Part shown: positions 1 through 21,849 of the stretch, piece after piece
Numbering within the stretch: the stretch's first letter is position 1
How the letters are laid out: each line of letters starts with the position of its first letter
Source of the DNA: a virus
Taxonomy: Duplodnaviria; Heunggongvirae; Uroviricota; Caudoviricetes
Strand: one strand, 5' to 3'
Length of the DNA: 21,849 bases
Virus record (IMG/VR): IMGVR_UViG_2693429728_000015
Span: 1 to 21,849 of that record
Made by a program: the position numbers and the translations under genes
Notes under the pieces: generated by a model
Databases searched by the model: none
What the model was told of the DNA's origin: nothing
What the model saw: only the letters and a program-made list of their open reading frames with translations

Positions 1-86
1 ACAGTTGGTGTGGCGGCCTCAGTCCGGAACAATTTGAAAACAAGAACCTCGCTTAGGCCTGTGTCCATATTACGTGGGTAGGATCA
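1..86 (+). mobile_element. Right end of insertion sequence IS3: 3' end of the orfB transposase (stop at 54-56) plus the right terminal inverted repeat, ending at 86
   Basis: 1-86 matches my recollection of the IS3 right end (...CAGTTGGTGTGGCGGCCTCAGTCCGGAACAATTTGAAAACAAGAACCTCGCTTAGGCCTGTGTCCATATTACGTGGGTAGGATCA). Frame 3 reads ...SWCGGLSPEQFENKNLA*. The terminal TGATCCTACCCAC (reverse complement) is the imperfect partner of the IS3 left repeat TGATCTTACCCAG. Confidence 0.85.
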
Positions 87-1926
87 CGCAGGGGTCGGCC
101 CATTTGAGCTTCAGATAGGAACGTTTGAATTCCTTTCACAAAATACATCACATACTGAACGTGAACATTCCCACTTTGATCTTAAGGCCAAAAAGTATGC
201 AGGACTAATGATTTTTAGGGATAGCTTGAGAGTATTACCTTATGGTCGAGTAGATAATGATTTCTTCCAGATAGAAGAAAGACGTTCATGGAATGCAGGG
301 CGATATTATTGGTCTAATAGAAGGATTTTTGGTTATATTGGAATTACTCAATCCAGTAATAAAGAGCTGAAAGATAAGTCGGGGAGAGAGGGATTCATAA
401 GAAACCAGGCTGCAAGAGAACTGAAAACTATTATATCTAATTTGTTAACTGAACTTGCTGATAGATTTTTTGGTTCACGTTCTGATGACCGTAAAGAGCT
501 TTTAGAACAAGTTAAGCGTGAAAAAGAGTTAAGAAAATCTGCTCAACAACAAGCTCGAAAATCAACACAAAAAAGTTTTTCAGAAGCTTTGAAGAATCAG
601 ACACCAGTTCTTGATGCTTCCTTGGAGGCTGTTAAAAGGCTGAAAACTAAGCTTGATAAAACTGATGGTTCGTTAGATTTAAACTATCTTAAAATTATAG
701 ACAGTGATCTTACAAACTTAGATGCGTTGCGCAGTGAAATTAAAACGCCTATCAAACCTCCAAAACTTGGAATGTATGAAGAGAAATATAGAGACTACAG
801 AGATAAATTTAATGAGTTCTCTGCGTATATTCTACAAATGAAGTTAGCAATTAATAAACTTGATTCTGAATTAAATAAACTTGAGCCTTCATTGTCAGCG
901 AAAAATCACCTTGAAAAAAATCAAGGTATTATTAATTCTAAACTAACTAAGTTTAATAACACGATAGAGGAGAAGATACATTCTCTTTTAAAAAAATGGG
1001 CCGATGAAATAAAGGTTGATCGAAGTGATTATTATGCTAAAACTATATCAGTTGTTGATTCAATAGATAATGATTCACAAATTGAAAATGTGTTTAATTT
1101 GCTCGATAGTTTATATGTTGAGTCAGTTGATACCCTAACTTTCAAATATCAATCAATAATAAAAGGTCTCGATGGATTATTTGAAGGTATAAACTTAGAT
1201 TCAGCATTCTCATTATCTGAAGAAGAACGCTCATATTTTGAAGAAAAAGCTAAAAGTTTAAACGCGCTTGCACAGTTAGGTATTAGTGTTGAGATAATAT
1301 CTCATGAACTTGAAGAAATGGATTCTATGGTAACCAGAGGACTAAACTCTCTTCCTACTTCTGTAAAAGAACACCCTGGTTTTTCATTGGCGTTAAATGC
1401 TCACAGATCGCTTACTCAACAAATACGTTTCTTATCACCTTTGAAAATATCAGGTTATCAATCCAGGCAGAGAATAACTGGAAAAAATATCATGGATTAT
1501 GTCCTGAAGTTCTTTGGGGAGCGTTTCGAACGGCAACGAATAACTATTGAATTTAGTGAAGAGTTTAAGCAAATCGCAATAACAGATATACCATCAAGGA
1601 TCTATCCTGTTTTTACTAATATTATCAACAATGCAATGTATTGGGTCAGTCTGTCAAATAATAGGCTCATAAAGATTGGTTTTGTGAATTCTTTGGTTAT
1701 CATAGCAAATTCTGGTCCGGCAATTGATACCGATGATATCCCGCGACTATTTGAACTATTTTATAGCAAAAGAGCAAATGGACATGGGGTAGGTCTGTAT
1801 CTATGTCGAGAAAACCTTGCTGTTGCACATCATAAAATATGGTATTCAGAACCTGATGAAGGCGATAACTATTTAATAAAAGATGGCGCTAATTTTGTGA
1901 TCCAGTTCAATGGAGTGGAGTTCTAA
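87..1926 (+). pseudogene. 3' portion of a histidine-kinase-like (GHKL) ATPase gene, with its 5' part removed by the IS3 insertion
   Basis: The reading frame is open from the IS3 boundary (AGVGPFELQIGTFEF...LMIFRDSLRVLPYG), so the annotated ATG at 208 is internal. A long K/E/L-rich helical middle region follows. The C-terminus has an H-box-like ISHELEEM (His codon 1303-1305), an N-box NIINNAMYW, a G1-like SGPAIDTDD, FELFYSKR and a G2-like GHGVGLYLCRENL. Confidence 0.7.
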
Positions 1927-1927
1927 T

Positions 1928-3676
1928 ATGACAGTGGCAAATTATAATTCTCTTGTCCAGAAAACTTTCTGCGAAAATGCAATTCGTTCCGTTGTCATGA
2001 TTGATGACGATTTTCTGACGTATTCTGAATCAATCAGGGCGTTGAATAACGAAGTTGATTTAGACTACAACAAAATTGACTCATCTAAACGAGCCGCTAC
2101 TCTTGAGAGCTTTTTTCAATCTAAAAATATGATTTGTGATGTTGACAATGGTTCTGTTAATTTCGATGTGGATCGGATTAGAAAATCAGATCTTATTATT
2201 GTAGATTATCATCTTGATAATAATGCACCTGATAAAACACTTAAACTATTACAAGATTTGAAAGGCTCCGATCATTTAAATATGATTGTAATATATACTA
2301 GAGAGAATTTAGAAACGGTTTGGATGCAGATATCATCGACTCTCAAAGGTGCTCTGGATATCAACAGCTTGATCATTGACTACGATAATGAAGATGTCCA
2401 AAGTTATTGGGAAGACGTTGTATTACCGAACTTAAATGATAATGGTAATAAAGCTCTCACAAGAGATGAAACAATAGCCTATATTAAAGACAGTAAGCCT
2501 TGTAGAAGAATTAAAAGATTAATACATGATGATGCTGTGTTGGAGGATCAAAAGGATAAAAACTTCATTGCAAAAATGATTGCAGAATATGCTGTGTCTA
2601 GAAATGCAATTATTTCTAGCAACACATCTGGCAATGTCATTCGGGGTGATGAAAGCGGAGTAAAATGGATTCAATGTGGTAATATCTTTGTCTCCCTATT
2701 TCATAAGGTTCAAGATGATCATGAAAACGATGGAGATAGGATTTGGCAAACTCTCAATGATTCTCTCATTGAATGGAAACCATCTTATTATCAGTTAATA
2801 AAATCTGAAATTCAGAATGCAATCGAAGCTGAGGCTTTATCTTTTGTAAATCATTTGGCTAACGATCATTACGGTCAAGCTGCGTGGTTAAATGAGATAT
2901 TAAAATCAGACTCGCCTGATATTAGATGTAGAAATATTGACTTTGTATTTGGTAATTTATCAGAAGAGCTTTATCAAAGACTTAAAAATAATAATACGCT
3001 GGATGAATTTATCAAAAGTGTTTTTGATAGCTATTCAAATGAATACGCTAACAGCGGAGTTGCTGCATTGCTCCAATATTGCTCTTCAAAAATGGATCTG
3101 CCATCAAATAATGATACTTATCACGAAATGTATCATGCTTTAAATATGAATTTGTCTTCAAAGAATTTTGAAGATGGTCATATTTCTACTGGCACTATTT
3201 TCTTTGATACAGAGTCGAACAAATGGTATTTATGTGTATCTGCGGCATGTGATTTGGTTCCTACTCAGGGTAACGACCCTCACCATGTAAGATTAAGTCC
3301 GCACAGGCTCATTAAAGTTCTGGAGCTTTTTAACGCCAGTCAGAGTAAAGCATTGCCATTTGCTGAACATTCGAAATATATATATGTAATGCATAAAAAT
3401 CAAAGAAAATATCTCTCTATTTTCGAAGGGGATAAAACGCTTCCTGTTGTTGATTATATGGTGGTGTTGAATCATGGAACAACAGTTGATGGCGAAGAAA
3501 AAAATATTATTTCTGCCGTGTTTTTAAGTAATATGGATGGCAACGTGCAAAATGTTCCTGTCCGACTCAAACTTAAATCTCAACTGAGAACTGGTTATGC
3601 AGAAAGATATCAGGCTATAGCGTCTCAGTATAGCTCAAGGATTGGTGTGGATTATGTATCAATGATGCTACCATAA
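1928..3676 (+). CDS. Receiver(REC)-like domain protein with a roughly 450-aa uncharacterised C-terminal region (putative effector)
   Basis: GGAG lies 7 nt upstream of the ATG at 1928, 2 nt after the upstream stop. An alternative ATG at 1910 overlaps the upstream gene. The N-terminus shows receiver hallmarks: acidic pocket VVMIDDD, candidate phospho-acceptor LIIVDYHLD (Asp codon 2204-2206) and a VIYT threonine about 31 aa later. I recognise no domain in the remainder (for example WYLCVSAACDLVP). Confidence 0.65.
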   Translation: MTVANYNSLVQKTFCENAIRSVVMIDDDFLTYSESIRALNNEVDLDYNKIDSSKRAATLESFFQSKNMICDVDNGSVNFDVDRIRKSDLIIVDYHLDNNAPDKTLKLLQDLKGSDHLNMIVIYTRENLETVWMQISSTLKGALDINSLIIDYDNEDVQSYWEDVVLPNLNDNGNKALTRDETIAYIKDSKPCRRIKRLIHDDAVLEDQKDKNFIAKMIAEYAVSRNAIISSNTSGNVIRGDESGVKWIQCGNIFVSLFHKVQDDHENDGDRIWQTLNDSLIEWKPSYYQLIKSEIQNAIEAEALSFVNHLANDHYGQAAWLNEILKSDSPDIRCRNIDFVFGNLSEELYQRLKNNNTLDEFIKSVFDSYSNEYANSGVAALLQYCSSKMDLPSNNDTYHEMYHALNMNLSSKNFEDGHISTGTIFFDTESNKWYLCVSAACDLVPTQGNDPHHVRLSPHRLIKVLELFNASQSKALPFAEHSKYIYVMHKNQRKYLSIFEGDKTLPVVDYMVVLNHGTTVDGEEKNIISAVFLSNMDGNVQNVPVRLKLKSQLRTGYAERYQAIASQYSSRIGVDYVSMMLP

Positions 3677-3688
3677 TTATTATATTTT

Positions 3689-3722
3689 AGGCGTGGTGAT
3701 TTTTTTTCGCCATGCCTATTTT
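3689..3722 (+). terminator. Putative Rho-independent terminator between convergent genes
   Basis: AGGCGTGG (3689-3696) pairs with CCATGCCT (3710-3717), including one G-U pair, around a T-rich loop. ATTTTATATTT follows. Confidence 0.35.
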
Positions 3723-3747
3723 ATATTTATCATCACAATGATGTTGT

Positions 3748-4163
3748 TTATTTTTGTTTAAGTCTTCTAAGCTTCATGCATTCTAATGAGAATAATAATA
3801 GAGTTGTGCTGTATATAAAGCCAGAGTTAGTTAATAACTTTAAATTTAATGCTTCAGGATTTTCACTGAGAAAGTGAAAGGCATAAACTAAGTATACAGC
3901 TAAAGTAGCCGTTCCAATTGTTGGTCCAATATCGCCTTGATCATGAGGTTCAAGGTTTACATTGAACTTGAAGATTAGCCATTCAAATCCCCAAGTAAAA
4001 AAACAACTAATATCATGGCTGCGAATAATTTCGCGATGTTATCTGCTGATGGATTCATCAGAACAGATTGTTTCTGAAAAAATTCACAAAGTGAGAGTCC
4101 GAAAAAAATAAAAAAAAGTGGTCTGGAACTAAATTTTTCAAAAACTTTGAATAGGGTTTCCAT
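3748..4163 (-). pseudogene. Small hydrophobic (membrane) protein ORF, split by a frameshift at an A7/T7 homopolymer
   Basis: ORF 3975-4163 (METLFKVF...VVFLLGDLNG*) stops shortly after the tract at 3997-4003. A second frame stays open from that tract to a stop at 3748-3750 (TWGFEWLIFKFNVNLEPHDQGDIGPTIGTATLAVYLVYAFHF...). One extra T in the tract would fuse the two into a protein of about 138 aa. A TATAAT hexamer and AAGG precede the ATG. Confidence 0.35.
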
Positions 4164-4201
4164 TTTCTTTACCTTCAGGATTATATTAGCTATTCTGATA
4201 C

Positions 4202-5431
4202 TTAGGCTACCAGAGCATTTGATCTTTGAGCTTGAACGTAATCACTCCACCATTGCATCAAACTCTGTCGCTCTATCAGATATTCTGCACGATTGTATGC
4301 TGCGATAATTTCATCTTTTTTCGAGTGGGCAAGCGCTGCCTCAAGAACTTCAGCTCTGAATTTACCAGACTCCTCTGCCGCTGTTCGTGCAATAGAACGC
4401 ATACCGTGAGCTACAAGCTCGCCTCCGAACCCCATTCGGATGATAGCTGCGTTGGCTGTTTGTTCATGCATATGATTAAGAGGCGCTTTTATGCTGGGGA
4501 AAACCCATTCTCTATGCCCACTTATTGATTTCATTAATTCAAGGATGCGCAAAGCTTCTTTACTCAAAGGAACTTTGTGAAGCTTTTTCATTTTCATGAA
4601 ATCAGCAGGAATGTTCCAAATGCTGTTGGTTGTATCAATATCAGACCACCTTGCGCGAACGGCTTCACCCGGACGAACCCATGTCAACAATTGCCATTCA
4701 ATTAGCATACGTGTTTCCAACCGGATTGACGCATTCGTCAAAGATTCCATAAACCTTGGCAATTCGCTTGGGGGAAGGGCAGGCATATTTTGCTTTTTTG
4801 GTTTACTGAATCTTTGACCAAGGTTGTCAGCCGGGTTGAACTCAATAAGTTCTTCAGTAGCTGCCCACCGGAAGATTTCATTCAGACGTGAAATGATACG
4901 GCGTAGAGTTTCCAATACGCCTCGTTGCTCAATAGGATCAAGGTGTTGTTTTAAGAGCTTAGGTCGGATCTCATTGATAGGGACATTACCCAGACCGGGA
5001 AAGACATTTCTCTCTAAGCTGCGCCAGATGTCTGCTGCATGGTCTTGTGAGATACCTGATGTCTTTACCTTCTCATCTAACCATTTCCGCGCTACGGCTT
5101 GGAGAGTGTGCTCAGTAGCACTCTTTAATGCCTTCGCCTTATCGTTGTTATGGATTTGGGGATCAACACCATTTGCCAGAAAGGAGAGATATTCATCACG
5201 TAAGGCTCTGGCTCTTGCAAGGGTAAGGTGAGGATATGTCCCAAGGCTCATTTTGGTTCTTTTCTTGCTCACTGGTACTGCATACCTGAAATACCAATTT
5301 TTCTTGCCTCCTTTCGCCAAAGGAGCGATTCGTAGAATCAGACCATCACCGTCAAACAAGTTGATTTCTTTATCGGCTGGCTTGGTGCTTTTGATTTCAG
5401 TGTCAGTGAGCTTCTTAGCGATTTTTGCCAT
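4202..5431 (-). CDS. P4-type (tRNA/tmRNA-associated) tyrosine integrase
   Basis: The N-terminus MAKIAKKLTDTEIKSTKPADKEINLFDGDGLILRI is typical of P4-like integrases. The C-terminus has ...VRPGEA..., HGMRSIARTA and AYNRAEYL (catalytic Arg, His-x-x-Arg and Tyr). Overall it resembles CP4-57 IntA as I remember it. I prefer the ATG at 5429-5431 (GAGGG upstream) to the ORF-track start at 5473, which has no Shine-Dalgarno sequence. Confidence 0.9.
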   Translation of the reverse strand: MAKIAKKLTDTEIKSTKPADKEINLFDGDGLILRIAPLAKGGKKNWYFRYAVPVSKKRTKMSLGTYPHLTLARARALRDEYLSFLANGVDPQIHNNDKAKALKSATEHTLQAVARKWLDEKVKTSGISQDHAADIWRSLERNVFPGLGNVPINEIRPKLLKQHLDPIEQRGVLETLRRIISRLNEIFRWAATEELIEFNPADNLGQRFSKPKKQNMPALPPSELPRFMESLTNASIRLETRMLIEWQLLTWVRPGEAVRARWSDIDTTNSIWNIPADFMKMKKLHKVPLSKEALRILELMKSISGHREWVFPSIKAPLNHMHEQTANAAIIRMGFGGELVAHGMRSIARTAAEESGKFRAEVLEAALAHSKKDEIIAAYNRAEYLIERQSLMQWWSDYVQAQRSNALVA

Positions 5432-5528
5432 TTTGGGACCCTCGGTTTTTGGACCCTTCTTAATGGGTCCCATTCAGGGTGCCATAACTCGTAGTTCTCA
5501 GCAATTCTCACTGGACGACAATAGACGT

Positions 5529-5561
5529 AAAAAAGCCCGCAGAGCTTGTGCTGTGTGGGCT
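5529..5561 (-). terminator. Rho-independent terminator immediately downstream of the ssrA 3' fragment
   Basis: The minus strand reads AGCCCACA-loop-TGCGGGCT (one mismatch) followed by TTTTTT. Confidence 0.5.
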
Positions 5562-5596
5562 TAGTAGACTTCATTGAACTTCAAACAACTAAAAAG

Positions 5597-5641
5597 TGGT
5601 GGAGCTGGCGGGAGTTGAACCCGCGTCCGAAATTCCTACAT
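5597..5641 (-). repeat. ssrA: 45-bp copy of the 3' end of ssrA (tmRNA T-arm and acceptor, ending CCA): attachment-site junction between two integrated elements
   Basis: The minus strand reads ATGTAGGAATTTCGGACGCGGGTTCAACTCCCGCCAGCTCCACCA, identical to the E. coli tmRNA 3' end as I recall it. Similarity stops abruptly at 5642, where AT-rich sequence begins, so this is a fragment and not the gene. Confidence 0.85.
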
Positions 5642-5764
5642 ACTAATAATATATCTTTAAAATCAAAATATTCTATTATTTATCAATGTATTATGTTTAT
5701 GTGGTGTTAAGGGGTTTATATGGGTTTTAGTTCTCTGCCGCCAAAATGCAGCCAAAAAAATTGA

Positions 5765-5794
5765 ATGGTAAAACGCCAGTTCGTTGAACTGGCG
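5765..5794 (-). terminator. Rho-independent terminator ending the int-dut/dcd-like-thyX-like transcription unit
   Basis: A perfect 9-bp stem, CGCCAGTTC / GAACTGGCG (5774-5794), has a 3-nt loop. On the minus strand TTTTACC follows, 11 nt after the stop at 5805. Confidence 0.7.
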
Positions 5795-5804
5795 AGATCT
5801 TGTC

Positions 5805-6572
5805 TTATTGTTTTATTATCTTAACGTGCGCCGTTCCTCCATTGACTTTTTCGAAATCTTGGAACAAGGCAGGGGCATCTTGAGTTACAATATCGTAAAG
5901 TTTTTCTGAAACTGTTCTCATTTCATAGTCACCCTGTATTGCTCCTCTCATTTCGAAGAAGTGTCGAATTGCGCGAGCATTTGCTGTGACGATTATTTTT
6001 GTCTCGGTTGCATTAGGCAATATAGAGCGAGAAGCGCTTCTTAGGGCCCGCATTTTTTCTTTTTTGTTCTCATACGATTGGTTTTCACGGATTTTTTTCA
6101 AGGATTGCTTATAAAAATCCAGACTACTTTCAATATGTTGGCACCATGACTTAAACAATTCTGGGTCATTTTTTACTTCTATAGGGGCTACGAATTCAGC
6201 ATCGGATTCATCATGATACTGTTGGGATAACTGGCTATATGAAAAACCAGCTCTATGCCGAACTAGCTGGTGTGTAAATGCACGAGATACCCCAGTAATT
6301 AAAAAGGTCCAGTTCAAATGTTCTAAGACACTTTCATGCCCTTGAATAATTAAATTGTTGATATATTGACTTGTAGTCCGTGGAGACTGCTTATCCTCTC
6401 CAAAAGACATATAACATAGCCTGCCAGCGGCCTCTACCAGAAGCTCAGCTTCGGTCGCCTGCCCTTTGCGAACCCATTGCAATGATGATGTGTTTAAAAA
6501 ATCATCAAAAACATTACTTTCAAATGAAGGGTGTGATATGCATTTTACTGATAAATCAGAGATTTTTATCAT
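5805..6572 (-). CDS. Divergent ThyX-like protein (flavin-dependent thymidylate synthase fold)
   Basis: ThyX signature blocks are present: AAGRLCYMS, QGHESVLEH, THQLVRHRAGFSYSQLSQQY (compare the RHR...S....SxRY motif) and ARAIRHFFEMRG. GGGAG lies 5 nt upstream of the ATG, and the start is 2 nt after the upstream stop. The gene is AT-rich relative to the phage backbone. Confidence 0.75.
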   Translation of the reverse strand: MIKISDLSVKCISHPSFESNVFDDFLNTSSLQWVRKGQATEAELLVEAAGRLCYMSFGEDKQSPRTTSQYINNLIIQGHESVLEHLNWTFLITGVSRAFTHQLVRHRAGFSYSQLSQQYHDESDAEFVAPIEVKNDPELFKSWCQHIESSLDFYKQSLKKIRENQSYENKKEKMRALRSASRSILPNATETKIIVTANARAIRHFFEMRGAIQGDYEMRTVSEKLYDIVTQDAPALFQDFEKVNGGTAHVKIIKQ

Positions 6573-6574
6573 TT

Positions 6575-7360
6575 TTACTCCCGTATAGCTTTTGGGGTGC
6601 TTACTTTAGCATCAACCTTTGGTTCGTTTGATTTAGCATTTTTTAGTAATTCAACGGTGCTTTTTAGGCTATTTATTTCATTTTGTTGAACTTTTATTGT
6701 TAATTCAAGATCTTTTGTACTACTGACATTACTGGATACTATTTGAAATAAGAAAGGAATTGCTAGGGTTATCAACGTTAGCATTAAGGCTGCTATCGCA
6801 ATTATAAAGCCAGTTTTTTTCGCAATGATTTTATTGATTTCTTTCGGAAGTCGTTTATCAAGTCCTGCAAAATCCTTTCCCATTCTAGAAAGTTGATCAT
6901 CATCCAATTTATTTACGATTTTTCCTTGGTAACCTTTAGTCGGTATTATTGTTTTAAATAATAACATTCGGGCTACTGCAGAATTTTGTGTCAATGAGAA
7001 TGGTTCTTTTGACATATTTACAAGATATATTGAAATTATGCCATTATATCCAGGGTCAATATGCCCTGGATTCGTCATGATAATTCCATTTTTTGATAGT
7101 GTGTTTCTTGGGAATATTACACCAGCTAAATTTTTTGCAAGTTGGAATTTTTCATTTAACTCTAATATTACAGTTTCCCCTGGCATCAGGATATGGTTGT
7201 TACGTGTTTTTTTATTGTCTTGACAGTCTGGTATATGTATTGTTTTTACAGAGAGATCAATGCTTGCAGATTGAACTTTAAATGTTCCATTTAATACCGT
7301 TAATGGATCAAAAATGTTGCCTCGCTGAATTTCATCATTGATTTCTATTTCAGACAGCAT
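6575..7360 (-). CDS. dUTPase/dCTP-deaminase (Dut/Dcd) superfamily protein with a C-terminal transmembrane helix and a coiled-coil tail
   Basis: Blocks align with E. coli Dut and Dcd: SASIDLSV, MPGETVIL, FPRNTLSKNGI and GHIDPGYNGIISIYLVNMSKEPFSLTQNSAVARMLLF. A hydrophobic segment, GFIIAIAALMLTLITLAIPFLFQIV (about nt 6737-6811), is followed by a heptad-like tail. AGGA lies 8 nt upstream of the ATG, 26 nt downstream of the int stop. Confidence 0.7.
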   Translation of the reverse strand: MLSEIEINDEIQRGNIFDPLTVLNGTFKVQSASIDLSVKTIHIPDCQDNKKTRNNHILMPGETVILELNEKFQLAKNLAGVIFPRNTLSKNGIIMTNPGHIDPGYNGIISIYLVNMSKEPFSLTQNSAVARMLLFKTIIPTKGYQGKIVNKLDDDQLSRMGKDFAGLDKRLPKEINKIIAKKTGFIIAIAALMLTLITLAIPFLFQIVSSNVSSTKDLELTIKVQQNEINSLKSTVELLKNAKSNEPKVDAKVSTPKAIRE

Positions 7361-7386
7361 ATCAAAATCCTATATTTGTAAAGTTA

Positions 7387-8400
7387 TTATAAATTAGCCA
7401 GAGGGTTTTTTATTACTGCATCTTCAAGATGCTCTGGGGAAAAATGTGCATAAATCATAGTCATTTTTATATCAGAGTGGCCTAAAATATCTCGTAAAAC
7501 CAAAATATTACCACCATTCATCATAAAATGGCTGGCGAATGTATGGCGCAGAACGTGGGTGCATTGGCCCTCTGGTAACTCAATGTCAGCTCGCTTTACT
7601 GCTCGTTCAAAGGCTTTTCTGCAAGGAGTGAATAACTTCCCTCTGTTCTTAGGGAGTTCGTCATACAGATCCTGAGATATCGGCACGGTACGGTTTTTCT
7701 TGCCCTTAGTCTTGGTATAGGTGATCCGGTATTTCGATAACTGATGGCCCTGCAGATTTTCGGCTTCACTCCAGCGCGCGCCGGTGGCCAGGCATATTTT
7801 TGCAATTAAAAGTAGACTGGGGCTTTGAGAATCAGCACAGGCATCCAGCAGACGTTTAATTTCTTCCGGGGTCAGGAACGCCAGTTCACCCTCAGCAATT
7901 TTAAATGTTGGCAGCCCGGCAAGCGGATTGGGGGCTGACCAGTGGCCCAACTTTTTCAGTGTGCCAAAAACAGATGATAGGTTGCGCTGTTCAAGGTTTA
8001 CAGTGCGGGGCTTAACGGGCGACATAAGCGTGCCCTCTTCATTTCGCACTTCACCTTTTAGCCGCGCTTCTCGGTATTTAGTAAAATCACCGGCTGTCAG
8101 CTCTGAGGCGATGGGATCGCCTAGACCATTACAGATAATTCTAAGTTTCGCCATGAGGCGCTTGGGGTCTGCGAGTGTTTGACCATACAGGGAATACCAC
8201 TGCTCAATTAATTCTGATAGGTGTCGCCGATCTTCCTTTTCCCCCAGCCATGGCTTTTTGTTCACTTCTTCCATTGTGAAGCTTTCAAAAGCAATGGCTT
8301 CGCCTTTCGTAGCAAATTGCTTACGCACGCGCTTGCCATTGCGTCCATGGGGATAGCACTCGCACAACCATTTACCGTTTGGCTGTTTTCTGACAGTCAT
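7387..8400 (-). CDS. int: P2/186-type prophage tyrosine integrase
   Basis: It is 337 aa, the same length as P2 Int, and collinear with it as I recall it (GRNGKR.RK.F..K.EA.AFE; LATGARWSEAE; HVLRHTFASHFMMNGG; MIYAHFSPEHL). Confidence 0.92.
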   Translation of the reverse strand: MTVRKQPNGKWLCECYPHGRNGKRVRKQFATKGEAIAFESFTMEEVNKKPWLGEKEDRRHLSELIEQWYSLYGQTLADPKRLMAKLRIICNGLGDPIASELTAGDFTKYREARLKGEVRNEEGTLMSPVKPRTVNLEQRNLSSVFGTLKKLGHWSAPNPLAGLPTFKIAEGELAFLTPEEIKRLLDACADSQSPSLLLIAKICLATGARWSEAENLQGHQLSKYRITYTKTKGKKNRTVPISQDLYDELPKNRGKLFTPCRKAFERAVKRADIELPEGQCTHVLRHTFASHFMMNGGNILVLRDILGHSDIKMTMIYAHFSPEHLEDAVIKNPLANL

Positions 8401-8402
8401 GT

Positions 8403-9035
8403 TTAGATACTCTTTATTACTTTGACTGCACGCCCAATAACTTCCACATCATCAGTAGAGCACTCGAAAGACGCTTCATCTTGATTTACTACAATCTTAT
8501 TGCCGGGAATCCGCATGATTTTTGCAACAATAATCATTCCATCAATATTGATAAGCCAGAATCCATTGCTGACCTGTTTAATTGATTTATCGATGAGATA
8601 ACAATTAGTAGGGGTTTCTAAGAACATCAATTCTTCATAATCTGCAGGTAATATGCTGTGGTCTAGGAAAATCTCTTCATCAATACTGAGTTGTCCATTC
8701 TCCAGGGTTCCTTTAGGAATAGCTGGAGTTATGAGTTTGGATAACGGTTTAATTGCTTGTTTGTTCTCATTATGAGAACTTTTCTCAGGCTCAGCTCCTC
8801 CTTTCATGCTTCCCTGTCCTGTAGCTAACCAAAGCAACGAAACACCGGTTTCTAGTGCGCACTGAATTATCCAGTCAGCAGGAAAGCTGTCACGTAACAC
8901 TCTGTTTGCCATAGTGCTTTTTGAGACATTCAGGTGCTCGCTTAATGCCTGCTTAGTTGTGAATCCATAAGCCTCAAGCAGCCTTCCAATAGCTGCCTTA
9001 CCTCCCGTATCGGAACCCATTCTGATGTTTAACAT
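8403..9035 (-). CDS. cI: 186-type CI immunity repressor
   Basis: An N-terminal helix-turn-helix (GFTTKQALSEHLNVSKSTMANRVLRDSFPADWIIQCALETGVSLLWLATGQG) is typical of the phage CI repressor family. The gene is divergent from the early operon and sits directly upstream of int. GGAGA lies 6 nt upstream of the ATG. Confidence 0.8.
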   Translation of the reverse strand: MLNIRMGSDTGGKAAIGRLLEAYGFTTKQALSEHLNVSKSTMANRVLRDSFPADWIIQCALETGVSLLWLATGQGSMKGGAEPEKSSHNENKQAIKPLSKLITPAIPKGTLENGQLSIDEEIFLDHSILPADYEELMFLETPTNCYLIDKSIKQVSNGFWLINIDGMIIVAKIMRIPGNKIVVNQDEASFECSTDDVEVIGRAVKVIKSI

Positions 9036-9048
9036 TGGTGATCTCCAT

Positions 9049-9077
9049 TTGACAATCTTGAATCAAGATCGTAATGT
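9049..9077 (+). promoter_or_regulatory. Early lytic promoter (pR-like) with an embedded palindromic operator
   Basis: TTGACA (9049-9054), a 17-nt spacer, then TAATGT (9072-9077). The spacer contains the perfect 7-1-7 palindrome ATCTTGA-A-TCAAGAT (9055-9069). An extra TCTTGA half-site lies near 9087. Confidence 0.6.
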
Positions 9078-9156
9078 CTTCATGTCTCTTGATGTGAGAG
9101 TTTAAGAGACGGGCTAAAACGAACTAACACGCACACAAAGTAAGAGATACTGCACT

Positions 9157-9399
9157 ATGAGTACTGATATTTCAATTCGTGTACCAAAAGAGATGGCTAC
9201 GCCTGCAGAGTTCGCAGAGTGGGAGGGTATTTCCCGCGGCTCTGTTTACCAAAAAATTCACCATGGTCAACTTGCTAAGTACATGGTCAAGAAAGAAAAA
9301 AACAAAGGCCGCGTAAGCCTGCGTTATCTGATGTACAAAACCGATCAGGTCCGTGAATCCCTCGGTCATTCCAACTTCCGCGTCATTGTTGGTAAGTAA
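9157..9399 (+). CDS. Apl/Cox-like small helix-turn-helix protein (excisionase / early regulator)
   Basis: This is the first gene of the rightward early operon, opposite cI. It has an HTH-like segment, TPAEFAEWEGISRGSVYQKIHHGQL. The Shine-Dalgarno sequence is weak. Confidence 0.55.
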   Translation: MSTDISIRVPKEMATPAEFAEWEGISRGSVYQKIHHGQLAKYMVKKEKNKGRVSLRYLMYKTDQVRESLGHSNFRVIVGK

Positions 9400-9431
9400 G
9401 TTCAATTATGGGAACTTTCTAAGGGGGCACC

Positions 9432-9941
9432 ATGTTTGATTACAAGATTTCCAAACATCCGCATTTCGATGAAGCCTGTAGGGCTTTTGCACTGCGCCAC
9501 AACCTGGTGCAACTGGCAGAACGTGCAGGCATGAATGTGCAGATTCTGCGGAACAAGCTGAACCCAGCTCAACCTCATTTATTAACTGCACCAGAAATCT
9601 GGTTGCTTACCGATCTGACTGAAGATTCAACGCTGGTAGATGGTTTTCTGGCTCAGATTCACTGCCTGCCATGTGTACCGATTAATGAGGTGGCAAAAGA
9701 GAAACTGCCACATTACGTCATGAGTGCAACCGCAGAGATCGGGCGTGTCGCGGCAGGTGCGGTTTCTGGCGATGTAAAAACCAGTGCAGGCCGTCGTGAT
9801 GCGATCAGCAGCATTAACTCTGTTACACGACTGATGGCGCTGGCTGCTGTTTCATTGCAGGCCCGTTTACAGGCTAATCCTGCGATGGCGAGTGCGGTTG
9901 ATACCGTGACTGGCCTCGGTGCTTCATTCGGTTTGCTGTGA
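9432..9941 (+). CDS. cII: 186-type CII lysogeny-establishment activator
   Basis: It is 169 aa, the same length as phage 186 CII, and closely similar to it as I recall it (MFD..(I/V)SKHPH(F/Y)[11 protein letters not shown]...[20 protein letters not shown]; [25 protein letters not shown]). Confidence 0.85.
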
Positions 9942-9948
9942 GGTGCTT

Positions 9949-10245
9949 ATGCTGATGAAAGAACCATCATTTGCATCGCTCCTGGTAAAACAAAGTCCGG
10001 CAATGCACTACGGTCACGGCTGGATCATGGGTGAGGATGGTAAACGCTGGCATCCGTGCCGTTCACAAGATGAATTGCTGTCTGAATTGACCACGAGGAA
10101 ACGGAGAAAGTCCAAATGTATGCGGCAGAAAATAAAGTGGTTTATCACTTTCGTTACAGAGGGGAGAATTATTCAGTACCTGAAGATGATTTGCTCTGTT
10201 GCTATCCGTCGTTGTCGGGCGATGGTAGCTACTTTTTCACGCTAA
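9949..10245 (+). CDS. Fil-like small early protein. The start (9949 or 9955) and the 3' extent are uncertain.
   Basis: It lies directly after cII, as fil does in 186. The N-terminal 55 aa look protein-like (MKEPSFASLLVKQSPAMHYGHGWIMGEDGKRWHPCRSQDELLSEL). The Cys/Arg-rich tail overlaps the next ORF by 130 nt. Confidence 0.4.
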   Translation: MLMKEPSFASLLVKQSPAMHYGHGWIMGEDGKRWHPCRSQDELLSELTTRKRRKSKCMRQKIKWFITFVTEGRIIQYLKMICSVAIRRCRAMVATFSR

Positions 10246-10340
10246 AGGATGGAACCTTTATACGTGGTGAAAAAGTACAAGAAGTGATGCGTATAAAGAC
10301 ATCACCTCTTGAACGTTATCGGCGAAATATTTATCGGTAA
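10116..10340 (+). CDS. Hypothetical small early protein
   Basis: GGAG lies 9 nt upstream of the ATG. The composition is plausible (MYAAENKVVYHFRYRGENYSVPEDDLL...). Confidence 0.45.
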   Translation: MYAAENKVVYHFRYRGENYSVPEDDLLCCYPSLSGDGSYFFTLKDGTFIRGEKVQEVMRIKTSPLERYRRNIYR

Positions 10341-10579
10341 CGATCTATCAGTGTCTGTATCAGATGAGTGAATTCTTGTTGTTTAACCGAACCTAAAGGA
10401 AGTTTGTTTAATTCTTCGCGGAGGAGCTCAAAAAATGCTGATTGATTTGCTGAGTCAGTTCGAAATAAGGAGTGGATCAGACCTGAAACAAGAATTCGTT
10501 GAACAGCAACCTCATCGCGAAGACTGGAGATCTCGTTTTCAAGTTGCTCTAAACGCTCTCTTTCAACCGGGTTCAACAT
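10331..10579 (-). CDS. Hypothetical helical or coiled-coil protein, oriented against the early operon
   Basis: AAGGA lies 8 nt upstream of the ATG. The sequence is natural-looking and helical (ERERLEQLENEISSLRDEVAVQRIL...). It competes with plus-strand ORF 10435-10671, which has its own GGAGGAG. Confidence 0.4.
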   Translation of the reverse strand: MLNPVERERLEQLENEISSLRDEVAVQRILVSGLIHSLFRTDSANQSAFFELLREELNKLPLGSVKQQEFTHLIQTLIDRYR

Positions 10580-10660
10580 TGATGATTCCTTCTAGCTATC
10601 AATATGTTGGTAATGGATCATATCAAAAATTTTTTAGTAGATGTGTTGTGGGATGCATAA

Positions 10661-11002
10661 ATGGCTATTGAAGGCGCTGCGGCGACTGTTCCATTAAGTC
10701 CCGGTGAACGCCTGAATGGACTTAATCACATTGCGGAGTTAAGGGCGAAAGTATTTGGCCTGAATATTGAGTCAGAGCTTGAGCGGTTTATTAAAGATAT
10801 GCGTGATCCACGGGATATCAATAACGAACAAAATAAACGGGCACTGGCTGCCATATTCTTTATGGCAAAAATTCCAGCTGAACGTCATAGCATCAGCATT
10901 AATGAGCTGACCACTGACGAAAAGCGGGAGTTGATTAAAGCAATGAATCATTTTCGTGCAGTGGTGAGCTTATTTCCCAGACGGCTAACCATGCCGAATT
11001 AA
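10661..11002 (+). CDS. Hypothetical P2/186-family early protein
   Basis: A 113-aa ORF in the early operon with plausible composition. I recognise no motif. Confidence 0.5.
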   Translation: MAIEGAAATVPLSPGERLNGLNHIAELRAKVFGLNIESELERFIKDMRDPRDINNEQNKRALAAIFFMAKIPAERHSISINELTTDEKRELIKAMNHFRAVVSLFPRRLTMPN

Positions 11003-11069
11003 CCAACTAATGAAATTAATGGCGTAAACCCGCCGGGCATCCCTTTATCTAAATTCAGGAGAATTGATT

Positions 11070-11303
11070 ATGCGTAATATTGAAATCCTCACGACTAAAA
11101 CCGGACCGGATGACGCAGGGCTTAATATTTTACTGACAGAGGCTCGTCTGGAAGAACGTCGGGCAAGGGCTGAAGCAATGGCAGCTCGCCTTGATAGCCT
11201 GGCGTGTCATATCACATCCCGCCAGCTAAACCACGTCGAAGCGGCAGAACTGCTGCGTGTAACTGCTGAAGCAATCCAGAACGAAGCGCAGGAGATCCAC
11301 TAA
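11070..11303 (+). CDS. Hypothetical small early protein
   Basis: AGGAG lies 8 nt upstream of the ATG at 11070, so the TTG start at 11064 in the ORF track is unlikely. The stop overlaps the next start (TAATG). Confidence 0.55.
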   Translation: MRNIEILTTKTGPDDAGLNILLTEARLEERRARAEAMAARLDSLACHITSRQLNHVEAAELLRVTAEAIQNEAQEIH

Positions 11304-11530
11304 TGGCTGATGCAATGGATCTCGTACAGCAGCGCGTTGAAGAAGAACGCCAGCGCCATATTCGTGCTGTCCGTGCCAAAACACCGGGCGTGTCTCGCGT
11401 GCTTTGTATTGAATGTGAAGCGCCAATTCCGCCAGCACGACGCCGCGCCATTCCGGGAGTGCAGCTTTGCATTACCTGCCAGGAAATCGCAGAGCTGAAA
11501 GGCAAACATTACAACGGAGGTGCTGTATGA
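11303..11530 (+). CDS. TraR/DksA-family C4 zinc-finger protein
   Basis: [26 protein letters not shown] gives a CxxC-N17-CxxC motif, typical of the small zinc-finger proteins in P2-like early operons. Confidence 0.8.
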
Positions 11531-11829
11531 CAAGGGCAGTGCGTATCCATCAATTAAAAATTGCACCTAAGTATTTCAACGCTGTGGTTGCAGGTCAAAA
11601 GACGGCTGAACTTCGTAAAGACGATCGTGGCTATAAAGTTGGTGATGTTCTTTCTCTTTGCGAATGGAAGCATGGCGTATTTACGGGTAGGGAATGGGCC
11701 GCTGTTATCTCTCATGTGCTTCCGGTTAATGACGTCATGGCAGTTTCAGAACAATGGGTGATGCTATCAATTCGCCCATTAACCCCATTAGAAGCTTTAG
11801 GATATGTTATTGCAGGAGGTGCTGTATGA
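11527..11829 (+). CDS. ASCH/DUF3850-like small protein
   Basis: ATGA start/stop overlap at 11527. The N-terminus [35 protein letters not shown] resembles the ASCH-fold DUF3850 family as I recall it. Confidence 0.6.
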
Positions 11830-12683
11830 GTACCATCCTGAAATGGGCGGGTAATAAAACTGCCATTATGTCCGAACTGAAAAAACATCTTCCTGCTGGC
11901 CCGCGACTGGTTGAACCTTTCGCGGGTTCCTGTGCTGTGATGATGGAGACGGATTACCCCAGCTATCTGGTTGCGGATATTAATCCTGATTTAATCAACC
12001 TCTATAAAAAGGTTGCTGCTGATTGCGAGGCGTTTATATCTCGTGCCAGAGCTTTATTTGAGGAAGCAAACAGGGAGTTGGCTTATTACAACATAAGGCA
12101 GGAGTTTAATTACTCCACTGAAATTACTGATTTCATGAAAGCGGTATATTTCCTGTATCTCAATCGTCATGGTTACCGTGGGTTATGTCGTTATAACAAG
12201 AGCGGGCATTTCAACATTCCATACGGTAATTATAAAAATCCGTATTTCCCTGAAAAAGAAATTCGCGCATTTGCAGAGAAAGCCCAGCGAGCAACGTTTA
12301 TCTGCGCCAGCTTTGATGAAACGCTGGCGATGCTGCAGGTGGGGGATGTGGTGTATTGCGATCCGCCTTATGACGGTACGTTTTCCGGCTATCACACTGA
12401 TGGTTTCACTGAAGATGACCAGTATCACCTGGCATCCGTTCTTGAACATCGGTCATCAGAAGGACATCCGGTCATTGTTTCTAACAGTGACACATCCCTG
12501 ATCCGTTCGCTGTATCGAAATTTTACTCACCACTACATCAAGGCAAAACGCAGCATCGGTGTAGCAGCTGGTGAGAGTAAATCTGCAACAGAAATCATCG
12601 CTGTTTCCGGGCCGCGCTGCTGGGTGGGATTTGATCCTTCGCGTGGCGTGGATAGTTCTGCCGTGTACGGAGTGCGTGCATGA
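11826..12683 (+). CDS. dam: Dam-type DNA adenine (GATC) methyltransferase
   Basis: [11 protein letters not shown]...[10 protein letters not shown]...[10 protein letters not shown]...YCDPPY, which includes the DPPY catalytic motif. At about 285 aa it is similar in size to E. coli Dam. ATGA overlap with the upstream gene. The ORF-track start at 11754 is an upstream extension. Confidence 0.9.
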
Positions 12684-15094
12684 GCCATGCTGATATGAAC
12701 AACTGCAGCGGCTTTAACGAGGTCGCCGCAGCATTCTCATGGAACAGCCCGAAAAAGGCCATTAACCCTTATCTGGACCCGGCGGAAGTTGCGCCGGTTT
12801 CTGCGCTTTCAAACCTGATCACTCTGTACGCTACTGATAACGAGCAGGAACAACTGCGCCGCGAGGCACTGAGTGATCAGGTTTGGGAGCGTTATTTCTT
12901 TAATGAATCCCGTGATCCTGTCCAGCGCGAAATGGAGCAGGATAAGCTCATTAGCCGGGCAAAGTTGGCGCATGAGCAGCAGCGTTTTAACCCGGACATG
13001 GTCATTCTGGCAGACGTTAACGCCCAGCCTTCCCATATCAGCAGGCCGCTGATGCAACGTATTGAATACTTCAGCAGCCTTGGCAGGCCAAAGGCTTATT
13101 CCCGCTATTTGCGTGAGACGATTAAGCCATGTCTGGAACGGCTGGAGCATGTACGCGACAGTCAGCTATCCACTTCTTTTCGCTTTATGGCAAGCCATGA
13201 AGGGCTGGACGGCCTGCTGATTCTGCCTGAAATGAGTCAGGATCAGGTGAAACGCCTGTCCACCCTTGTTGCTGCGCATATGAGCATGTGCCTTGATGCA
13301 GCTTGTGGCGATTTGTATGCCACCGATGACGTTAAGCCAGAAGAAATCCGCAAGACATGGGAAAAGGTGGCAGCAGAAACCCTGCGACTGGATGTCATAC
13401 CGCCTGCGTTTGAGCAACTCCGCCGGAAAAGAAACCGCCGCAAACCTGTGCCCTATGAACTCATTCCGGGTTCGCTGGCGCGTATGCTGTGCGCCGACTG
13501 GTGGTATCGGAAATTATGGAAGATGCGTTGCGAATGGCGGGAAGAGCAGTTGCGTGCTGTCAGCCTGGTCAGCAAAAAAGCATCTCCCTATGTCAGCTAT
13601 GAAGCCGTGATGCATAAACGTGAGCAGCGCCGTAAGTCGCTGGAGTTTTTCCGTTCTCATGAACTGGTGAACGAAGACGGCGACACGCTGAACATGGAGG
13701 ATGTGGTAAACGCCAGCAGCAGCAACCCGGCGCATCGCCGCAATGAGATGATGGCCTGTGTTAAAGGCCTGGAACTTATCGCGGAAATGCGTGGTGACTG
13801 CGCCGTTTTCTACACCATCACCTGTCCGTCACGTTTCCATTCCACGCTAAATAACGGCAGGCCAAACCCGACCTGGACCAACGCGACAGTAAGACAAAGC
13901 AGCGATTATCTGGTCGGCATGTTTGCTGCATTTCGTAAGGCTATGCACAAAGCCGGGTTGCGCTGGTATGGCGTGCGGGTGGCTGAGCCACATCATGACG
14001 GTACAGTTCACTGGCACCTGTTGTGTTTTATGCGCAAAAAAGACCGCCGCGCCATCACTGCATTACTGCGTAAGTTTGCCATCCGTGAAGACCGCGAGGA
14101 GCTGGGCAATAACACGGGGCCGCGCTTTAAGTCTGAGTTGATTAACCCGCGCAAAGGAACGCCGACAAGCTACATCGCGAAATATATCAGTAAGAACATT
14201 GACGGGCGTGGTCTGGCTGGCGAGATCAGCAAGGAAACGGGTAAATCCCTGCGTGATAACGCTGAATACGTGAATGCCTGGGCGTCTCTGCATCGTGTTC
14301 AGCAATTCCGCTTCTTTGGTATTCCGGGGCGTCAGGCTTATCGTGAACTGCGATTGCTGGCTGGTCAGGCGGCAAGGCAGCAGGGTGACAAAAAAGCAGG
14401 TGCGCCGGTACTGGATAACCCACGCCTTGATGCCATCCTGGCTGCTGCTGATGCTGGCTGTTTTGCGACCTACATCATGAAGCAGGGCGGCGTGCTGGTT
14501 CCCCGCAAATATCACCTTATCAGAACAGCTTATGAAATTAACGAAGAGCCGACCGCCTATGGCGATCACGGTATTCGTATTTATGGCATCTGGTCACCCA
14601 TTGCAGAGGGCAAGATCTGCACTCATGCAGTGAAGTGGAAAATGGTTCGTAAGGCCGTTGACGTTCAGGAGGCGGCAGCCGAACAGGGCGCTTGCGCCCC
14701 TTGGACTCGTGGCAATAACTGTCCCCTTGCTGAAAATTTGAACCAACAAGGGAAAGACAAATCAGCTGATGGGGATACCAGAACGGACATTACCCACATG
14801 GATGACAAGGAGTTGCACGATTACCTGCACAGTATGAACAAAAAAGAGCGCCGGGAACTGGCTGCAAGGTTACGCCTGGTGAAACCGAAACGGCGTAGAG
14901 ACTACAAACAGCGAATTACAGACCATCAACGACAGCAGCTCGTCTATGAACTGAAGTCCAGAGGATTTGATGGCAGCGAGAAAGAGGTCGATTTACTCCT
15001 TCGCGGCGGCAGTATTCCGTCAGGAGCAGGCCTGCGTGTCTTCTATCGGAACCAGCGTTTGCAGGAAGATGATAAGTGGCGGAACCTGTATTAA
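12680..15094 (+). CDS. A: P2 gpA-family replication initiation endonuclease (rolling-circle nickase)
   Basis: An HUH-type motif, [11 protein letters not shown], and the paired-tyrosine motif YIAKYISKN. The size and the position downstream of dam, at the end of the early operon, both fit. ATGA overlap with dam. Confidence 0.9.
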
Positions 15095-15186
15095 TTACGC
15101 GGGTTAACAATTCGTGCTCTTAATAATACCAGGCATATCAGGCTGATGAACGTAAAAAAACGTTTTACATCAGTAAGATTATCATA

Positions 15187-15206
15187 TACTGTAAATATAA
15201 ACAGTG
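15187..15206 (+). promoter_or_regulatory. LexA (SOS) box overlapping a promoter for the downstream two-gene operon
   Basis: TACTGTAAATATAAACAGTG fits CTGT-N8-ACAG and is close to the consensus TACTGTATATATATACAGTA. A TTTACA ... TATACT promoter-like pair lies immediately upstream and overlaps it. Confidence 0.75.
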
Positions 15207-15247
15207 GTTATCTATACAGTATTGTTTGCGGTGTCATAGGAGGAAAG

Positions 15248-15436
15248 ATGCAGGACTATTTTTTGGAGTCTTTGAAGCTCCAGCGCATTGATTTTTTTCT
15301 TAAGCTTGTAGCGGCTAGTGAGTGTAGTGATGAAGAGAAGGGGCTGGCCCTGCAGTGGGTTTCTGAATTGACTGATGAACTCATGGCAAAAATCAGAAGC
15401 CACGAATACAACCGCTCAATGGATGTCATCAGCTGA
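15248..15436 (+). CDS. SOS-regulated small protein, possibly a Tum-type antirepressor module
   Basis: AGGAGG lies 6 nt upstream of the ATG at 15248. The ORF-track start at 15146 would run across the promoter and LexA box. The functional assignment rests only on position, by analogy with the LexA-controlled tum of phage 186. Confidence 0.5.
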   Translation: MQDYFLESLKLQRIDFFLKLVAASECSDEEKGLALQWVSELTDELMAKIRSHEYNRSMDVIS

Positions 15437-15446
15437 GGTGACTTTT

Positions 15447-15680
15447 ATGCGCATTGAAATAATGATCGATAAAGAGCAGAAGATTAGCCAGTCTACCCTG
15501 GACGCTCTGGAGTCCGAGCTTTACCGCAACCTGCAACCCATCTATCCCAAGACCGCTATCCGCATCCGTAAAGGGTCGGCAAACGGCGTTGAGCTGAGTG
15601 GCTTAAAGCTTGATGAAGACAAAAAGCGGGTGATGGAAATTATGCAACAGGTTTGGGAAGACGACAGCTGGCTGCACTAA
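15447..15680 (+). CDS. DinI-family protein
   Basis: MRIEIMIDKEQKISQSTLDALESELYRNL...IMQQVWEDDSWL aligns with E. coli DinI (MRIEVTIAKTSPLPAGAIDALAGEL...ILQETWESADDWF). GAGGTG lies 7 nt upstream of the ATG. Confidence 0.85.
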   Translation: MRIEIMIDKEQKISQSTLDALESELYRNLQPIYPKTAIRIRKGSANGVELSGLKLDEDKKRVMEIMQQVWEDDSWLH

Positions 15681-15798
15681 GGAACGTTCCTGATGTAAGA
15701 ACTTGAATCTGACGTCAGCAAGGTTGAACAACGAGAGTAGCGAGGCGTTAGCCATGGGTAAAAAAGACAGTAATCACCAGATTATTTATCGGGGCTAG

Positions 15799-16014
15799 GT
15801 GCTGGAACGTTTAACCCTTGGCGACTGGGTCTTCTTTCAACGCCCAAAGGAGTGTGGCGGAGGTTTTTGGTTGGGCCGCATCTATGAAGACTGCTTCTGG
15901 CTTGAGCTGGAATTCCCCGTTTCGCTATATGACGGCCTGGGGTTTTTGATGGAAGTCACTAGGGTAGAGCAGAGAAGTGATGAGGTTGACGCGAATTATC
16001 CCCTGTTTGATTAA
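15799..16014 (+). CDS. Hypothetical 71-aa ORF with a GTG start
   Basis: Only an open frame with a weak GGGG upstream. The product is Trp/Phe-rich and I recognise no motif. Confidence 0.25.
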   Translation: MLERLTLGDWVFFQRPKECGGGFWLGRIYEDCFWLELEFPVSLYDGLGFLMEVTRVEQRSDEVDANYPLFD

Positions 16015-16033
16015 AAATGTATTAGCTTATAAT
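16007..16033 (+). promoter_or_regulatory. Sigma-70-like promoter for the 203-aa membrane-protein gene
   Basis: TTGATT (16007-16012) or TTTGAT (16006-16011), a 15-16 nt spacer, then a perfect TATAAT (16028-16033), 30 nt upstream of the ATG. Confidence 0.45.
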
Positions 16034-16062
16034 GGAATACTATTTTTGCAGGTGGGGGCGCA

Positions 16063-16674
16063 ATGGATTTAGTCTTTAAAGTTCTGGCTTCGTTGGGTGG
16101 GGTGTCTTTTGTTGCATCTGGCATATTTGTTTGGATCGGGAAAGTTTATTTAGAAAGATATAAGTCGCGGCTAAACAAAGATATTGCTGAATTTCAATCA
16201 CAACTGAGTGCAACTAATGAAAGAATAAAGGCTAAGTTAGACAATTCTGTTTATGTAACGAAAGCGTATTTTGATAAGGAGTTATCAGCATATAGTCTCA
16301 TTTGGAATTCGATGTTTGAAACCAGAGAAAGCGTGCTTAAGCTGAGGCCTGCGCTGGATCATGTTGACCCCAACGAACCATTTGAAGAGAGAAAATTTAG
16401 AAGGTTGAAAGTTTTTTCTGATGCATTTAACACTTTTGTTACAAGTGTTGAATCTAACAAACCGTTCATCTCACCAGAGGTTTATATAATCTTGGACCGT
16501 TTCCGGAAGGAATGCCTTTCAGAGTCAATATCGTTTAAGCATAGCGATCCAGAATTTGACGGGCAAAATTATTGGAAAGAGGCGGAGTTGAACCATACAA
16601 CCATCATCAAGCTTTTTGATGAGACGTGTGATGCAATTCGAGACAGGATGCACACATTAACTGTGGTTACGTAG
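16063..16674 (+). CDS. Single-pass membrane protein of unknown function (prophage cargo, or moron)
   Basis: The N-terminus has a hydrophobic helix, LVFKVLASLGGVSFVASGIFVWIG. The rest is helical and charged. The gene has its own promoter and terminator and is AT-rich relative to the backbone. Confidence 0.7.
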   Translation: MDLVFKVLASLGGVSFVASGIFVWIGKVYLERYKSRLNKDIAEFQSQLSATNERIKAKLDNSVYVTKAYFDKELSAYSLIWNSMFETRESVLKLRPALDHVDPNEPFEERKFRRLKVFSDAFNTFVTSVESNKPFISPEVYIILDRFRKECLSESISFKHSDPEFDGQNYWKEAELNHTTIIKLFDETCDAIRDRMHTLTVVT

Positions 16675-16766
16675 GTTTCCAAAAAGTCTCGATGCCCGCT
16701 TTGGAGATTGTGCATGTCTATGCCGCATGAATCCGCATGATCGTTTGAGGATCGTTTTAGCTGAGG

Positions 16767-16790
16767 CCCGCCAGGAGTGGCGGGATTTTG
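16767..16790 (+). terminator. Rho-independent terminator after the 203-aa gene
   Basis: CCCGCC (16767-16772), loop AGGAGT, GGCGGG (16779-16784), then ATTTTG. Confidence 0.55.
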
Positions 16791-16834
16791 CTTATGTCAT
16801 GCAGGCGCATGAAAACCGCTACATAAAGCGGGCA

Positions 16835-16853
16835 GGCGTGGCGGGGATACGAG
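16835..16853. other. Candidate cos site (19-nt cohesive-end sequence of a P2/186-family phage)
   Basis: GGCGTGGCGGGGATACGAG shares its first 13 nt with the 186 cohesive end as I recall it (GGCGTGGCGGGGAAAGCAT). The following GCGCGCT matches the sequence just inside the P2/P4 left end (GGCGAGGCGGGGAAAGCACTGCGCGCTGA). Confidence 0.65.
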
Positions 16854-16870
16854 CGCGCGCTCATTACTTT

Positions 16871-16890
16871 TATAATTCTAGGGTTATAAT
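16871..16890 (+). promoter_or_regulatory. Possible promoter(s) for the KAP NTPase gene
   Basis: Two perfect TATAAT hexamers (16871-16876 and 16885-16890) lie 30-45 nt upstream of the ATG. I could not identify a convincing -35 element. Confidence 0.3.
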
Positions 16891-16918
16891 ACGGGGCTGT
16901 CTTTCTAGGAGAAAACAC

Positions 16919-18571
16919 ATGTCCTTAGAGTTTATCAAAGAACAGTTGTCAGATTTTATCTCATCTACAGAACCAGAAGTAATGGCTATACAGGGTGAAT
17001 GGGGAATTGGTAAAACCTATACTTGGAATACGTTCCTAAAAGATAATAAAGATAAGGTTGCATTTAATAGATATAGTTATGTCTCTCTTTTTGGTATAAA
17101 TTCACTAGATTCTTTAAAGTATTCTATTTTTGAGAATGCAATTACAAAGGAATATATTGGAAATAAACCTGATTTGGAGACAGCAACAACAAACGCAAGT
17201 GGACTTTTTGAATCATTTTCTCGAAAAGCAGCAGGTTTGTTAAAAGAAGTTCCTGTTGTAAAAAACTTCTCTACGACACTTGAAGCAATGTCATTTCTGA
17301 CCGTTTCTAAAATGATTGTAGTAATAGATGACTTAGAAAGGCGTGGCAAAAATTTAGATGTTAAAGATGTTTTAGGGCTAGTATCTCTATTAAAAGAGCA
17401 GAAGGATTGTAAGGTGGTTCTATTGCTTAACAATGGCACAGCTAGTATGGAGGATTATTCTACTTATAAAGAAAAGGTCATTGATAGAGATATCACTTAC
17501 AATCCAACACCAGAAGAATGCGCAGATATAGCCTATAAAGGTGATTCTCATGTTTATAACTTGTTAAGTAAATATTCCATTTCTTTAGGTATCAAGAATA
17601 TTCGAATCTTAAAAAAGATAGAACGTTTTTTCGTGTCCTTAATACCAAATATTATAGGTGATGTTGAGACAATTTCAAATGAAGTTGCGCATTCATTAAC
17701 TCTGTATTGTTGGAGCCATTACGGATTTTCTCCAGAGGGAGATGTGCCATCACTAGAATATATTAGGGGAGTGAGGAATATATATACTTATAATGACAAG
17801 GAAGAAGGCCATGAGAAAATCTGGCTTAATACCTTGCTTAAATATGGATATAGAAAAACGAATGATCTTGATGAGGTTCTTATTGATATGGTTAGATATG
17901 GCTATCTTGATAAGAGCAGTTTCCAAAGACAAATAAGCCTAAGGAATGAGGAGATTACGCGTGATAATAAACGAGGTTCCTTATCTGAGGCATGGCAGTT
18001 CTTTCATAATTCATTTGATGACAATCAAAATCAGGTTGTTGACAAGCTATATCAAGCGGTGGTTGATGGGATGAAGTATGTGACTCCAAGTGATTTAGAT
18101 AATGTTGTCGGACTATATAGGGATTTCGGAGAGAATGCTAAGGCGAGTGAATTGATTGAACAGTTTATTAATTATGGTAACGATGCTCTAAAGGAATATG
18201 TTCAATCTATTTATGTGAATGTTCATCCCGTAAGAGATACTGAGTTGTTGTCAAAAATTCAAGCCTATTCTAAGATTATAAATATTGATGGTTCAATATA
18301 TGATGTTCTTAAGAAATTATCAGGTCAGAATGGTTGGTCTGATAGACATGAGGAAATATTGGATGCTGCTTCAGTAGATGACTACTATCAATTATTTAAA
18401 AATGTCATTCTTGATGGTGGTGATTCAATAATAGCTACGGCGCTTAAATTCGGAAATTTTAGTAATGGTTCTGATAGAATGAATCGTATAGGGAAAAAGG
18501 CAAGGGATGCCTTGATAAGAATTGGAGATGAATCGGCGATTAATAAAATGCGTGTAAGGCGATTTTTGTGA
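16919..18571 (+). CDS. KAP-family-like P-loop NTPase, 550 aa (prophage cargo; candidate anti-phage protein)
   Basis: AGGAG lies 8 nt upstream of the ATG at 16919. Walker A is IQGEWGIGKTY (nt 16994-17017). Walker B is MIVVIDDLERRGKNLDVKDVLGLVSLLKE (nt 17312 onward), the DDL(D/E)R signature of KAP NTPases. This is the most AT-rich gene in the window. The ORF-track start at 16727 runs through the terminator and cos and is rejected. Confidence 0.75.
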   Translation: MSLEFIKEQLSDFISSTEPEVMAIQGEWGIGKTYTWNTFLKDNKDKVAFNRYSYVSLFGINSLDSLKYSIFENAITKEYIGNKPDLETATTNASGLFESFSRKAAGLLKEVPVVKNFSTTLEAMSFLTVSKMIVVIDDLERRGKNLDVKDVLGLVSLLKEQKDCKVVLLLNNGTASMEDYSTYKEKVIDRDITYNPTPEECADIAYKGDSHVYNLLSKYSISLGIKNIRILKKIERFFVSLIPNIIGDVETISNEVAHSLTLYCWSHYGFSPEGDVPSLEYIRGVRNIYTYNDKEEGHEKIWLNTLLKYGYRKTNDLDEVLIDMVRYGYLDKSSFQRQISLRNEEITRDNKRGSLSEAWQFFHNSFDDNQNQVVDKLYQAVVDGMKYVTPSDLDNVVGLYRDFGENAKASELIEQFINYGNDALKEYVQSIYVNVHPVRDTELLSKIQAYSKIINIDGSIYDVLKKLSGQNGWSDRHEEILDAASVDDYYQLFKNVILDGGDSIIATALKFGNFSNGSDRMNRIGKKARDALIRIGDESAINKMRVRRFL

Positions 18572-18578
18572 TTTTTAT

Positions 18579-18600
18579 AGGGGTGATTAACCCCTTTTTA
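18579..18600 (+). terminator. Rho-independent terminator after the KAP NTPase gene
   Basis: AGGGGT (18579-18584), loop GATTA, ACCCCT (18590-18595), then TTTTA. It lies 8 nt after the stop and abuts the portal-gene stop at 18602. Confidence 0.65.
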
Positions 18601-18601
18601 T

Positions 18602-19633
18602 CTAATTTAATGAGTAATCATTAAATGCTATGATTTTTTCATTTAGCCAAGTATTAATTTCTATAAGCCTTTTTTGTAACGGAATTAATTCATTTCGGAC
18701 AAAGACTTTACTAGCCTTTTCCACATCCCCAAACCCCCCAACATTATTCGGCATTATCCCCATCATTTGCGGCGGCACGCGGTGTGCCGCCATCATGTCG
18801 TCCCGGCTCACGTTCTTGATATTCAAAAACTCATCCTTCGCTGCGACCTCTGACAACGGGATAATCTGAAGCCCGTCCTTTTTGCCGTTAGGCGAGTACA
18901 TAAACAGGTTGCGGAAGTTGCCCGGACCTTTGGCGCTTTTCATCGCGTTGCGGAGGTTGTTCACATCCTCTTGGTTTTGCGCAGCATCGGTCATATACAT
19001 GATGAAGCCTGCATGGCTGCCGTTAATGTAATACTTACGGCGGAACAACGTGGCGGACTCGTTGAGCAGAGCTGACGGAATGGCAGAAAGATAACCGGGC
19101 AGGCCGTAGATCTCCTGGTTGATATCCGGTTCCATCAGATGAAAGATGCTGCCTTTCGTGAACTGATACGGCTGCGTAGTCATGCCGTATTGCACAAACC
19201 AGTAGGTATCCAGGTCTAACCCGCGTCGGGTGTATTTTGCCAGCGCAGGTTCAAGGGCGATAACTTCACCGAAGCGGTTCGTGCGTTTCTCCAGGTAAGC
19301 GTTACCAAATACCAGATAGTCCTGCACAAAACGTGAAAAAGCCTGCTGGCTGAGAAGCGGGTGAGGGATGTAGGTACTGGTCAGAATGTTGCATTTCACC
19401 GCAATTGGTGAACTGTGATGCACGGCAGCGCGGAAGGTTCGCGCCAGTCCGTCAAAACTCACTGGCGGCTCATACCAGCGATCTGTCTGTACGCATTCTA
19501 CATAGTCCAGCAGTTCGCGGCGGTCCAGAACAGGAACGGGATCGCCAAAGCTGAATGCTTCGGCTGAAGTCTGGCTTTTGTGCTGAATCTGGTTCGTCGA
19601 CACAGCGCGGTTCTTCTTACTCTTTCCCATCAA
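18602..19633 (-). CDS. Q: P2 gpQ-family portal protein
   Basis: It is 343 aa, the size of P2 Q. It is adjacent to and overlaps (ATGA) the terminase gene on the same strand, the characteristic Q-P arrangement divergent from O. Confidence 0.9.
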   Translation of the reverse strand: MMGKSKKNRAVSTNQIQHKSQTSAEAFSFGDPVPVLDRRELLDYVECVQTDRWYEPPVSFDGLARTFRAAVHHSSPIAVKCNILTSTYIPHPLLSQQAFSRFVQDYLVFGNAYLEKRTNRFGEVIALEPALAKYTRRGLDLDTYWFVQYGMTTQPYQFTKGSIFHLMEPDINQEIYGLPGYLSAIPSALLNESATLFRRKYYINGSHAGFIMYMTDAAQNQEDVNNLRNAMKSAKGPGNFRNLFMYSPNGKKDGLQIIPLSEVAAKDEFLNIKNVSRDDMMAAHRVPPQMMGIMPNNVGGFGDVEKASKVFVRNELIPLQKRLIEINTWLNEKIIAFNDYSLN

Positions 19634-21396
19634 AAAATCTCCACAATATTGCTGGTATTGGCGGACTCGCCCTGCAGCGGTTCGTTAAACAGTGCGTGCA
19701 TGGTTGCCCAGGCCAGATCGGCATGGCTGGCTTCTTCGCTGCGGCTGGCTTCATAGGTCGGGCGGTTGCCGCTGGCGGTGGTGGCGCGACGGATTGCCAT
19801 AAATGACTGCGCTATGTCGGTGTGTCCGGCGTCAAACTCCAGACGGCGGTGACTGATAATGTCGTAGGCCTTGAGTACCAGGGCATTTTTAACGTTGGGG
19901 TTGTAGACAAACTCCCGGACGGCAGGAAAAAACGCTTTCACGTTCTCGTAAACCCCGTGACCGACGCCGGTTGAGTCGATACCGATGTATGTCACGTTGT
20001 ACTGTTCAGTCAGTTTTTTGATGGCGTCAGCCTGGGCGCGGAAGTCCATCCCGCGCCACTGGTGACGCTCAAGAATGCGGAACTTACCGCCCGGCACGGC
20101 TGGCGGTGCCACCACCACGCATCCGGCGCTGTCGCCGTTCTGCGTACCTTTTGCCGGGTCATAACCGATCCACACTTCGCGCCAGCCAAACGGGCGCAGC
20201 GCCAGTGCATGAAAGTCGGTCCAGACTTCCCAGCTGTCCACCATGCACGCCTGTAGTTCGCTGAGCGGGAACACGGACGCGAGATCGTCCACAAACTCGC
20301 ACATCAGCAGGTTCTGGTATTCGTCCGGGCTGTATTCCATGCGCAACTGGTCAAGGTCGAACAGGTTACAGCCACTGCGCACCGCATCTTCCACGGTGAC
20401 TATCTGGCGGTATTGCCCGTCAGCGCACAGCAGGCCGGGGGCCAGATTGCTGTGGGACAGATCAATGTCCACCTTGTCGGCTTTGTTGCGTCCACGGTTG
20501 AACAGCGCACCGGACCAGAACGGATAAGCACTGTGGGTCAGGCTGGATGGTGTGGAAAAATAGGTCTGCCGCCATTTCTTGTGAATAGCCATACCGGAAG
20601 CCACTTTGCGTAGCTCCTGAAATTTCGGTATCCAGAAATATTCATCCAGATACAGGTTGCCGTGATAACTCTGGGCCGTGCGGGCATTGGTGCCGAGGAA
20701 GTAAAGCGTGGCCCCGTTAGGAAGCACCATCGGATCGCCTTTCAGTTCCACATCCACTTCTTTGGCGAAGTCGATGATGTACTGCTTAAAGACGTGGGCC
20801 TGTGCCTTACTGGCGGAAAGGAAAATCTGGTTACGTCCGGTAAGCAGGGCGTCAATCAGGGCTTCACGGGCAAAGTAAAAGGTCGCGCCGATCTGGCGTG
20901 ACTTCAGCAGGTTGCGGATGCGGTTGGTTTTTCCGGCTTCCCACCAGTGGCGCTGGTAGTTGAACATGGAGGAATGGAAGATTTCTTCCAGCTTCTCAAT
21001 CTGTTCATCGGTGAAGACATTCTTTTCCGGCTGACGGCGCGGGCCTTTGTTGCGGTTGGCGACGTTAGGGTTTAAGTCAGCTTCGTTGCCGCCATTGTTA
21101 AACTTGCCGATCCGCGCGTGGCGCTCAGACTGGCGCGCCAGCAGGTCAATCTCTTTGAAATCTTTCCCTTCTTTGTGCTCCTTCATAATGAGCTGGCAGT
21201 AGCGTGCGGCGGTGGTGAGCTGCATCTGATCCAGCGGCCCATAGTCACCCCACTTGTCGCGTTTTTTCCAGCTGTGAACGGTTGCAACTTTCTCGCCCAG
21301 CATTTCAGCAATGCGGGCGACGCGGTATCCCTGAAAGTACAGCAGCATGGCCTGCCGACGGGGATCGAGATCTGCGGGTGTCAGTGTGGTGTTCAT
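19630..21396 (-). CDS. P: P2 gpP-family terminase large (ATPase) subunit
   Basis: It is 588 aa (P2 P is about 590). The N-terminus has an HTH-like segment, YFQGYRVARIAEMLGEKVATVHSWKKRDKW. The gene order is Q-P and it is divergent from O. Confidence 0.9.
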   Translation of the reverse strand: MNTTLTPADLDPRRQAMLLYFQGYRVARIAEMLGEKVATVHSWKKRDKWGDYGPLDQMQLTTAARYCQLIMKEHKEGKDFKEIDLLARQSERHARIGKFNNGGNEADLNPNVANRNKGPRRQPEKNVFTDEQIEKLEEIFHSSMFNYQRHWWEAGKTNRIRNLLKSRQIGATFYFAREALIDALLTGRNQIFLSASKAQAHVFKQYIIDFAKEVDVELKGDPMVLPNGATLYFLGTNARTAQSYHGNLYLDEYFWIPKFQELRKVASGMAIHKKWRQTYFSTPSSLTHSAYPFWSGALFNRGRNKADKVDIDLSHSNLAPGLLCADGQYRQIVTVEDAVRSGCNLFDLDQLRMEYSPDEYQNLLMCEFVDDLASVFPLSELQACMVDSWEVWTDFHALALRPFGWREVWIGYDPAKGTQNGDSAGCVVVAPPAVPGGKFRILERHQWRGMDFRAQADAIKKLTEQYNVTYIGIDSTGVGHGVYENVKAFFPAVREFVYNPNVKNALVLKAYDIISHRRLEFDAGHTDIAQSFMAIRRATTASGNRPTYEASRSEEASHADLAWATMHALFNEPLQGESANTSNIVEIF

Positions 21397-21442
21397 GACA
21401 CAAACCTACAGCCTTGAATGAAGGCTTTCCCCGCCTGCGGTT

Positions 21443-21460
21443 TGTGTGGTTGTCGGTACA
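21443..21460 (+). promoter_or_regulatory. Ogr/B-type late-activator binding site (TGT-N12-ACA) of the late promoter for gene O
   Basis: TGTGTGGTTGTCGGTACA fits the TGT-N12-ACA dyad found at about -55 in P2/186 late promoters. It lies about 88 nt upstream of the O start codon. Confidence 0.55.
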
Positions 21461-21538
21461 AATACCGCGCATTGTTTCACTGCCCCCATCACCGCAACCA
21501 TAAGGCTCCAGTAAGTTTTTTCTAACGGAGCACGGCTC

Positions 21539-21849
21539 ATGACAGTGAAAGCAAAGCGTTTTCGCATCGGGGTGGAAGGTGCCACCACTGATGGACGCGA
21601 AATCCAGCGTGAATGGCTGGAACAGATGGCAGCCAGCTACAACCCGGCGGTGTATACCGCGCTGATTAACCTTGAGCACATCAAGTCTTATCTTCCGGAC
21701 AGCACCTTTAACCGCTACGGCAAGGTGACGGCGCTGTTTGCTGAAGAAATCACGGAAGGTCCGCTGGCAGGCAAGATGGCGCTGTATGCCGACGTTGAGC
21801 CAACGGAGTCCCTGGTGGAACTGGTGAAAAAAGGCCAGAAATTATTCAC
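21539..21849 (+). CDS. O: P2 gpO-family capsid scaffold/protease, 5' part (runs off the window)
   Basis: This ORF is not in the supplied track because the window ends before any stop. GGAG lies 9 nt upstream of the ATG at 21539. MTVKAKRFRIGVEGATTDGREIQREWLEQMAASYNPAVYTALINLEHI... is collinear with P2 gpO (FRIGVEG.T.DGR.I....I.EMA..Y.P.VY...INLEH). Confidence 0.85.
   Translation, partial: MTVKAKRFRIGVEGATTDGREIQREWLEQMAASYNPAVYTALINLEHIKSYLPDSTFNRYGKVTALFAEEITEGPLAGKMALYADVEPTESLVELVKKGQKLF

Follow-up and report, generated by a model that had tools for sequence, protein, structure and literature searches.

A membrane-anchored Dcd/Dut-fold protein and a ThyX with an arginine-to-glutamine substitution form a linked, mobile gene pair beside the integrase of a 186-like prophage

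The stretch of DNA analysed here, referred to as the window, comprises 21,849 nucleotides of a Caudoviricetes record (IMGVR_UViG_2693429728_000015) and carries two minus-strand open reading frames next to the integrase gene of an E. coli 186-like prophage: gene 1 (Dcd-TM; 6575-7360, 261 amino acids) and gene 2 (ThyX-Q; 5805-6572, 255 amino acids). Upstream and on the same strand lie the genes for a P2/186-type integrase (7387-8400; Pfam Int_N and Phage_integrase) and a CI repressor (8403-9035; Phage_CI_repr and Phage_CI_C), which together span 7387-9035 (minus strand). The int stop codon (7387-7389) and the ATG of gene 1 are separated by a 26-nt spacer (7361-7386, minus strand), the sole feature of which is an AGGA ribosome-binding site at 7368-7371. 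As the earlier note on this DNA had claimed, there is no obvious promoter: a promoter scan found no promoter-like site on the minus strand of this spacer, which is also too short to hold one, and the pair may be co-transcribed with cI and int in the lysogen. At the coupling junction between the two genes, read from the sequence (6573-6582, minus strand), a GGGAG Shine-Dalgarno element (6578-6582) within the 3′ end of gene 1 is followed by the gene 1 TAA (6575-6577), a 2-nt spacer, and the thyX ATG (6570-6572); in relatives of the pair, the two genes overlap by 4-11 nt. The description of two coupled, AT-rich genes between the int stop at 7387 and attL is likewise borne out, with a GC content of ~32% for gene 1 and ~40% for gene 2 as compared to 49-51% for int. 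The prophage end is marked by an att-site remnant at 5597-5632 (plus strand), a 36-nt match, unique in the window, to the reverse complement of the ssrA (tmRNA) 3′ end; in strain TUM12355, a complete ssrA is located at the opposite end of the prophage. A probable intrinsic terminator of the pair (5764-5794, minus strand) is made up of a G+C-rich hairpin (5774-5794, minus strand) with a 9-bp stem, CGCCAGUUC/GAACUGGCG, followed by the tail UUUUACCAUU. The 61-nt stretch containing the hairpin folds with -13.8 kcal/mol (z = -2.9), which makes it a plausible terminator of the pair, but a consensus terminator scanner did not call it because of its tail, so that the attribute "strong" given to it previously has to be dropped.

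The Dcd-TM protein begins with a Dcd/Dut beta-barrel; a linker, in which D163-F164 and R170 are invariant, connects this barrel to a single transmembrane helix, and a coiled coil and a tail follow. It matches the Pfam families DCD (5.9e-15) and dUTPase (1e-12) and, over residues 2-241, PHROG 1663, and the fold is confirmed by the family alignment and by an AlphaFold2 model (pLDDT 81.7), whose best Foldseek matches are the Dcd-Dut structures 4xjc, 4a6a, and 2qlp (E-value 6.5e-12, target-normalised TM-score ~0.7). The barrel domain (approximately residues 1-150; 6911-7360, minus strand) is modelled with a pLDDT >90 over most of its length. The transmembrane helix (approximately residues 184-207; 6740-6811, minus strand) stands out in a hydropathy scan with a mean Kyte-Doolittle value of 2.65, and is rich in Lys and Arg on its N-terminal flank, for which reason an N-in, C-out topology is predicted. 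Of 34 relatives, 33 share this helix and continue for another 50-80 residues after it; in the AlphaFold2 model, it is part of one unbroken helix extending from residue 173 to 244. The remainder of the protein (residues 208-261; 6578-6739, minus strand) forms a putatively extracytoplasmic, helical, coiled-coil-like segment and a low-complexity tail, the pLDDT falling below 50 after residue 246. Pfam, AlphaFold2/Foldseek, and hydropathy thus agree with the earlier proposal of a Dut/Dcd fold that ends in a transmembrane helix and a coiled coil instead of the usual C-terminus. At E<=1e-30, the family comprises 473 clusters (50% identity). In source annotations, relatives of Dcd-TM appear as "FtsL" or "Lpp", and the label "dCTP deaminase" is also used.

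Dcd-TM shares with Dcd-Dut and Dcd enzymes (4xjc, 2qlp, 1xs1) the homotrimer-type beta-barrel fold, its own oligomeric state being predicted, as well as a motif-I-like S-x-D-L and the motif-III signature IDPG(Y/F/W)xG with its aspartate. The segments T96-N97-P98-G99-H100-x-D102-P103-G104 and N115-M116 are invariant in the family, and D102, the catalytic Asp of motif III, is found in 130/130 ungapped relatives. In contrast to these enzymes, however, Dcd-TM lacks the residue on which deamination depends: Y112 sits at the position of the catalytic Glu (E138 in E. coli, E145 in M. jannaschii), an alignment to 4xjc placing "ITLELFN" opposite "ISIYLVN", and among 132 distinct relatives this position is occupied by Thr (94), Cys (17), Tyr (17), or Ala (1), with three gaps, but never by Glu. 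The residue is also missing in all 127 motif-bearing sequences of a set of 142 representatives. The R110 equivalent (motif II Arg) is Pro in 108 of the 132 relatives, the motif-IV Gln position bears a hydrophobic residue, mostly Leu, and the family alignment contains no RGxxGFGS motif V arm; the canonical C-terminal lid is gone, its place being taken by the DF...R linker, the transmembrane helix, and the coiled coil. Scores fall below the curated cut-offs both for Dcd (TIGR02274, 56.2 bits versus 92.8) and for Dut (NF001862, 45.5 bits versus 103), and the protein further differs from Dcd-Dut and Dcd enzymes in being mobile and almost always paired with ThyX-Q. Judged by these sequence features, namely the loss of the Glu, the motif-IV Gln, and the lid together with the scores below the Dcd/Dut thresholds, Dcd-TM is not a dCTP deaminase and may be no enzyme at all.

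Gene 2, by comparison with the known families, is a genuine ThyX belonging to a distinct subfamily. The protein matches Thy1 (PF02511) at 2.6e-48, exceeds the cut-off of TIGR02170 (154.8 versus 87.9 bits), and is ~45% identical to M. tuberculosis ThyX, the structures of which are matched at 7e-42. The ThyX fold that had been assigned to it is therefore confirmed, whereas the wording "divergent ThyX-like" understated a well-conserved enzyme with one diagnostic substitution. Catalytic residues were mapped using the M. tuberculosis and C. glutamicum ThyX sequences from structure-search matches together with the T. maritima reference sequence. In this frame, the equivalents of T. maritima H53, R78, H79, R80, S88, Y91, R147, N163, R165, and R174 are retained, and all of them except N163 are listed as at least 99% conserved among 165 subfamily sequences. 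The ThyX motif itself (RHRAGFSYSQLSQQY, residues 105-119; 6216-6260, minus strand) has a one-residue insertion and carries Gln118 in place of the conserved dUMP-site Arg, that is, at the position of M. tuberculosis R107, T. maritima R90, and H. pylori R86. Gln occupies this position in 50/50 partner proteins, in 120/120 best database homologues, and in 165/165 sequences of the joint alignment. As compared to canonical ThyX (M. tuberculosis 2af6 and 3gwc; T. maritima TM0449), with which it shares the RHR motif, S88, Y91, R147, R165, R174, and H53, ThyX-Q thus combines an invariant Gln at R90/R107 with an inserted G109 after RHR and the further invariants W88, W143, E172, R175, G210, G214, and M218; the subfamily is ~50% identical across phyla and, unlike canonical ThyX, is encoded by an accessory gene on mobile elements, in an operon with Dcd-TM. 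The role of the conserved dUMP-site Arg has been described (PMC6514825, PMC8316439), and the T. maritima R90A variant is strongly defective with dUMP (PMC8316439). In view of this defect and of the invariant replacement of R90 by Gln, ThyX-Q may be a slow enzyme or act on another substrate.

The slot in which the pair resides is variable. The earlier note stated that int adjoins attP in P2 and 186 with nothing in between, but this fails in relatives: in E. coli 186-like prophages, the int-att slot is filled by other cargo, namely ORFans of 222-408 aa without annotated defence function. The gene order cI-int-Dcd-ThyX recurs in seven IMG/VR prophages and in Klebsiella. Among prophages with integrases that are at least 91% identical, ThyX is 77-100% identical and Dcd-TM 50-100%; conflict genes typically show such rapid change in one of the partners. 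In being att-proximal, integrase-adjacent, and variable among relatives, the slot resembles the cargo slots of P2/186-like prophages and P4-like satellites, and the same prophages carry the candidate defence genes PDC-S49 and PDC-S06 at the classical P2 hotspot; the other occupants of the int-att slot, in contrast to those of known hotspots, have no annotated defence function.

Across phyla, Dcd-TM and ThyX-Q are almost obligately linked. Of the 45 genome loci, spread over many phyla, that could be evaluated in searches from the Dcd side, ~44 have an adjacent ThyX gene. In the opposite direction, starting from ThyX, 72 metagenome loci could be evaluated; Dcd-TM occurs at 70 of these, and at 66 it lies immediately upstream in the same orientation. 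Three of three database ThyX-Q proteins that were looked up have a Dcd-TM gene that overlaps theirs by 4-11 nt. The pair is mobile and rare, as indicated by the lack of synteny among flanking genes between loci, by its occurrence in only 2 of 5,426 complete E. coli genomes, and by its low GC content relative to int. In soil metagenomes, the family is highly abundant. The pair was not found on plasmids in a database search, and no full-length homologue was detected in 50,697 isolated phage genomes, where authentic thyX and dcd auxiliary genes are frequent; the refuting condition named in the earlier note, ubiquity in lytic nucleotide-metabolism modules of P2-like phages, thus does not hold. In Citrobacter, the pair resides on an integrative conjugative element and, separately, on an island that also encodes GmrSD, an AAA_15 protein, and both a methylase and a restriction enzyme; a P. 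aeruginosa island combines it with an nSTAND protein, a giant UvrD/DEAD helicase, and Ymh; and the remaining cargo of a marine integrative element consists of Lamassu LmuABC. AvcD-type dCTP-deaminase genes (PADLOC dCTPase, best E-value 8e-154) account for 3 of the 129 nearest neighbours, in three phyla, and are adjacent or one ORF away and called on the same strand. A NUDIX-WGR neighbour occurs at 25 loci (PDC-S07, a PADLOC candidate, is matched by the two that were tested), a MazG-like protein in tandem at 28, and P-loop and PfkB kinases recur nearby. By raw count, mobile elements or defence islands make up ~8 of 12 contexts inspected in detail, whereas about a third are unmarked by mobile or defence genes (Morganella, Shewanella, Pseudoalteromonas, and one other gammaproteobacterium), and most Pfam families represented by the 129 nearest neighbours are ordinary housekeeping ones.

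The earlier statement that no described defence system has this architecture holds in the comparisons made: neither of the two proteins matches any family of the PADLOC v2 models at E<=0.1, and literature searches yielded no paper describing the pair, which is proposed to be an undescribed nucleotide-pool system against phages. A counterpart similar in concept is AvcD (PADLOC "dCTPase"), a dCTP-deaminase defence reportedly described by Tal et al. 2022 and Hsueh et al. 2022, which targets the dC nucleotide pool and is physically adjacent to the pair at three loci in three phyla. AvcD is, however, a soluble single-gene protein with a zinc cytidine-deaminase fold and a kinase-like domain, whereas the pair matches no PADLOC model and its Dcd-like member cannot deaminate. 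DefensePredictor DS-4, consisting of a thymidylate synthase, a dNMP kinase, a 5-hmdU DNA kinase, and a TIR protein and validated in E. coli (PMC13092281), is likewise centred on a thymidylate-synthase-type enzyme accompanied by nucleotide kinases, but this enzyme has the ThyA fold (PF00303) rather than that of ThyX, the effector is a TIR protein, a Dcd-like membrane protein is missing, and the pair is unrelated to DS-4 in sequence. In the two-gene system Clover (CloA dGTPase/CloB), a rise in dTTP is the phage cue, and the thymidine nucleotides dTTP and p3diT activate or restrain the system (PMC12265719). Clover provides, by analogy only, a precedent for dTTP-centred immune logic, its folds (HD dNTPase and nucleotidyltransferase) being unrelated.

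We tentatively favour, at somewhat less than even probability, the view that the pair constitutes a conflict module which is complete in itself and moves horizontally; most likely, it would be prophage cargo that defends against phages by acting on the pyrimidine deoxynucleotide pool. ThyX-Q, a flavin-dependent methylase with the full ThyX set minus the R90-equivalent Arg, would be its catalytic engine and would most probably turn dUMP into dTMP beyond the feedback control of host ThyA and Dcd. Dcd-TM is predicted to form a cytoplasmic, non-deaminating Dut-fold trimer, in which the lid has become a conserved DF...R linker leading into the transmembrane helix and the external coiled coil; its domain may bind a pyrimidine nucleotide such as dUTP, dCTP, or dTTP, and the protein might either hydrolyse the bound nucleotide to the monophosphate or anchor and gate ThyX-Q at the membrane as a regulator or sensor. 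Upon infection, dC and dU nucleotides would be funnelled into dT, and the resulting lack of dCTP and surplus of dTTP, a "thymidine block" that accessory AvcD deaminase, NUDIX, MazG-like, and kinase genes could reinforce in extended versions, would leave phage DNA replication starved or unbalanced. A more specific form, namely a new immune class that overproduces or re-routes a deoxynucleotide instead of degrading one, is unlikely; here, a cue from the envelope or from phage entry, or one from the cytoplasmic pyrimidine pool, would be passed on by a membrane-spanning trimer of the dUTPase fold, via the lid-to-helix linker, to ThyX-Q, and phage DNA synthesis would stall in the "thymidine block" thus switched on. 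Real support for the defence idea comes from the genomic context (defence islands, the integrative conjugative element, the Lamassu element, and AvcD adjacency), and the motif-III Asp and the strongly conserved pocket motif retained by Dcd-TM, as well as its rapid turnover, count in the same direction, as do the linkage seen from both sides, the mobility and rarity of the pair, the recurrent NUDIX-WGR, MazG-like, and kinase neighbours, the catalytic residues kept by ThyX-Q, and the precedents of Clover and DS-4. The earlier suggestion of a defence-like module manipulating nucleotide pools is supported in part: the context favours the defence idea, but the deaminase chemistry assumed for the first step is not supported. 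The ORFan nature of the alternative slot cargo, the unmarked contexts, the mostly housekeeping Pfam neighbours, and the absence of a PADLOC v2 match count against a defence function; the R90-to-Gln change, with the slow turnover or other substrate that it may imply, also weighs against the model, which in addition gives no account of how unregulated dTMP synthesis would be harmless in uninfected cells, and the single-pass anchor and external coiled coil have no demonstrated role in it.

Several other explanations have to be weighed. The pathway originally proposed, with gene 1 as an active dCTP deaminase or bifunctional Dcd-Dut enzyme feeding dUMP to ThyX and acting as a dCTP sink, is almost certainly wrong, even though the nearest sequence and fold matches are Dcd-Dut enzymes and sources label the protein a dCTP deaminase: its first step, from dCTP or dUTP to dUMP, meets with the universal loss of the catalytic Glu (132 distinct relatives and 127 motif-bearing representatives), the Pro at the R110 position in 108/132, the hydrophobic residue, mostly Leu, in place of the motif-IV Gln, and the TIGR02274 score of 56 bits against a cut-off of 92.8. 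Metabolic or auxiliary cargo without an immune role is rather unlikely. According to this explanation, the pair would provide an alternative thymidylate supply, ThyX regenerating THF rather than DHF, and would aid the host or prophage under thymine or folate stress, e.g., from antifolates, or serve as a housekeeping dTMP route in some soil lineages, with the Dcd-like protein as dUMP supplier or feedback regulator. The ThyX equivalog cut-off passed by ThyX-Q, the strong purifying selection on nearly all of its catalytic residues at ~50% identity across phyla, the loci among housekeeping genes, the nucleotide-metabolism enzymes among the accessory neighbours, and the abundance of the family in soil metagenomes are all consistent with it. 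However, the pair is strongly accessory and mobile, with two carriers among 5,426 E. coli genomes and no conserved flanks, and the species in which it occurs among enterobacteria and Pseudomonas have ThyA, Dcd, and Dut of their own. A dTMP supply also leaves the membrane anchor and external coiled coil of a partner that cannot deaminate unaccounted for, and the location in att-proximal prophage slots, in defence islands, on the Lamassu element, and beside AvcD genes, together with the absence from isolated phages, in which true thyX and dcd auxiliary genes are frequent, argues in the same sense.

A function in abortive infection or addiction, which we consider decidedly unlikely, would cast the membrane-inserted Dcd-like trimer as an effector or toxin that disturbs the membrane or keeps superinfecting phage out, while ThyX-Q would control how much of the pyrimidine ligand (dUMP, dTMP, or dTTP) is present to hold this toxin off until phage-induced pool changes release it. 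The helix and external coiled coil in 33/34 relatives, the decay of catalytic residues around an invariant pocket motif, as expected for a sensor, the DF...R linker tying the pocket region directly to the helix, and a translational coupling suggestive of fixed stoichiometry fit this scheme, as do the allosteric control by dTTP bound in the Dcd active site (titles of PDB entries 2qxx, 4a6a, and 2j4q) and the use of dTTP as an infection cue in Clover. One transmembrane helix per subunit would nevertheless be a weak pore former, and accessory enzymes such as NUDIX, MazG-like proteins, kinases, and AvcD suggest a flux-based rather than a purely signalling system. It is very unlikely that ThyX-Q makes no dTMP at all and instead methylates another pyrimidine nucleotide (e.g., dCMP, UMP, or a phage-specific nucleotide), so that the product would be a poison or signalling nucleotide, or a phage precursor would be destroyed, with the Dcd-like, MazG-like, and NUDIX proteins as suppliers of the monophosphate substrate. 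Such a change of substrate could be read from the Arg-to-Gln replacement in 165/165 sequences, from the subfamily-specific invariants, and from the strong impairment of T. maritima R90A with dUMP; recurrent pyrophosphohydrolases and kinases recall phage base-modification pathways, and DS-4 joins a thymidylate-synthase-fold enzyme with kinases. On the other hand, R174, which activates uracil N3, and all other dUMP and FAD ligands are kept, R175, newly invariant in the subfamily, could make up for the missing Arg, and ThyX-Q lies far above the ThyX equivalog cut-off.

Irrespective of the function of the pair, three facts are new. The first is the near-obligate linkage of both families across phyla, with NUDIX-WGR, MazG-like, kinase, and AvcD proteins as optional partners. 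The second is that the name "dCTP deaminase" is wrongly given at present to a Dcd-like family of at least ~470 clusters, whose members cannot deaminate. The third is the existence of a large ThyX subfamily with an invariant Arg-to-Gln change at a residue regarded as conserved and catalytically important, which bears on the mechanism of ThyX and on inhibitor design. For prophage biology, the analysis reveals that 186-like prophages have a slot for variable cargo where int meets att. If the pair is indeed an anti-phage defence, it would be a mechanistically distinct addition to nucleotide-pool immunity as represented by AvcD, dGTPase, Clover, and DS-4, in which two classic housekeeping folds have been repurposed and a membrane-tethered Dut/Dcd fold serves as regulator or sensor. 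Should the more specific class with a cue-coupled transmembrane trimer prove true, the Dut fold would act as a transmembrane signal transducer and ThyX-Q as a regulated immune effector.

Dcd-TM (gene 1), a Dcd/Dut-fold protein with a transmembrane helix and a coiled coil, and ThyX-Q (gene 2), a member of the flavin-dependent thymidylate synthases, form an obligate or nearly obligate pair. A Dcd-TM motif scan of 185,579 species-representative genomes returned 51 loci from Pseudomonadota, Acidobacteriota, Actinomycetota, Verrucomicrobiota, Cyanobacteriota, Bacteroidota, and Myxococcota. A ThyX approximately 50% identical to the window protein is encoded at about 44 of the 45 loci with sequence past the gene, usually 20-500 bp downstream and on the same strand. 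The reverse scan, carried out with ThyX-Q motifs on metagenomes, yielded at least 498 loci, 80 of which were fetched; among the 72 evaluable ones, Dcd-TM is present in 70 and lies directly upstream in 66. For all three ThyX-Q database proteins checked, the Dcd-TM gene overlaps by 4-11 nt. Identity across phyla is approximately 50% for ThyX-Q versus 25-35% for Dcd-TM. The rare exceptions to the pairing comprise a Dcd-like fragment with no ThyX within 5 kb downstream (locus L064:1-213) and two loci, L144 and L161, with ThyX-Q and no Dcd-TM in the available 0.6-1.8 kb upstream; they may represent decayed copies or alternative arrangements.

The anatomy of the locus set out in the earlier note is borne out, with both open reading frames (ORFs) located between the integrase gene and an att remnant: gene 1 occupies 6575-7360 (minus strand, 261 aa) and gene 2 occupies 5805-6572 (minus strand, 255 aa). 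The 186/P2-type integrase (7387-8400, minus strand) and the CI repressor (8403-9035, minus strand) reside upstream on the same strand, and the att remnant, which duplicates the 3′ end of ssrA over 36 nt, is found past the pair at 5597-5632. The 26 nt from the int stop to the gene 1 ATG hold just an AGGA ribosome-binding site, and 2 nt separate the gene 1 stop from the gene 2 ATG, with a GGGAG sequence within the 3′ end of gene 1. A consensus scan detected no promoter-like site on the strand of the pair, and it is reasonable to infer that the pair is co-transcribed with cI-int. The gene 2 stop is followed, after 10 nt, by a 9-bp G+C-rich hairpin and then by UUUUACCAUU; the surrounding 61 nt have a folding energy of -13.8 kcal/mol (z = -2.9), and the consensus scanner called no terminator at this hairpin. 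GC content is approximately 32% in gene 1 and 40% in gene 2 versus approximately 50% in int. Scans of the window for tRNA/tmRNA and Rfam families gave no match, and a search within the window found no second att copy. The prophage carried by the window is intact. A second integrative island (208-5473) abuts it at ssrA; beyond the att remnant, this island encodes a second integrase, of CP4-57 type (4202-5473, minus strand), as well as two large overlapping ORFs (208-1926 and 1910-3676, both plus strand) without PADLOC match, and the region is annotated as "ATP-binding protein" and "response regulator receiver domain" in similar genomes. The P2 hotspot between replication and portal genes (16063-18571, plus strand) encodes a 614-aa protein matching the PADLOC candidate PDC-S49 (4e-27) and an unknown 203-aa ORF.

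Gene 1 retains a fold and has lost a chemistry. Its Pfam matches (DCD, 5.9e-15; dUTPase, 1e-12) cover residues 52-137 only, and it scores below the curated cut-offs of TIGR02274 (56 bits against 92.8) and of the Dut models. An AlphaFold2 model built with 34 relatives has a mean pLDDT of 81.7, exceeding 90 over most of residues 1-150, and its best Foldseek matches are the Dcd-Dut and Dcd structures 4xjc, 4a6a, 2qlp, and 1xs1. Residues 173-244 are modelled as a single long helix, the first part of which is a hydrophobic transmembrane segment (approximately residues 184-207) kept in 33 of 34 relatives, with Lys/Arg commoner on its N-terminal side and 50-80 residues beyond it; the predicted topology is N-in, C-out. 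In an IDPG-anchored alignment, Y112 takes the position of the Dcd catalytic Glu (E138 in Escherichia coli; "ISIYLVN" versus "ITLELFN" in 4xjc). Here, 132 distinct relatives have T, C, Y, or A, and none has Glu, so that a genuine dCTP deaminase is rejected and the dCTP-deaminase step proposed in the earlier note is effectively excluded. Of the same 132 sequences, 108 have Pro at the R110 equivalent; a hydrophobic residue, usually Leu, stands where motif IV would have its Gln, and conservation is lacking at the R115 equivalent. Near-invariance is found at T96-N97-P98-G99-H100-x-D102-P103-G104-Y105-x-G107, N115-M116, and S33-x-D35-L36, as well as at the linker residues D163-F164 and R170. The domain is therefore strongly constrained around the nucleotide pocket, but the chemistry of a deaminase is gone, as are most of the usual ligands of the triphosphate. 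The protein may still hydrolyse dUTP or dCTP, or it may do no more than bind a nucleotide. An exhaustive profile search (E<=1e-30) placed the family in 473 clusters at 50% identity; among the best 150 matches listed, nearly all are full-length, the proteins measuring approximately 245-360 aa. A 611-aa "fusion" relative, P0300, was discarded as an apparently over-extended ORF call without domain fusion.

Gene 2, by comparison with characterized enzymes, is a real ThyX. It scores 154.8 bits against an equivalog cut-off of 87.9 and aligns end to end with the Mycobacterium tuberculosis and Corynebacterium glutamicum enzymes (E-value 7e-42), and the equivalents of Thermotoga maritima H53, R78, H79, R80, S88, Y91, R147, N163, R165, and R174 are conserved in 165 subfamily sequences. 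It belongs to a distinct subfamily, named ThyX-Q, in which the equivalent of R90 (R107 in M. tuberculosis, R86 in Helicobacter pylori) is Gln in all 165 sequences, within the motif RHRxGF[SA][YF]SQLSQQY and accompanied by a one-residue insertion. The Arg in question is counted among the conserved dUMP-site residues of ThyX (PMC6514825), and its replacement by Ala in T. maritima causes a large rate defect (PMC8316439; PMC11940539). Further subfamily-specific invariant residues are W88, W143, E172, R175, G210, G214, and M218; in the window protein, residue 109 and Q118 are likewise subfamily-invariant. R175 and E172 replace a Lys and a Leu of M. tuberculosis ThyX, and R175 could, as a conjecture, stand in for the lost Arg as a relocated substrate-binding residue.

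The genes flanking the pair are not conserved from locus to locus. Among complete E. coli genomes, 2 of 5,426 carry it, and no full-length homologues were found in 50,697 isolated phage genomes (DNA and protein searches) or 72,556 plasmids (protein search), where matches are just ordinary Dcd or Dut domains. Because isolated phages lack the pair and it is located downstream of cI-int, it is rejected as a nucleotide-metabolism module serving the lytic cycle of P2-like phages. In 186-like prophages, namely those of E. coli and Klebsiella and seven from IMG/VR, the pair fills the slot between int and att; the integrases there are at least 91% identical, with Dcd-TM 50-100% and ThyX 77-100% identical. 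The earlier note placed int of P2 and 186 beside att with nothing between; in related E. coli prophages this slot is instead a variable cargo site, holding single ORFs in strains S88 (L074:2751-3974, 407 aa), Z1322HEC0005 (L075:2746-3972, 408 aa), ET761 (L076:3303-3971, 222 aa), and FORC_081 (L077:2953-3984, 343 aa). These four ORFans are all different, unrelated, and without Pfam or PADLOC match, so they do not mark the slot as a defence hotspot. Strain TUM12355 (L001:23458-32979) is a complete genome sharing the pair at 100% identity, co-linearity with the window being limited to the pair. Its prophage has decayed heavily, with truncations in the genes for replication endonuclease, portal, and tape measure and a frameshift in the Rha gene; cI, int, Dcd-TM, and ThyX-Q are still intact, a pattern consistent with selection acting on the cargo. 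This degraded sister prophage encodes a 778-aa AAA_13 protein matching PDC-S06 (2e-265) at L001:27468-29804, in place of the proteins of the window hotspot.

Elsewhere, the pair adjoins the type IV secretion genes carried by an integrative conjugative element in Citrobacter. A separate Citrobacter island has it together with GmrSD, a methylase, a restriction enzyme of NmeDI type, and an AAA_15 protein, and it shares a Pseudomonas aeruginosa island with an nSTAND protein, a 1,708-aa UvrD/DEAD helicase, and a Ymh protein. In a marine integrative element, it directly follows the integrase, other cargo being Lamassu LmuABC, with a type IV restriction enzyme alongside. The gene order of this compact element in the metagenome contigs L081-L084 is integrase, Dcd-TM, ThyX-Q, three unknown ORFs, a Phage_GPA replication protein, and Lamassu LmuC/B/A, adjoined by a NERD protein and a PLD-helicase-DUF3427 type IV restriction enzyme; its ThyX-Q protein is indexed in 117 blocks of the contig collection.

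Accessory neighbours point to nucleotide chemistry. AvcD-type dCTP-deaminase defence genes (L027:12122-13732, L052:7797-9566, and L057:11558-13129) account for 3 of 129 nearest neighbours (PADLOC dCTPase, best E-value 8e-154) and occur in three phyla, adjacent to the pair or one ORF off and called on the same strand; the carriers are one member of the Solirubrobacterales, one Granulicella, and one alphaproteobacterium. At L027, a small P-loop protein lies between ThyX and the deaminase. By a rough estimate, far fewer than one such adjacency would be expected by chance; AvcD excepted, a pooled Pfam and PADLOC scan of the 129 neighbours gave modest enrichment without a control set. A four-gene version, comprising Dcd-TM, a MazG-like protein, ThyX-Q, and NUDIX-WGR in differing order and orientation, recurs mostly in Acidobacteria and soil metagenomes (L018, L021, L025, L036, L042, L140, L166, L167, and approximately 20 more metagenome loci). 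One added gene (28 loci) encodes a Cys-rich protein of approximately 330 aa with two MazG-like EXXE-type helices and no significant match in a Pfam search, and the other (25 loci) a NUDIX-WGR fusion whose NUDIX domain matches PADLOC candidate PDC-S07 in both cases tested. Other loci have small P-loop kinase-like proteins or PfkB kinases encoded after ThyX. The pair has thus been joined repeatedly to (d)NTP pyrophosphohydrolases, kinases, and a dC deaminase.

Most likely, the pair is a mobile conflict module acting on pyrimidine deoxynucleotides, with anti-phage defence as its likeliest role. Four inspected contexts are without mobile-element or defence marks; a metabolic cargo or housekeeping role, to be weighed against the islands and integrative elements, is considered unlikely. 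It is less probable still that the pair constitutes an abortive-infection or addiction module with Dcd-TM as the effector, or that ThyX-Q uses a different substrate or releases a different product, where the Arg-to-Gln replacement has to be set beside the many conserved ThyX residues. In such a conflict module, the enzymatic part would fall to ThyX-Q, and the predicted Dcd-like trimer would serve as a non-deaminating, membrane-tethered nucleotide-binding partner, be it a pyrophosphatase, a regulator, or a sensor. One possible mechanism is a "thymidine block", which would funnel dU and dC nucleotides into dTMP and dTTP. High dTTP lowers the dCTP supply via ribonucleotide reductase and Dcd allostery.

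Two known systems offer parallels: in Clover, dTTP is already an immune signal in bacteria, and DS-4 contains a thymidylate-synthase-type enzyme within a validated defence system. The DefensePredictor "thymidylate synthase" system was rejected as a match for the pair, being DS-4 itself, a five-gene TIR system with a ThyA-fold enzyme. WP_053891067 and WP_053891068 are absent from the readable tables of the DefensePredictor supplement, neither protein of the pair matches PADLOC v2, and the pair is undescribed in the accessible full-text literature on ThyX, Dcd, and thymidylate synthase in defence. As a well-delimited family of two genes, the pair is new and would extend the known theme of nucleotide-pool immunity; its interest lies in an association that is both broad and tight, in an unexpected ThyX subfamily with an Arg-to-Gln replacement, and in a membrane-anchored Dut fold.

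What the first reader, a model, noticed from the sequence alone, without database searches (positions are those of the whole stretch)
6216..6260. The ThyX signature motif has the substrate-binding Arg replaced by Gln, plus a one-residue insertion
- The motif reads RHRAGFSYSQLSQQY. Canonical ThyX has RHR-x7-S-x-R-Y; M. tuberculosis ThyX, as I recall it, reads RHRHFSYSQLSQRY.
- The conserved Arg of SxRY, which contacts the dUMP phosphate in ThyX structures, is Gln here (codon 6219-6221).
- The RHR-to-Ser spacing is one residue longer.
- The protein may therefore bind a different nucleotide or act as a sensor or non-canonical enzyme, and not as a thymidylate synthase.
Basis: partly seen in the sequence, partly recalled or inferred. 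Interest (0 to 1): 0.55.

Follow-up and report, generated by a model that had tools for sequence, protein, structure and literature searches.

The report
Gln-variant ThyX paired with membrane DCD-like protein
This prophage gene looks like a flavin-dependent thymidylate synthase, but it belongs to a widespread, undescribed branch that always has Gln in place of a catalytic Arg and always sits next to a membrane-anchored, deaminase-dead dCTP-deaminase-like gene, and the pair travels with mobile elements and defence islands, which makes it a candidate anti-phage module, not a housekeeping enzyme.

Summary
**Observation.** It is confirmed. Bases 6216-6260 (-) encode RHRAGFSYSQLSQQY in a 255-aa ThyX-family ORF (5805-6572).

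**The insertion is ordinary.** Of 101 nearest cluster representatives, 69 have the same RHR-x8-S spacing and keep Arg.

**The Arg-to-Gln change is the real signal.**
- Gln is invariant in 174 relatives, which form one clade. [quoted passage not shown]
- The other 22 of 24 known FAD, dUMP and catalytic positions examined are kept; a 23rd, Tm H178, also varies among canonical ThyX.

**The Gln clade has a fixed partner.**
- In 55 of 60 genomic loci from many phyla, a dCTP-deaminase-fold gene lies nearby. It is usually directly upstream, often with a 4-nt overlap.
- Here the partner is 6575-7360. It lacks the deaminase Glu and the triphosphate-binding motifs, and carries a transmembrane helix and a coiled-coil tail.
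- None of 101 Arg-type control loci has this partner.

**Context.**
- The pair is accessory: 2 of 5426 complete E. coli genomes carry it.
- It is low-GC cargo after cI-int of a P2/186-like prophage. Elsewhere it lies beside integrases, an ICE and known defence genes.
- PADLOC does not list it, and RefSeq calls it thyX.

**Verdict.** It is a neo-functionalised ThyX paralogue in a two-gene, probably anti-phage, nucleotide-directed module. The mechanism is not resolved.

The parts
5805..6572 (-). Gene for a 255-aa Gln-type ThyX paralogue
   Evidence: ORF list. Pfam Thy1 2.6e-48. TIGR02170 154.8 bits. AF2 model pLDDT 88.7. The best fold match is Mtb ThyX, TM 0.82-0.88.
6216..6260 (-). ThyX signature motif RHRAGFSYSQLSQQY (residues 105-119)
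   Evidence: Translation and alignment to Mtb ThyX.
6219..6221 (-). Codon CAG for Gln118, at the position of Tm Arg90 / Mtb Arg107
   Evidence: Gln in 100% of 174 clade members. Arg in 100% of 20 canonical sequences.
6246..6251 (-). Ala108-Gly109, the site of the extra residue (RHR-x8-S spacing). Gly109 is invariant in the clade.
   Evidence: The same spacing with Arg occurs in 69 of 101 nearest cluster representatives and in 78 of 80 metagenome control loci (one other is x7, one lacks the motif).
6048..6059 (-). Glu172 and Arg175, invariant only in the Gln clade. They are candidates for compensating or retuning the lost Arg.
   Evidence: Clade-specific conserved positions. Their spatial relation to Gln118 was not tested.
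6575..7360 (-). Gene for the 261-aa partner. It has an N-terminal dCTP-deaminase/dUTPase-fold domain, a conserved LSxDFxxxxxR motif, one transmembrane helix and an extracytoplasmic coiled-coil tail. It ends 2 nt before the ThyX start codon.
   Evidence: Pfam DCD 5.9e-15 and dUTPase 1e-12. It scores below the NCBIfam dCTP_deam and dut cut-offs. Foldseek matches DCD-DUT enzymes, TMt 0.6-0.8. The model shows a single long helix, residues 167-244.
7025..7027 (-). Tyr112 of the partner, at the position of the dCTP deaminase catalytic Glu (E. coli Glu138)
   Evidence: The alignment to 4xjc and 2qxx reads 'isiYlvn' against 'itlElfn'. The family has Thr, Cys or Tyr here and never Glu.
6749..6805 (-). 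Predicted transmembrane helix of the partner (residues 186-204, IIAIAALMLTLITLAIPFL)
   Evidence: Kyte-Doolittle 19-residue maximum of 2.65. A comparable hydrophobic segment is present in all 45 family members examined.
5774..5794 (-). Terminator-like hairpin (9-bp stem, 3-nt loop, then UUUU), starting 11 nt after the ThyX stop codon
   Evidence: Sequence. RNA fold -12.7 kcal/mol, z = -4.0. The consensus scanner did not list it because the T-run is short.
7387..9035 (-). P2/186-type integrase (7387-8400) and CI repressor (8403-9035), directly upstream on the same strand. With the pair they form a likely cI-int-DCD-ThyX lysogenic transcription unit.
   Evidence: Pfam Int_N/Phage_integrase and Phage_CI_repr/Phage_CI_C. 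There is a 26-nt gap and no strong promoter match between int and the partner gene. The same gene order occurs in five IMG/VR contigs.

Best explanation
**What it is.**
- The ORF encodes a member of a distinct, monophyletic, strongly conserved branch of the ThyX (flavin-dependent thymidylate synthase) family.
- In this branch the Arg of the S-x-R-Y loop is always Gln.
- The branch occurs as a two-gene operon with an upstream gene for a membrane-anchored protein of the dCTP-deaminase fold. That partner cannot deaminate, because it has no catalytic Glu, and it lacks the usual triphosphate-binding motifs.
- The pair is an accessory, horizontally mobile module.
- In this window it is low-GC cargo at the end of the cI-int lysogenic operon of a P2/186-like E. 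coli prophage. It would therefore be expressed in the lysogen.

**Most likely function.**
- It is a nucleotide-directed conflict module, an anti-phage or superinfection defence. It is not the thymidylate supply of the cell or the phage.
- The ThyX-like protein still binds FAD and a (deoxy)uridylate-like nucleotide. Its handling of the nucleotide at the phosphate/Tyr-lid step is altered.
- The cytoplasmic DCD-like domain, held at the inner membrane as a probable trimer, binds a deoxypyrimidine nucleotide.
- Together they would alter, deplete or sense the deoxypyrimidine pool on infection.

**Shown.**
- The clade and its invariant Gln.
- Retention of all other catalytic residues.
- The exclusive coupling to the partner.
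- The partner's missing catalytic residues and its membrane anchor.
- The mobile and defence-rich contexts.

**Inferred.**
- Expression from the lysogenic promoter.
- The defence role.
- Any particular chemistry.
For: **The Gln clade.**
- Gln is invariant in 174 clade members. Arg is invariant in 18 canonical sequences plus Tm and Mtb ThyX.
- In a neighbour-joining tree all 22 Gln tips form one clade with no Arg sequence inside.
- 22 of the 24 functional positions examined (Tm S30, H53, E58, R74, Q75, R78, H79, R80, S88, Y91, R147, N163, R165, R174 and others) are kept. The other non-conserved one, H178, also varies among canonical ThyX.
- 71 of 255 columns are invariant across 20 sequences from several phyla.

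**Why the Arg matters.**
- R90A in T. maritima ThyX strongly slows dUMP-triggered consumption of the flavin carbinolamine (PMC8316439).
- The Arg is described as a conserved direct dUMP ligand (PMC3498832, PMC6514825).

**The partner gene.**
- It was found in 55 of 60 Gln-type genomic loci. Three loci lack upstream sequence.
- In 46 loci it lies directly upstream. In 24 of those the genes overlap by 4 nt.
- It is absent from 22 x7-Arg loci. It is also absent from the 80 metagenome control loci, 78 of them x8-Arg and 44 with at least 1.2 kb upstream.
- The partner has no Glu138 equivalent. Motifs II and IV are not conserved and motif V is absent.
- A transmembrane helix is present in all 45 members examined.

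**Accessory and mobile.**
- 2 of 5426 complete E. coli genomes carry it.
- GC is 31-39% against 47-51% in int.
- In the related phages RE2010 and Cartapus the same slot holds a RES-domain gene instead.
- The cI-int-DCD-ThyX order at a contig end recurs in five IMG/VR prophage contigs.
- No cultured phage carries a Gln-type copy; the best hit is 40% identical.

**Defence and mobile-element neighbours.**
- An AvcD-type dCTPase lies downstream on the same strand in L015, L028 and L064. Other neighbours are HmaB/C, PD-T4-6, MzaA, a methyl-directed REase, DRT UG29, CARF and PDC-S41.
- In Citrobacter the neighbours are GmrSD, an AAA_15/21 ATPase and an R-M system, or an ICE edge.
- In a marine element the pair lies directly after a P4-type integrase, and the element also carries an ABC-3C-like system.
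Against: - No experiment exists, and the defence role rests on association only.
- Enrichment is modest: roughly 10 of 113 immediate neighbours are strong PADLOC hits.
- In Pseudomonas the pair sits among housekeeping genes with no visible mobile element.
- PADLOC has no model for either protein. That is compatible with novelty, but also with the pair not being a defence system.
- The ThyX component is unusually well conserved for a defence protein.
- It keeps every residue needed for flavin chemistry and scores above the curated thyX cut-off. It could therefore still make dTMP.
- The pathway order of a DCD-like enzyme followed by ThyX matches ordinary dCTP->dUMP->dTMP metabolism.
- I could not place Gln118, Glu172 and Arg175 in a ligand-bound tetramer.
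Confidence: 0.5

Rival explanations
1. It is an ordinary auxiliary thymidylate pathway. The DCD-like protein makes dUMP from dCTP or dUTP, and the ThyX protein is a working thymidylate synthase in which Gln is tolerated, perhaps compensated by the clade-specific Arg175. The pair would boost dTTP for an AT-rich element.
For: - The gene order matches the metabolic order.
- All other ThyX catalytic and FAD residues are kept.
- TIGR02170 scores above its cut-off.
- New invariant Arg175 and Glu172 exist.
- Phages often carry ThyX: 1156 phage records match.
Against: - The partner lacks the deaminase Glu and the phosphate-binding motifs II, IV and V, and scores below the dCTP_deam and dut cut-offs.
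- It is membrane-anchored in every member examined.
- The module sits in the lysogenic operon, not the replication operon.
- It is absent from cultured lytic phages.
- From established knowledge, hosts such as E. coli and Pseudomonas already have ThyA, Dcd and Dut.
- R90A cripples canonical ThyX (PMC8316439).
- Arg-type relatives never need this partner.
Confidence: 0.2
2. It is a changed-substrate C5-methylase or hydroxymethylase that makes a modified nucleotide (for example from dCMP, UMP, or a di- or triphosphate or nucleoside form). The product would serve DNA or nucleotide modification, or act as a toxic or signalling nucleotide. The DCD-like protein would deliver or bind that nucleotide. 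This would be analogous to T4 dCTPase plus dCMP hydroxymethylase, or to PolB in polyoxin synthesis.
For: - The only changed ligand residue lies in the nucleotide-binding loop.
- PolB shows that ThyX paralogues can shift substrate (PMC5954106); it is a fold match at TM about 0.63.
- The partner keeps the nucleoside-binding motif III (TNPGHIDPGY) but not the deaminase or triphosphate residues.
- Some loci add NUDIX-WGR, an unknown 325-aa protein, a PfkB kinase or an AvcD-type deaminase.
- Type IV or methyl-directed restriction genes lie next door in two loci.
Against: - Arg174/Arg209, which recognises and activates uracil O4/N3, is invariant. This argues against a cytosine substrate.
- No kinase, glycosyltransferase or polymerase partner is conserved; 140 Pfam families were seen across 113 neighbours and none in more than 3.
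- There is no direct evidence for any product.
Confidence: 0.2
3. It is a decaying or inactive ThyX remnant carried passively by the prophage, and the Gln is a disabling mutation.
For: - Loss of a catalytically important Arg (PMC8316439).
- Redundancy with host ThyA.
Against: - The Gln is fixed across a clade spanning Proteobacteria, Acidobacteria, Actinobacteria, Cyanobacteria, Verrucomicrobia and Bacteroidota.
- Sequences across those phyla are 45-60% identical, with 71 invariant columns.
- The reading frames are intact, and translational coupling to a co-evolving partner is conserved.
Confidence: 0.03

Closest known systems
Canonical ThyX / flavin-dependent thymidylate synthase (M. tuberculosis Rv2754c type, PDB 3GWC/2AF6; T. 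maritima TM0449)
   Same: - Same fold: TM 0.82-0.88 to Mtb ThyX.
- Sequence match: E 7e-42 over the aligned region; Foldseek gives 32-35% identity.
- RHR motif, catalytic Ser and Tyr, Arg147/Arg174 equivalents and FAD-binding residues are all present.
- The long helical insert is shared with the Mtb and Corynebacterium type.
   Different: - The Arg of S-x-R-Y is replaced by invariant Gln.
- There are clade-specific invariant residues: W88, G109, E172, R175, G214 and D215.
- It is obligately paired with a membrane DCD-like gene.
- Its distribution is accessory and mobile, not housekeeping.
x8-spacing, Arg-containing ThyX clade (RHRAG[FWM]xYSQLSQRY), abundant in soil and peat metagenomes and including intein-bearing forms
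   Same: - These are the nearest relatives, 40-50% identical.
- They share the RHR-x-G...S spacing.
   Different: - They keep Arg.
- None of the 80 control loci has the DCD-like partner.
PolB, the ThyX paralogue that methylates UMP/dUMP in polyoxin biosynthesis (PDB 4P5A)
   Same: It is the precedent for a neo-functionalised ThyX paralogue in a genome that has another thymidylate synthase (PMC5954106). The fold is the same.
   Different: - The relation is only distant: TM about 0.63 and 18-19% identity.
- PolB lies in an antibiotic gene cluster, not a two-gene mobile module.
- I did not examine the PolB motif.
dCTP deaminase / bifunctional DCD-DUT / trimeric dUTPase superfamily (partner protein)
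   Same: - Same beta-barrel fold.
- Motif I Asp and the motif III '(T)NPGHIDPGY' are conserved.
   Different: - There is no catalytic Glu.
- Motifs II and IV are not conserved and motif V is absent.
- It has an added transmembrane helix and coiled-coil tail.
- It scores below the curated family cut-offs.
Nucleotide-pool anti-phage systems: AvcD/dCTP deaminase defence (PADLOC 'dCTPase'), and DefensePredictor DS-3 with a ThyA-like thymidylate synthase
   Same: - The concept is the same: pyrimidine-metabolism enzymes re-used for defence.
- An AvcD-type gene lies directly downstream of the pair in three loci.
- DS-3 shows that a thymidylate-synthase-fold enzyme can be a validated defence component.
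   Different: - AvcD is a zinc cytidine-deaminase-fold enzyme, unrelated to the DCD fold.
- The DS-3 enzyme is ThyA-like (PF00303), not ThyX.
- Neither window protein hits any PADLOC model.

Membership tests
ThyX / FDTS (Pfam PF02511, TIGR02170) | Sequence and fold match above curated thresholds | tested here: met
   Pfam 164.8 bits against a cut-off of 24.8. TIGR02170 154.8 against 87.9. Foldseek TM 0.82-0.88 to Mtb ThyX.
ThyX / FDTS (Pfam PF02511, TIGR02170) | RHR-X7(-8)-S signature | tested here: met
   RHR + 8 residues + Ser116. The x8 spacing is the majority state among the nearest relatives.
ThyX / FDTS (Pfam PF02511, TIGR02170) | Arg of the extended motif S-x-R-Y (Tm Arg90 / Mtb Arg107), a direct dUMP ligand and partner of the Tyr lid | tested here: not met
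   Gln118 here and in all 174 clade members. The role of the Arg is taken from PMC3498832, PMC6514825 and PMC8316439.
ThyX / FDTS (Pfam PF02511, TIGR02170) | Other FAD-binding and catalytic residues (Tm H53, R78, H79, R80, S88, Y91, R147, N163, R165, R174) | tested here: met
   All are invariant in the clade.
ThyX / FDTS (Pfam PF02511, TIGR02170) | Thymidylate synthase activity (dUMP to dTMP; thyA complementation) | not testable with these tools
   This needs genetics and biochemistry.
ThyX / FDTS (Pfam PF02511, TIGR02170) | Housekeeping role as a genome's thymidylate synthase | tested here: not met
   Present in 2 of 5426 complete E. coli genomes. It is prophage, ICE or island cargo. From established knowledge, E. 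coli relies on ThyA.
dCTP deaminase (TIGR02274) - partner gene 6575-7360 | Family score above the curated cut-off | tested here: not met
   56.2 bits against a cut-off of 92.8.
dCTP deaminase (TIGR02274) - partner gene 6575-7360 | Catalytic Glu (E. coli Glu138) and the Ser/Arg triphosphate-binding motif | tested here: not met
   Tyr112 here, and Thr, Cys or Tyr in the family. 'G[KR]SS..R' is replaced by 'PP(S/N)x(V/L)S'.
dCTP deaminase (TIGR02274) - partner gene 6575-7360 | DCD/dUTPase beta-barrel fold | tested here: met
   Foldseek best matches are 4xjc, 4a6a, 2qlp and 1xs1, E down to 8e-12.
Trimeric dUTPase (TIGR00576 / NF001862) - partner gene | Five conserved motifs, including the motif II Arg-Ser, the motif IV Arg/Gln and the C-terminal motif V | tested here: not met
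   Only the motif I Asp and motif III are conserved. The C-terminus is a transmembrane helix plus coiled coil. Scores are 40-45 bits against cut-offs of about 103.
Known anti-phage defence systems (PADLOC-DB v2, including dCTPase/AvcD and PDC candidates) | HMM match to any catalogued defence protein | tested here: not met
   No hit for either protein at E <= 0.01.
Anti-phage defence system (generic) | Protection against phage when expressed | not testable with these tools
   Only contextual evidence is available: defence and mobile-element neighbours and a prophage cargo slot.

The most novel reading that the evidence does not exclude
The pair is a previously undescribed two-gene anti-phage system.
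- A neo-functionalised flavin enzyme of the ThyX fold acts on, or is activated by, a deoxypyrimidine nucleotide in a new way. It might make a modified or toxic nucleotide, or burn NADPH when a phage-derived nucleotide binds.
- A deaminase-dead, membrane-anchored DCD-fold trimer serves as nucleotide sensor and/or membrane effector.
- This would be the first defence role for the ThyX fold.
- It would also be the first for a transmembrane dUTPase-superfamily protein.
Probability: 0.35. Interest if true: 0.8.

Novelty: new variant of a known kind. Interest (0 to 1): 0.62.

Why it matters
- Databases name this protein 'FAD-dependent thymidylate synthase' and its partner 'dCTP deaminase'. Both labels are probably wrong in function for a clade that spans many phyla.
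- If the pair is a defence module, it adds a new enzyme fold, and a new membrane-tethered nucleotide-binding protein, to the nucleotide-pool branch of bacterial immunity.
- ThyX is an antibacterial drug target with an unusual flavin-carbinolamine mechanism. A natural, invariant replacement of the Arg that tunes the Tyr lid is a ready-made probe of that mechanism.
- The module is only 1.6 kb and comes from E. coli, so the question can be tested directly.

Tried and rejected
**Literature.**
- Searches for ThyX with defence, dCTP deaminase, ThyX-like or paralogue, and the motif strings found no description of this clade or pair.
- The one promising lead was DefensePredictor's validated 'thymidylate synthase' defence domain. 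It turned out to be ThyA-like (PF00303) in a different five-gene system.
- The key mutagenesis paper on the extended ThyX motif (Ulmer 2008) and the folate-site paper are not held. The exact atom contacted by the Arg therefore stays unverified.

**Ideas tested and dropped.**
- PADLOC gives no hit for either protein.
- The insertion as a meaningful feature was rejected, because x8 spacing is common with Arg.
- His203 (Mtb) -> Gln213 as a second lesion was rejected, because that position also varies in canonical ThyX.
- A conserved third gene was rejected, because the neighbours are heterogeneous.
- The 325-aa gene after ThyX in the marine element is unrelated to the 325-aa F3 gene of the Acidobacteria variant.
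- F3 has no Pfam or PDB sequence match. A MazG-like 'EELGE...D' motif seen by eye was not confirmed.

**Technical limits.**
It was redone with database homologues.
- The consensus scanner missed the terminator hairpin, which I confirmed by folding.
- I could not compute distances in the models or build the tetramer, so the proposed Arg175 compensation is untested.
Full report
**1. The observation**

Bases 6216-6260 on the minus strand translate to RHRAGFSYSQLSQQY. These are residues 105-119 of a 255-aa ORF at 5805-6572 (-). The ORF is a clear ThyX-family protein:
- Pfam Thy1, E 2.6e-48.
- NCBIfam TIGR02170, 154.8 bits against a cut-off of 87.9.
- PHROG 'thymidylate synthase'.
- An AlphaFold model with pLDDT 88.7, whose best structural matches are M. 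tuberculosis ThyX at TM 0.82-0.88.

The HMMER alignment to Mtb ThyX shows 'rhragfsysqlsqqy' against 'rhr-hfsysqlsqry'.

**2. The two changes are not equally meaningful**

I searched 1.84 billion cluster representatives and read the motif in the best 150. Of 101 with a scorable motif:
- 69 have RHR-x8-S with Arg, typically RHRAG[FWM]xYSQLSQRY.
- 21 have x8 with Gln.
- 11 have x7 with Arg.

A metagenome scan seeded with the x8-Arg relatives returned 80 loci. Of these, 78 carry x8 with Arg, one carries x7 and one lacks the motif. The insertion is therefore the normal state of the nearest large ThyX clade and carries no functional signal.

The Gln is different:
- All 120 closest database proteins have it.
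- In an alignment of 174 such sequences against 18 canonical ThyX plus T. maritima and M. tuberculosis, the position is 100% Gln against 100% Arg. I checked my recalled T. maritima sequence against PDB 1KQ4.
- In a neighbour-joining tree the Gln sequences form a single clade with no Arg sequence inside. The tree has no bootstrap support.

**3. What else changed in the enzyme**

Of 24 positions that I know from the ThyX literature to bind FAD or dUMP or to act in catalysis, 22 are conserved in the Gln clade. These include Tm S30, H53, E58, R74, Q75, R78, H79, R80, S88, Y91, R147, N163, R165 and R174. The exceptions are R90 and H178. H178 also varies among canonical enzymes.

The clade is under strong constraint, with 71 invariant columns in 20 sequences from several phyla. 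It has its own invariant residues that canonical enzymes lack: W88, G109, E172, R175, G214 and D215.

From papers I could read:
- The Arg is a conserved direct hydrogen-bond partner of dUMP (PMC3498832).
- It stabilises dUMP in the Mtb enzyme (PMC6514825).
- It hydrogen-bonds the hydroxyl of the Tyr lid, and R90A greatly slows the dUMP-triggered consumption of the flavin carbinolamine (PMC8316439).

An invariant Gln at this position is therefore expected to change catalysis or substrate handling, unless it is compensated, perhaps by Arg175. I could not test that geometry.

**4. The partner gene**

Two nucleotides upstream, on the same strand, lies a 261-aa ORF (6575-7360). It matches the dCTP-deaminase/dUTPase fold:
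- Pfam DCD, 5.9e-15.
- Foldseek best matches are bifunctional DCD-DUT enzymes.
- It scores below every curated NCBIfam cut-off.

Alignments to solved dCTP deaminases put Tyr112 where the catalytic Glu (E. coli Glu138) should be. In the family this position is Thr, Cys or Tyr and never Glu. The Arg/Ser of motif II and the Arg/Gln of motif IV are not conserved, and motif V is missing. The motif I Asp and 'TNPGHIDPGY' (motif III) are invariant.

After the barrel comes a conserved LSxDFxxxxxR motif. One long helix follows (residues 167-244 in the model). It contains a hydrophobic transmembrane stretch, found in all 45 family members examined, and then a heptad-like tail.

The partner is thus a membrane-anchored protein, probably trimeric. 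It likely still binds a deoxypyrimidine nucleoside moiety, but it cannot be a classical dCTP deaminase or dUTPase.

**5. The coupling is exclusive**

- In 60 Gln-type loci from one-per-species genomes, the partner was found in 55. Three of the remainder lack upstream sequence. The loci come from Gamma- and Alphaproteobacteria, Acidobacteriota, Actinomycetota, Cyanobacteria, Verrucomicrobiota, Bacteroidota and Myxococcota.
- In 46 loci the partner lies directly upstream. In 24 of those the genes overlap by 4 nt.
- None of 22 canonical x7-Arg loci has it.
- None of the 80 metagenome control loci has it, and 44 of those have at least 1.2 kb of upstream sequence.
- One retrieval pattern used the Gln motif itself, but that cannot create the association with the partner.
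- The partner evolves faster than the ThyX component: 50-65% against 77-80% identity in related prophages.

**6. Context**

The window is E. coli.
- The 1.8-kb module is present at more than 99% identity in only 2 of 5426 complete genomes. RefSeq annotates it there as 'thyX' and 'dCTP deaminase domain-containing protein'.
- It lies directly after the integrase and CI repressor of a P2/186-like prophage.
- There is a 26-nt gap and no strong promoter match before it. A good terminator hairpin follows it.
- Its GC content is 31-39%, against 47-51% in int.

Related prophages point the same way.
- Phages RE2010 and Cartapus match on both sides but carry a RES-domain gene in this slot.
- Five IMG/VR prophage contigs share the cI-int-DCD-ThyX order at a contig end.
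- No cultured phage has a Gln-type copy; the best hit is 40% identical.

Flanking genes elsewhere:
- They are highly heterogeneous: 140 Pfam families in 113 neighbours, none seen in more than three.
- They include many defence genes. An AvcD-type dCTPase lies downstream on the same strand in L015, L028 and L064. Others are HmaB/C, PD-T4-6, MzaA, a methyl-directed restriction enzyme, DRT UG29, CARF and PDC-S41.
- In Citrobacter the pair sits beside GmrSD, an OLD-like ATPase and an R-M system, or at the edge of an ICE.
- In a marine element it directly follows a P4-type integrase, and the element also carries an ABC-3C-like system.
- In Pseudomonas it is a bare two-gene insertion among housekeeping genes.
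- Seven Acidobacteria loci add a NUDIX-WGR protein and an unknown 325-aa protein, and three loci add a PfkB kinase.

**7. Interpretation**

Shown:
- A conserved, monophyletic ThyX branch with an invariant Gln.
- An exclusive, translationally coupled partner that is membrane-bound and lacks the deaminase residue.
- An accessory, mobile distribution.
- Defence-rich surroundings.

Inferred:
- The pair is expressed from the lysogenic operon.
- It acts as a nucleotide-directed conflict module, not as a thymidylate supply.

I put about 0.5 on that reading. The main rival (0.2) is that it is still a dCTP->dUMP->dTMP booster in which Gln is tolerated. The partner's missing catalytic and phosphate residues, its membrane anchor, the lysogenic position and the host's own ThyA, Dcd and Dut argue against this.

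A changed-substrate methylase that makes a modified nucleotide (0.2) overlaps with the defence reading. Retention of the uracil-activating Arg209 argues against cytosine as the base. A decaying pseudogene is excluded by the conservation.

**8. Comparison with what is known**

- The protein is a ThyX-family member by fold and most motif residues, but it fails the extended-motif Arg and the housekeeping criterion.
- The closest functional precedent is PolB, a substrate-shifted ThyX paralogue (PMC5954106).
- The closest conceptual precedents in immunity are the AvcD/dCTP-deaminase systems and the ThyA-like enzyme in DefensePredictor's DS-3. Neither is homologous to this pair.
- PADLOC has no model for either protein, and I found no paper on the pair.
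- I rate it a new variant of a known kind, with a fair chance of being a new defence system.

Noticed in passing
window 208-3676 (+), with integrase 4202-5473 (-): Two overlapping ORFs encode a histidine-kinase-like ATPase with a HEF_HK domain (572 aa) and a protein with the Response_reg_2 receiver domain (588 aa). They lie in a low-GC stretch next to a P4-type integrase (Arm-DNA-bind_3). This looks like a separate integrated island abutting the prophage end. PADLOC gives no hit.
   Followed up: partly
window 16063-18571 (+): A 203-aa ORF with no family match is followed by a 614-aa KAP-family P-loop NTPase that matches the PADLOC candidate PDC-S49 (E 4e-27). They sit between the replication region and the portal and terminase genes, which is the classical P2 old/tin cargo hotspot. 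This prophage therefore carries a second putative defence cargo.
   Followed up: partly
window 11754-12683 (+): A D12-class N6-adenine DNA methyltransferase gene lies just upstream of the gpA replication gene of the prophage.
   Followed up: no
L015 6833-8401, and the F6-cluster genes of L028 and L064: An AvcD-type anti-phage dCTP deaminase (PADLOC dCTPase, E 7e-153 for L015) lies downstream of the DCD-ThyX pair on the same strand in three unrelated genomes. This could be functional synergy or only island co-location.
   Followed up: partly
L006 779-2698; also L013, L014, L018, L025, L026, L051: A four-gene variant occurs in Acidobacteriota. The pair is joined, in varying order, by a NUDIX-WGR protein (PADLOC PDC-S07-like) and a 325-350-aa protein with no Pfam or PDB sequence match. 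By eye, that protein carries a MazG-like EELGE...D motif, which I did not confirm.
   Followed up: partly
L016, L024, L035 (gene directly after ThyX): A PfkB-family kinase gene lies immediately downstream of the Gln-type ThyX in three loci (Deltaproteobacteria, Nostoc, Myxococcales).
   Followed up: no
P0169, P0190, P0220 (proteins of 559-756 aa): Arg-clade ThyX relatives read 'RHRAG[FW][GA]YC...', with a long insertion five residues after RHR, within the x8 spacer ahead of the signature Ser. This is consistent with inteins inside the ThyX motif.
   Followed up: no
L215-L222 (marine metagenome contigs): A small integrative element has the order P4-type integrase, DCD-like gene, Gln-ThyX, an unknown 325-aa protein, then a Phage_GPA replication protein. 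It also carries an AAA_23 + MC2 + CTD6 (ABC-3C-like) system. Outside the integrase are a PLD-helicase-DUF3427 protein and a NERD protein.
   Followed up: no
window 5560-5754: The about 195 bases just beyond the ThyX terminator match all 5426 complete E. coli genomes. This stretch is probably the conserved chromosomal or attachment-site flank of the prophage. No tRNA gene is present in the window.
   Followed up: no

What the first reader, a model, noticed from the sequence alone, without database searches (positions are those of the whole stretch)
16063..16674. Autonomous single-pass membrane-protein moron at the right end of the prophage genome
- The gene has its own sigma-70-like promoter with a perfect TATAAT, its own terminator, and a composition unlike the backbone.
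- It sits where P2 carries its exclusion genes (old, tin).
- The product has one N-terminal transmembrane helix and a roughly 175-aa charged helical domain with no motif I recognise.
- Small membrane proteins at this locus could act in superinfection exclusion or abortive infection.
Basis: partly seen in the sequence, partly recalled or inferred. Interest (0 to 1): 0.5.

Follow-up and report, generated by a model that had tools for sequence, protein, structure and literature searches.

The report
Lysogen-expressed membrane gene beside phage cos
This is a real accessory gene of a P2/186-like prophage, transcribed on its own in the lysogen, that encodes a membrane-anchored cytoplasmic four-helix-bundle protein from a large uncharacterised family; it sits in the slot where P2 keeps its phage-exclusion genes, but its function has never been tested.

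Summary
The ORF 16063-16674 is a real gene. dN/dS is about 0.11 against Enterobacter orthologues.

**What it encodes.** A 203-aa protein with a single N-terminal transmembrane (TM) helix, predicted N-out/C-in. A coiled-coil stalk and a four-helix bundle follow on the cytoplasmic side.

**Where it sits.** It is the last gene before the cos site of a 186/Fels-2-type P2-like prophage. This is the slot where P2 carries tin and old.

- The "own terminator" lies in the conserved cos block, which about 1270 E. coli genomes share.
- The gene lies downstream of a LexA-controlled orf62-dinI operon, with no terminator in between.
- The KAP NTPase next door is an independent cargo on the other side of cos.

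**Support for "autonomous moron".**
- Published RNA-seq of the 96%-identical LF82/Cartapus orthologue, with identical promoter hexamers, shows it transcribed about 60-fold above its upstream neighbour.
- That study lists it as one of two Cartapus morons.
- Rousset 2022 catalogued the protein as P2-hotspot "system 39, 1 TM" with 103 occurrences, and did not test it.

**Family and function.**
- The family has at least 384 clusters at E<=1e-10, has no Pfam or PADLOC model, and has no fixed partner gene.
- The relatives whose surroundings could be read lie in accessory slots of phages, satellites and plasmids.
- An anti-phage role (exclusion or abortive infection) is the best guess, at about 0.4, and is unproven.

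The parts
15189..15204 (+). Perfect LexA box (CTGTAAATATAAACAG) heading the orf62-dinI operon upstream of the gene
   Evidence: One search found the only zero-mismatch CTGT-N8-ACAG site in the window; sequence. The LF82 orthologues of orf62 and dinI rise from log2 about 4 and 3 to about 11 and 9 inside macrophages. Attributing that rise to SOS is my inference.
15248..15680 (+). orf62 (15248-15436) and a DinI/Tum-like gene (15447-15680), backbone genes of the SOS-controlled operon
   Evidence: Pfam DinI 3.8e-24. RefSeq annotation of the orthologues.
15754..16014 (+). phrog_2100 gene that always travels with the target. It is broken here by a CAG-to-TAG nonsense codon at 15796-15798
   Evidence: phrog_2100 1.4e-28. 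The alignment shows it intact in LF82/Cartapus, with a lost start and a frameshift in Enterobacter. It is barely transcribed in LF82.
16007..16033 (+). Sigma-70-like promoter: TTGATT, 15-nt spacer, TATAAT
   Evidence: Sequence. Both hexamers are invariant across E. coli and Enterobacter. The scan did not flag it because of the 15-nt spacer. Function is inferred from LF82 RNA-seq: target 8.6 against upstream gene 2.7 (log2) in DMEM at 6 h.
16063..16674 (+). The gene: a 203-aa single-pass membrane protein. The TM helix is residues 7-25 (nt 16081-16137), the coiled-coil stalk runs to about residue 60, and the four-helix bundle covers residues 67-198
16710..16863 (.). Conserved cos block of the phage backbone. 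It holds the terminator-like hairpin at 16767-16784 and the cos core GGCAGGCGTGGCGGGG at 16831-16846
   Evidence: The block is shared by about 1272 E. coli genomes. The alignment shows conservation ending at 16863. The Cartapus record annotates the equivalent of 16803-16861 as a putative cos site. The core starts exactly 157 nt after the target's stop in 32 of 32 loci. Hairpin.
16919..18571 (+). KAP-family P-loop NTPase, an independent defence-candidate cargo on the other side of cos. It is not part of the finding's gene
   Evidence: PADLOC PDC-S49 3.2e-27 and Pfam KAP_NTPase 3.6e-7. It occurs without the target in many genomes. The target occurs with at least 15 other cargos.

Best explanation
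**What it is.** The gene is an independently acquired, independently transcribed accessory gene (a moron) of a 186/Fels-2-type P2-like prophage. It travels as a roughly 1-kb module (15753-16709) together with a decaying phrog_2100 gene. The module is inserted between the SOS-controlled dinI/tum operon and cos, so the gene is the last one at the right end of the packaged DNA.

**What it makes.** The product is an inner-membrane protein with a 6-residue periplasmic N-terminus. It has one TM helix rich in small residues (GG, S, G), a cytoplasmic coiled-coil stalk, and a cytoplasmic four-helix bundle. The bundle carries an invariant polar set: E73, R95-P96, P134-F135, E154, R195.

**How it is expressed.** In the lysogen it is made from its own promoter at about the level of the CI repressor. 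SOS read-through adds to this.

**Most likely function (inferred, about 0.4).** It is a stand-alone anti-phage factor.
- The membrane-tethered bundle would recognise a component of an incoming or replicating phage at the inner face of the membrane.
- The TM and coiled-coil part would then oligomerise.
- The result would be either blocked genome entry or a permeabilised membrane (abortive infection).

**Shown and inferred.**
- Shown: gene reality, architecture, position, modularity, and transcription of the orthologue.
- Inferred: topology, oligomerisation, and any anti-phage activity.
For: **Real gene under purifying selection**
- dN/dS is about 0.11.

**Module boundaries**
- Against a KAP-only prophage the module spans 15753-16709.

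**Position and linkage to cos**
- The cos core starts 157 nt after the stop in 32 of 32 loci.
- At least 15 different cargos lie across cos, most of them known or candidate defence systems: retron, OLD-like, ShosTA, AbiU/AIPR, PDC-S33, PDC-S49, PDC-S59, PDC-M03.
- This is the same slot as P2 tin/old (PMC9122126).

**Transcription of the orthologue**
- CARTA_47 in LF82 is 7-fold above prophage background in LB.
- In DMEM at 6 h it reads log2 8.6, against 2.7 for the gene just upstream and 8.1 for CI.
- In macrophages at 6 h it reads 10.5 (PMC9928086 Table 1 and S1 Table).
- The promoter hexamers are identical to the window's.

**Distribution**
- Patchy: 52 of 5426 E. coli genomes.
- 103 of 18,150 P2 hotspot loci, listed as a separate one-gene "system 39, 1 TM" (PMC9122126 Table S5B).

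**Relatives with readable context**
- The relatives whose surroundings could be read occupy accessory slots: beside a satellite integrase, before a prophage terminase, and on a Rep3/ParB plasmid with AbiTii.
- Others lie between ParB and CI of phage Riah, and between TerS and TerL of phage Maintenon.
- Eight relatives of the WLGKVWA subfamily lie on IMG/VR viral contigs; their 4HB coverage was not checked.

**Topology and modular N-terminus**
- 82 of 90 family sequences carry more K+R on the C-terminal flank of the TM helix.
- The N-terminal TM plus coiled-coil module recurs fused to other C-terminal domains. This is the modular sensor/effector pattern typical of conflict systems.
Against: **No functional test**
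- No functional test exists. The gene is not among the systems cloned by Rousset et al. (no peptide hit in Table S2).

**No database matches**
- No PADLOC, Pfam or NCBIfam model matches, and there is no homologue by sequence in the PDB.
- The fold match is only to generic four-helix bundles.

**Low prior for untested P2-hotspot genes**
- Not all P2-hotspot genes are defensive. Only 3 of 8 tested P2 candidates protected (PMC9122126).
- Only 15-32% of unknown P2 genes are predicted to be defensive (PMC13586616).

**Unclear or confounded context**
- In distant genomes, neighbours of N-terminal-module relatives are mostly housekeeping genes. That sample is confounded, because only 22 of 78 loci cover the bundle.
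- Strong induction in DMEM and macrophages could point to a host-adaptation role instead.
Confidence: 0.42

Rival explanations
1. It is a host-fitness (lysogenic-conversion) moron. The membrane-tethered protein would help the lysogen cope with envelope or intracellular stress, for example in macrophages, and would have nothing to do with phages.
For: - The LF82 orthologue rises from log2 5.5 (LB overnight) to 8.6 (DMEM, 6 h) and 10.5 (macrophage, 6 h).
- P2 hotspots also carry non-defence cargo such as partition systems and cytolethal distending toxin.
- Many N-terminal-module relatives sit among housekeeping genes.
Against: - CI and the neighbouring DUF4145 cargo show the same LB-to-DMEM rise, so the pattern may reflect growth phase plus SOS read-through.
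- Relatives with readable context are in phages, satellites and plasmids of unrelated hosts. That is hard to square with a niche-specific host function.
- The protein has no exported domain.
Confidence: 0.2
2. It is the membrane partner of the adjacent KAP NTPase, so the two form a two-gene system.
For: - The two genes are adjacent and on the same strand in the window and in E. coli 504237.
- KAP NTPases are often membrane-associated (my own knowledge).
- Rousset's Table S5A lists them in one locus.
Against: - The cos site lies between them, so they sit at opposite ends of the packaged DNA.
- Only 1 of the 52 E. coli genomes with the gene also has the KAP gene. KAP occurs alone in many genomes.
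- The identical Enterobacter protein precedes six different cargos among the eight places shown. Overall at least 15 cargos are seen.
- The KAP family is a single-gene candidate, PDC-S49.
Confidence: 0.04
3. It is a phage life-cycle gene. It could be a lysis or lysis-timing factor, or a factor acting on induction, made as part of the SOS-induced tum/dinI transcript.
For: - It lies downstream of a LexA box with no terminator in between.
- Read-through is visible in macrophages.
- It has a single TM helix, as antiholins do (my own knowledge).
Against: - It is absent from the great majority of P2-like prophages, and pseudogenised in the STEC copy examined, L095.
- It is transcribed about 60-fold above dinI and phrog_2100 without SOS.
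- The late and lysis genes are silent in the same data.
- Its bulk is cytoplasmic, unlike the periplasmic domain of antiholin RI (the RI comparison is from my own knowledge).
Confidence: 0.08
4. It is a selfish toxin-like or addiction element, or otherwise neutral cargo with no benefit to phage or host.
For: - Phylogenetic distribution is very patchy and rare. Most representative clusters are singletons.
- It occurs in 1 of 72,556 plasmids and in 3 different phages (4 of 50,697 records).
- TM proteins are often toxic (my own knowledge).
Against: - Purifying selection is strong and the sequence is identical across prophages with different cargos.
- There is no adjacent antitoxin-like gene. The only linked gene, phrog_2100, is decaying.
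- It is constitutively expressed in healthy lysogens.
Confidence: 0.1

Closest known systems
P2-hotspot "system 39 (1 TM)" in Rousset et al. 2022, Table S5B (PMC9122126)
   Same: It is the same protein, and the sequence printed there is about 96% identical. It is listed as a one-gene, domain-less, 1-TM entry with 103 occurrences in E. coli P2-like hotspots. The locus of strain 504237 is listed with KAP_NTPase.
   Different: That entry is a catalogue line only. There was no test, no family analysis, no structure and no expression data.
CARTA_47 / LF82_789 of prophage Cartapus (Misson et al. 2023, PMC9928086)
   Same: It is the orthologue, 96% identical at the amino-acid level, in the same position with identical promoter hexamers. 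It was shown to be one of two transcribed morons of the prophage.
   Different: The cargo across cos is DUF4145, not KAP. The upstream phrog_2100 gene is intact there. No function is assigned.
P2 tin and old
   Same: They occupy the same genomic slot, between gene A and cos at the right end. They are lysogen-expressed accessory genes that exclude other phages (plus established knowledge).
   Different: There is no sequence or fold relation. Neither Tin nor Old is a membrane protein (my own knowledge). No PADLOC model matched the target.
Membrane-anchored single-gene abortive-infection or exclusion proteins: lactococcal AbiP, HK97 gp15, P22 SieA, T4 Imm
   Same: All are small prophage- or plasmid-borne inner-membrane proteins that act alone. 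AbiP in particular has an N-terminal anchor and a cytoplasmic domain. This comparison is from memory and was not tested here.
   Different: No homology to any of them was tested or found. Imm and SieA are polytopic. The exposed part of gp15 is not a four-helix bundle.
Four-helix-bundle sensor domains of chemoreceptors and histidine kinases (Adeh_2942, Tar, PcaY, TorS)
   Different: Identity is only 5-10%, and de novo designed bundles score almost as well, so this is fold similarity only. Those domains are periplasmic and are followed by a second TM helix and a signalling domain. This domain is predicted to be cytoplasmic and ends the protein. There is no Pfam hit.
1-TM effector of the P4 "RT-nitrilase + 1TM" system (Rousset 2022)
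   Same: It is similar in size, with an N-terminal TM helix followed by a helical domain, and it is hotspot-borne.
   Different: hhalign probability is 0.3%. That protein needs a partner, and this one has none.

Membership tests
Moron (independently transcribed accessory gene of a prophage) | Own promoter active in the lysogen | tested here: met
   TTGATT-15-TATAAT at 16007-16033, conserved. The published RNA-seq of the orthologue shows about 60-fold more transcript than the gene just upstream. The evidence is indirect, since it comes from the orthologue and not from this strain.
Moron (independently transcribed accessory gene of a prophage) | Own terminator | tested here: not met
   The only hairpin followed by a T-run (16767-16784) lies in the cos block, which about 1272 genomes share.
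Moron (independently transcribed accessory gene of a prophage) | Present or absent among close relatives, with deviating composition | tested here: met
   An insert of 957 bp is absent from KAP-only prophages. It occurs in 52 of 5426 genomes. GC is 38.6% against 50-56%.
P2-like defence hotspot cargo (Rousset 2022) | Lies between gpA and gpQ next to cos, in a region of high gene turnover | tested here: met
   It is listed in Tables S5A and S5B.
Known or candidate anti-phage defence protein (PADLOC-DB 2.0) | Match to a defence HMM | tested here: not met
   No family matched at E<=0.1.
Superinfection exclusion or abortive infection protein | Reduces infection by another phage, by blocking entry or by premature cell death | not testable with these tools
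   This needs plaque, injection and growth assays. No published test was found.
4HB_MCP-type sensor domain | Sequence-profile match and periplasmic location between two TM helices | tested here: not met
   No Pfam hit. There is one TM helix only, and the positive-inside rule puts the bundle in the cytoplasm. Only the fold matches.
HEPN | Conserved Rx4-6H motif in a four-helix bundle | tested here: not met
   R193 and R195 are conserved, but the following His (H197) is not conserved in the 25-sequence alignment.
Two-gene system with the KAP NTPase | Consistent co-occurrence and co-transcription | tested here: not met
   Only 1 of 52 genomes has both genes. The cos site separates them. At least 15 alternative cargos are seen.
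Phage lysis or structural gene | Conserved across the phage group and expressed with the late genes | tested here: not met
   It is absent from most P2-like prophages. It is transcribed while the portal and gpA genes are silent.

The most novel reading that the evidence does not exclude
The protein founds a new, phylum-spanning family of single-gene immune proteins. A cytoplasmic four-helix-bundle sensor would be tethered by a coiled coil to an oligomerising TM helix. The same TM plus coiled-coil "WLGKVW" module would be re-used with several other unknown C-terminal sensor domains. That would make it a modular membrane-effector toolkit carried at the DNA ends of temperate phages.
Probability: 0.25. 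Interest if true: 0.65.

Novelty: new member of a known kind. Interest (0 to 1): 0.4.

Why it matters
**If the protein protects lysogens**
- It would add a one-gene, 203-aa defence or exclusion family with no detectable relative among known systems.
- The family has at least several hundred clusters across many phyla.
- It would also give a function to one of the two morons of the AIEC LF82 prophage Cartapus. That moron reads about 30-fold higher in macrophages at 6 h than in LB overnight culture.

**Independent of function**
- The analysis refines the anatomy of the P2 hotspot. It consists of two separate variable slots flanking a 154-bp cos block.
- The left slot sits inside an SOS-controlled transcription unit.

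**Annotation**
- It flags a RefSeq mis-annotation, "valyl-tRNA synthetase".

Tried and rejected
**Searches that found nothing**
- Pfam, NCBIfam and PADLOC scans gave nothing usable. The weak Val_tRNA-synt_C coiled-coil hit explains the RefSeq misnaming.
- A PDB profile search gave no hits.
- Foldseek against PDB and BFVD gave nothing below E 0.01.
- The afdb50 library was unavailable.
- hhalign against the 1-TM partner of the RT-nitrilase system was negative.
- Rfam found nothing in the window.
- The P2 19-nt cos sequence is not present within 3 mismatches. The cos here is of the Cartapus/Fels-2 type and was located through the Cartapus annotation and alignment.
- Literature searches by accession and by peptide found no main-text mention.
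- Supplements of the 2026 NAR paper are not held.

**An error I corrected**
- I first concluded that phage Cartapus carries the gene alone. That was wrong. The record is opened at cos, and DUF4145 follows across the junction.

**Limits of the neighbourhood analysis**
- The search for related loci with the diverse alignment failed.
- The run with the WLGKVWA subgroup returned 78 loci. Only 22 of them cover the bundle domain.
- The Pfam and PADLOC summaries of their neighbours are therefore confounded. I use them only to say that no conserved partner exists.
- Most representative homologues are singletons on short contigs, so their context could not be read.
Full report
**1. The observation**

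The ORF 16063-16674 (+) exists and encodes 203 aa.
- Hydropathy shows one TM-grade segment at residues 7-25, Kyte-Doolittle 2.0, and none later. The remainder is highly charged, with 28 K+R and 30 D+E.
- GC is 38.6%, against 53% for gpA, 50% for the portal gene and 56% for the terminase gene (profile).
- A perfect TATAAT lies at 16028-16033 and a TTGATT at 16007-16012.
- The spacer is 15 nt, so the consensus scan, which accepts 16-18 nt, did not list the site.
- The first terminator-like hairpin on the + strand after the stop is CCCGCCAGGAGTGGCGGG plus AUUUUGCUU at 16767-16784.
- The gene is not a chance ORF. Against Enterobacter orthologues dN/dS is 0.10-0.14 at dS about 0.8. Within Enterobacter dN is 0 at dS up to 0.10.

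**2. The setting**

The window holds a P2-like prophage of the 186/Fels-2 type. Its genes, in order:
- integrase, 7387-8400 (-)
- CI repressor, 8403-9035 (-)
- Dam methylase
- gpA, 12680-15094
- orf62
- a DinI/Tum-like gene
- a phrog_2100 gene
- the target
- a KAP P-loop NTPase, 16919-18571
- portal, 18602-19633 (-)
- large terminase (-)

These assignments rest.

A perfect LexA box (CTGTAAATATAAACAG, 15189-15204) precedes orf62. No terminator-like site lies between it and the target.

**3. The "terminator" belongs to cos**

- Megablast shows that window 16710-16860 is present in about 1272 of 5426 complete E. coli genomes. The 950 bp upstream (15760-16709) are present in only 52.
- Alignment shows a block conserved from about 16710 to 16863 in prophages with and without the target, and in Enterobacter. 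All similarity ends after 16863, where the cargo differs.
- The record of phage Cartapus, which is prophage 4 of E. coli LF82, is opened inside this block. It annotates the first 59 bp as the putative cos site, equivalent to window 16803-16861.
- In 32 of 32 loci carrying the gene, the core GGCAGGCGTGGCGGGG starts exactly 157 nt after the stop codon.
- So the gene is the last one at the right end of the packaged DNA. The hairpin is backbone sequence. The KAP NTPase lies at the opposite (left) end, between cos and Q.
- The 614-aa ORF that starts at 16727 is an artefact that reads across cos. RefSeq starts the KAP gene at the position equivalent to 16919.

**4. Modularity**

- Relative to a prophage that has only the KAP gene, the window carries a 957-bp insert, 15753-16709. 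The insert holds phrog_2100 plus the target.
- The same module, 84% identical at the DNA level, occurs in Enterobacter prophages. There an identical 203-aa protein precedes six different cargos among the eight places shown: a retron RT with STM3845, an OLD-like ATPase, AAA_21 plus RloB, a Schlafen/AlbA_2-HATPase protein, an AIPR protein and an unknown 223-aa protein.
- Adding E. coli and IMG/VR loci brings the total to at least 15 cargo types across cos. The additional types include:
  - KAP/PDC-S49
  - DUF4145
  - PDC-S59
  - AbiU
  - a RelA/SpoT-like PDC-S33
  - ShosTA
  - PDC-M03
  - several unknowns
- Only one complete E. coli genome (strain 504237) pairs the gene with KAP. KAP often occurs without it. 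The two are independent.
- The linked phrog_2100 gene is decaying. It has a CAG-to-TAG nonsense codon in the window (15796-15798), and a lost start plus a frameshift in Enterobacter. The target stays intact in these lineages.
- Eleven E. coli genomes carry a shorter copy at about 90% identity. Several are Shiga-toxin-producing (STEC) strains. In the one I examined (L095) the gene is fragmented.

**5. Published evidence**

*Rousset et al. 2022 (PMC9122126).*
- They defined the gpA-gpQ, cos-proximal region as a defence hotspot.
- Their Table S5A lists this protein as "hypothetical", for example with KAP_NTPase in CP025862.
- Table S5B lists it as a one-gene entry, number 39, with 103 occurrences and the comment "1 TM".
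- Its peptide is absent from the table of cloned systems, so it was not tested.

*Misson et al. 2023 (PMC9928086).*
- LF82_789 = CARTA_47 is the 96%-identical orthologue. The paper lists it as one of two Cartapus morons, 7-fold above prophage background.
- Their S1 Table gives log2(fpkm+5) values, two replicates per condition:

| Gene | LB overnight | DMEM 1 h | DMEM 6 h | Macrophage 1 h | Macrophage 6 h |
|---|---|---|---|---|---|
| Target (CARTA_47) | 5.4 / 5.6 | 7.1 / 7.3 | 8.6 / 8.5 | 9.0 / 9.0 | 10.5 / 10.5 |
| phrog_2100 (CARTA_46) | 3.3 / 3.1 | 3.3 / 3.6 | 2.8 / 2.6 | 4.9 / 5.2 | 7.5 / 7.7 |
| DinI (CARTA_45) | 2.9 / 3.1 | 4.4 / 4.4 | 3.6 / 3.8 | 7.9 / 7.9 | 9.2 / 9.3 |
| orf62 (CARTA_44) | 4.2 / 4.6 | 5.5 / 5.5 | 4.1 / 4.7 | 9.8 / 10.0 | 11.0 / 10.9 |
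| CI (CARTA_35) | 5.1 / 5.0 | 8.2 / 8.4 | 8.1 / 8.0 | 9.3 / 9.3 | 8.1 / 8.1 |

- gpA and the portal gene stay flat at about 2.5-3 in all conditions.
- The roughly 60-fold step between phrog_2100 and the target in DMEM shows a promoter directly upstream of the target. The promoter hexamers are identical in LF82 and the window.
- The macrophage rise of orf62 and dinI fits the LexA box, with transcript declining along the operon. That link to SOS is my inference.
- This evidence comes from the orthologue, not from this strain.

**6. The protein and its family**

- Close homologues (66-100% identical) occur in Escherichia, Salmonella, Enterobacter, Citrobacter and Cronobacter. They are named "hypothetical" or, wrongly, "valyl-tRNA synthetase".
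- An exhaustive profile search found 910 representative clusters at E<=1e-3 and 384 at E<=1e-10. Most of the 150 listed are 180-240 aa, and most match through the C-terminal domain.
- In a 25-sequence alignment spanning 25-83% identity, E73, R95, P96, P134, F135, E154 and R195 are invariant. G26, F70, W81, R114, N177, I192 and R193 are nearly invariant.
- AlphaFold2 with this alignment gives pLDDT 87. One helix, residues 2-60, forms the TM segment plus stalk. A four-helix bundle follows (67-92, 107-131, 138-160, 168-198). A short beta bridge between residues 63-65 and 199-201 closes the bundle.
- Across 90 family sequences the flank C-terminal to the TM helix has 2.8 K+R on average, against 0.7 on the N-terminal side, and 82 of 90 follow this pattern. 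By the positive-inside rule the bundle is cytoplasmic.
- The R-x-R near the C-terminus is not a HEPN motif, because the following His is not conserved.

**7. Context of distant relatives**

- No neighbouring gene family recurs.
- Relatives with readable context sit in mobile elements:
  - next to the integrase of a satellite-like element
  - just before the terminase of a Chloroflexota prophage, downstream of MmeI-type and N6/N4 methyltransferase genes
  - on a Rep3/ParB plasmid that also has AbiTii
  - between ParB and CI in Pseudomonas phage Riah
  - between the small and large terminase genes in Clostridium phage Maintenon
- A pattern search with the WLGKVWA-subgroup alignment also found eight relatives on IMG/VR viral contigs. 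I did not check whether they cover the bundle.
- The family is rare. It occurs in 3 different phages (4 of 50,697 records) and 1 of 72,556 plasmids, and most clusters are singletons.
- A caveat applies to the genome sample. Of the 78 loci retrieved through the N-terminal WLGKVWA pattern, only 22 cover the bundle, 12 cover it partly, and 44 share only the TM plus coiled-coil module. The Pfam and PADLOC summaries of their neighbours are therefore not a clean sample of the family. Those summaries show a mix of housekeeping genes, recombinases and some defence genes such as GajA, PD-Lambda-1 and a type III methylase.
- This caveat is itself informative. The N-terminal module is fused to at least three other C-terminal regions without Pfam matches, including proteins of about 440 aa in L070 and L084.

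**8. Interpretation**

*Firm points.*
- It is a real gene, under purifying selection, horizontally shuffled and AT-rich.
- It is the last gene before cos, in the tin/old slot.
- Its orthologue is transcribed from its own promoter in a lysogen.
- It encodes a single-pass membrane protein with a helical bundle, has no fixed partner, and is independent of the KAP gene.

*Inferred points.*
- N-out/C-in topology.
- Oligomerisation through the TM helix (rich in small residues) and the stalk.
- The function.

*Weighing the function.*
- The slot, the lysogen expression, the turnover, the company of defence cargos and the modular N-terminal module favour a stand-alone anti-phage role.
- Published success rates for untested hotspot genes are 3 of 8 for P2 and 6 of 8 for P4. 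Between 15% and 32% of unknown P2 genes are predicted to be defensive.
- I put the anti-phage reading at about 0.4.
- Because the bundle is cytoplasmic, I favour sensing at the inner face of the membrane, followed by membrane permeabilisation or a block of genome translocation. A periplasmic exclusion mechanism seems less likely.
- The main rival is a host-fitness moron, at about 0.2. It is supported mainly by the strong induction in DMEM and macrophages, which CI and the DUF4145 cargo share.

**9. Novelty and score**

- The gene is already catalogued (Rousset, system 39) and is already known to be transcribed (Misson). It has never been characterised.
- The family description, the predicted topology and structure, the cos linkage, the SOS context and the independence from KAP are new but incremental.
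- It is a reasonable, cheap candidate for a defence assay rather than a surprise. I score interest at 0.4.

Noticed in passing
window 208-3676 (+), with integrase at 4202-5473 (-): Two large low-GC ORFs sit next to a P4-type tyrosine integrase. One is a histidine kinase with HEF_HK and HATPase_c domains (572 aa). The other is a 588-aa protein with a Response_reg_2 receiver domain. Neither hits PADLOC 2.0. The pair looks like a two-component conflict or defence system on a separate integrative island.
   Followed up: partly
window 5805-7360 (-): A ThyX (flavin-dependent thymidylate synthase) gene and a dCTP-deaminase/dUTPase-like gene lie between the two integrases, at about 31-39% GC. This is a nucleotide-metabolism pair at the int-proximal end of the prophage. 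Neither hits PADLOC.
   Followed up: partly
window 15189-15204: A perfect LexA box lies upstream of orf62 and dinI. In LF82 the orthologous genes are induced by up to about 100-fold in macrophages.
   Followed up: partly
window 15754-16014: The phrog_2100 gene linked to the target has a CAG-to-TAG nonsense codon at 15796-15798. It is intact in LF82/Cartapus and degenerate in Enterobacter.
   Followed up: yes
window 16710-16863: A 154-bp cos block separates two independent variable slots. The cos core starts exactly 157 nt after the target's stop in 32 of 32 loci. The 614-aa ORF beginning at 16727 is an artefact that reads through cos into the KAP gene.
   Followed up: yes
window 16919-18571: The KAP-family P-loop NTPase matches the PADLOC candidate PDC-S49 and is of the same general kind as the recently validated single-gene "Reve" system of P4 hotspots. 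Two TATAAT-like hexamers at about 16871-16892, directly after cos, may be its promoter.
   Followed up: partly
L001 3964-4575, L093 4804-5415 (RefSeq WP_016237789, WP_020218871): RefSeq names the protein "valyl-tRNA synthetase". This is probably a spurious call from the sub-threshold coiled-coil match to Val_tRNA-synt_C, at 16.7 bits against a cutoff of 25.9.
   Followed up: yes
L070 8001-9335, L084 525-1844, L091 7986-8996, L089 89-886: These proteins share only the N-terminal TM plus "SWLGKVWA" coiled-coil module with the family. They carry other C-terminal regions without Pfam matches, some after long coiled-coil repeats.
   Followed up: partly
L095 4392-5390: In E. coli 2012EL-2448 (one of eleven genomes with a shorter, ~90% identical copy) the gene is broken into fragments in a degraded P2-type hotspot, next to an apparently intact PRTase plus DprA pair of the ShosTA type.
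   Followed up: partly
BFVD hit P51700 (Haemophilus phage HP1): A weak structural match (E 0.16, TM-score 0.37) was found to an uncharacterised 205-aa ORF in the int-cI intergenic region of the P2-like phage HP1. It may be an analogous moron.
   Followed up: no

Follow-up and report, generated by a model that had tools for sequence, protein, structure and literature searches.

The window, by which we mean the whole 21,849-nt stretch of DNA analyzed here, covers the early arm of a P2-family prophage and runs into the beginning of its late arm, as judged from Pfam profile matches. The gene order of P2 is kept (gpA, DinI, portal, gpP-type terminase). The gpA replication protein (Phage_GPA) is encoded at 12680-15094, followed by a DinI/Tum-like gene at 15375-15680, and the late arm begins with two genes on the minus strand: a portal gene homologous to P2 gpQ and 186 W (18602-19633, 343 aa; Phage_portal) and a large terminase gene homologous to P2 gpP (19630-21396, 588 aa; Terminase_6N, Terminase_6C and the gpP-like Terminase_5). 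Both late ORFs are intact, with the full length of their P2, 186 and Fels-2 homologues, and the portal protein was aligned with the portals of P2, 186, Fels-2 and PSP3. A P2-type integrase, a CI-type repressor and a Dam methylase are encoded farther to the left in the window, and a second integrase island adjoins the prophage element. Searches of the window for RNA families and tRNA genes found none.

Three features fill the interval between the DinI-like gene and the portal gene: an ORF for a 203-aa protein taken from the ORF list (16063-16674, plus strand), a conserved block whose boundaries were set by blastn and MAFFT (16708-16860, plus strand), and a gene for a 550-aa KAP-family P-loop NTPase (16919-18571, plus strand; Pfam, PADLOC, PHROG and PGAP start). 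The initial annotation had described a cohesive end with cargo on either side, a membrane-protein gene to the left and a KAP NTPase gene to the right, and both neighbors were confirmed. The 203-aa protein, which is the cargo of the left (gpA) side, has a single N-terminal transmembrane helix (Kyte-Doolittle maximum of 2.01, residues 7-25) and matches phrog_26391 over its full length (E = 1.6e-140), a family that PHROG labels 'unknown function'; none of the PADLOC defence models matched it. The same gene stands beside other right-hand cargo in phage Cartapus and in the IMG/VR locus L124. On the portal side, the KAP protein matched Pfam KAP_NTPase (PF07693) over residues 8-193 with 30.2 bits against a cut-off of 20 (E = 3.6e-7), aligned with phrog_4740 over residues 1-550, and matched PADLOC PDC-S49 (E = 3.2e-27). 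PADLOC models this protein as a single-gene candidate, and we regard its gene as a candidate anti-phage gene. A different KAP-domain single-gene system from P4 hotspots, 'Reve', is described as protective in passages of PMC13586616.

The block between the two cargo genes is 153 bp long and 58% G+C (0.576 over 16710-16860), as opposed to 0.386 in the 203-aa gene and 0.338 in the KAP gene, so that a G+C-rich segment does lie between two AT-rich genes, as first described; 16680-16918 taken as a whole has a G+C content of 0.506. The block is the only sequence between DinI and portal that Fels-2-type phages have in common. In MLG42, SEN8, Fels-2 and Cartapus, its left edge falls at 16708/16712 and its right edge at 16860/16864, matches in E. 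coli begin at 16710/16711, and outside these edges homology to other Fels-2-type phages was lost on both sides in every comparison. It matched 85 phage records, the best with E = 1e-61, far above chance, and is 88-98% identical to the corresponding sequences of Fels-2, SEN8 and Cartapus. From left to right, it contains three GCATG motifs, a hairpin followed by a T tract, a further GCATG at position -28, an AAAACC-hairpin, the predicted cohesive end, and CGCGCGC. Its gene position is that of a P2-family cos, between gene A and the portal gene Q and beside a gpP-type terminase gene; the terminase encoded at 19630-21396 is the enzyme expected to cut cos at 16835-16853.

For comparison with known cos sites, circular junctions were assembled from the public records of P2, 186, PSP3 and P4, the first three of which carry a cos annotation. 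The flank next to the nick, with the 19 nt that follow, aligned without gaps and in register with the annotated cos of P2, 186 and PSP3, and also with P4 and SEN8, sharing GCAT-AAAACC-(small hairpin)-GGGC before the end and [T/C]GCGCGC after it. Identity to SEN8 and register with the P2, 186 and PSP3 sites give a predicted 19-nt 5' cohesive end, GGCGTGGCGGGGATACGAG, at 16835-16853 on the plus strand, with CGCGCGC immediately following. It belongs to the G+C-rich GGCG(A/T)GGCGGGGA... type of 19-nt cohesive ends, and is identical to the SEN8 cos at 19/19 positions, to 186 and PSP3 at 15/19, and to P2 and P4 at 14/19. The alignment with P2-family cos regions puts the end where the initial annotation had proposed it. 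The last base of the SEN8 record is the exact equivalent of 16834 in the window, and the record of Escherichia phage Cartapus places a putative cos on the sequence that corresponds to the GGCGTGGCGGGGATACGAG site; both records give their cos as putative, an assignment made by homology. The cos of SEN8, a plaque-purified Salmonella phage, has been reported in PMC5427200. The cos core, GGCGWGGCGGGGA, had one exact match in the window, at the cohesive end; the other match carried two mismatches and fell within the gpA coding sequence, with ~0.35 matches expected by chance.

A longer conserved core, of 55 bp, is shared by P2 and P4; it is attributed to Ziermann & Calendar 1990 in passages of PMC5694545, PMC3931495 and PMC9594776. 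Because P2 and P4 are identical at 52/55 positions from -29 to +26, we infer that this span is the published core. Its aligned equivalent in the window, 16806-16860, holds GCATG at -28, AAAACC and a small hairpin (CCGCT-N6-AGCGG), and is identical to P2 at 42/55 positions, to 186 at 44/55, to P4 at 43/55 and to SEN8 at 52/55, with PSP3 within the range of 42-45/55; it is recognizably the conserved core of ~55 bp that helper phages and the satellite P4 share. To the right of the cohesive end, the only conserved sequence is CGCGCGC (16854-16860), and on the portal side P2 and P4 have only the equivalents of these 7 nt in common. Among 120 distinct family sequences, positions -37 to +26 were near-invariant, those from -20 to +13 being set by the search pattern itself; [T/C]GCGCGC was conserved family-wide, and conservation collapsed past +26.

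Sequence this well conserved might still be a relic cos in a defective prophage, homologous to a working site but never cut, in which case the two cargo genes would never be physically separated. Only ~14 kb of prophage lie inside the window, an integrase island adjoins the element, and E. coli Z1323, a close, near-identical relative that carries KAP, has a truncated portal pseudogene fused to tail genes, all of which would fit a defective element. The full-length portal and terminase ORFs argue the other way, as do the intact state of every core motif and the identity of the block to other copies, which is 100% with those in E. coli 504237 and L124 and 94.8% with that of the isolated phage MLG42. 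On balance, we consider a relic unlikely and prefer to read the block as a cos that can be cut.

Cleavage at the predicted nick positions is a prediction drawn from homology with P2, by which staggered nicks would fall at 16834/16835 on the top strand and 16853/16854 on the bottom strand. The last six bases of the overhang differ between subtypes (ATACGAG here versus AAAGCAC/T in P2 and 186), and because this 3' part of the cohesive end diverges, the exact position of the bottom-strand nick is extrapolated. A search for run-off or read-pile-up evidence on the ends of ATACGAG-type phages found none. Divergence of the 3' third of the end and the outcome of that search leave room for a cos that lies in the block but is nicked at shifted positions, or has an overhang of other than 19 nt, with ends off by a few bases. 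However, both nick contexts are conserved (GGGCA^GGCG and ^[T/C]GCGCGC, where ^ marks the nick) and lie exactly 19 nt apart, the distance seen in P2, 186 and P4, making such a shift quite improbable. With the nicks as predicted, terminase cutting would yield linear virion DNA with 19-nt 5' overhangs of GGCGTGGCGGGGATACGAG.

A cos immediately beside the portal stop would contradict this placement. The KAP and portal stops are 30 bp apart, and this interval contains an AT-rich hairpin, no cos core and nothing cos-like, which rules out a second cos there.

On the gpA side of the core, a distal triplet of GCATG motifs occupies 16712-16739, at -123, -110 and -100 from the nick, and the density of GCAT per 127 bp reaches its maximum for the window in this stretch. 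The GCAT offsets are equal in P2 (where the first motif is at -122), 186, PSP3, P4, SEN8 and the window. Because these offsets are common to the satellite P4, we read the GCAT(G) motifs as candidate recognition repeats for terminase (small subunit). The role of the distal motifs is uncertain, since about 30-55% of the 120 family sequences lack them or have them at other positions; they stood at fixed spacing in 44-74%, with GCAT at -110 in 82/120 and at -100 in 89/120. Passages of PMC9594776 report that P4 shares with P2 only the 55-bp cos region. Terminase would be expected to recognize conserved sequences on the gpA side, the candidates being GCAT(G) at -123, -110, -100 and -28 together with the AAAACC-hairpin.

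Between the distal GCATG triplet and the core lies a G+C-rich hairpin with a T tract (16767-16790, plus strand). A terminator scan identified it as a stem-loop at 16767-16784 followed by ATTTTGCTT, in agreement with the terminator first noted at this position, and it folds with -18.4 kcal/mol (z = -2.56 against shuffled sequences). In all Fels-2-type blocks, the stem is conserved and the loop variable. At the same position, 186 and P4 have hairpins with different stems, PSP3 folds weakly, and P2 and many P2-type loci have no hairpin at -70 to -50. This absence rules out the hairpin as a universal cos element, and for the same reason we treat it as a terminator and not as an essential part of cos. 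It is likely an intrinsic terminator that halts rightward transcription from the left cargo/SOS operon before cos.

Directly to the right of CGCGCGC begins the portal-side cargo cassette (16861-18665, plus strand), which consists of a 58-bp AT-rich leader, the KAP gene, a hairpin at 18579-18595 and a recoded 3' tail of the portal gene. The leader has a G+C content of 0.345, two TATAAT hexamers (16871-16876 and 16885-16890) and an AGGAG ribosome-binding site. The hexamers had been listed among the contents of the G+C-rich cos segment; they are present, but in this AT-rich leader, outside the conserved block. A promoter scan called no sigma-70 promoter for KAP on the plus strand, and no convincing -35 element was seen by eye. 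At its far end, the cassette takes in the final ~21 portal codons (18602-18665), which are AT-rich and move with the cassette, yet still code for a portal-like tail; the G+C content is 0.264 at 18572-18700 versus 0.523 in the remainder of the portal gene.

An ORF at 16727-18571 (614 aa) passes straight through cos, and the warning that it is an annotation trap proved correct. The KAP gene starts at 16919, where the start is preceded by AGGAG and agrees with a PGAP CDS of 1653 nt in E. coli, and the PHROG, PADLOC and Pfam profiles begin at residues 1-8 of this short form. The frame from the ATG at 16727 is closed by stops in 6/12 relatives, one of them E. coli Z1323, whose KAP gene is the same, and substitutions in the block are distributed 13/11/9 over the three codon positions, with no third-position bias. 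The closed frame and the lack of codon periodicity rule out a protein encoded across cos. A CDS of the same kind, a spurious 48-aa 'hypothetical protein' over cos, is present in the record of phage MLG42.

Comparison with relatives revealed that the DNA on the two sides of the block has different affiliations. Cartapus is 97.6% identical to the window over 15000-16864, with the same 203-aa gene and cos, and then carries an unrelated DUF4145 gene until 18666, while L124 is 100% identical up to 16859 and has a different cassette on the right. The KAP cassette is missing from both, homology ending at 16864 and 16859, respectively, and resuming at 18666. E. coli Z1323 shows the reverse pattern: it is 99.9-100% identical over 16861-18665, has no 203-aa gene, and its DinI is 85% identical. 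E. coli 504237 is 99.5-100% identical on the left, up to 16860, and has a KAP allele of ~80% identity. Among E. coli complete genomes, 180 records matched at 95% identity or more, and among the matches listed the alignment ran only from 16710/16711 rightwards; the whole query was covered by one genome only. The KAP cassette is common in E. coli chromosomes, although a search of 50,697 phage records found no match to it. A search of one-genome-per-species contigs for the cos-KAP junction gave no exact match.

Homology therefore breaks at two places, 6-11 nt rightward of the cohesive end and at the left edge of the block, from which it follows that cos splits the gpA-gpQ hotspot into two independently assorting sub-loci. 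Read from these comparisons, the window is mosaic: its left module is of the '504237/Cartapus type', its right module of the 'Z1323 type', and the two meet at the cos block. Taking the alignments and the mosaic pattern together, we conclude that 16708-16860 is very probably the cos of a Fels-2/186-like P2-family prophage and forms a fixed island between two separately exchanged cargo slots.

That the 203-aa protein and the KAP NTPase instead constitute one two-gene system straddling cos is very unlikely: the pair does recur in E. coli 504237 with the ~80% KAP allele, meaning that the pairing either persisted or formed twice, but that genome has its own recombination joint at cos (99.5-100% on the left against ~80% on the right), the 203-aa gene occurs without KAP in Cartapus (beside DUF4145) and L124 (beside another cassette), Z1323 and other E. 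coli among the matches listed have KAP but no 203-aa gene, the terminator-like hairpin and the conserved cos block part the two genes, and PADLOC treats KAP as a single-gene candidate.

We then asked how common such a layout is. In 104 IMG/VR P2-family loci, collected by cos pattern, the cos-to-portal spacer measured 153-180 bp in 80/104 and more than 400 bp in 22/104; it is ~1740 bp here. Among 34 species-representative genomes with an exact ATACGAG-type core, 25 could be measured. The portal side was 621-2981 bp long in 21/25, every one with ORFs of 80 aa or more (almost all on the plus strand), and was 'empty' (166-176 bp) in 4/25. This survey of species genomes showed both slots empty, both occupied, and either the left or the right one occupied alone. 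The samples are redundant and not random, and the fractions from both surveys are accordingly rough. Genes on both sides of cos are the usual layout for this lineage, as already described for the phage family.

The window shares with P2, 186, PSP3 and P4 the flanks of cos, the GCAT offsets and the location between gpA and portal. It differs from P2, 186 and PSP3 in having a 1.8-kb cassette where those phages have ~165-180 bp from cos to the portal stop, including the terminator tQ/tW. Its 19-nt end and CGCGCGC are identical in Fels-2, SEN8 and Cartapus, phages of Felsduovirus and Elveevirus, and cos likewise has genes to its left and right in Fels-2 (STM2726, cos, STM2723.1, in that order) and in SEN8 (a DNA-binding protein, cos, then a hypothetical protein and HNH). 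Cartapus has the same 203-aa gene on the left, but DUF4145 on the right in place of the KAP NTPase.

Insertion at this site is well documented. A hotspot from cos to Q has been known since Dodd & Egan 1996 and Nakayama 1999 (phiCTX), as cited in passages of PMC5694545 and PMC7826664, which also cite Dodd & Egan 1996 for the replacement of cos-to-terminator DNA of a 186-like prophage by retrons Ec67 and Ec86. The window fits this hotspot, non-homologous DNA directly to the right of cos having replaced the 186/P2 spacer. As in the Dodd & Egan, phiCTX and phiRSY1 examples outlined in passages of PMC5694545, foreign DNA adjoins cos and replaces the sequence up to the terminator of the portal operon; unlike insertions of the Dodd & Egan type as represented there, the cassette here extends beyond the terminator into the final ~21 portal codons, brings its own hairpin, and carries KAP in place of a retron or toxin. 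The whole gpA-gpQ interval has also been described as a P2 defence hotspot 'adjacent to the cos site' (passages of Rousset 2022, PMC9122126, and PMC13586616). The window belongs to that hotspot as well, in that Cartapus, L124, Z1323, 504237, Fels-2, SEN8 and MLG42 differ from it on one or both sides, and its gpA-to-cos side corresponds to the tin/old region of P2. In common with these hotspots, as they appear in the passages concerned, the window has AT-rich accessory genes near cos that swap rapidly between near-identical elements. Those passages handle gpA-gpQ as one locus, whereas here two slots are parted by the cos block. Relative to them, our finding would be a refinement and not a new kind of hotspot: a 153-bp island divides two slots with their own histories, and the boundary lies 7 nt past the cohesive end.

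Here the gpA-side slot carries the 203-aa transmembrane protein, whose transcript would likely end at the hairpin inside the cos block, and the portal-side slot carries a self-contained KAP cassette extending from 7 nt past the cohesive end into the last ~21 codons of portal. The cassettes are swapped separately between related phages, probably through homologous recombination for which the cos block and the DinI/gpA or portal flanks serve as anchors. Recombination in conserved flanks would be the simplest mechanism, and passages of PMC13586616 discuss homologous recombination as an option for hotspot swapping generally. In the prophage or circular form, the two cargo genes are neighbors. By homology with cos of known phages, they would be placed at opposite ends of the virion DNA, the stop of the 203-aa gene 160 nt from the right end and the KAP ATG at base 85 of the linear genome.

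The identification serves mainly as an annotation aid, since it sets predicted genome ends for the prophage. It also cautions against ORF calls across cos, such as the 614-aa read-through here and the 48-aa CDS of MLG42. When 'systems' are defined in surveys of the gpA-gpQ defence hotspot, the DNA left and right of cos should be counted as two loci; a survey that pools them may take unrelated neighbors, for example the 203-aa protein and the KAP NTPase, for a single two-gene system. The recurrent sharp boundary 7 nt from the cohesive end provides a practical upper bound on the portal-side extent of cos, which is useful in the design of P2/P4-type cosmids.

In the isolated phages SEN8 and Cartapus, cargo begins directly after CGCGCGC, and cargo in this position is therefore compatible with phage viability. 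We also offer a broader reading, tentatively and with somewhat less than even confidence: the cassette boundaries could amount to a natural in vivo deletion analysis of cos, in which terminase would need ~127 bp on the gpA side, the 19-nt end and 7 bp beyond it, leaving two independent slots at the extremities of the virion DNA. In nearly all loci surveyed, the portal-side ORFs point away from cos. If this reading is true, every infection would begin with the entry of the same slot into the host cell, and selection related to this first-entry position could act on its occupancy and on the orientation of its genes.

The cos block (16708–16860) contains four GCAT motifs, located at 16712–16811. 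Counted from the predicted top-strand nick at 16834/16835, they lie at −123, −110, −100, and −28. With cos junctions built from comparison loci L003–L009 and L130–L132, the same positions were found to be common to the window, P2, 186, PSP3, SEN8, and the satellite P4, the sole shift being −122 in place of −123 in P2. The GCAT motifs are positionally conserved, and they are candidate recognition repeats for terminase.

Probable annotation errors occur in relatives, both across the cos block and in the adjoining cargo. In Yersinia phage MLG42 (PP599993.1, 3020–3163), an annotated 48-aa hypothetical protein spans the cos block. Because its reading frame is not conserved among relatives, this CDS is probably spurious. 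The homologue of the 203-aa protein encoded on the gpA side of cos is labeled “valyl-tRNA synthetase” in RefSeq (NZ_CP025862.1, 2564–3175), a label which seems to trace to a coiled-coil match to Val_tRNA-synt_C that falls below threshold (E = 0.0093; 16.7 bits versus a cut-off of 25.9).

In species-representative genomes with an exact ATACGAG-type cos core (L137–L170), ORFs in the portal-side slot, between cos and the portal gene, are nearly all on the + strand; these + strand ORFs point away from cos and are convergent with the portal gene, an orientation that may stem from selection or from common ancestry of the cassettes. One of these loci, a 4.5-kb contig (JAEYLX010000057.1), carries an enterobacterial P2-type cos together with DinI and portal homologues inside a “Bacillota bacterium” MAG, and is therefore probably a binning contaminant. 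Another is a 775-kb Klebsiella “plasmid” record (NZ_CP170106.1) with an ATACGAG-type cos and a portal homologue.

Directly outside the P2-type integrase (7387–8400) are genes for ThyX (Thy1) and for a dCTP-deaminase/dUTPase-like protein (5805–7360); one study describes the integrase-att interval as a minor P2 cargo hotspot (PMC13586616). The gene just upstream of gpA, which overlaps the gpA start, encodes a D12-class Dam methyltransferase (11754–12683). The retron-Ec67 element and a related Klebsiella prophage have likewise been reported to carry Dam methylase genes, and in the latter the gene is again immediately upstream of the next gene (PMC7826664). Farther left, two overlapping ORFs (208–3676) encode a histidine-kinase-like HEF_HK/HATPase_c protein of 572 aa and a Response_reg_2 protein of 588 aa; after them comes a second integrase, this one of the P4 type (4202–5473; Arm-DNA-bind_3, 423 aa). 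Together, these look like a separate integrative island adjoining the P2-like prophage.

The 3′ end of the portal gene is strongly AT-rich over its last ∼21–30 codons (18602–18700), with a G+C content of 0.26 across 18572–18700 versus 0.52 in the remainder of the gene. Once translated, this tail can still be aligned to the portals of P2, 186, and Fels-2, and its codons (18602–18700) are 100% identical to those of the E. coli strain in which the KAP cassette (16861–18665, + strand) is also present. A foreign portal 3′ end was apparently swapped in along with the KAP cassette.

Follow-up and report, generated by a model that had tools for sequence, protein, structure and literature searches.

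What is a P-loop NTPase gene doing between the cohesive end and the portal gene of a P2-like prophage, and does it serve the phage or is it cargo that might protect the host? The window analysed here, a whole stretch of 21,849 nucleotides from the IMG/VR record IMGVR_UViG_2693429728_000015, comes from a P2-family (186/Fels-2-like) prophage of Escherichia coli, in which a 550-aa ORF is inserted between cos and the portal gene Q. To address this question, we considered the organization of the locus, the predicted properties of the protein, its distribution and its relationship to systems described earlier.

Organization of the locus

The cos region lies in a conserved block (16710..16861) that was delimited by blastn against sister phages of the 186/Fels-2-like lineage. 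These ~150 bp are 87-93% identical in all sister phages, and the flanks on both sides are unrelated, so that the block parts two independent variable cargo slots. It contains a terminator-like hairpin on the plus strand (16767-16784) and the 19-nt cohesive end GGCGTGGCGGGGATACGAG (16835-16853), which was read in the sequence and recurs unchanged in Fels-2 as well as in relatives from Klebsiella and Salmonella; cosL of P2 is GGCGAGGCGGGGAAAGCAC. Upstream of the block are gpA (replication gene A, 12680-15094), a DinI-family gene (within the ORF 15375-15680, whose start is approximate) and a gene for a 203-aa membrane/coiled-coil protein (16063-16674), encoded on the same strand as the NTPase. 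The downstream slot, slot B, is a variable 1.74-kb cassette between cos and Q (16862..18601, plus strand) that holds the NTPase gene together with its own expression signals. Homology to relatives carrying AIPR, SEFIR or Ymh genes stops at 16860/16861 and restarts between 18604 and 18674, a position at the 3' terminus of Q (18602..19633, minus strand) or shortly within it. Q is convergent with the cargo gene and forms a flank outside the cassette. At the same position, with the same cos block and Q flanks, sister phages have AIPR, SEFIR/TIR or Ymh genes. The comparison across P2-like relatives that had been suggested in the original prediction thus reveals a site where these or KAP genes swap in.

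The distance between the end of cos and the last base of the Q stop codon (18602) is 1,749 bp, in agreement with the ~1.75 kb estimated beforehand. The accompanying expectation that Q of P2 ends only a few tens of bp from the cohesive end turned out to be too low: in P2, cosL occupies positions 1-19 and the Q stop is at 187, leaving a gap of 167 nt (under 200). The cos-to-Q sub-slot is empty in P2 and routinely filled in the 186/Fels-2-like lineage. The interval between gpA and gpQ is an experimentally supported hotspot of P2 (Rousset et al. 2022), and the window locus shares its features, being situated between A and Q, adjacent to cos and variable in occupancy. The original prediction was therefore right in assigning the gene to a documented defence hotspot, where its accession is in fact listed, but it named the old/tin locus, and P2 old and tin are found between gene A and cosR, i.e. 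on the opposite side of cos from the NTPase slot. Cargo of the hotspot also includes genes other than defence genes, namely plasmid-partition genes (carried by roughly one in four P2-like phages) and cytolethal distending toxin.

The NTPase gene and its expression signals

The gene (16919..18571, plus strand) encodes a protein of 550 aa (62.8 kDa, pI 5.3), composed of a KAP-like P-loop NTPase and a helical C-terminal domain and named 'P-loop NTPase fold protein' in RefSeq (WP_053891075). The longest ORF is 614 aa (16727-18571), but it was rejected, as its 64 additional codons run across the conserved non-coding cos block and lack a Shine-Dalgarno sequence. RefSeq places the start of identical and near-identical genes at ATG 16919, and a Shine-Dalgarno sequence AGGAG (16907-16911, plus strand) is present 7 nt 5' of this codon. 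Two TATAAT hexamers on the plus strand (16871-16876 and 16885-16890), neither with a good -35, might act as -10 elements, judging by their sequence. A consensus scan of the plus strand upstream of the gene found no full -35/-10 sigma-70 promoter, so that expression in the lysogen is putative. The gene is followed by an intrinsic-terminator-like hairpin AGGGGTGATTAACCCCT and a T run (18579-18600, hairpin 18579-18595, plus strand). Its GC content is 33.8%, as opposed to 50-56% for gpA, Q and P. All the elements of the interval as first described (one AT-rich gene with TATAAT hexamers, a Shine-Dalgarno sequence and a terminator) could thus be located.

The NTPase domain

Members of the KAP family are recognized by the Walker A motif GxxGxGK[ST] and the Walker B motif hhhhDD[LF][DE]R, and a further hallmark is an NTPase domain interrupted by two or four transmembrane helices. 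The window protein satisfies both motif definitions, with Walker A GEWGIGKT at residues 26-33 (16994..17017, plus strand) and Walker B IVVIDDLER at residues 133-141 (17315..17341, plus strand; residues 133-137 form a strand in the model). The Pfam profile PF07693 (KAP_NTPase) matches residues 8-193 with 30.2 bits (gathering score, 20), and 37 of 40 homologues match it as well. In an alignment of 40 sequences down to 41% identity, 83 columns are invariant, all catalytic motifs included: G26, W28, G29, G31, K32 and T33 in Walker A, and I136, D137, D138, E140 and R141 in Walker B, where L139 is conserved in at least 90% of homologues. N171 and R229 are invariant too. The KAP signatures that had been noticed by eye are thereby confirmed at the profile level, and the lack of any KAP or STAND profile match, which had been named as an argument against the assignment, was not observed.

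The second KAP hallmark is missing, again as predicted. We found no transmembrane segment in the window protein, the best 19-residue Kyte-Doolittle window (1.35) being the Walker B strand, and the structural model does not have the insertion either. The segment linking strand 2 to Walker B, which roughly corresponds to the site of the transmembrane helices in classical KAP NTPases, is a non-hydrophobic helical insert (residues 57-132, 17087..17314, plus strand) with a GRAVY value of 0.05 and amphipathic helices in the model; pLDDT falls below 50 only in the disordered residues 94-119. The protein is a soluble, transmembrane-less KAP-like member. Matches to NB-ARC (14.5 vs 23.5), AAA_16 (17.1 vs 32.6) and ATPase_2 (18.6 vs 33.2) are below Pfam thresholds, NCBIfam profiles gave no informative match, and the winged helix with a beta-hairpin that would follow the lid in the STAND order (NBD-HD1-WHD) is absent from the AF2 model. 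By profile and domain order, then, the protein is not a STAND NTPase and has only the fold class in common with this group.

The C-terminal domain and the predicted structure

In the AF2 model, an AAA+/STAND-like five-stranded P-loop core with a helical lid is followed by an all-helical region (residues 279-550). It makes up most of a family-specific C-terminal domain of ~280 aa (residues 271-550, 17729..18568, plus strand), close to the ~300 aa expected, that may function as a sensor or an output domain. In distant homologues this domain is only 25-41% identical, in contrast to 52-62% for the NTPase core. Among the best 150 of 1,256 cluster representatives, it is seen in this architecture alone, and domain shuffling, which we considered, was not detected within this set. 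No effector domain or catalytic-looking fold was recognized in the C-terminal half, and the protein lacks any nuclease, TIR, protease or pore domain. By structure, it is best matched by AAA+ ATPases of the initiator clade and of transposition, which act on DNA. The whole protein is acidic and has no basic domain.

Distribution and accessory status

The protein has more than 1,000 homologues conserved over the full length, which excludes a chance ORF; full-length conservation extends to the 1,256 clusters formed at 50% identity, and the architecture is fixed in the best 150. The gene is found in 123 of 5,426 complete E. coli genomes (about 2%) and is at least 99% identical over its full length in 115 of 124 E. 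coli records. Among 50,697 deposited phage genomes there is no close homologue (best 27% identity). The idea that this could be a conserved core gene of the phage lineage, raised beforehand as a possible objection, is not compatible with these numbers. Moreover, of the E. coli genomes that match a query with the cos block (approximately 1,268), ~90% do not have the gene, nor does any of the 60 deposited P2-like phages sharing the flanks; it is therefore not needed for the phage cycle. It is accessory, horizontally acquired cargo.

Natural alleles in the same slot are 100%, about 80%, 77% and 42% identical, those of 77% and 42% occurring in E. coli and Salmonella, and other P2-like and lambdoid prophages harbour homologues of as little as 42% identity. 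One of 43% identity has survived intact in the remnant of a decayed prophage, where DinI and the portal gene are truncated, and a Cronobacter homologue in a lambdoid prophage adjoins an AbiJ-like gene. The intact copy in the remnant, the lambdoid/AbiJ-like context and the diverged alleles in one slot argue for selection for host benefit. Homologues in Pseudomonas, Vibrio and Shewanella have no conserved neighbour and also occupy non-phage islets; their contexts are not obvious defence islands. In one E. coli genome, W137, the gene has an IS2 insertion.

Relationship to known systems

The window protein is already catalogued and is a candidate, not a discovery: WP_053891075 and its allele WP_001726290 are listed as 'KAP_NTPase' at the gpA-gpQ hotspot of P2 (Rousset et al. 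2022, Table S5A). The gene was outside the set of systems assayed in that study (Rousset et al. 2022), we found no published experimental test of either the window family or the PDC-S49 family, and the literature contained no mention of 'PDC-S49' (full text) or of the RefSeq accessions (main texts). 'KAP_NTPase' is system #8 of the hotspot, with 306 occurrences (Rousset et al. 2022, Table S5B), and corresponds to the PADLOC candidate PDC-S49, itself a computational candidate only. Like system #8, the window protein is a single-gene, transmembrane-less KAP-like NTPase of the same hotspot in E. coli P2-like prophages, and the two have a common N-terminal signature (G-x-W-G-x-G-K-T, SL[FY]G[IV]NS and DD[LI]ER). 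However, their identity is just 24% and is confined to the first ~170 residues. With an E-value of up to 1 as the reporting limit in place of PADLOC's own cut-offs, the PDC-S49 HMM matched the window protein with an E-value of 3.2e-27 and 93.6 bits (residues 6-428, HMM positions 9-440 of 624), compared with 417 bits for a true member (system #8, truncated); all 40 of 40 members of the window family matched it. On these sequence grounds we treat the window family as a sister family of PDC-S49 with a different C-terminal domain.

The best functional analogue is the group of EF_KAP and three metagenomic KAP-NTPase single-protein defences validated in Enterococcus (PLoS Biol 2026, PMC13552941). 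The likeness is one of architecture: as in the window protein, a single polypeptide has a KAP P-loop NTPase and then ~300 aa without a known domain. Defence of the EF_KAP type needs both Walker B and the C-terminal region (PMC13552941). Unlike the window protein, EF_KAP is predicted by modelling to have two transmembrane helices, of which one falls within the NTPase domain, and its group is Gram-positive or metagenomic and resides beside small serine recombinases, not in P2 prophages (PMC13552941). In view of the hotspot listing, the PDC-S49 sister family and the Enterococcus KAP defences, the claim that a soluble KAP NTPase belongs to no named system was overstated; the window protein rather extends a catalogued kind, and its role in defence is likely but unproven.

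A further relative is NOD-1, system #11 ('AAA_22/NB-ARC') of the P4-satellite hotspot from E. coli ATCC 8739 (Rousset et al. 2022). Its NTPase and lid are 27% identical to those of the window protein (residues 21-234, E 5e-10), the Walker motifs are the same, and it is also cos-adjacent cargo, in a satellite that uses the cos of P2. Nonetheless, its C-terminal region is different, it belongs to the P4 and not the P2 hotspot, and when assayed it gave no protection against eight phages (Rousset et al. 2022).

Tmn, PifA and QatA, which are tied to phage exclusion, are KAP-clade P-loop NTPases like the window protein. PADLOC-DB contains models of all three, and the only PADLOC models that matched the window protein at E up to 1 were PDC-S49 and PDC-S20; the protein does not match the models of these three. 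In addition, Tmn has two transmembrane helices in its NTPase domain, which the window protein does not, and QatA is part of a four-gene system, whereas the window protein is solitary. With Avs/AVAST and the TIR-NLR of the P4 hotspot it has in common the proposed logic of an NTPase switch coupled to a C-terminal helical-repeat array. Its likeness to STAND/NLR proteins also includes the weak, sub-threshold NB-ARC, AAA_16 and ATPase_2 matches, but it differs from them in having no winged helix after the lid and no N-terminal effector, as the NTPase begins at residue 1. Avs proteins are also far larger than the 550-aa window protein.

Proposed function and alternative explanations

We consider it reasonably probable that the gene is stand-alone accessory ('moron') prophage cargo encoding a cytosolic KAP-clade NTPase that acts in anti-phage defence by way of a nucleotide switch. 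Expressed from the prophage, it would protect the lysogen against other phages. The C-terminal helical array, the more divergent part, might recognize a phage-derived protein or an infection cue, and this would license NTP binding or hydrolysis, probably with oligomerization of the NTPase module. Since the protein has no nuclease, TIR, protease or pore domain, the output would come from the NTPase/helical assembly itself, which could act on an essential phage protein, sequestering or remodelling it, or use up NTPs; with a C-terminal half devoid of a recognizable effector domain or catalytic-looking fold, this last step is speculative. The defence reading is supported by the AIPR, SEFIR/TIR and Ymh genes found in the slot elsewhere, the hotspot listing, the EF_KAP-type precedent and the PDC-S49 matches. 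Speaking against it are the non-defence cargo of the hotspot, the inactivity of NOD-1 against eight phages, the weak PDC-S49 match (94 vs 417 bits), the failure to detect a consensus sigma-70 promoter and the Vibrio, Shewanella and Pseudomonas contexts that do not look like defence islands. On balance, the window gene is probably an anti-phage defence gene.

Alternatively, the NTPase could be half of a two-gene system in which the 203-aa protein, whose N-terminus forms a transmembrane helix (KD 2.0) absent from the NTPase, replaces the classical KAP transmembrane helices. In the window its gene is the neighbour of the NTPase gene and shares its strand, and strain 504237 has the same pair. Yet among the 5,426 complete E. 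coli genomes, 123 with the NTPase and 52 with the 203-aa gene, the two lie side by side in just one, and UTME-8 carries an identical NTPase gene with slot A empty. The conserved cos block with its terminator-like hairpin separates the two genes, they are at opposite ends of the packaged linear genome, and the neighbours of other NTPase homologues differ. The co-occurrence counts largely rule out such a system and make the NTPase a single-gene unit independent of the 203-aa gene; we give the two-gene explanation practically no credence. Nor does the gene look like a functionless or decaying passenger hitch-hiking in a recombination-prone slot. No phenotype is known and the W137 copy has been interrupted by IS2, but full-length conservation across the 1,256 clusters, the 83 invariant columns with the catalytic motifs, the near-identity of 115 of 124 E. 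coli records and an ORF kept open in AT-rich surroundings, in which stop codons readily appear, together make this highly improbable.

A more serious competitor, though still an unlikely one taken as a whole, is that the accessory gene serves the prophage or the host by means other than anti-phage defence. It might contribute to prophage maintenance, interfere with satellites of the P4 type, which rely on this cos, take part in lysogenic conversion or, as an ORC/TnsC-like DNA-associated ATPase, help in replication or packaging. That partition systems and the CDT toxin share the hotspot, that the gene directly adjoins cos, that the best structural matches are AAA+ ATPases working on DNA and that the related NOD-1 showed no defence activity would all fit. 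DNA binding, however, is disfavoured by the acidic pI of 5.3 and the lack of a basic domain, and against this reading stand the absence of the gene from ~90% of genomes with the cos block and from 60 of 60 flank-sharing phages, the homologue that stays intact after prophage decay, and homologues in lambdoid prophages and non-phage islets. The slot is otherwise filled by Abi- and TIR-type genes. Returning to defence, it is tempting to speculate that a transmembrane-less KAP NTPase without an effector might be a complete one-protein immunity, the conserved C-terminal domain sensing a phage component and, after NTP-driven assembly, neutralizing it directly through sequestration or remodelling, with no cell death. 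The window family, PDC-S49 (P2 system #8) and P4 NOD-1 would then form an unrecognized 'effector-less' superfamily of P2/P4 cos-adjacent slots. We regard this whole scenario as improbable.

Implications

If the protein is active, single-protein KAP-NTPase defences would extend to a soluble, Gram-negative, prophage-borne form without a visible effector, and the question would become how an NTPase and a helical array alone stop a phage. As a 1.74-kb cassette with known boundaries, graded alleles and natural 'empty' and 'other cargo' controls, the locus is a well-defined object for such a test. Carriage by ~2% of complete E. coli genomes also bears on the prediction of phage host range.

The NTPase gene and its prophage

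The window comes from an E. coli chromosome carrying a 186/Fels-2-type prophage of the P2 family, in which the genes are ordered as integrase, CI, Apl/Rha-like, CII, Fil, Dam, gpA (12680-15094), a small ORF, DinI, cos, Q and P, with Q and P lying beyond cos on the minus strand. The original prediction described an AT-rich KAP NTPase gene filling the gap between cos and Q, and our analysis confirmed this observation in all material respects. The ORF (16919-18571, plus strand) encodes 550 residues and has a GC content of 33.8%, compared with 50-56% in gpA, Q and P. Its ATG at 16919 is the RefSeq start for the identical gene and is preceded, 7 nt upstream, by a Shine-Dalgarno-type AGGAG. The mechanically longest ORF would start at 16727; we rejected this start, as the extension runs through a block conserved as non-coding DNA in every sister phage. 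The other predicted expression signals, namely two TATAAT hexamers 5' of the gene and a hairpin with a T run at its end (18579-18600), are also present, but the promoter scan of the window called no complete consensus promoter upstream of the gene.

The cohesive-end 19-mer GGCGTGGCGGGGATACGAG (16835-16853) recurs unchanged in Fels-2, in two further E. coli prophages and in relatives from Klebsiella and Salmonella. The distance from the Q stop to cos is 1,749 nt in the window; in P2, the distance to cosL is 167 nt. The gap is therefore far wider than in P2, as had been claimed, although the P2 gap itself is not just a few tens of bp. A blastn comparison with eight related loci delimited a conserved cos block of ~150 bp (16710-16861). 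It forms an island of conservation between two cargo slots that vary independently. Inside the block there is a terminator-like hairpin (16767-16784, plus strand), which might shield cargo on the Q side from transcription entering from upstream. Slot A, on the DinI side (15753-16709), holds a 203-aa ORF (16063-16674, plus strand; phrog_26391) whose product combines a coiled coil with a transmembrane helix at its N-terminus. This gene is found in 52 of the 5,426 complete genomes of E. coli, and the name 'valyl-tRNA synthetase' given to its product in many RefSeq records is almost certainly an annotation error. Slot B, on the Q side (16862 to ~18600), contains the NTPase gene together with its own signals. 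Comparing the same locus across P2-like relatives, we found that slot B is occupied by AIPR genes in Klebsiella phage ST11-VIM1phi8.4 and in Fels-2 (STM2723.1; PF10592, E 8.8e-43), by a SEFIR/TIR gene in ST15-OXA48phi14.1 and by a Ymh-domain gene in vB_EcoM-813R9. Since P2 carries old and tin in slot A and has an empty slot B, the earlier reference to the old/tin locus identified the right defence hotspot of P2-like phages but the wrong side of cos.

Family, motifs and fold

The assignment to KAP-type NTPases holds. The Pfam KAP_NTPase model matches the protein with 30.2 bits (threshold 20), while ATPase_2, AAA_16 and NB-ARC stay below the Pfam threshold; among 40 homologues, 37 match KAP_NTPase and 13 weakly match NB-ARC. 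Walker A (GEWGIGKT), Walker B (IVVIDDLER), N171 and R229 are invariant in all 40, at identities down to 41%. PHROG 4740, a family of unknown function, matches over the full length (E 5.5e-125). The suggested PADLOC search returned the candidate defence model PDC-S49 (E 3.2e-27, residues 6-428) and, marginally, PDC-S20, with no match to any further PADLOC model. The AF2 model (mean pLDDT 82.7) consists of a five-stranded P-loop core, a four-helix lid (198-268) and an all-helical region (279-550), in agreement with the helical C-terminus expected. Its sole low-confidence stretch, residues 94-119, falls within the segment inserted after strand 2 and before Walker B. Classical KAPs have a membrane hairpin at roughly this position. 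Here, as predicted, the insert is not hydrophobic, and no transmembrane segment was found in the protein: the maximum 19-residue Kyte-Doolittle value is 1.35, reached at the Walker B strand. No effector domain is recognisable. In distant homologues, the NTPase core is 52-62% identical, whereas the C-terminal half is only 25-41% identical.

Distribution

Among 5,426 complete genomes of E. coli, 123 carry the gene, in each case on the chromosome; identity reaches 99% or more in 115 of the 124 records and is 80-90% in the other nine. By a count that approximates the number of carriers, about 1,268 E. coli genomes match the query including the cos block, and about one in ten of such prophages thus has the gene. 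It is absent from all 60 deposited P2-like phages with the same flanks, and among 50,697 phage records the best match is 27% identical, not a close homologue. The gene is thus not a core gene of the phage lineage, the alternative that the original prediction had left to be checked. Full-length homologues, 42-45% identical and numbering more than 1,000, occur in Vibrio, Shewanella, Pseudomonas, Aeromonas, Cronobacter and Salmonella. Searching with the C-terminal domain alone yielded 1,256 clusters at 50% identity, and nearly all of the best 150 are 550-600 aa long with the domain at 270-555, pointing to a fixed architecture.

The cos-to-Q slot also houses an allele at 77% identity in E. coli and, in Salmonella, a homologue at 42%. 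A 43% homologue of 554 aa (6001-7665 of metagenome contig L020) is intact in a ~4 kb P2-like prophage remnant on a Pantoea-like chromosome (taxon inferred from crt genes), where truncated versions of DinI (54 aa) and the portal (177 aa) flank it; this pattern suggests that the gene was domesticated after the prophage decayed. Carotenoid genes and a GIY-YIG gene adjoin the remnant (contigs L020-L022). The family is not confined to P2-like phages, since a 44% homologue in Cronobacter sakazakii (5001-6665 of loci L017-L019) resides in a lambdoid prophage with Cro, KilR, Gam, RusA and Q, next to a pentapeptide-repeat gene and an AbiJ-like (AbiJ_NTD4) gene. In Pseudomonas, Vibrio and Shewanella, the homologues stand alone, without a conserved neighbouring gene. 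In E. coli W137 (NZ_CP163067.1, 3085042-3088238), IS2 interrupts the gene, a natural knockout.

Precedents and possible function

The cos-proximal gpA-gpQ hotspot was defined by Rousset et al. 2022 (PMC9122126), whose survey of 18,150 loci yielded 1,650 gene arrangements and who validated several of the defence systems encoded there. The window's protein (WP_053891075) and its ~80% identical allele (WP_001726290) are both labelled 'KAP_NTPase' in their Table S5A, and a single-gene 'KAP_NTPase' system with 306 occurrences ranks eighth in Table S5B (PMC9122126). The example protein of this P2 system #8, however, represents a different family, 24% identical to ours in the NTPase domain only, and is a true PDC-S49 (417 bits). 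Neither these two alleles nor P2 system #8 is among the systems tested in that study (PMC9122126). NOD-1, system #11 of the P4-satellite hotspot, shares 27% identity with our protein across the NTPase and lid. These three diverged TM-less KAP-like families share N-terminal GxWGxGKT, SL[FYL]G[IVL]NS and DD[LI]ER motifs, and all are housed in cos-adjacent hotspots. PADLOC PDC entries are computational 'phage defence candidates', and KAP NTPases are by now experimentally tied to defence. Tmn, whose NTPase domain contains transmembrane helices, is one example, and QatA and PifA are likewise KAP-type. The closest functional precedent is Enterococcus EF_KAP together with three metagenomic KAP proteins (PLoS Biology 2026, PMC13552941); their defence depends both on Walker B and on a C-terminal region (~320 aa) with no assigned function, and EF_KAP was modelled with two transmembrane helices (PMC13552941). 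The original interpretation was largely right, but its novelty was overstated: the protein is a new candidate member, from a sister family, of a known KAP kind, in a known hotspot and already in a published supplementary table, and KAP defence proteins were validated in 2026.

The best-supported reading is that the gene acts against phages or other mobile elements, and we consider it probable, if by no wide margin of confidence, that it encodes a prophage-borne, soluble, single-gene KAP-like defence. The main rival, an accessory gene with a non-defence role, seems rather unlikely to us, even though the hotspot content is mixed and NOD-1 gave no protection against eight phages (PMC9122126). Conservation largely excludes a junk gene. 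A two-gene system with the 203-aa slot-A protein is largely excluded by co-occurrence: the two genes are adjacent in only one of 5,426 genomes, and UTME-8 carries an identical NTPase gene with an empty slot A; the NTPase gene is therefore a single-gene unit. The putative defence protein would work as a nucleotide-dependent switch: its helical C-terminal domain, which evolves faster than the core, would detect the phage, and assembly would be driven by the NTPase module. Our confidence in this specific mechanism is well below that in the defence role.

Other gene groups in the window

Two minus-strand genes lie just outside the P2-like integrase (7387-8400): ThyX/Thy1 (5805-6572; PF02511, E 2.6e-48) and one with a dCTP-deaminase/dUTPase fold (6575-7360; PF22769, E 5.9e-15). 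Their region has 31-33% GC, and PADLOC matched neither of them. As other strains hold unrelated hypothetical genes there, 5805-7360 looks like a second variable cargo slot, and the pair is possibly a module manipulating nucleotide pools. Farther out, a histidine kinase (208-1926; HEF_HK and HATPase_c domains) and a Response_reg_2 protein (1910-3676), both on the plus strand, form an AT-rich pair (208-3676; 29-36% GC), and a second integrase is encoded at 4202-5473 on the minus strand. PADLOC found no match in the kinase region, which looks like a chromosomal islet.
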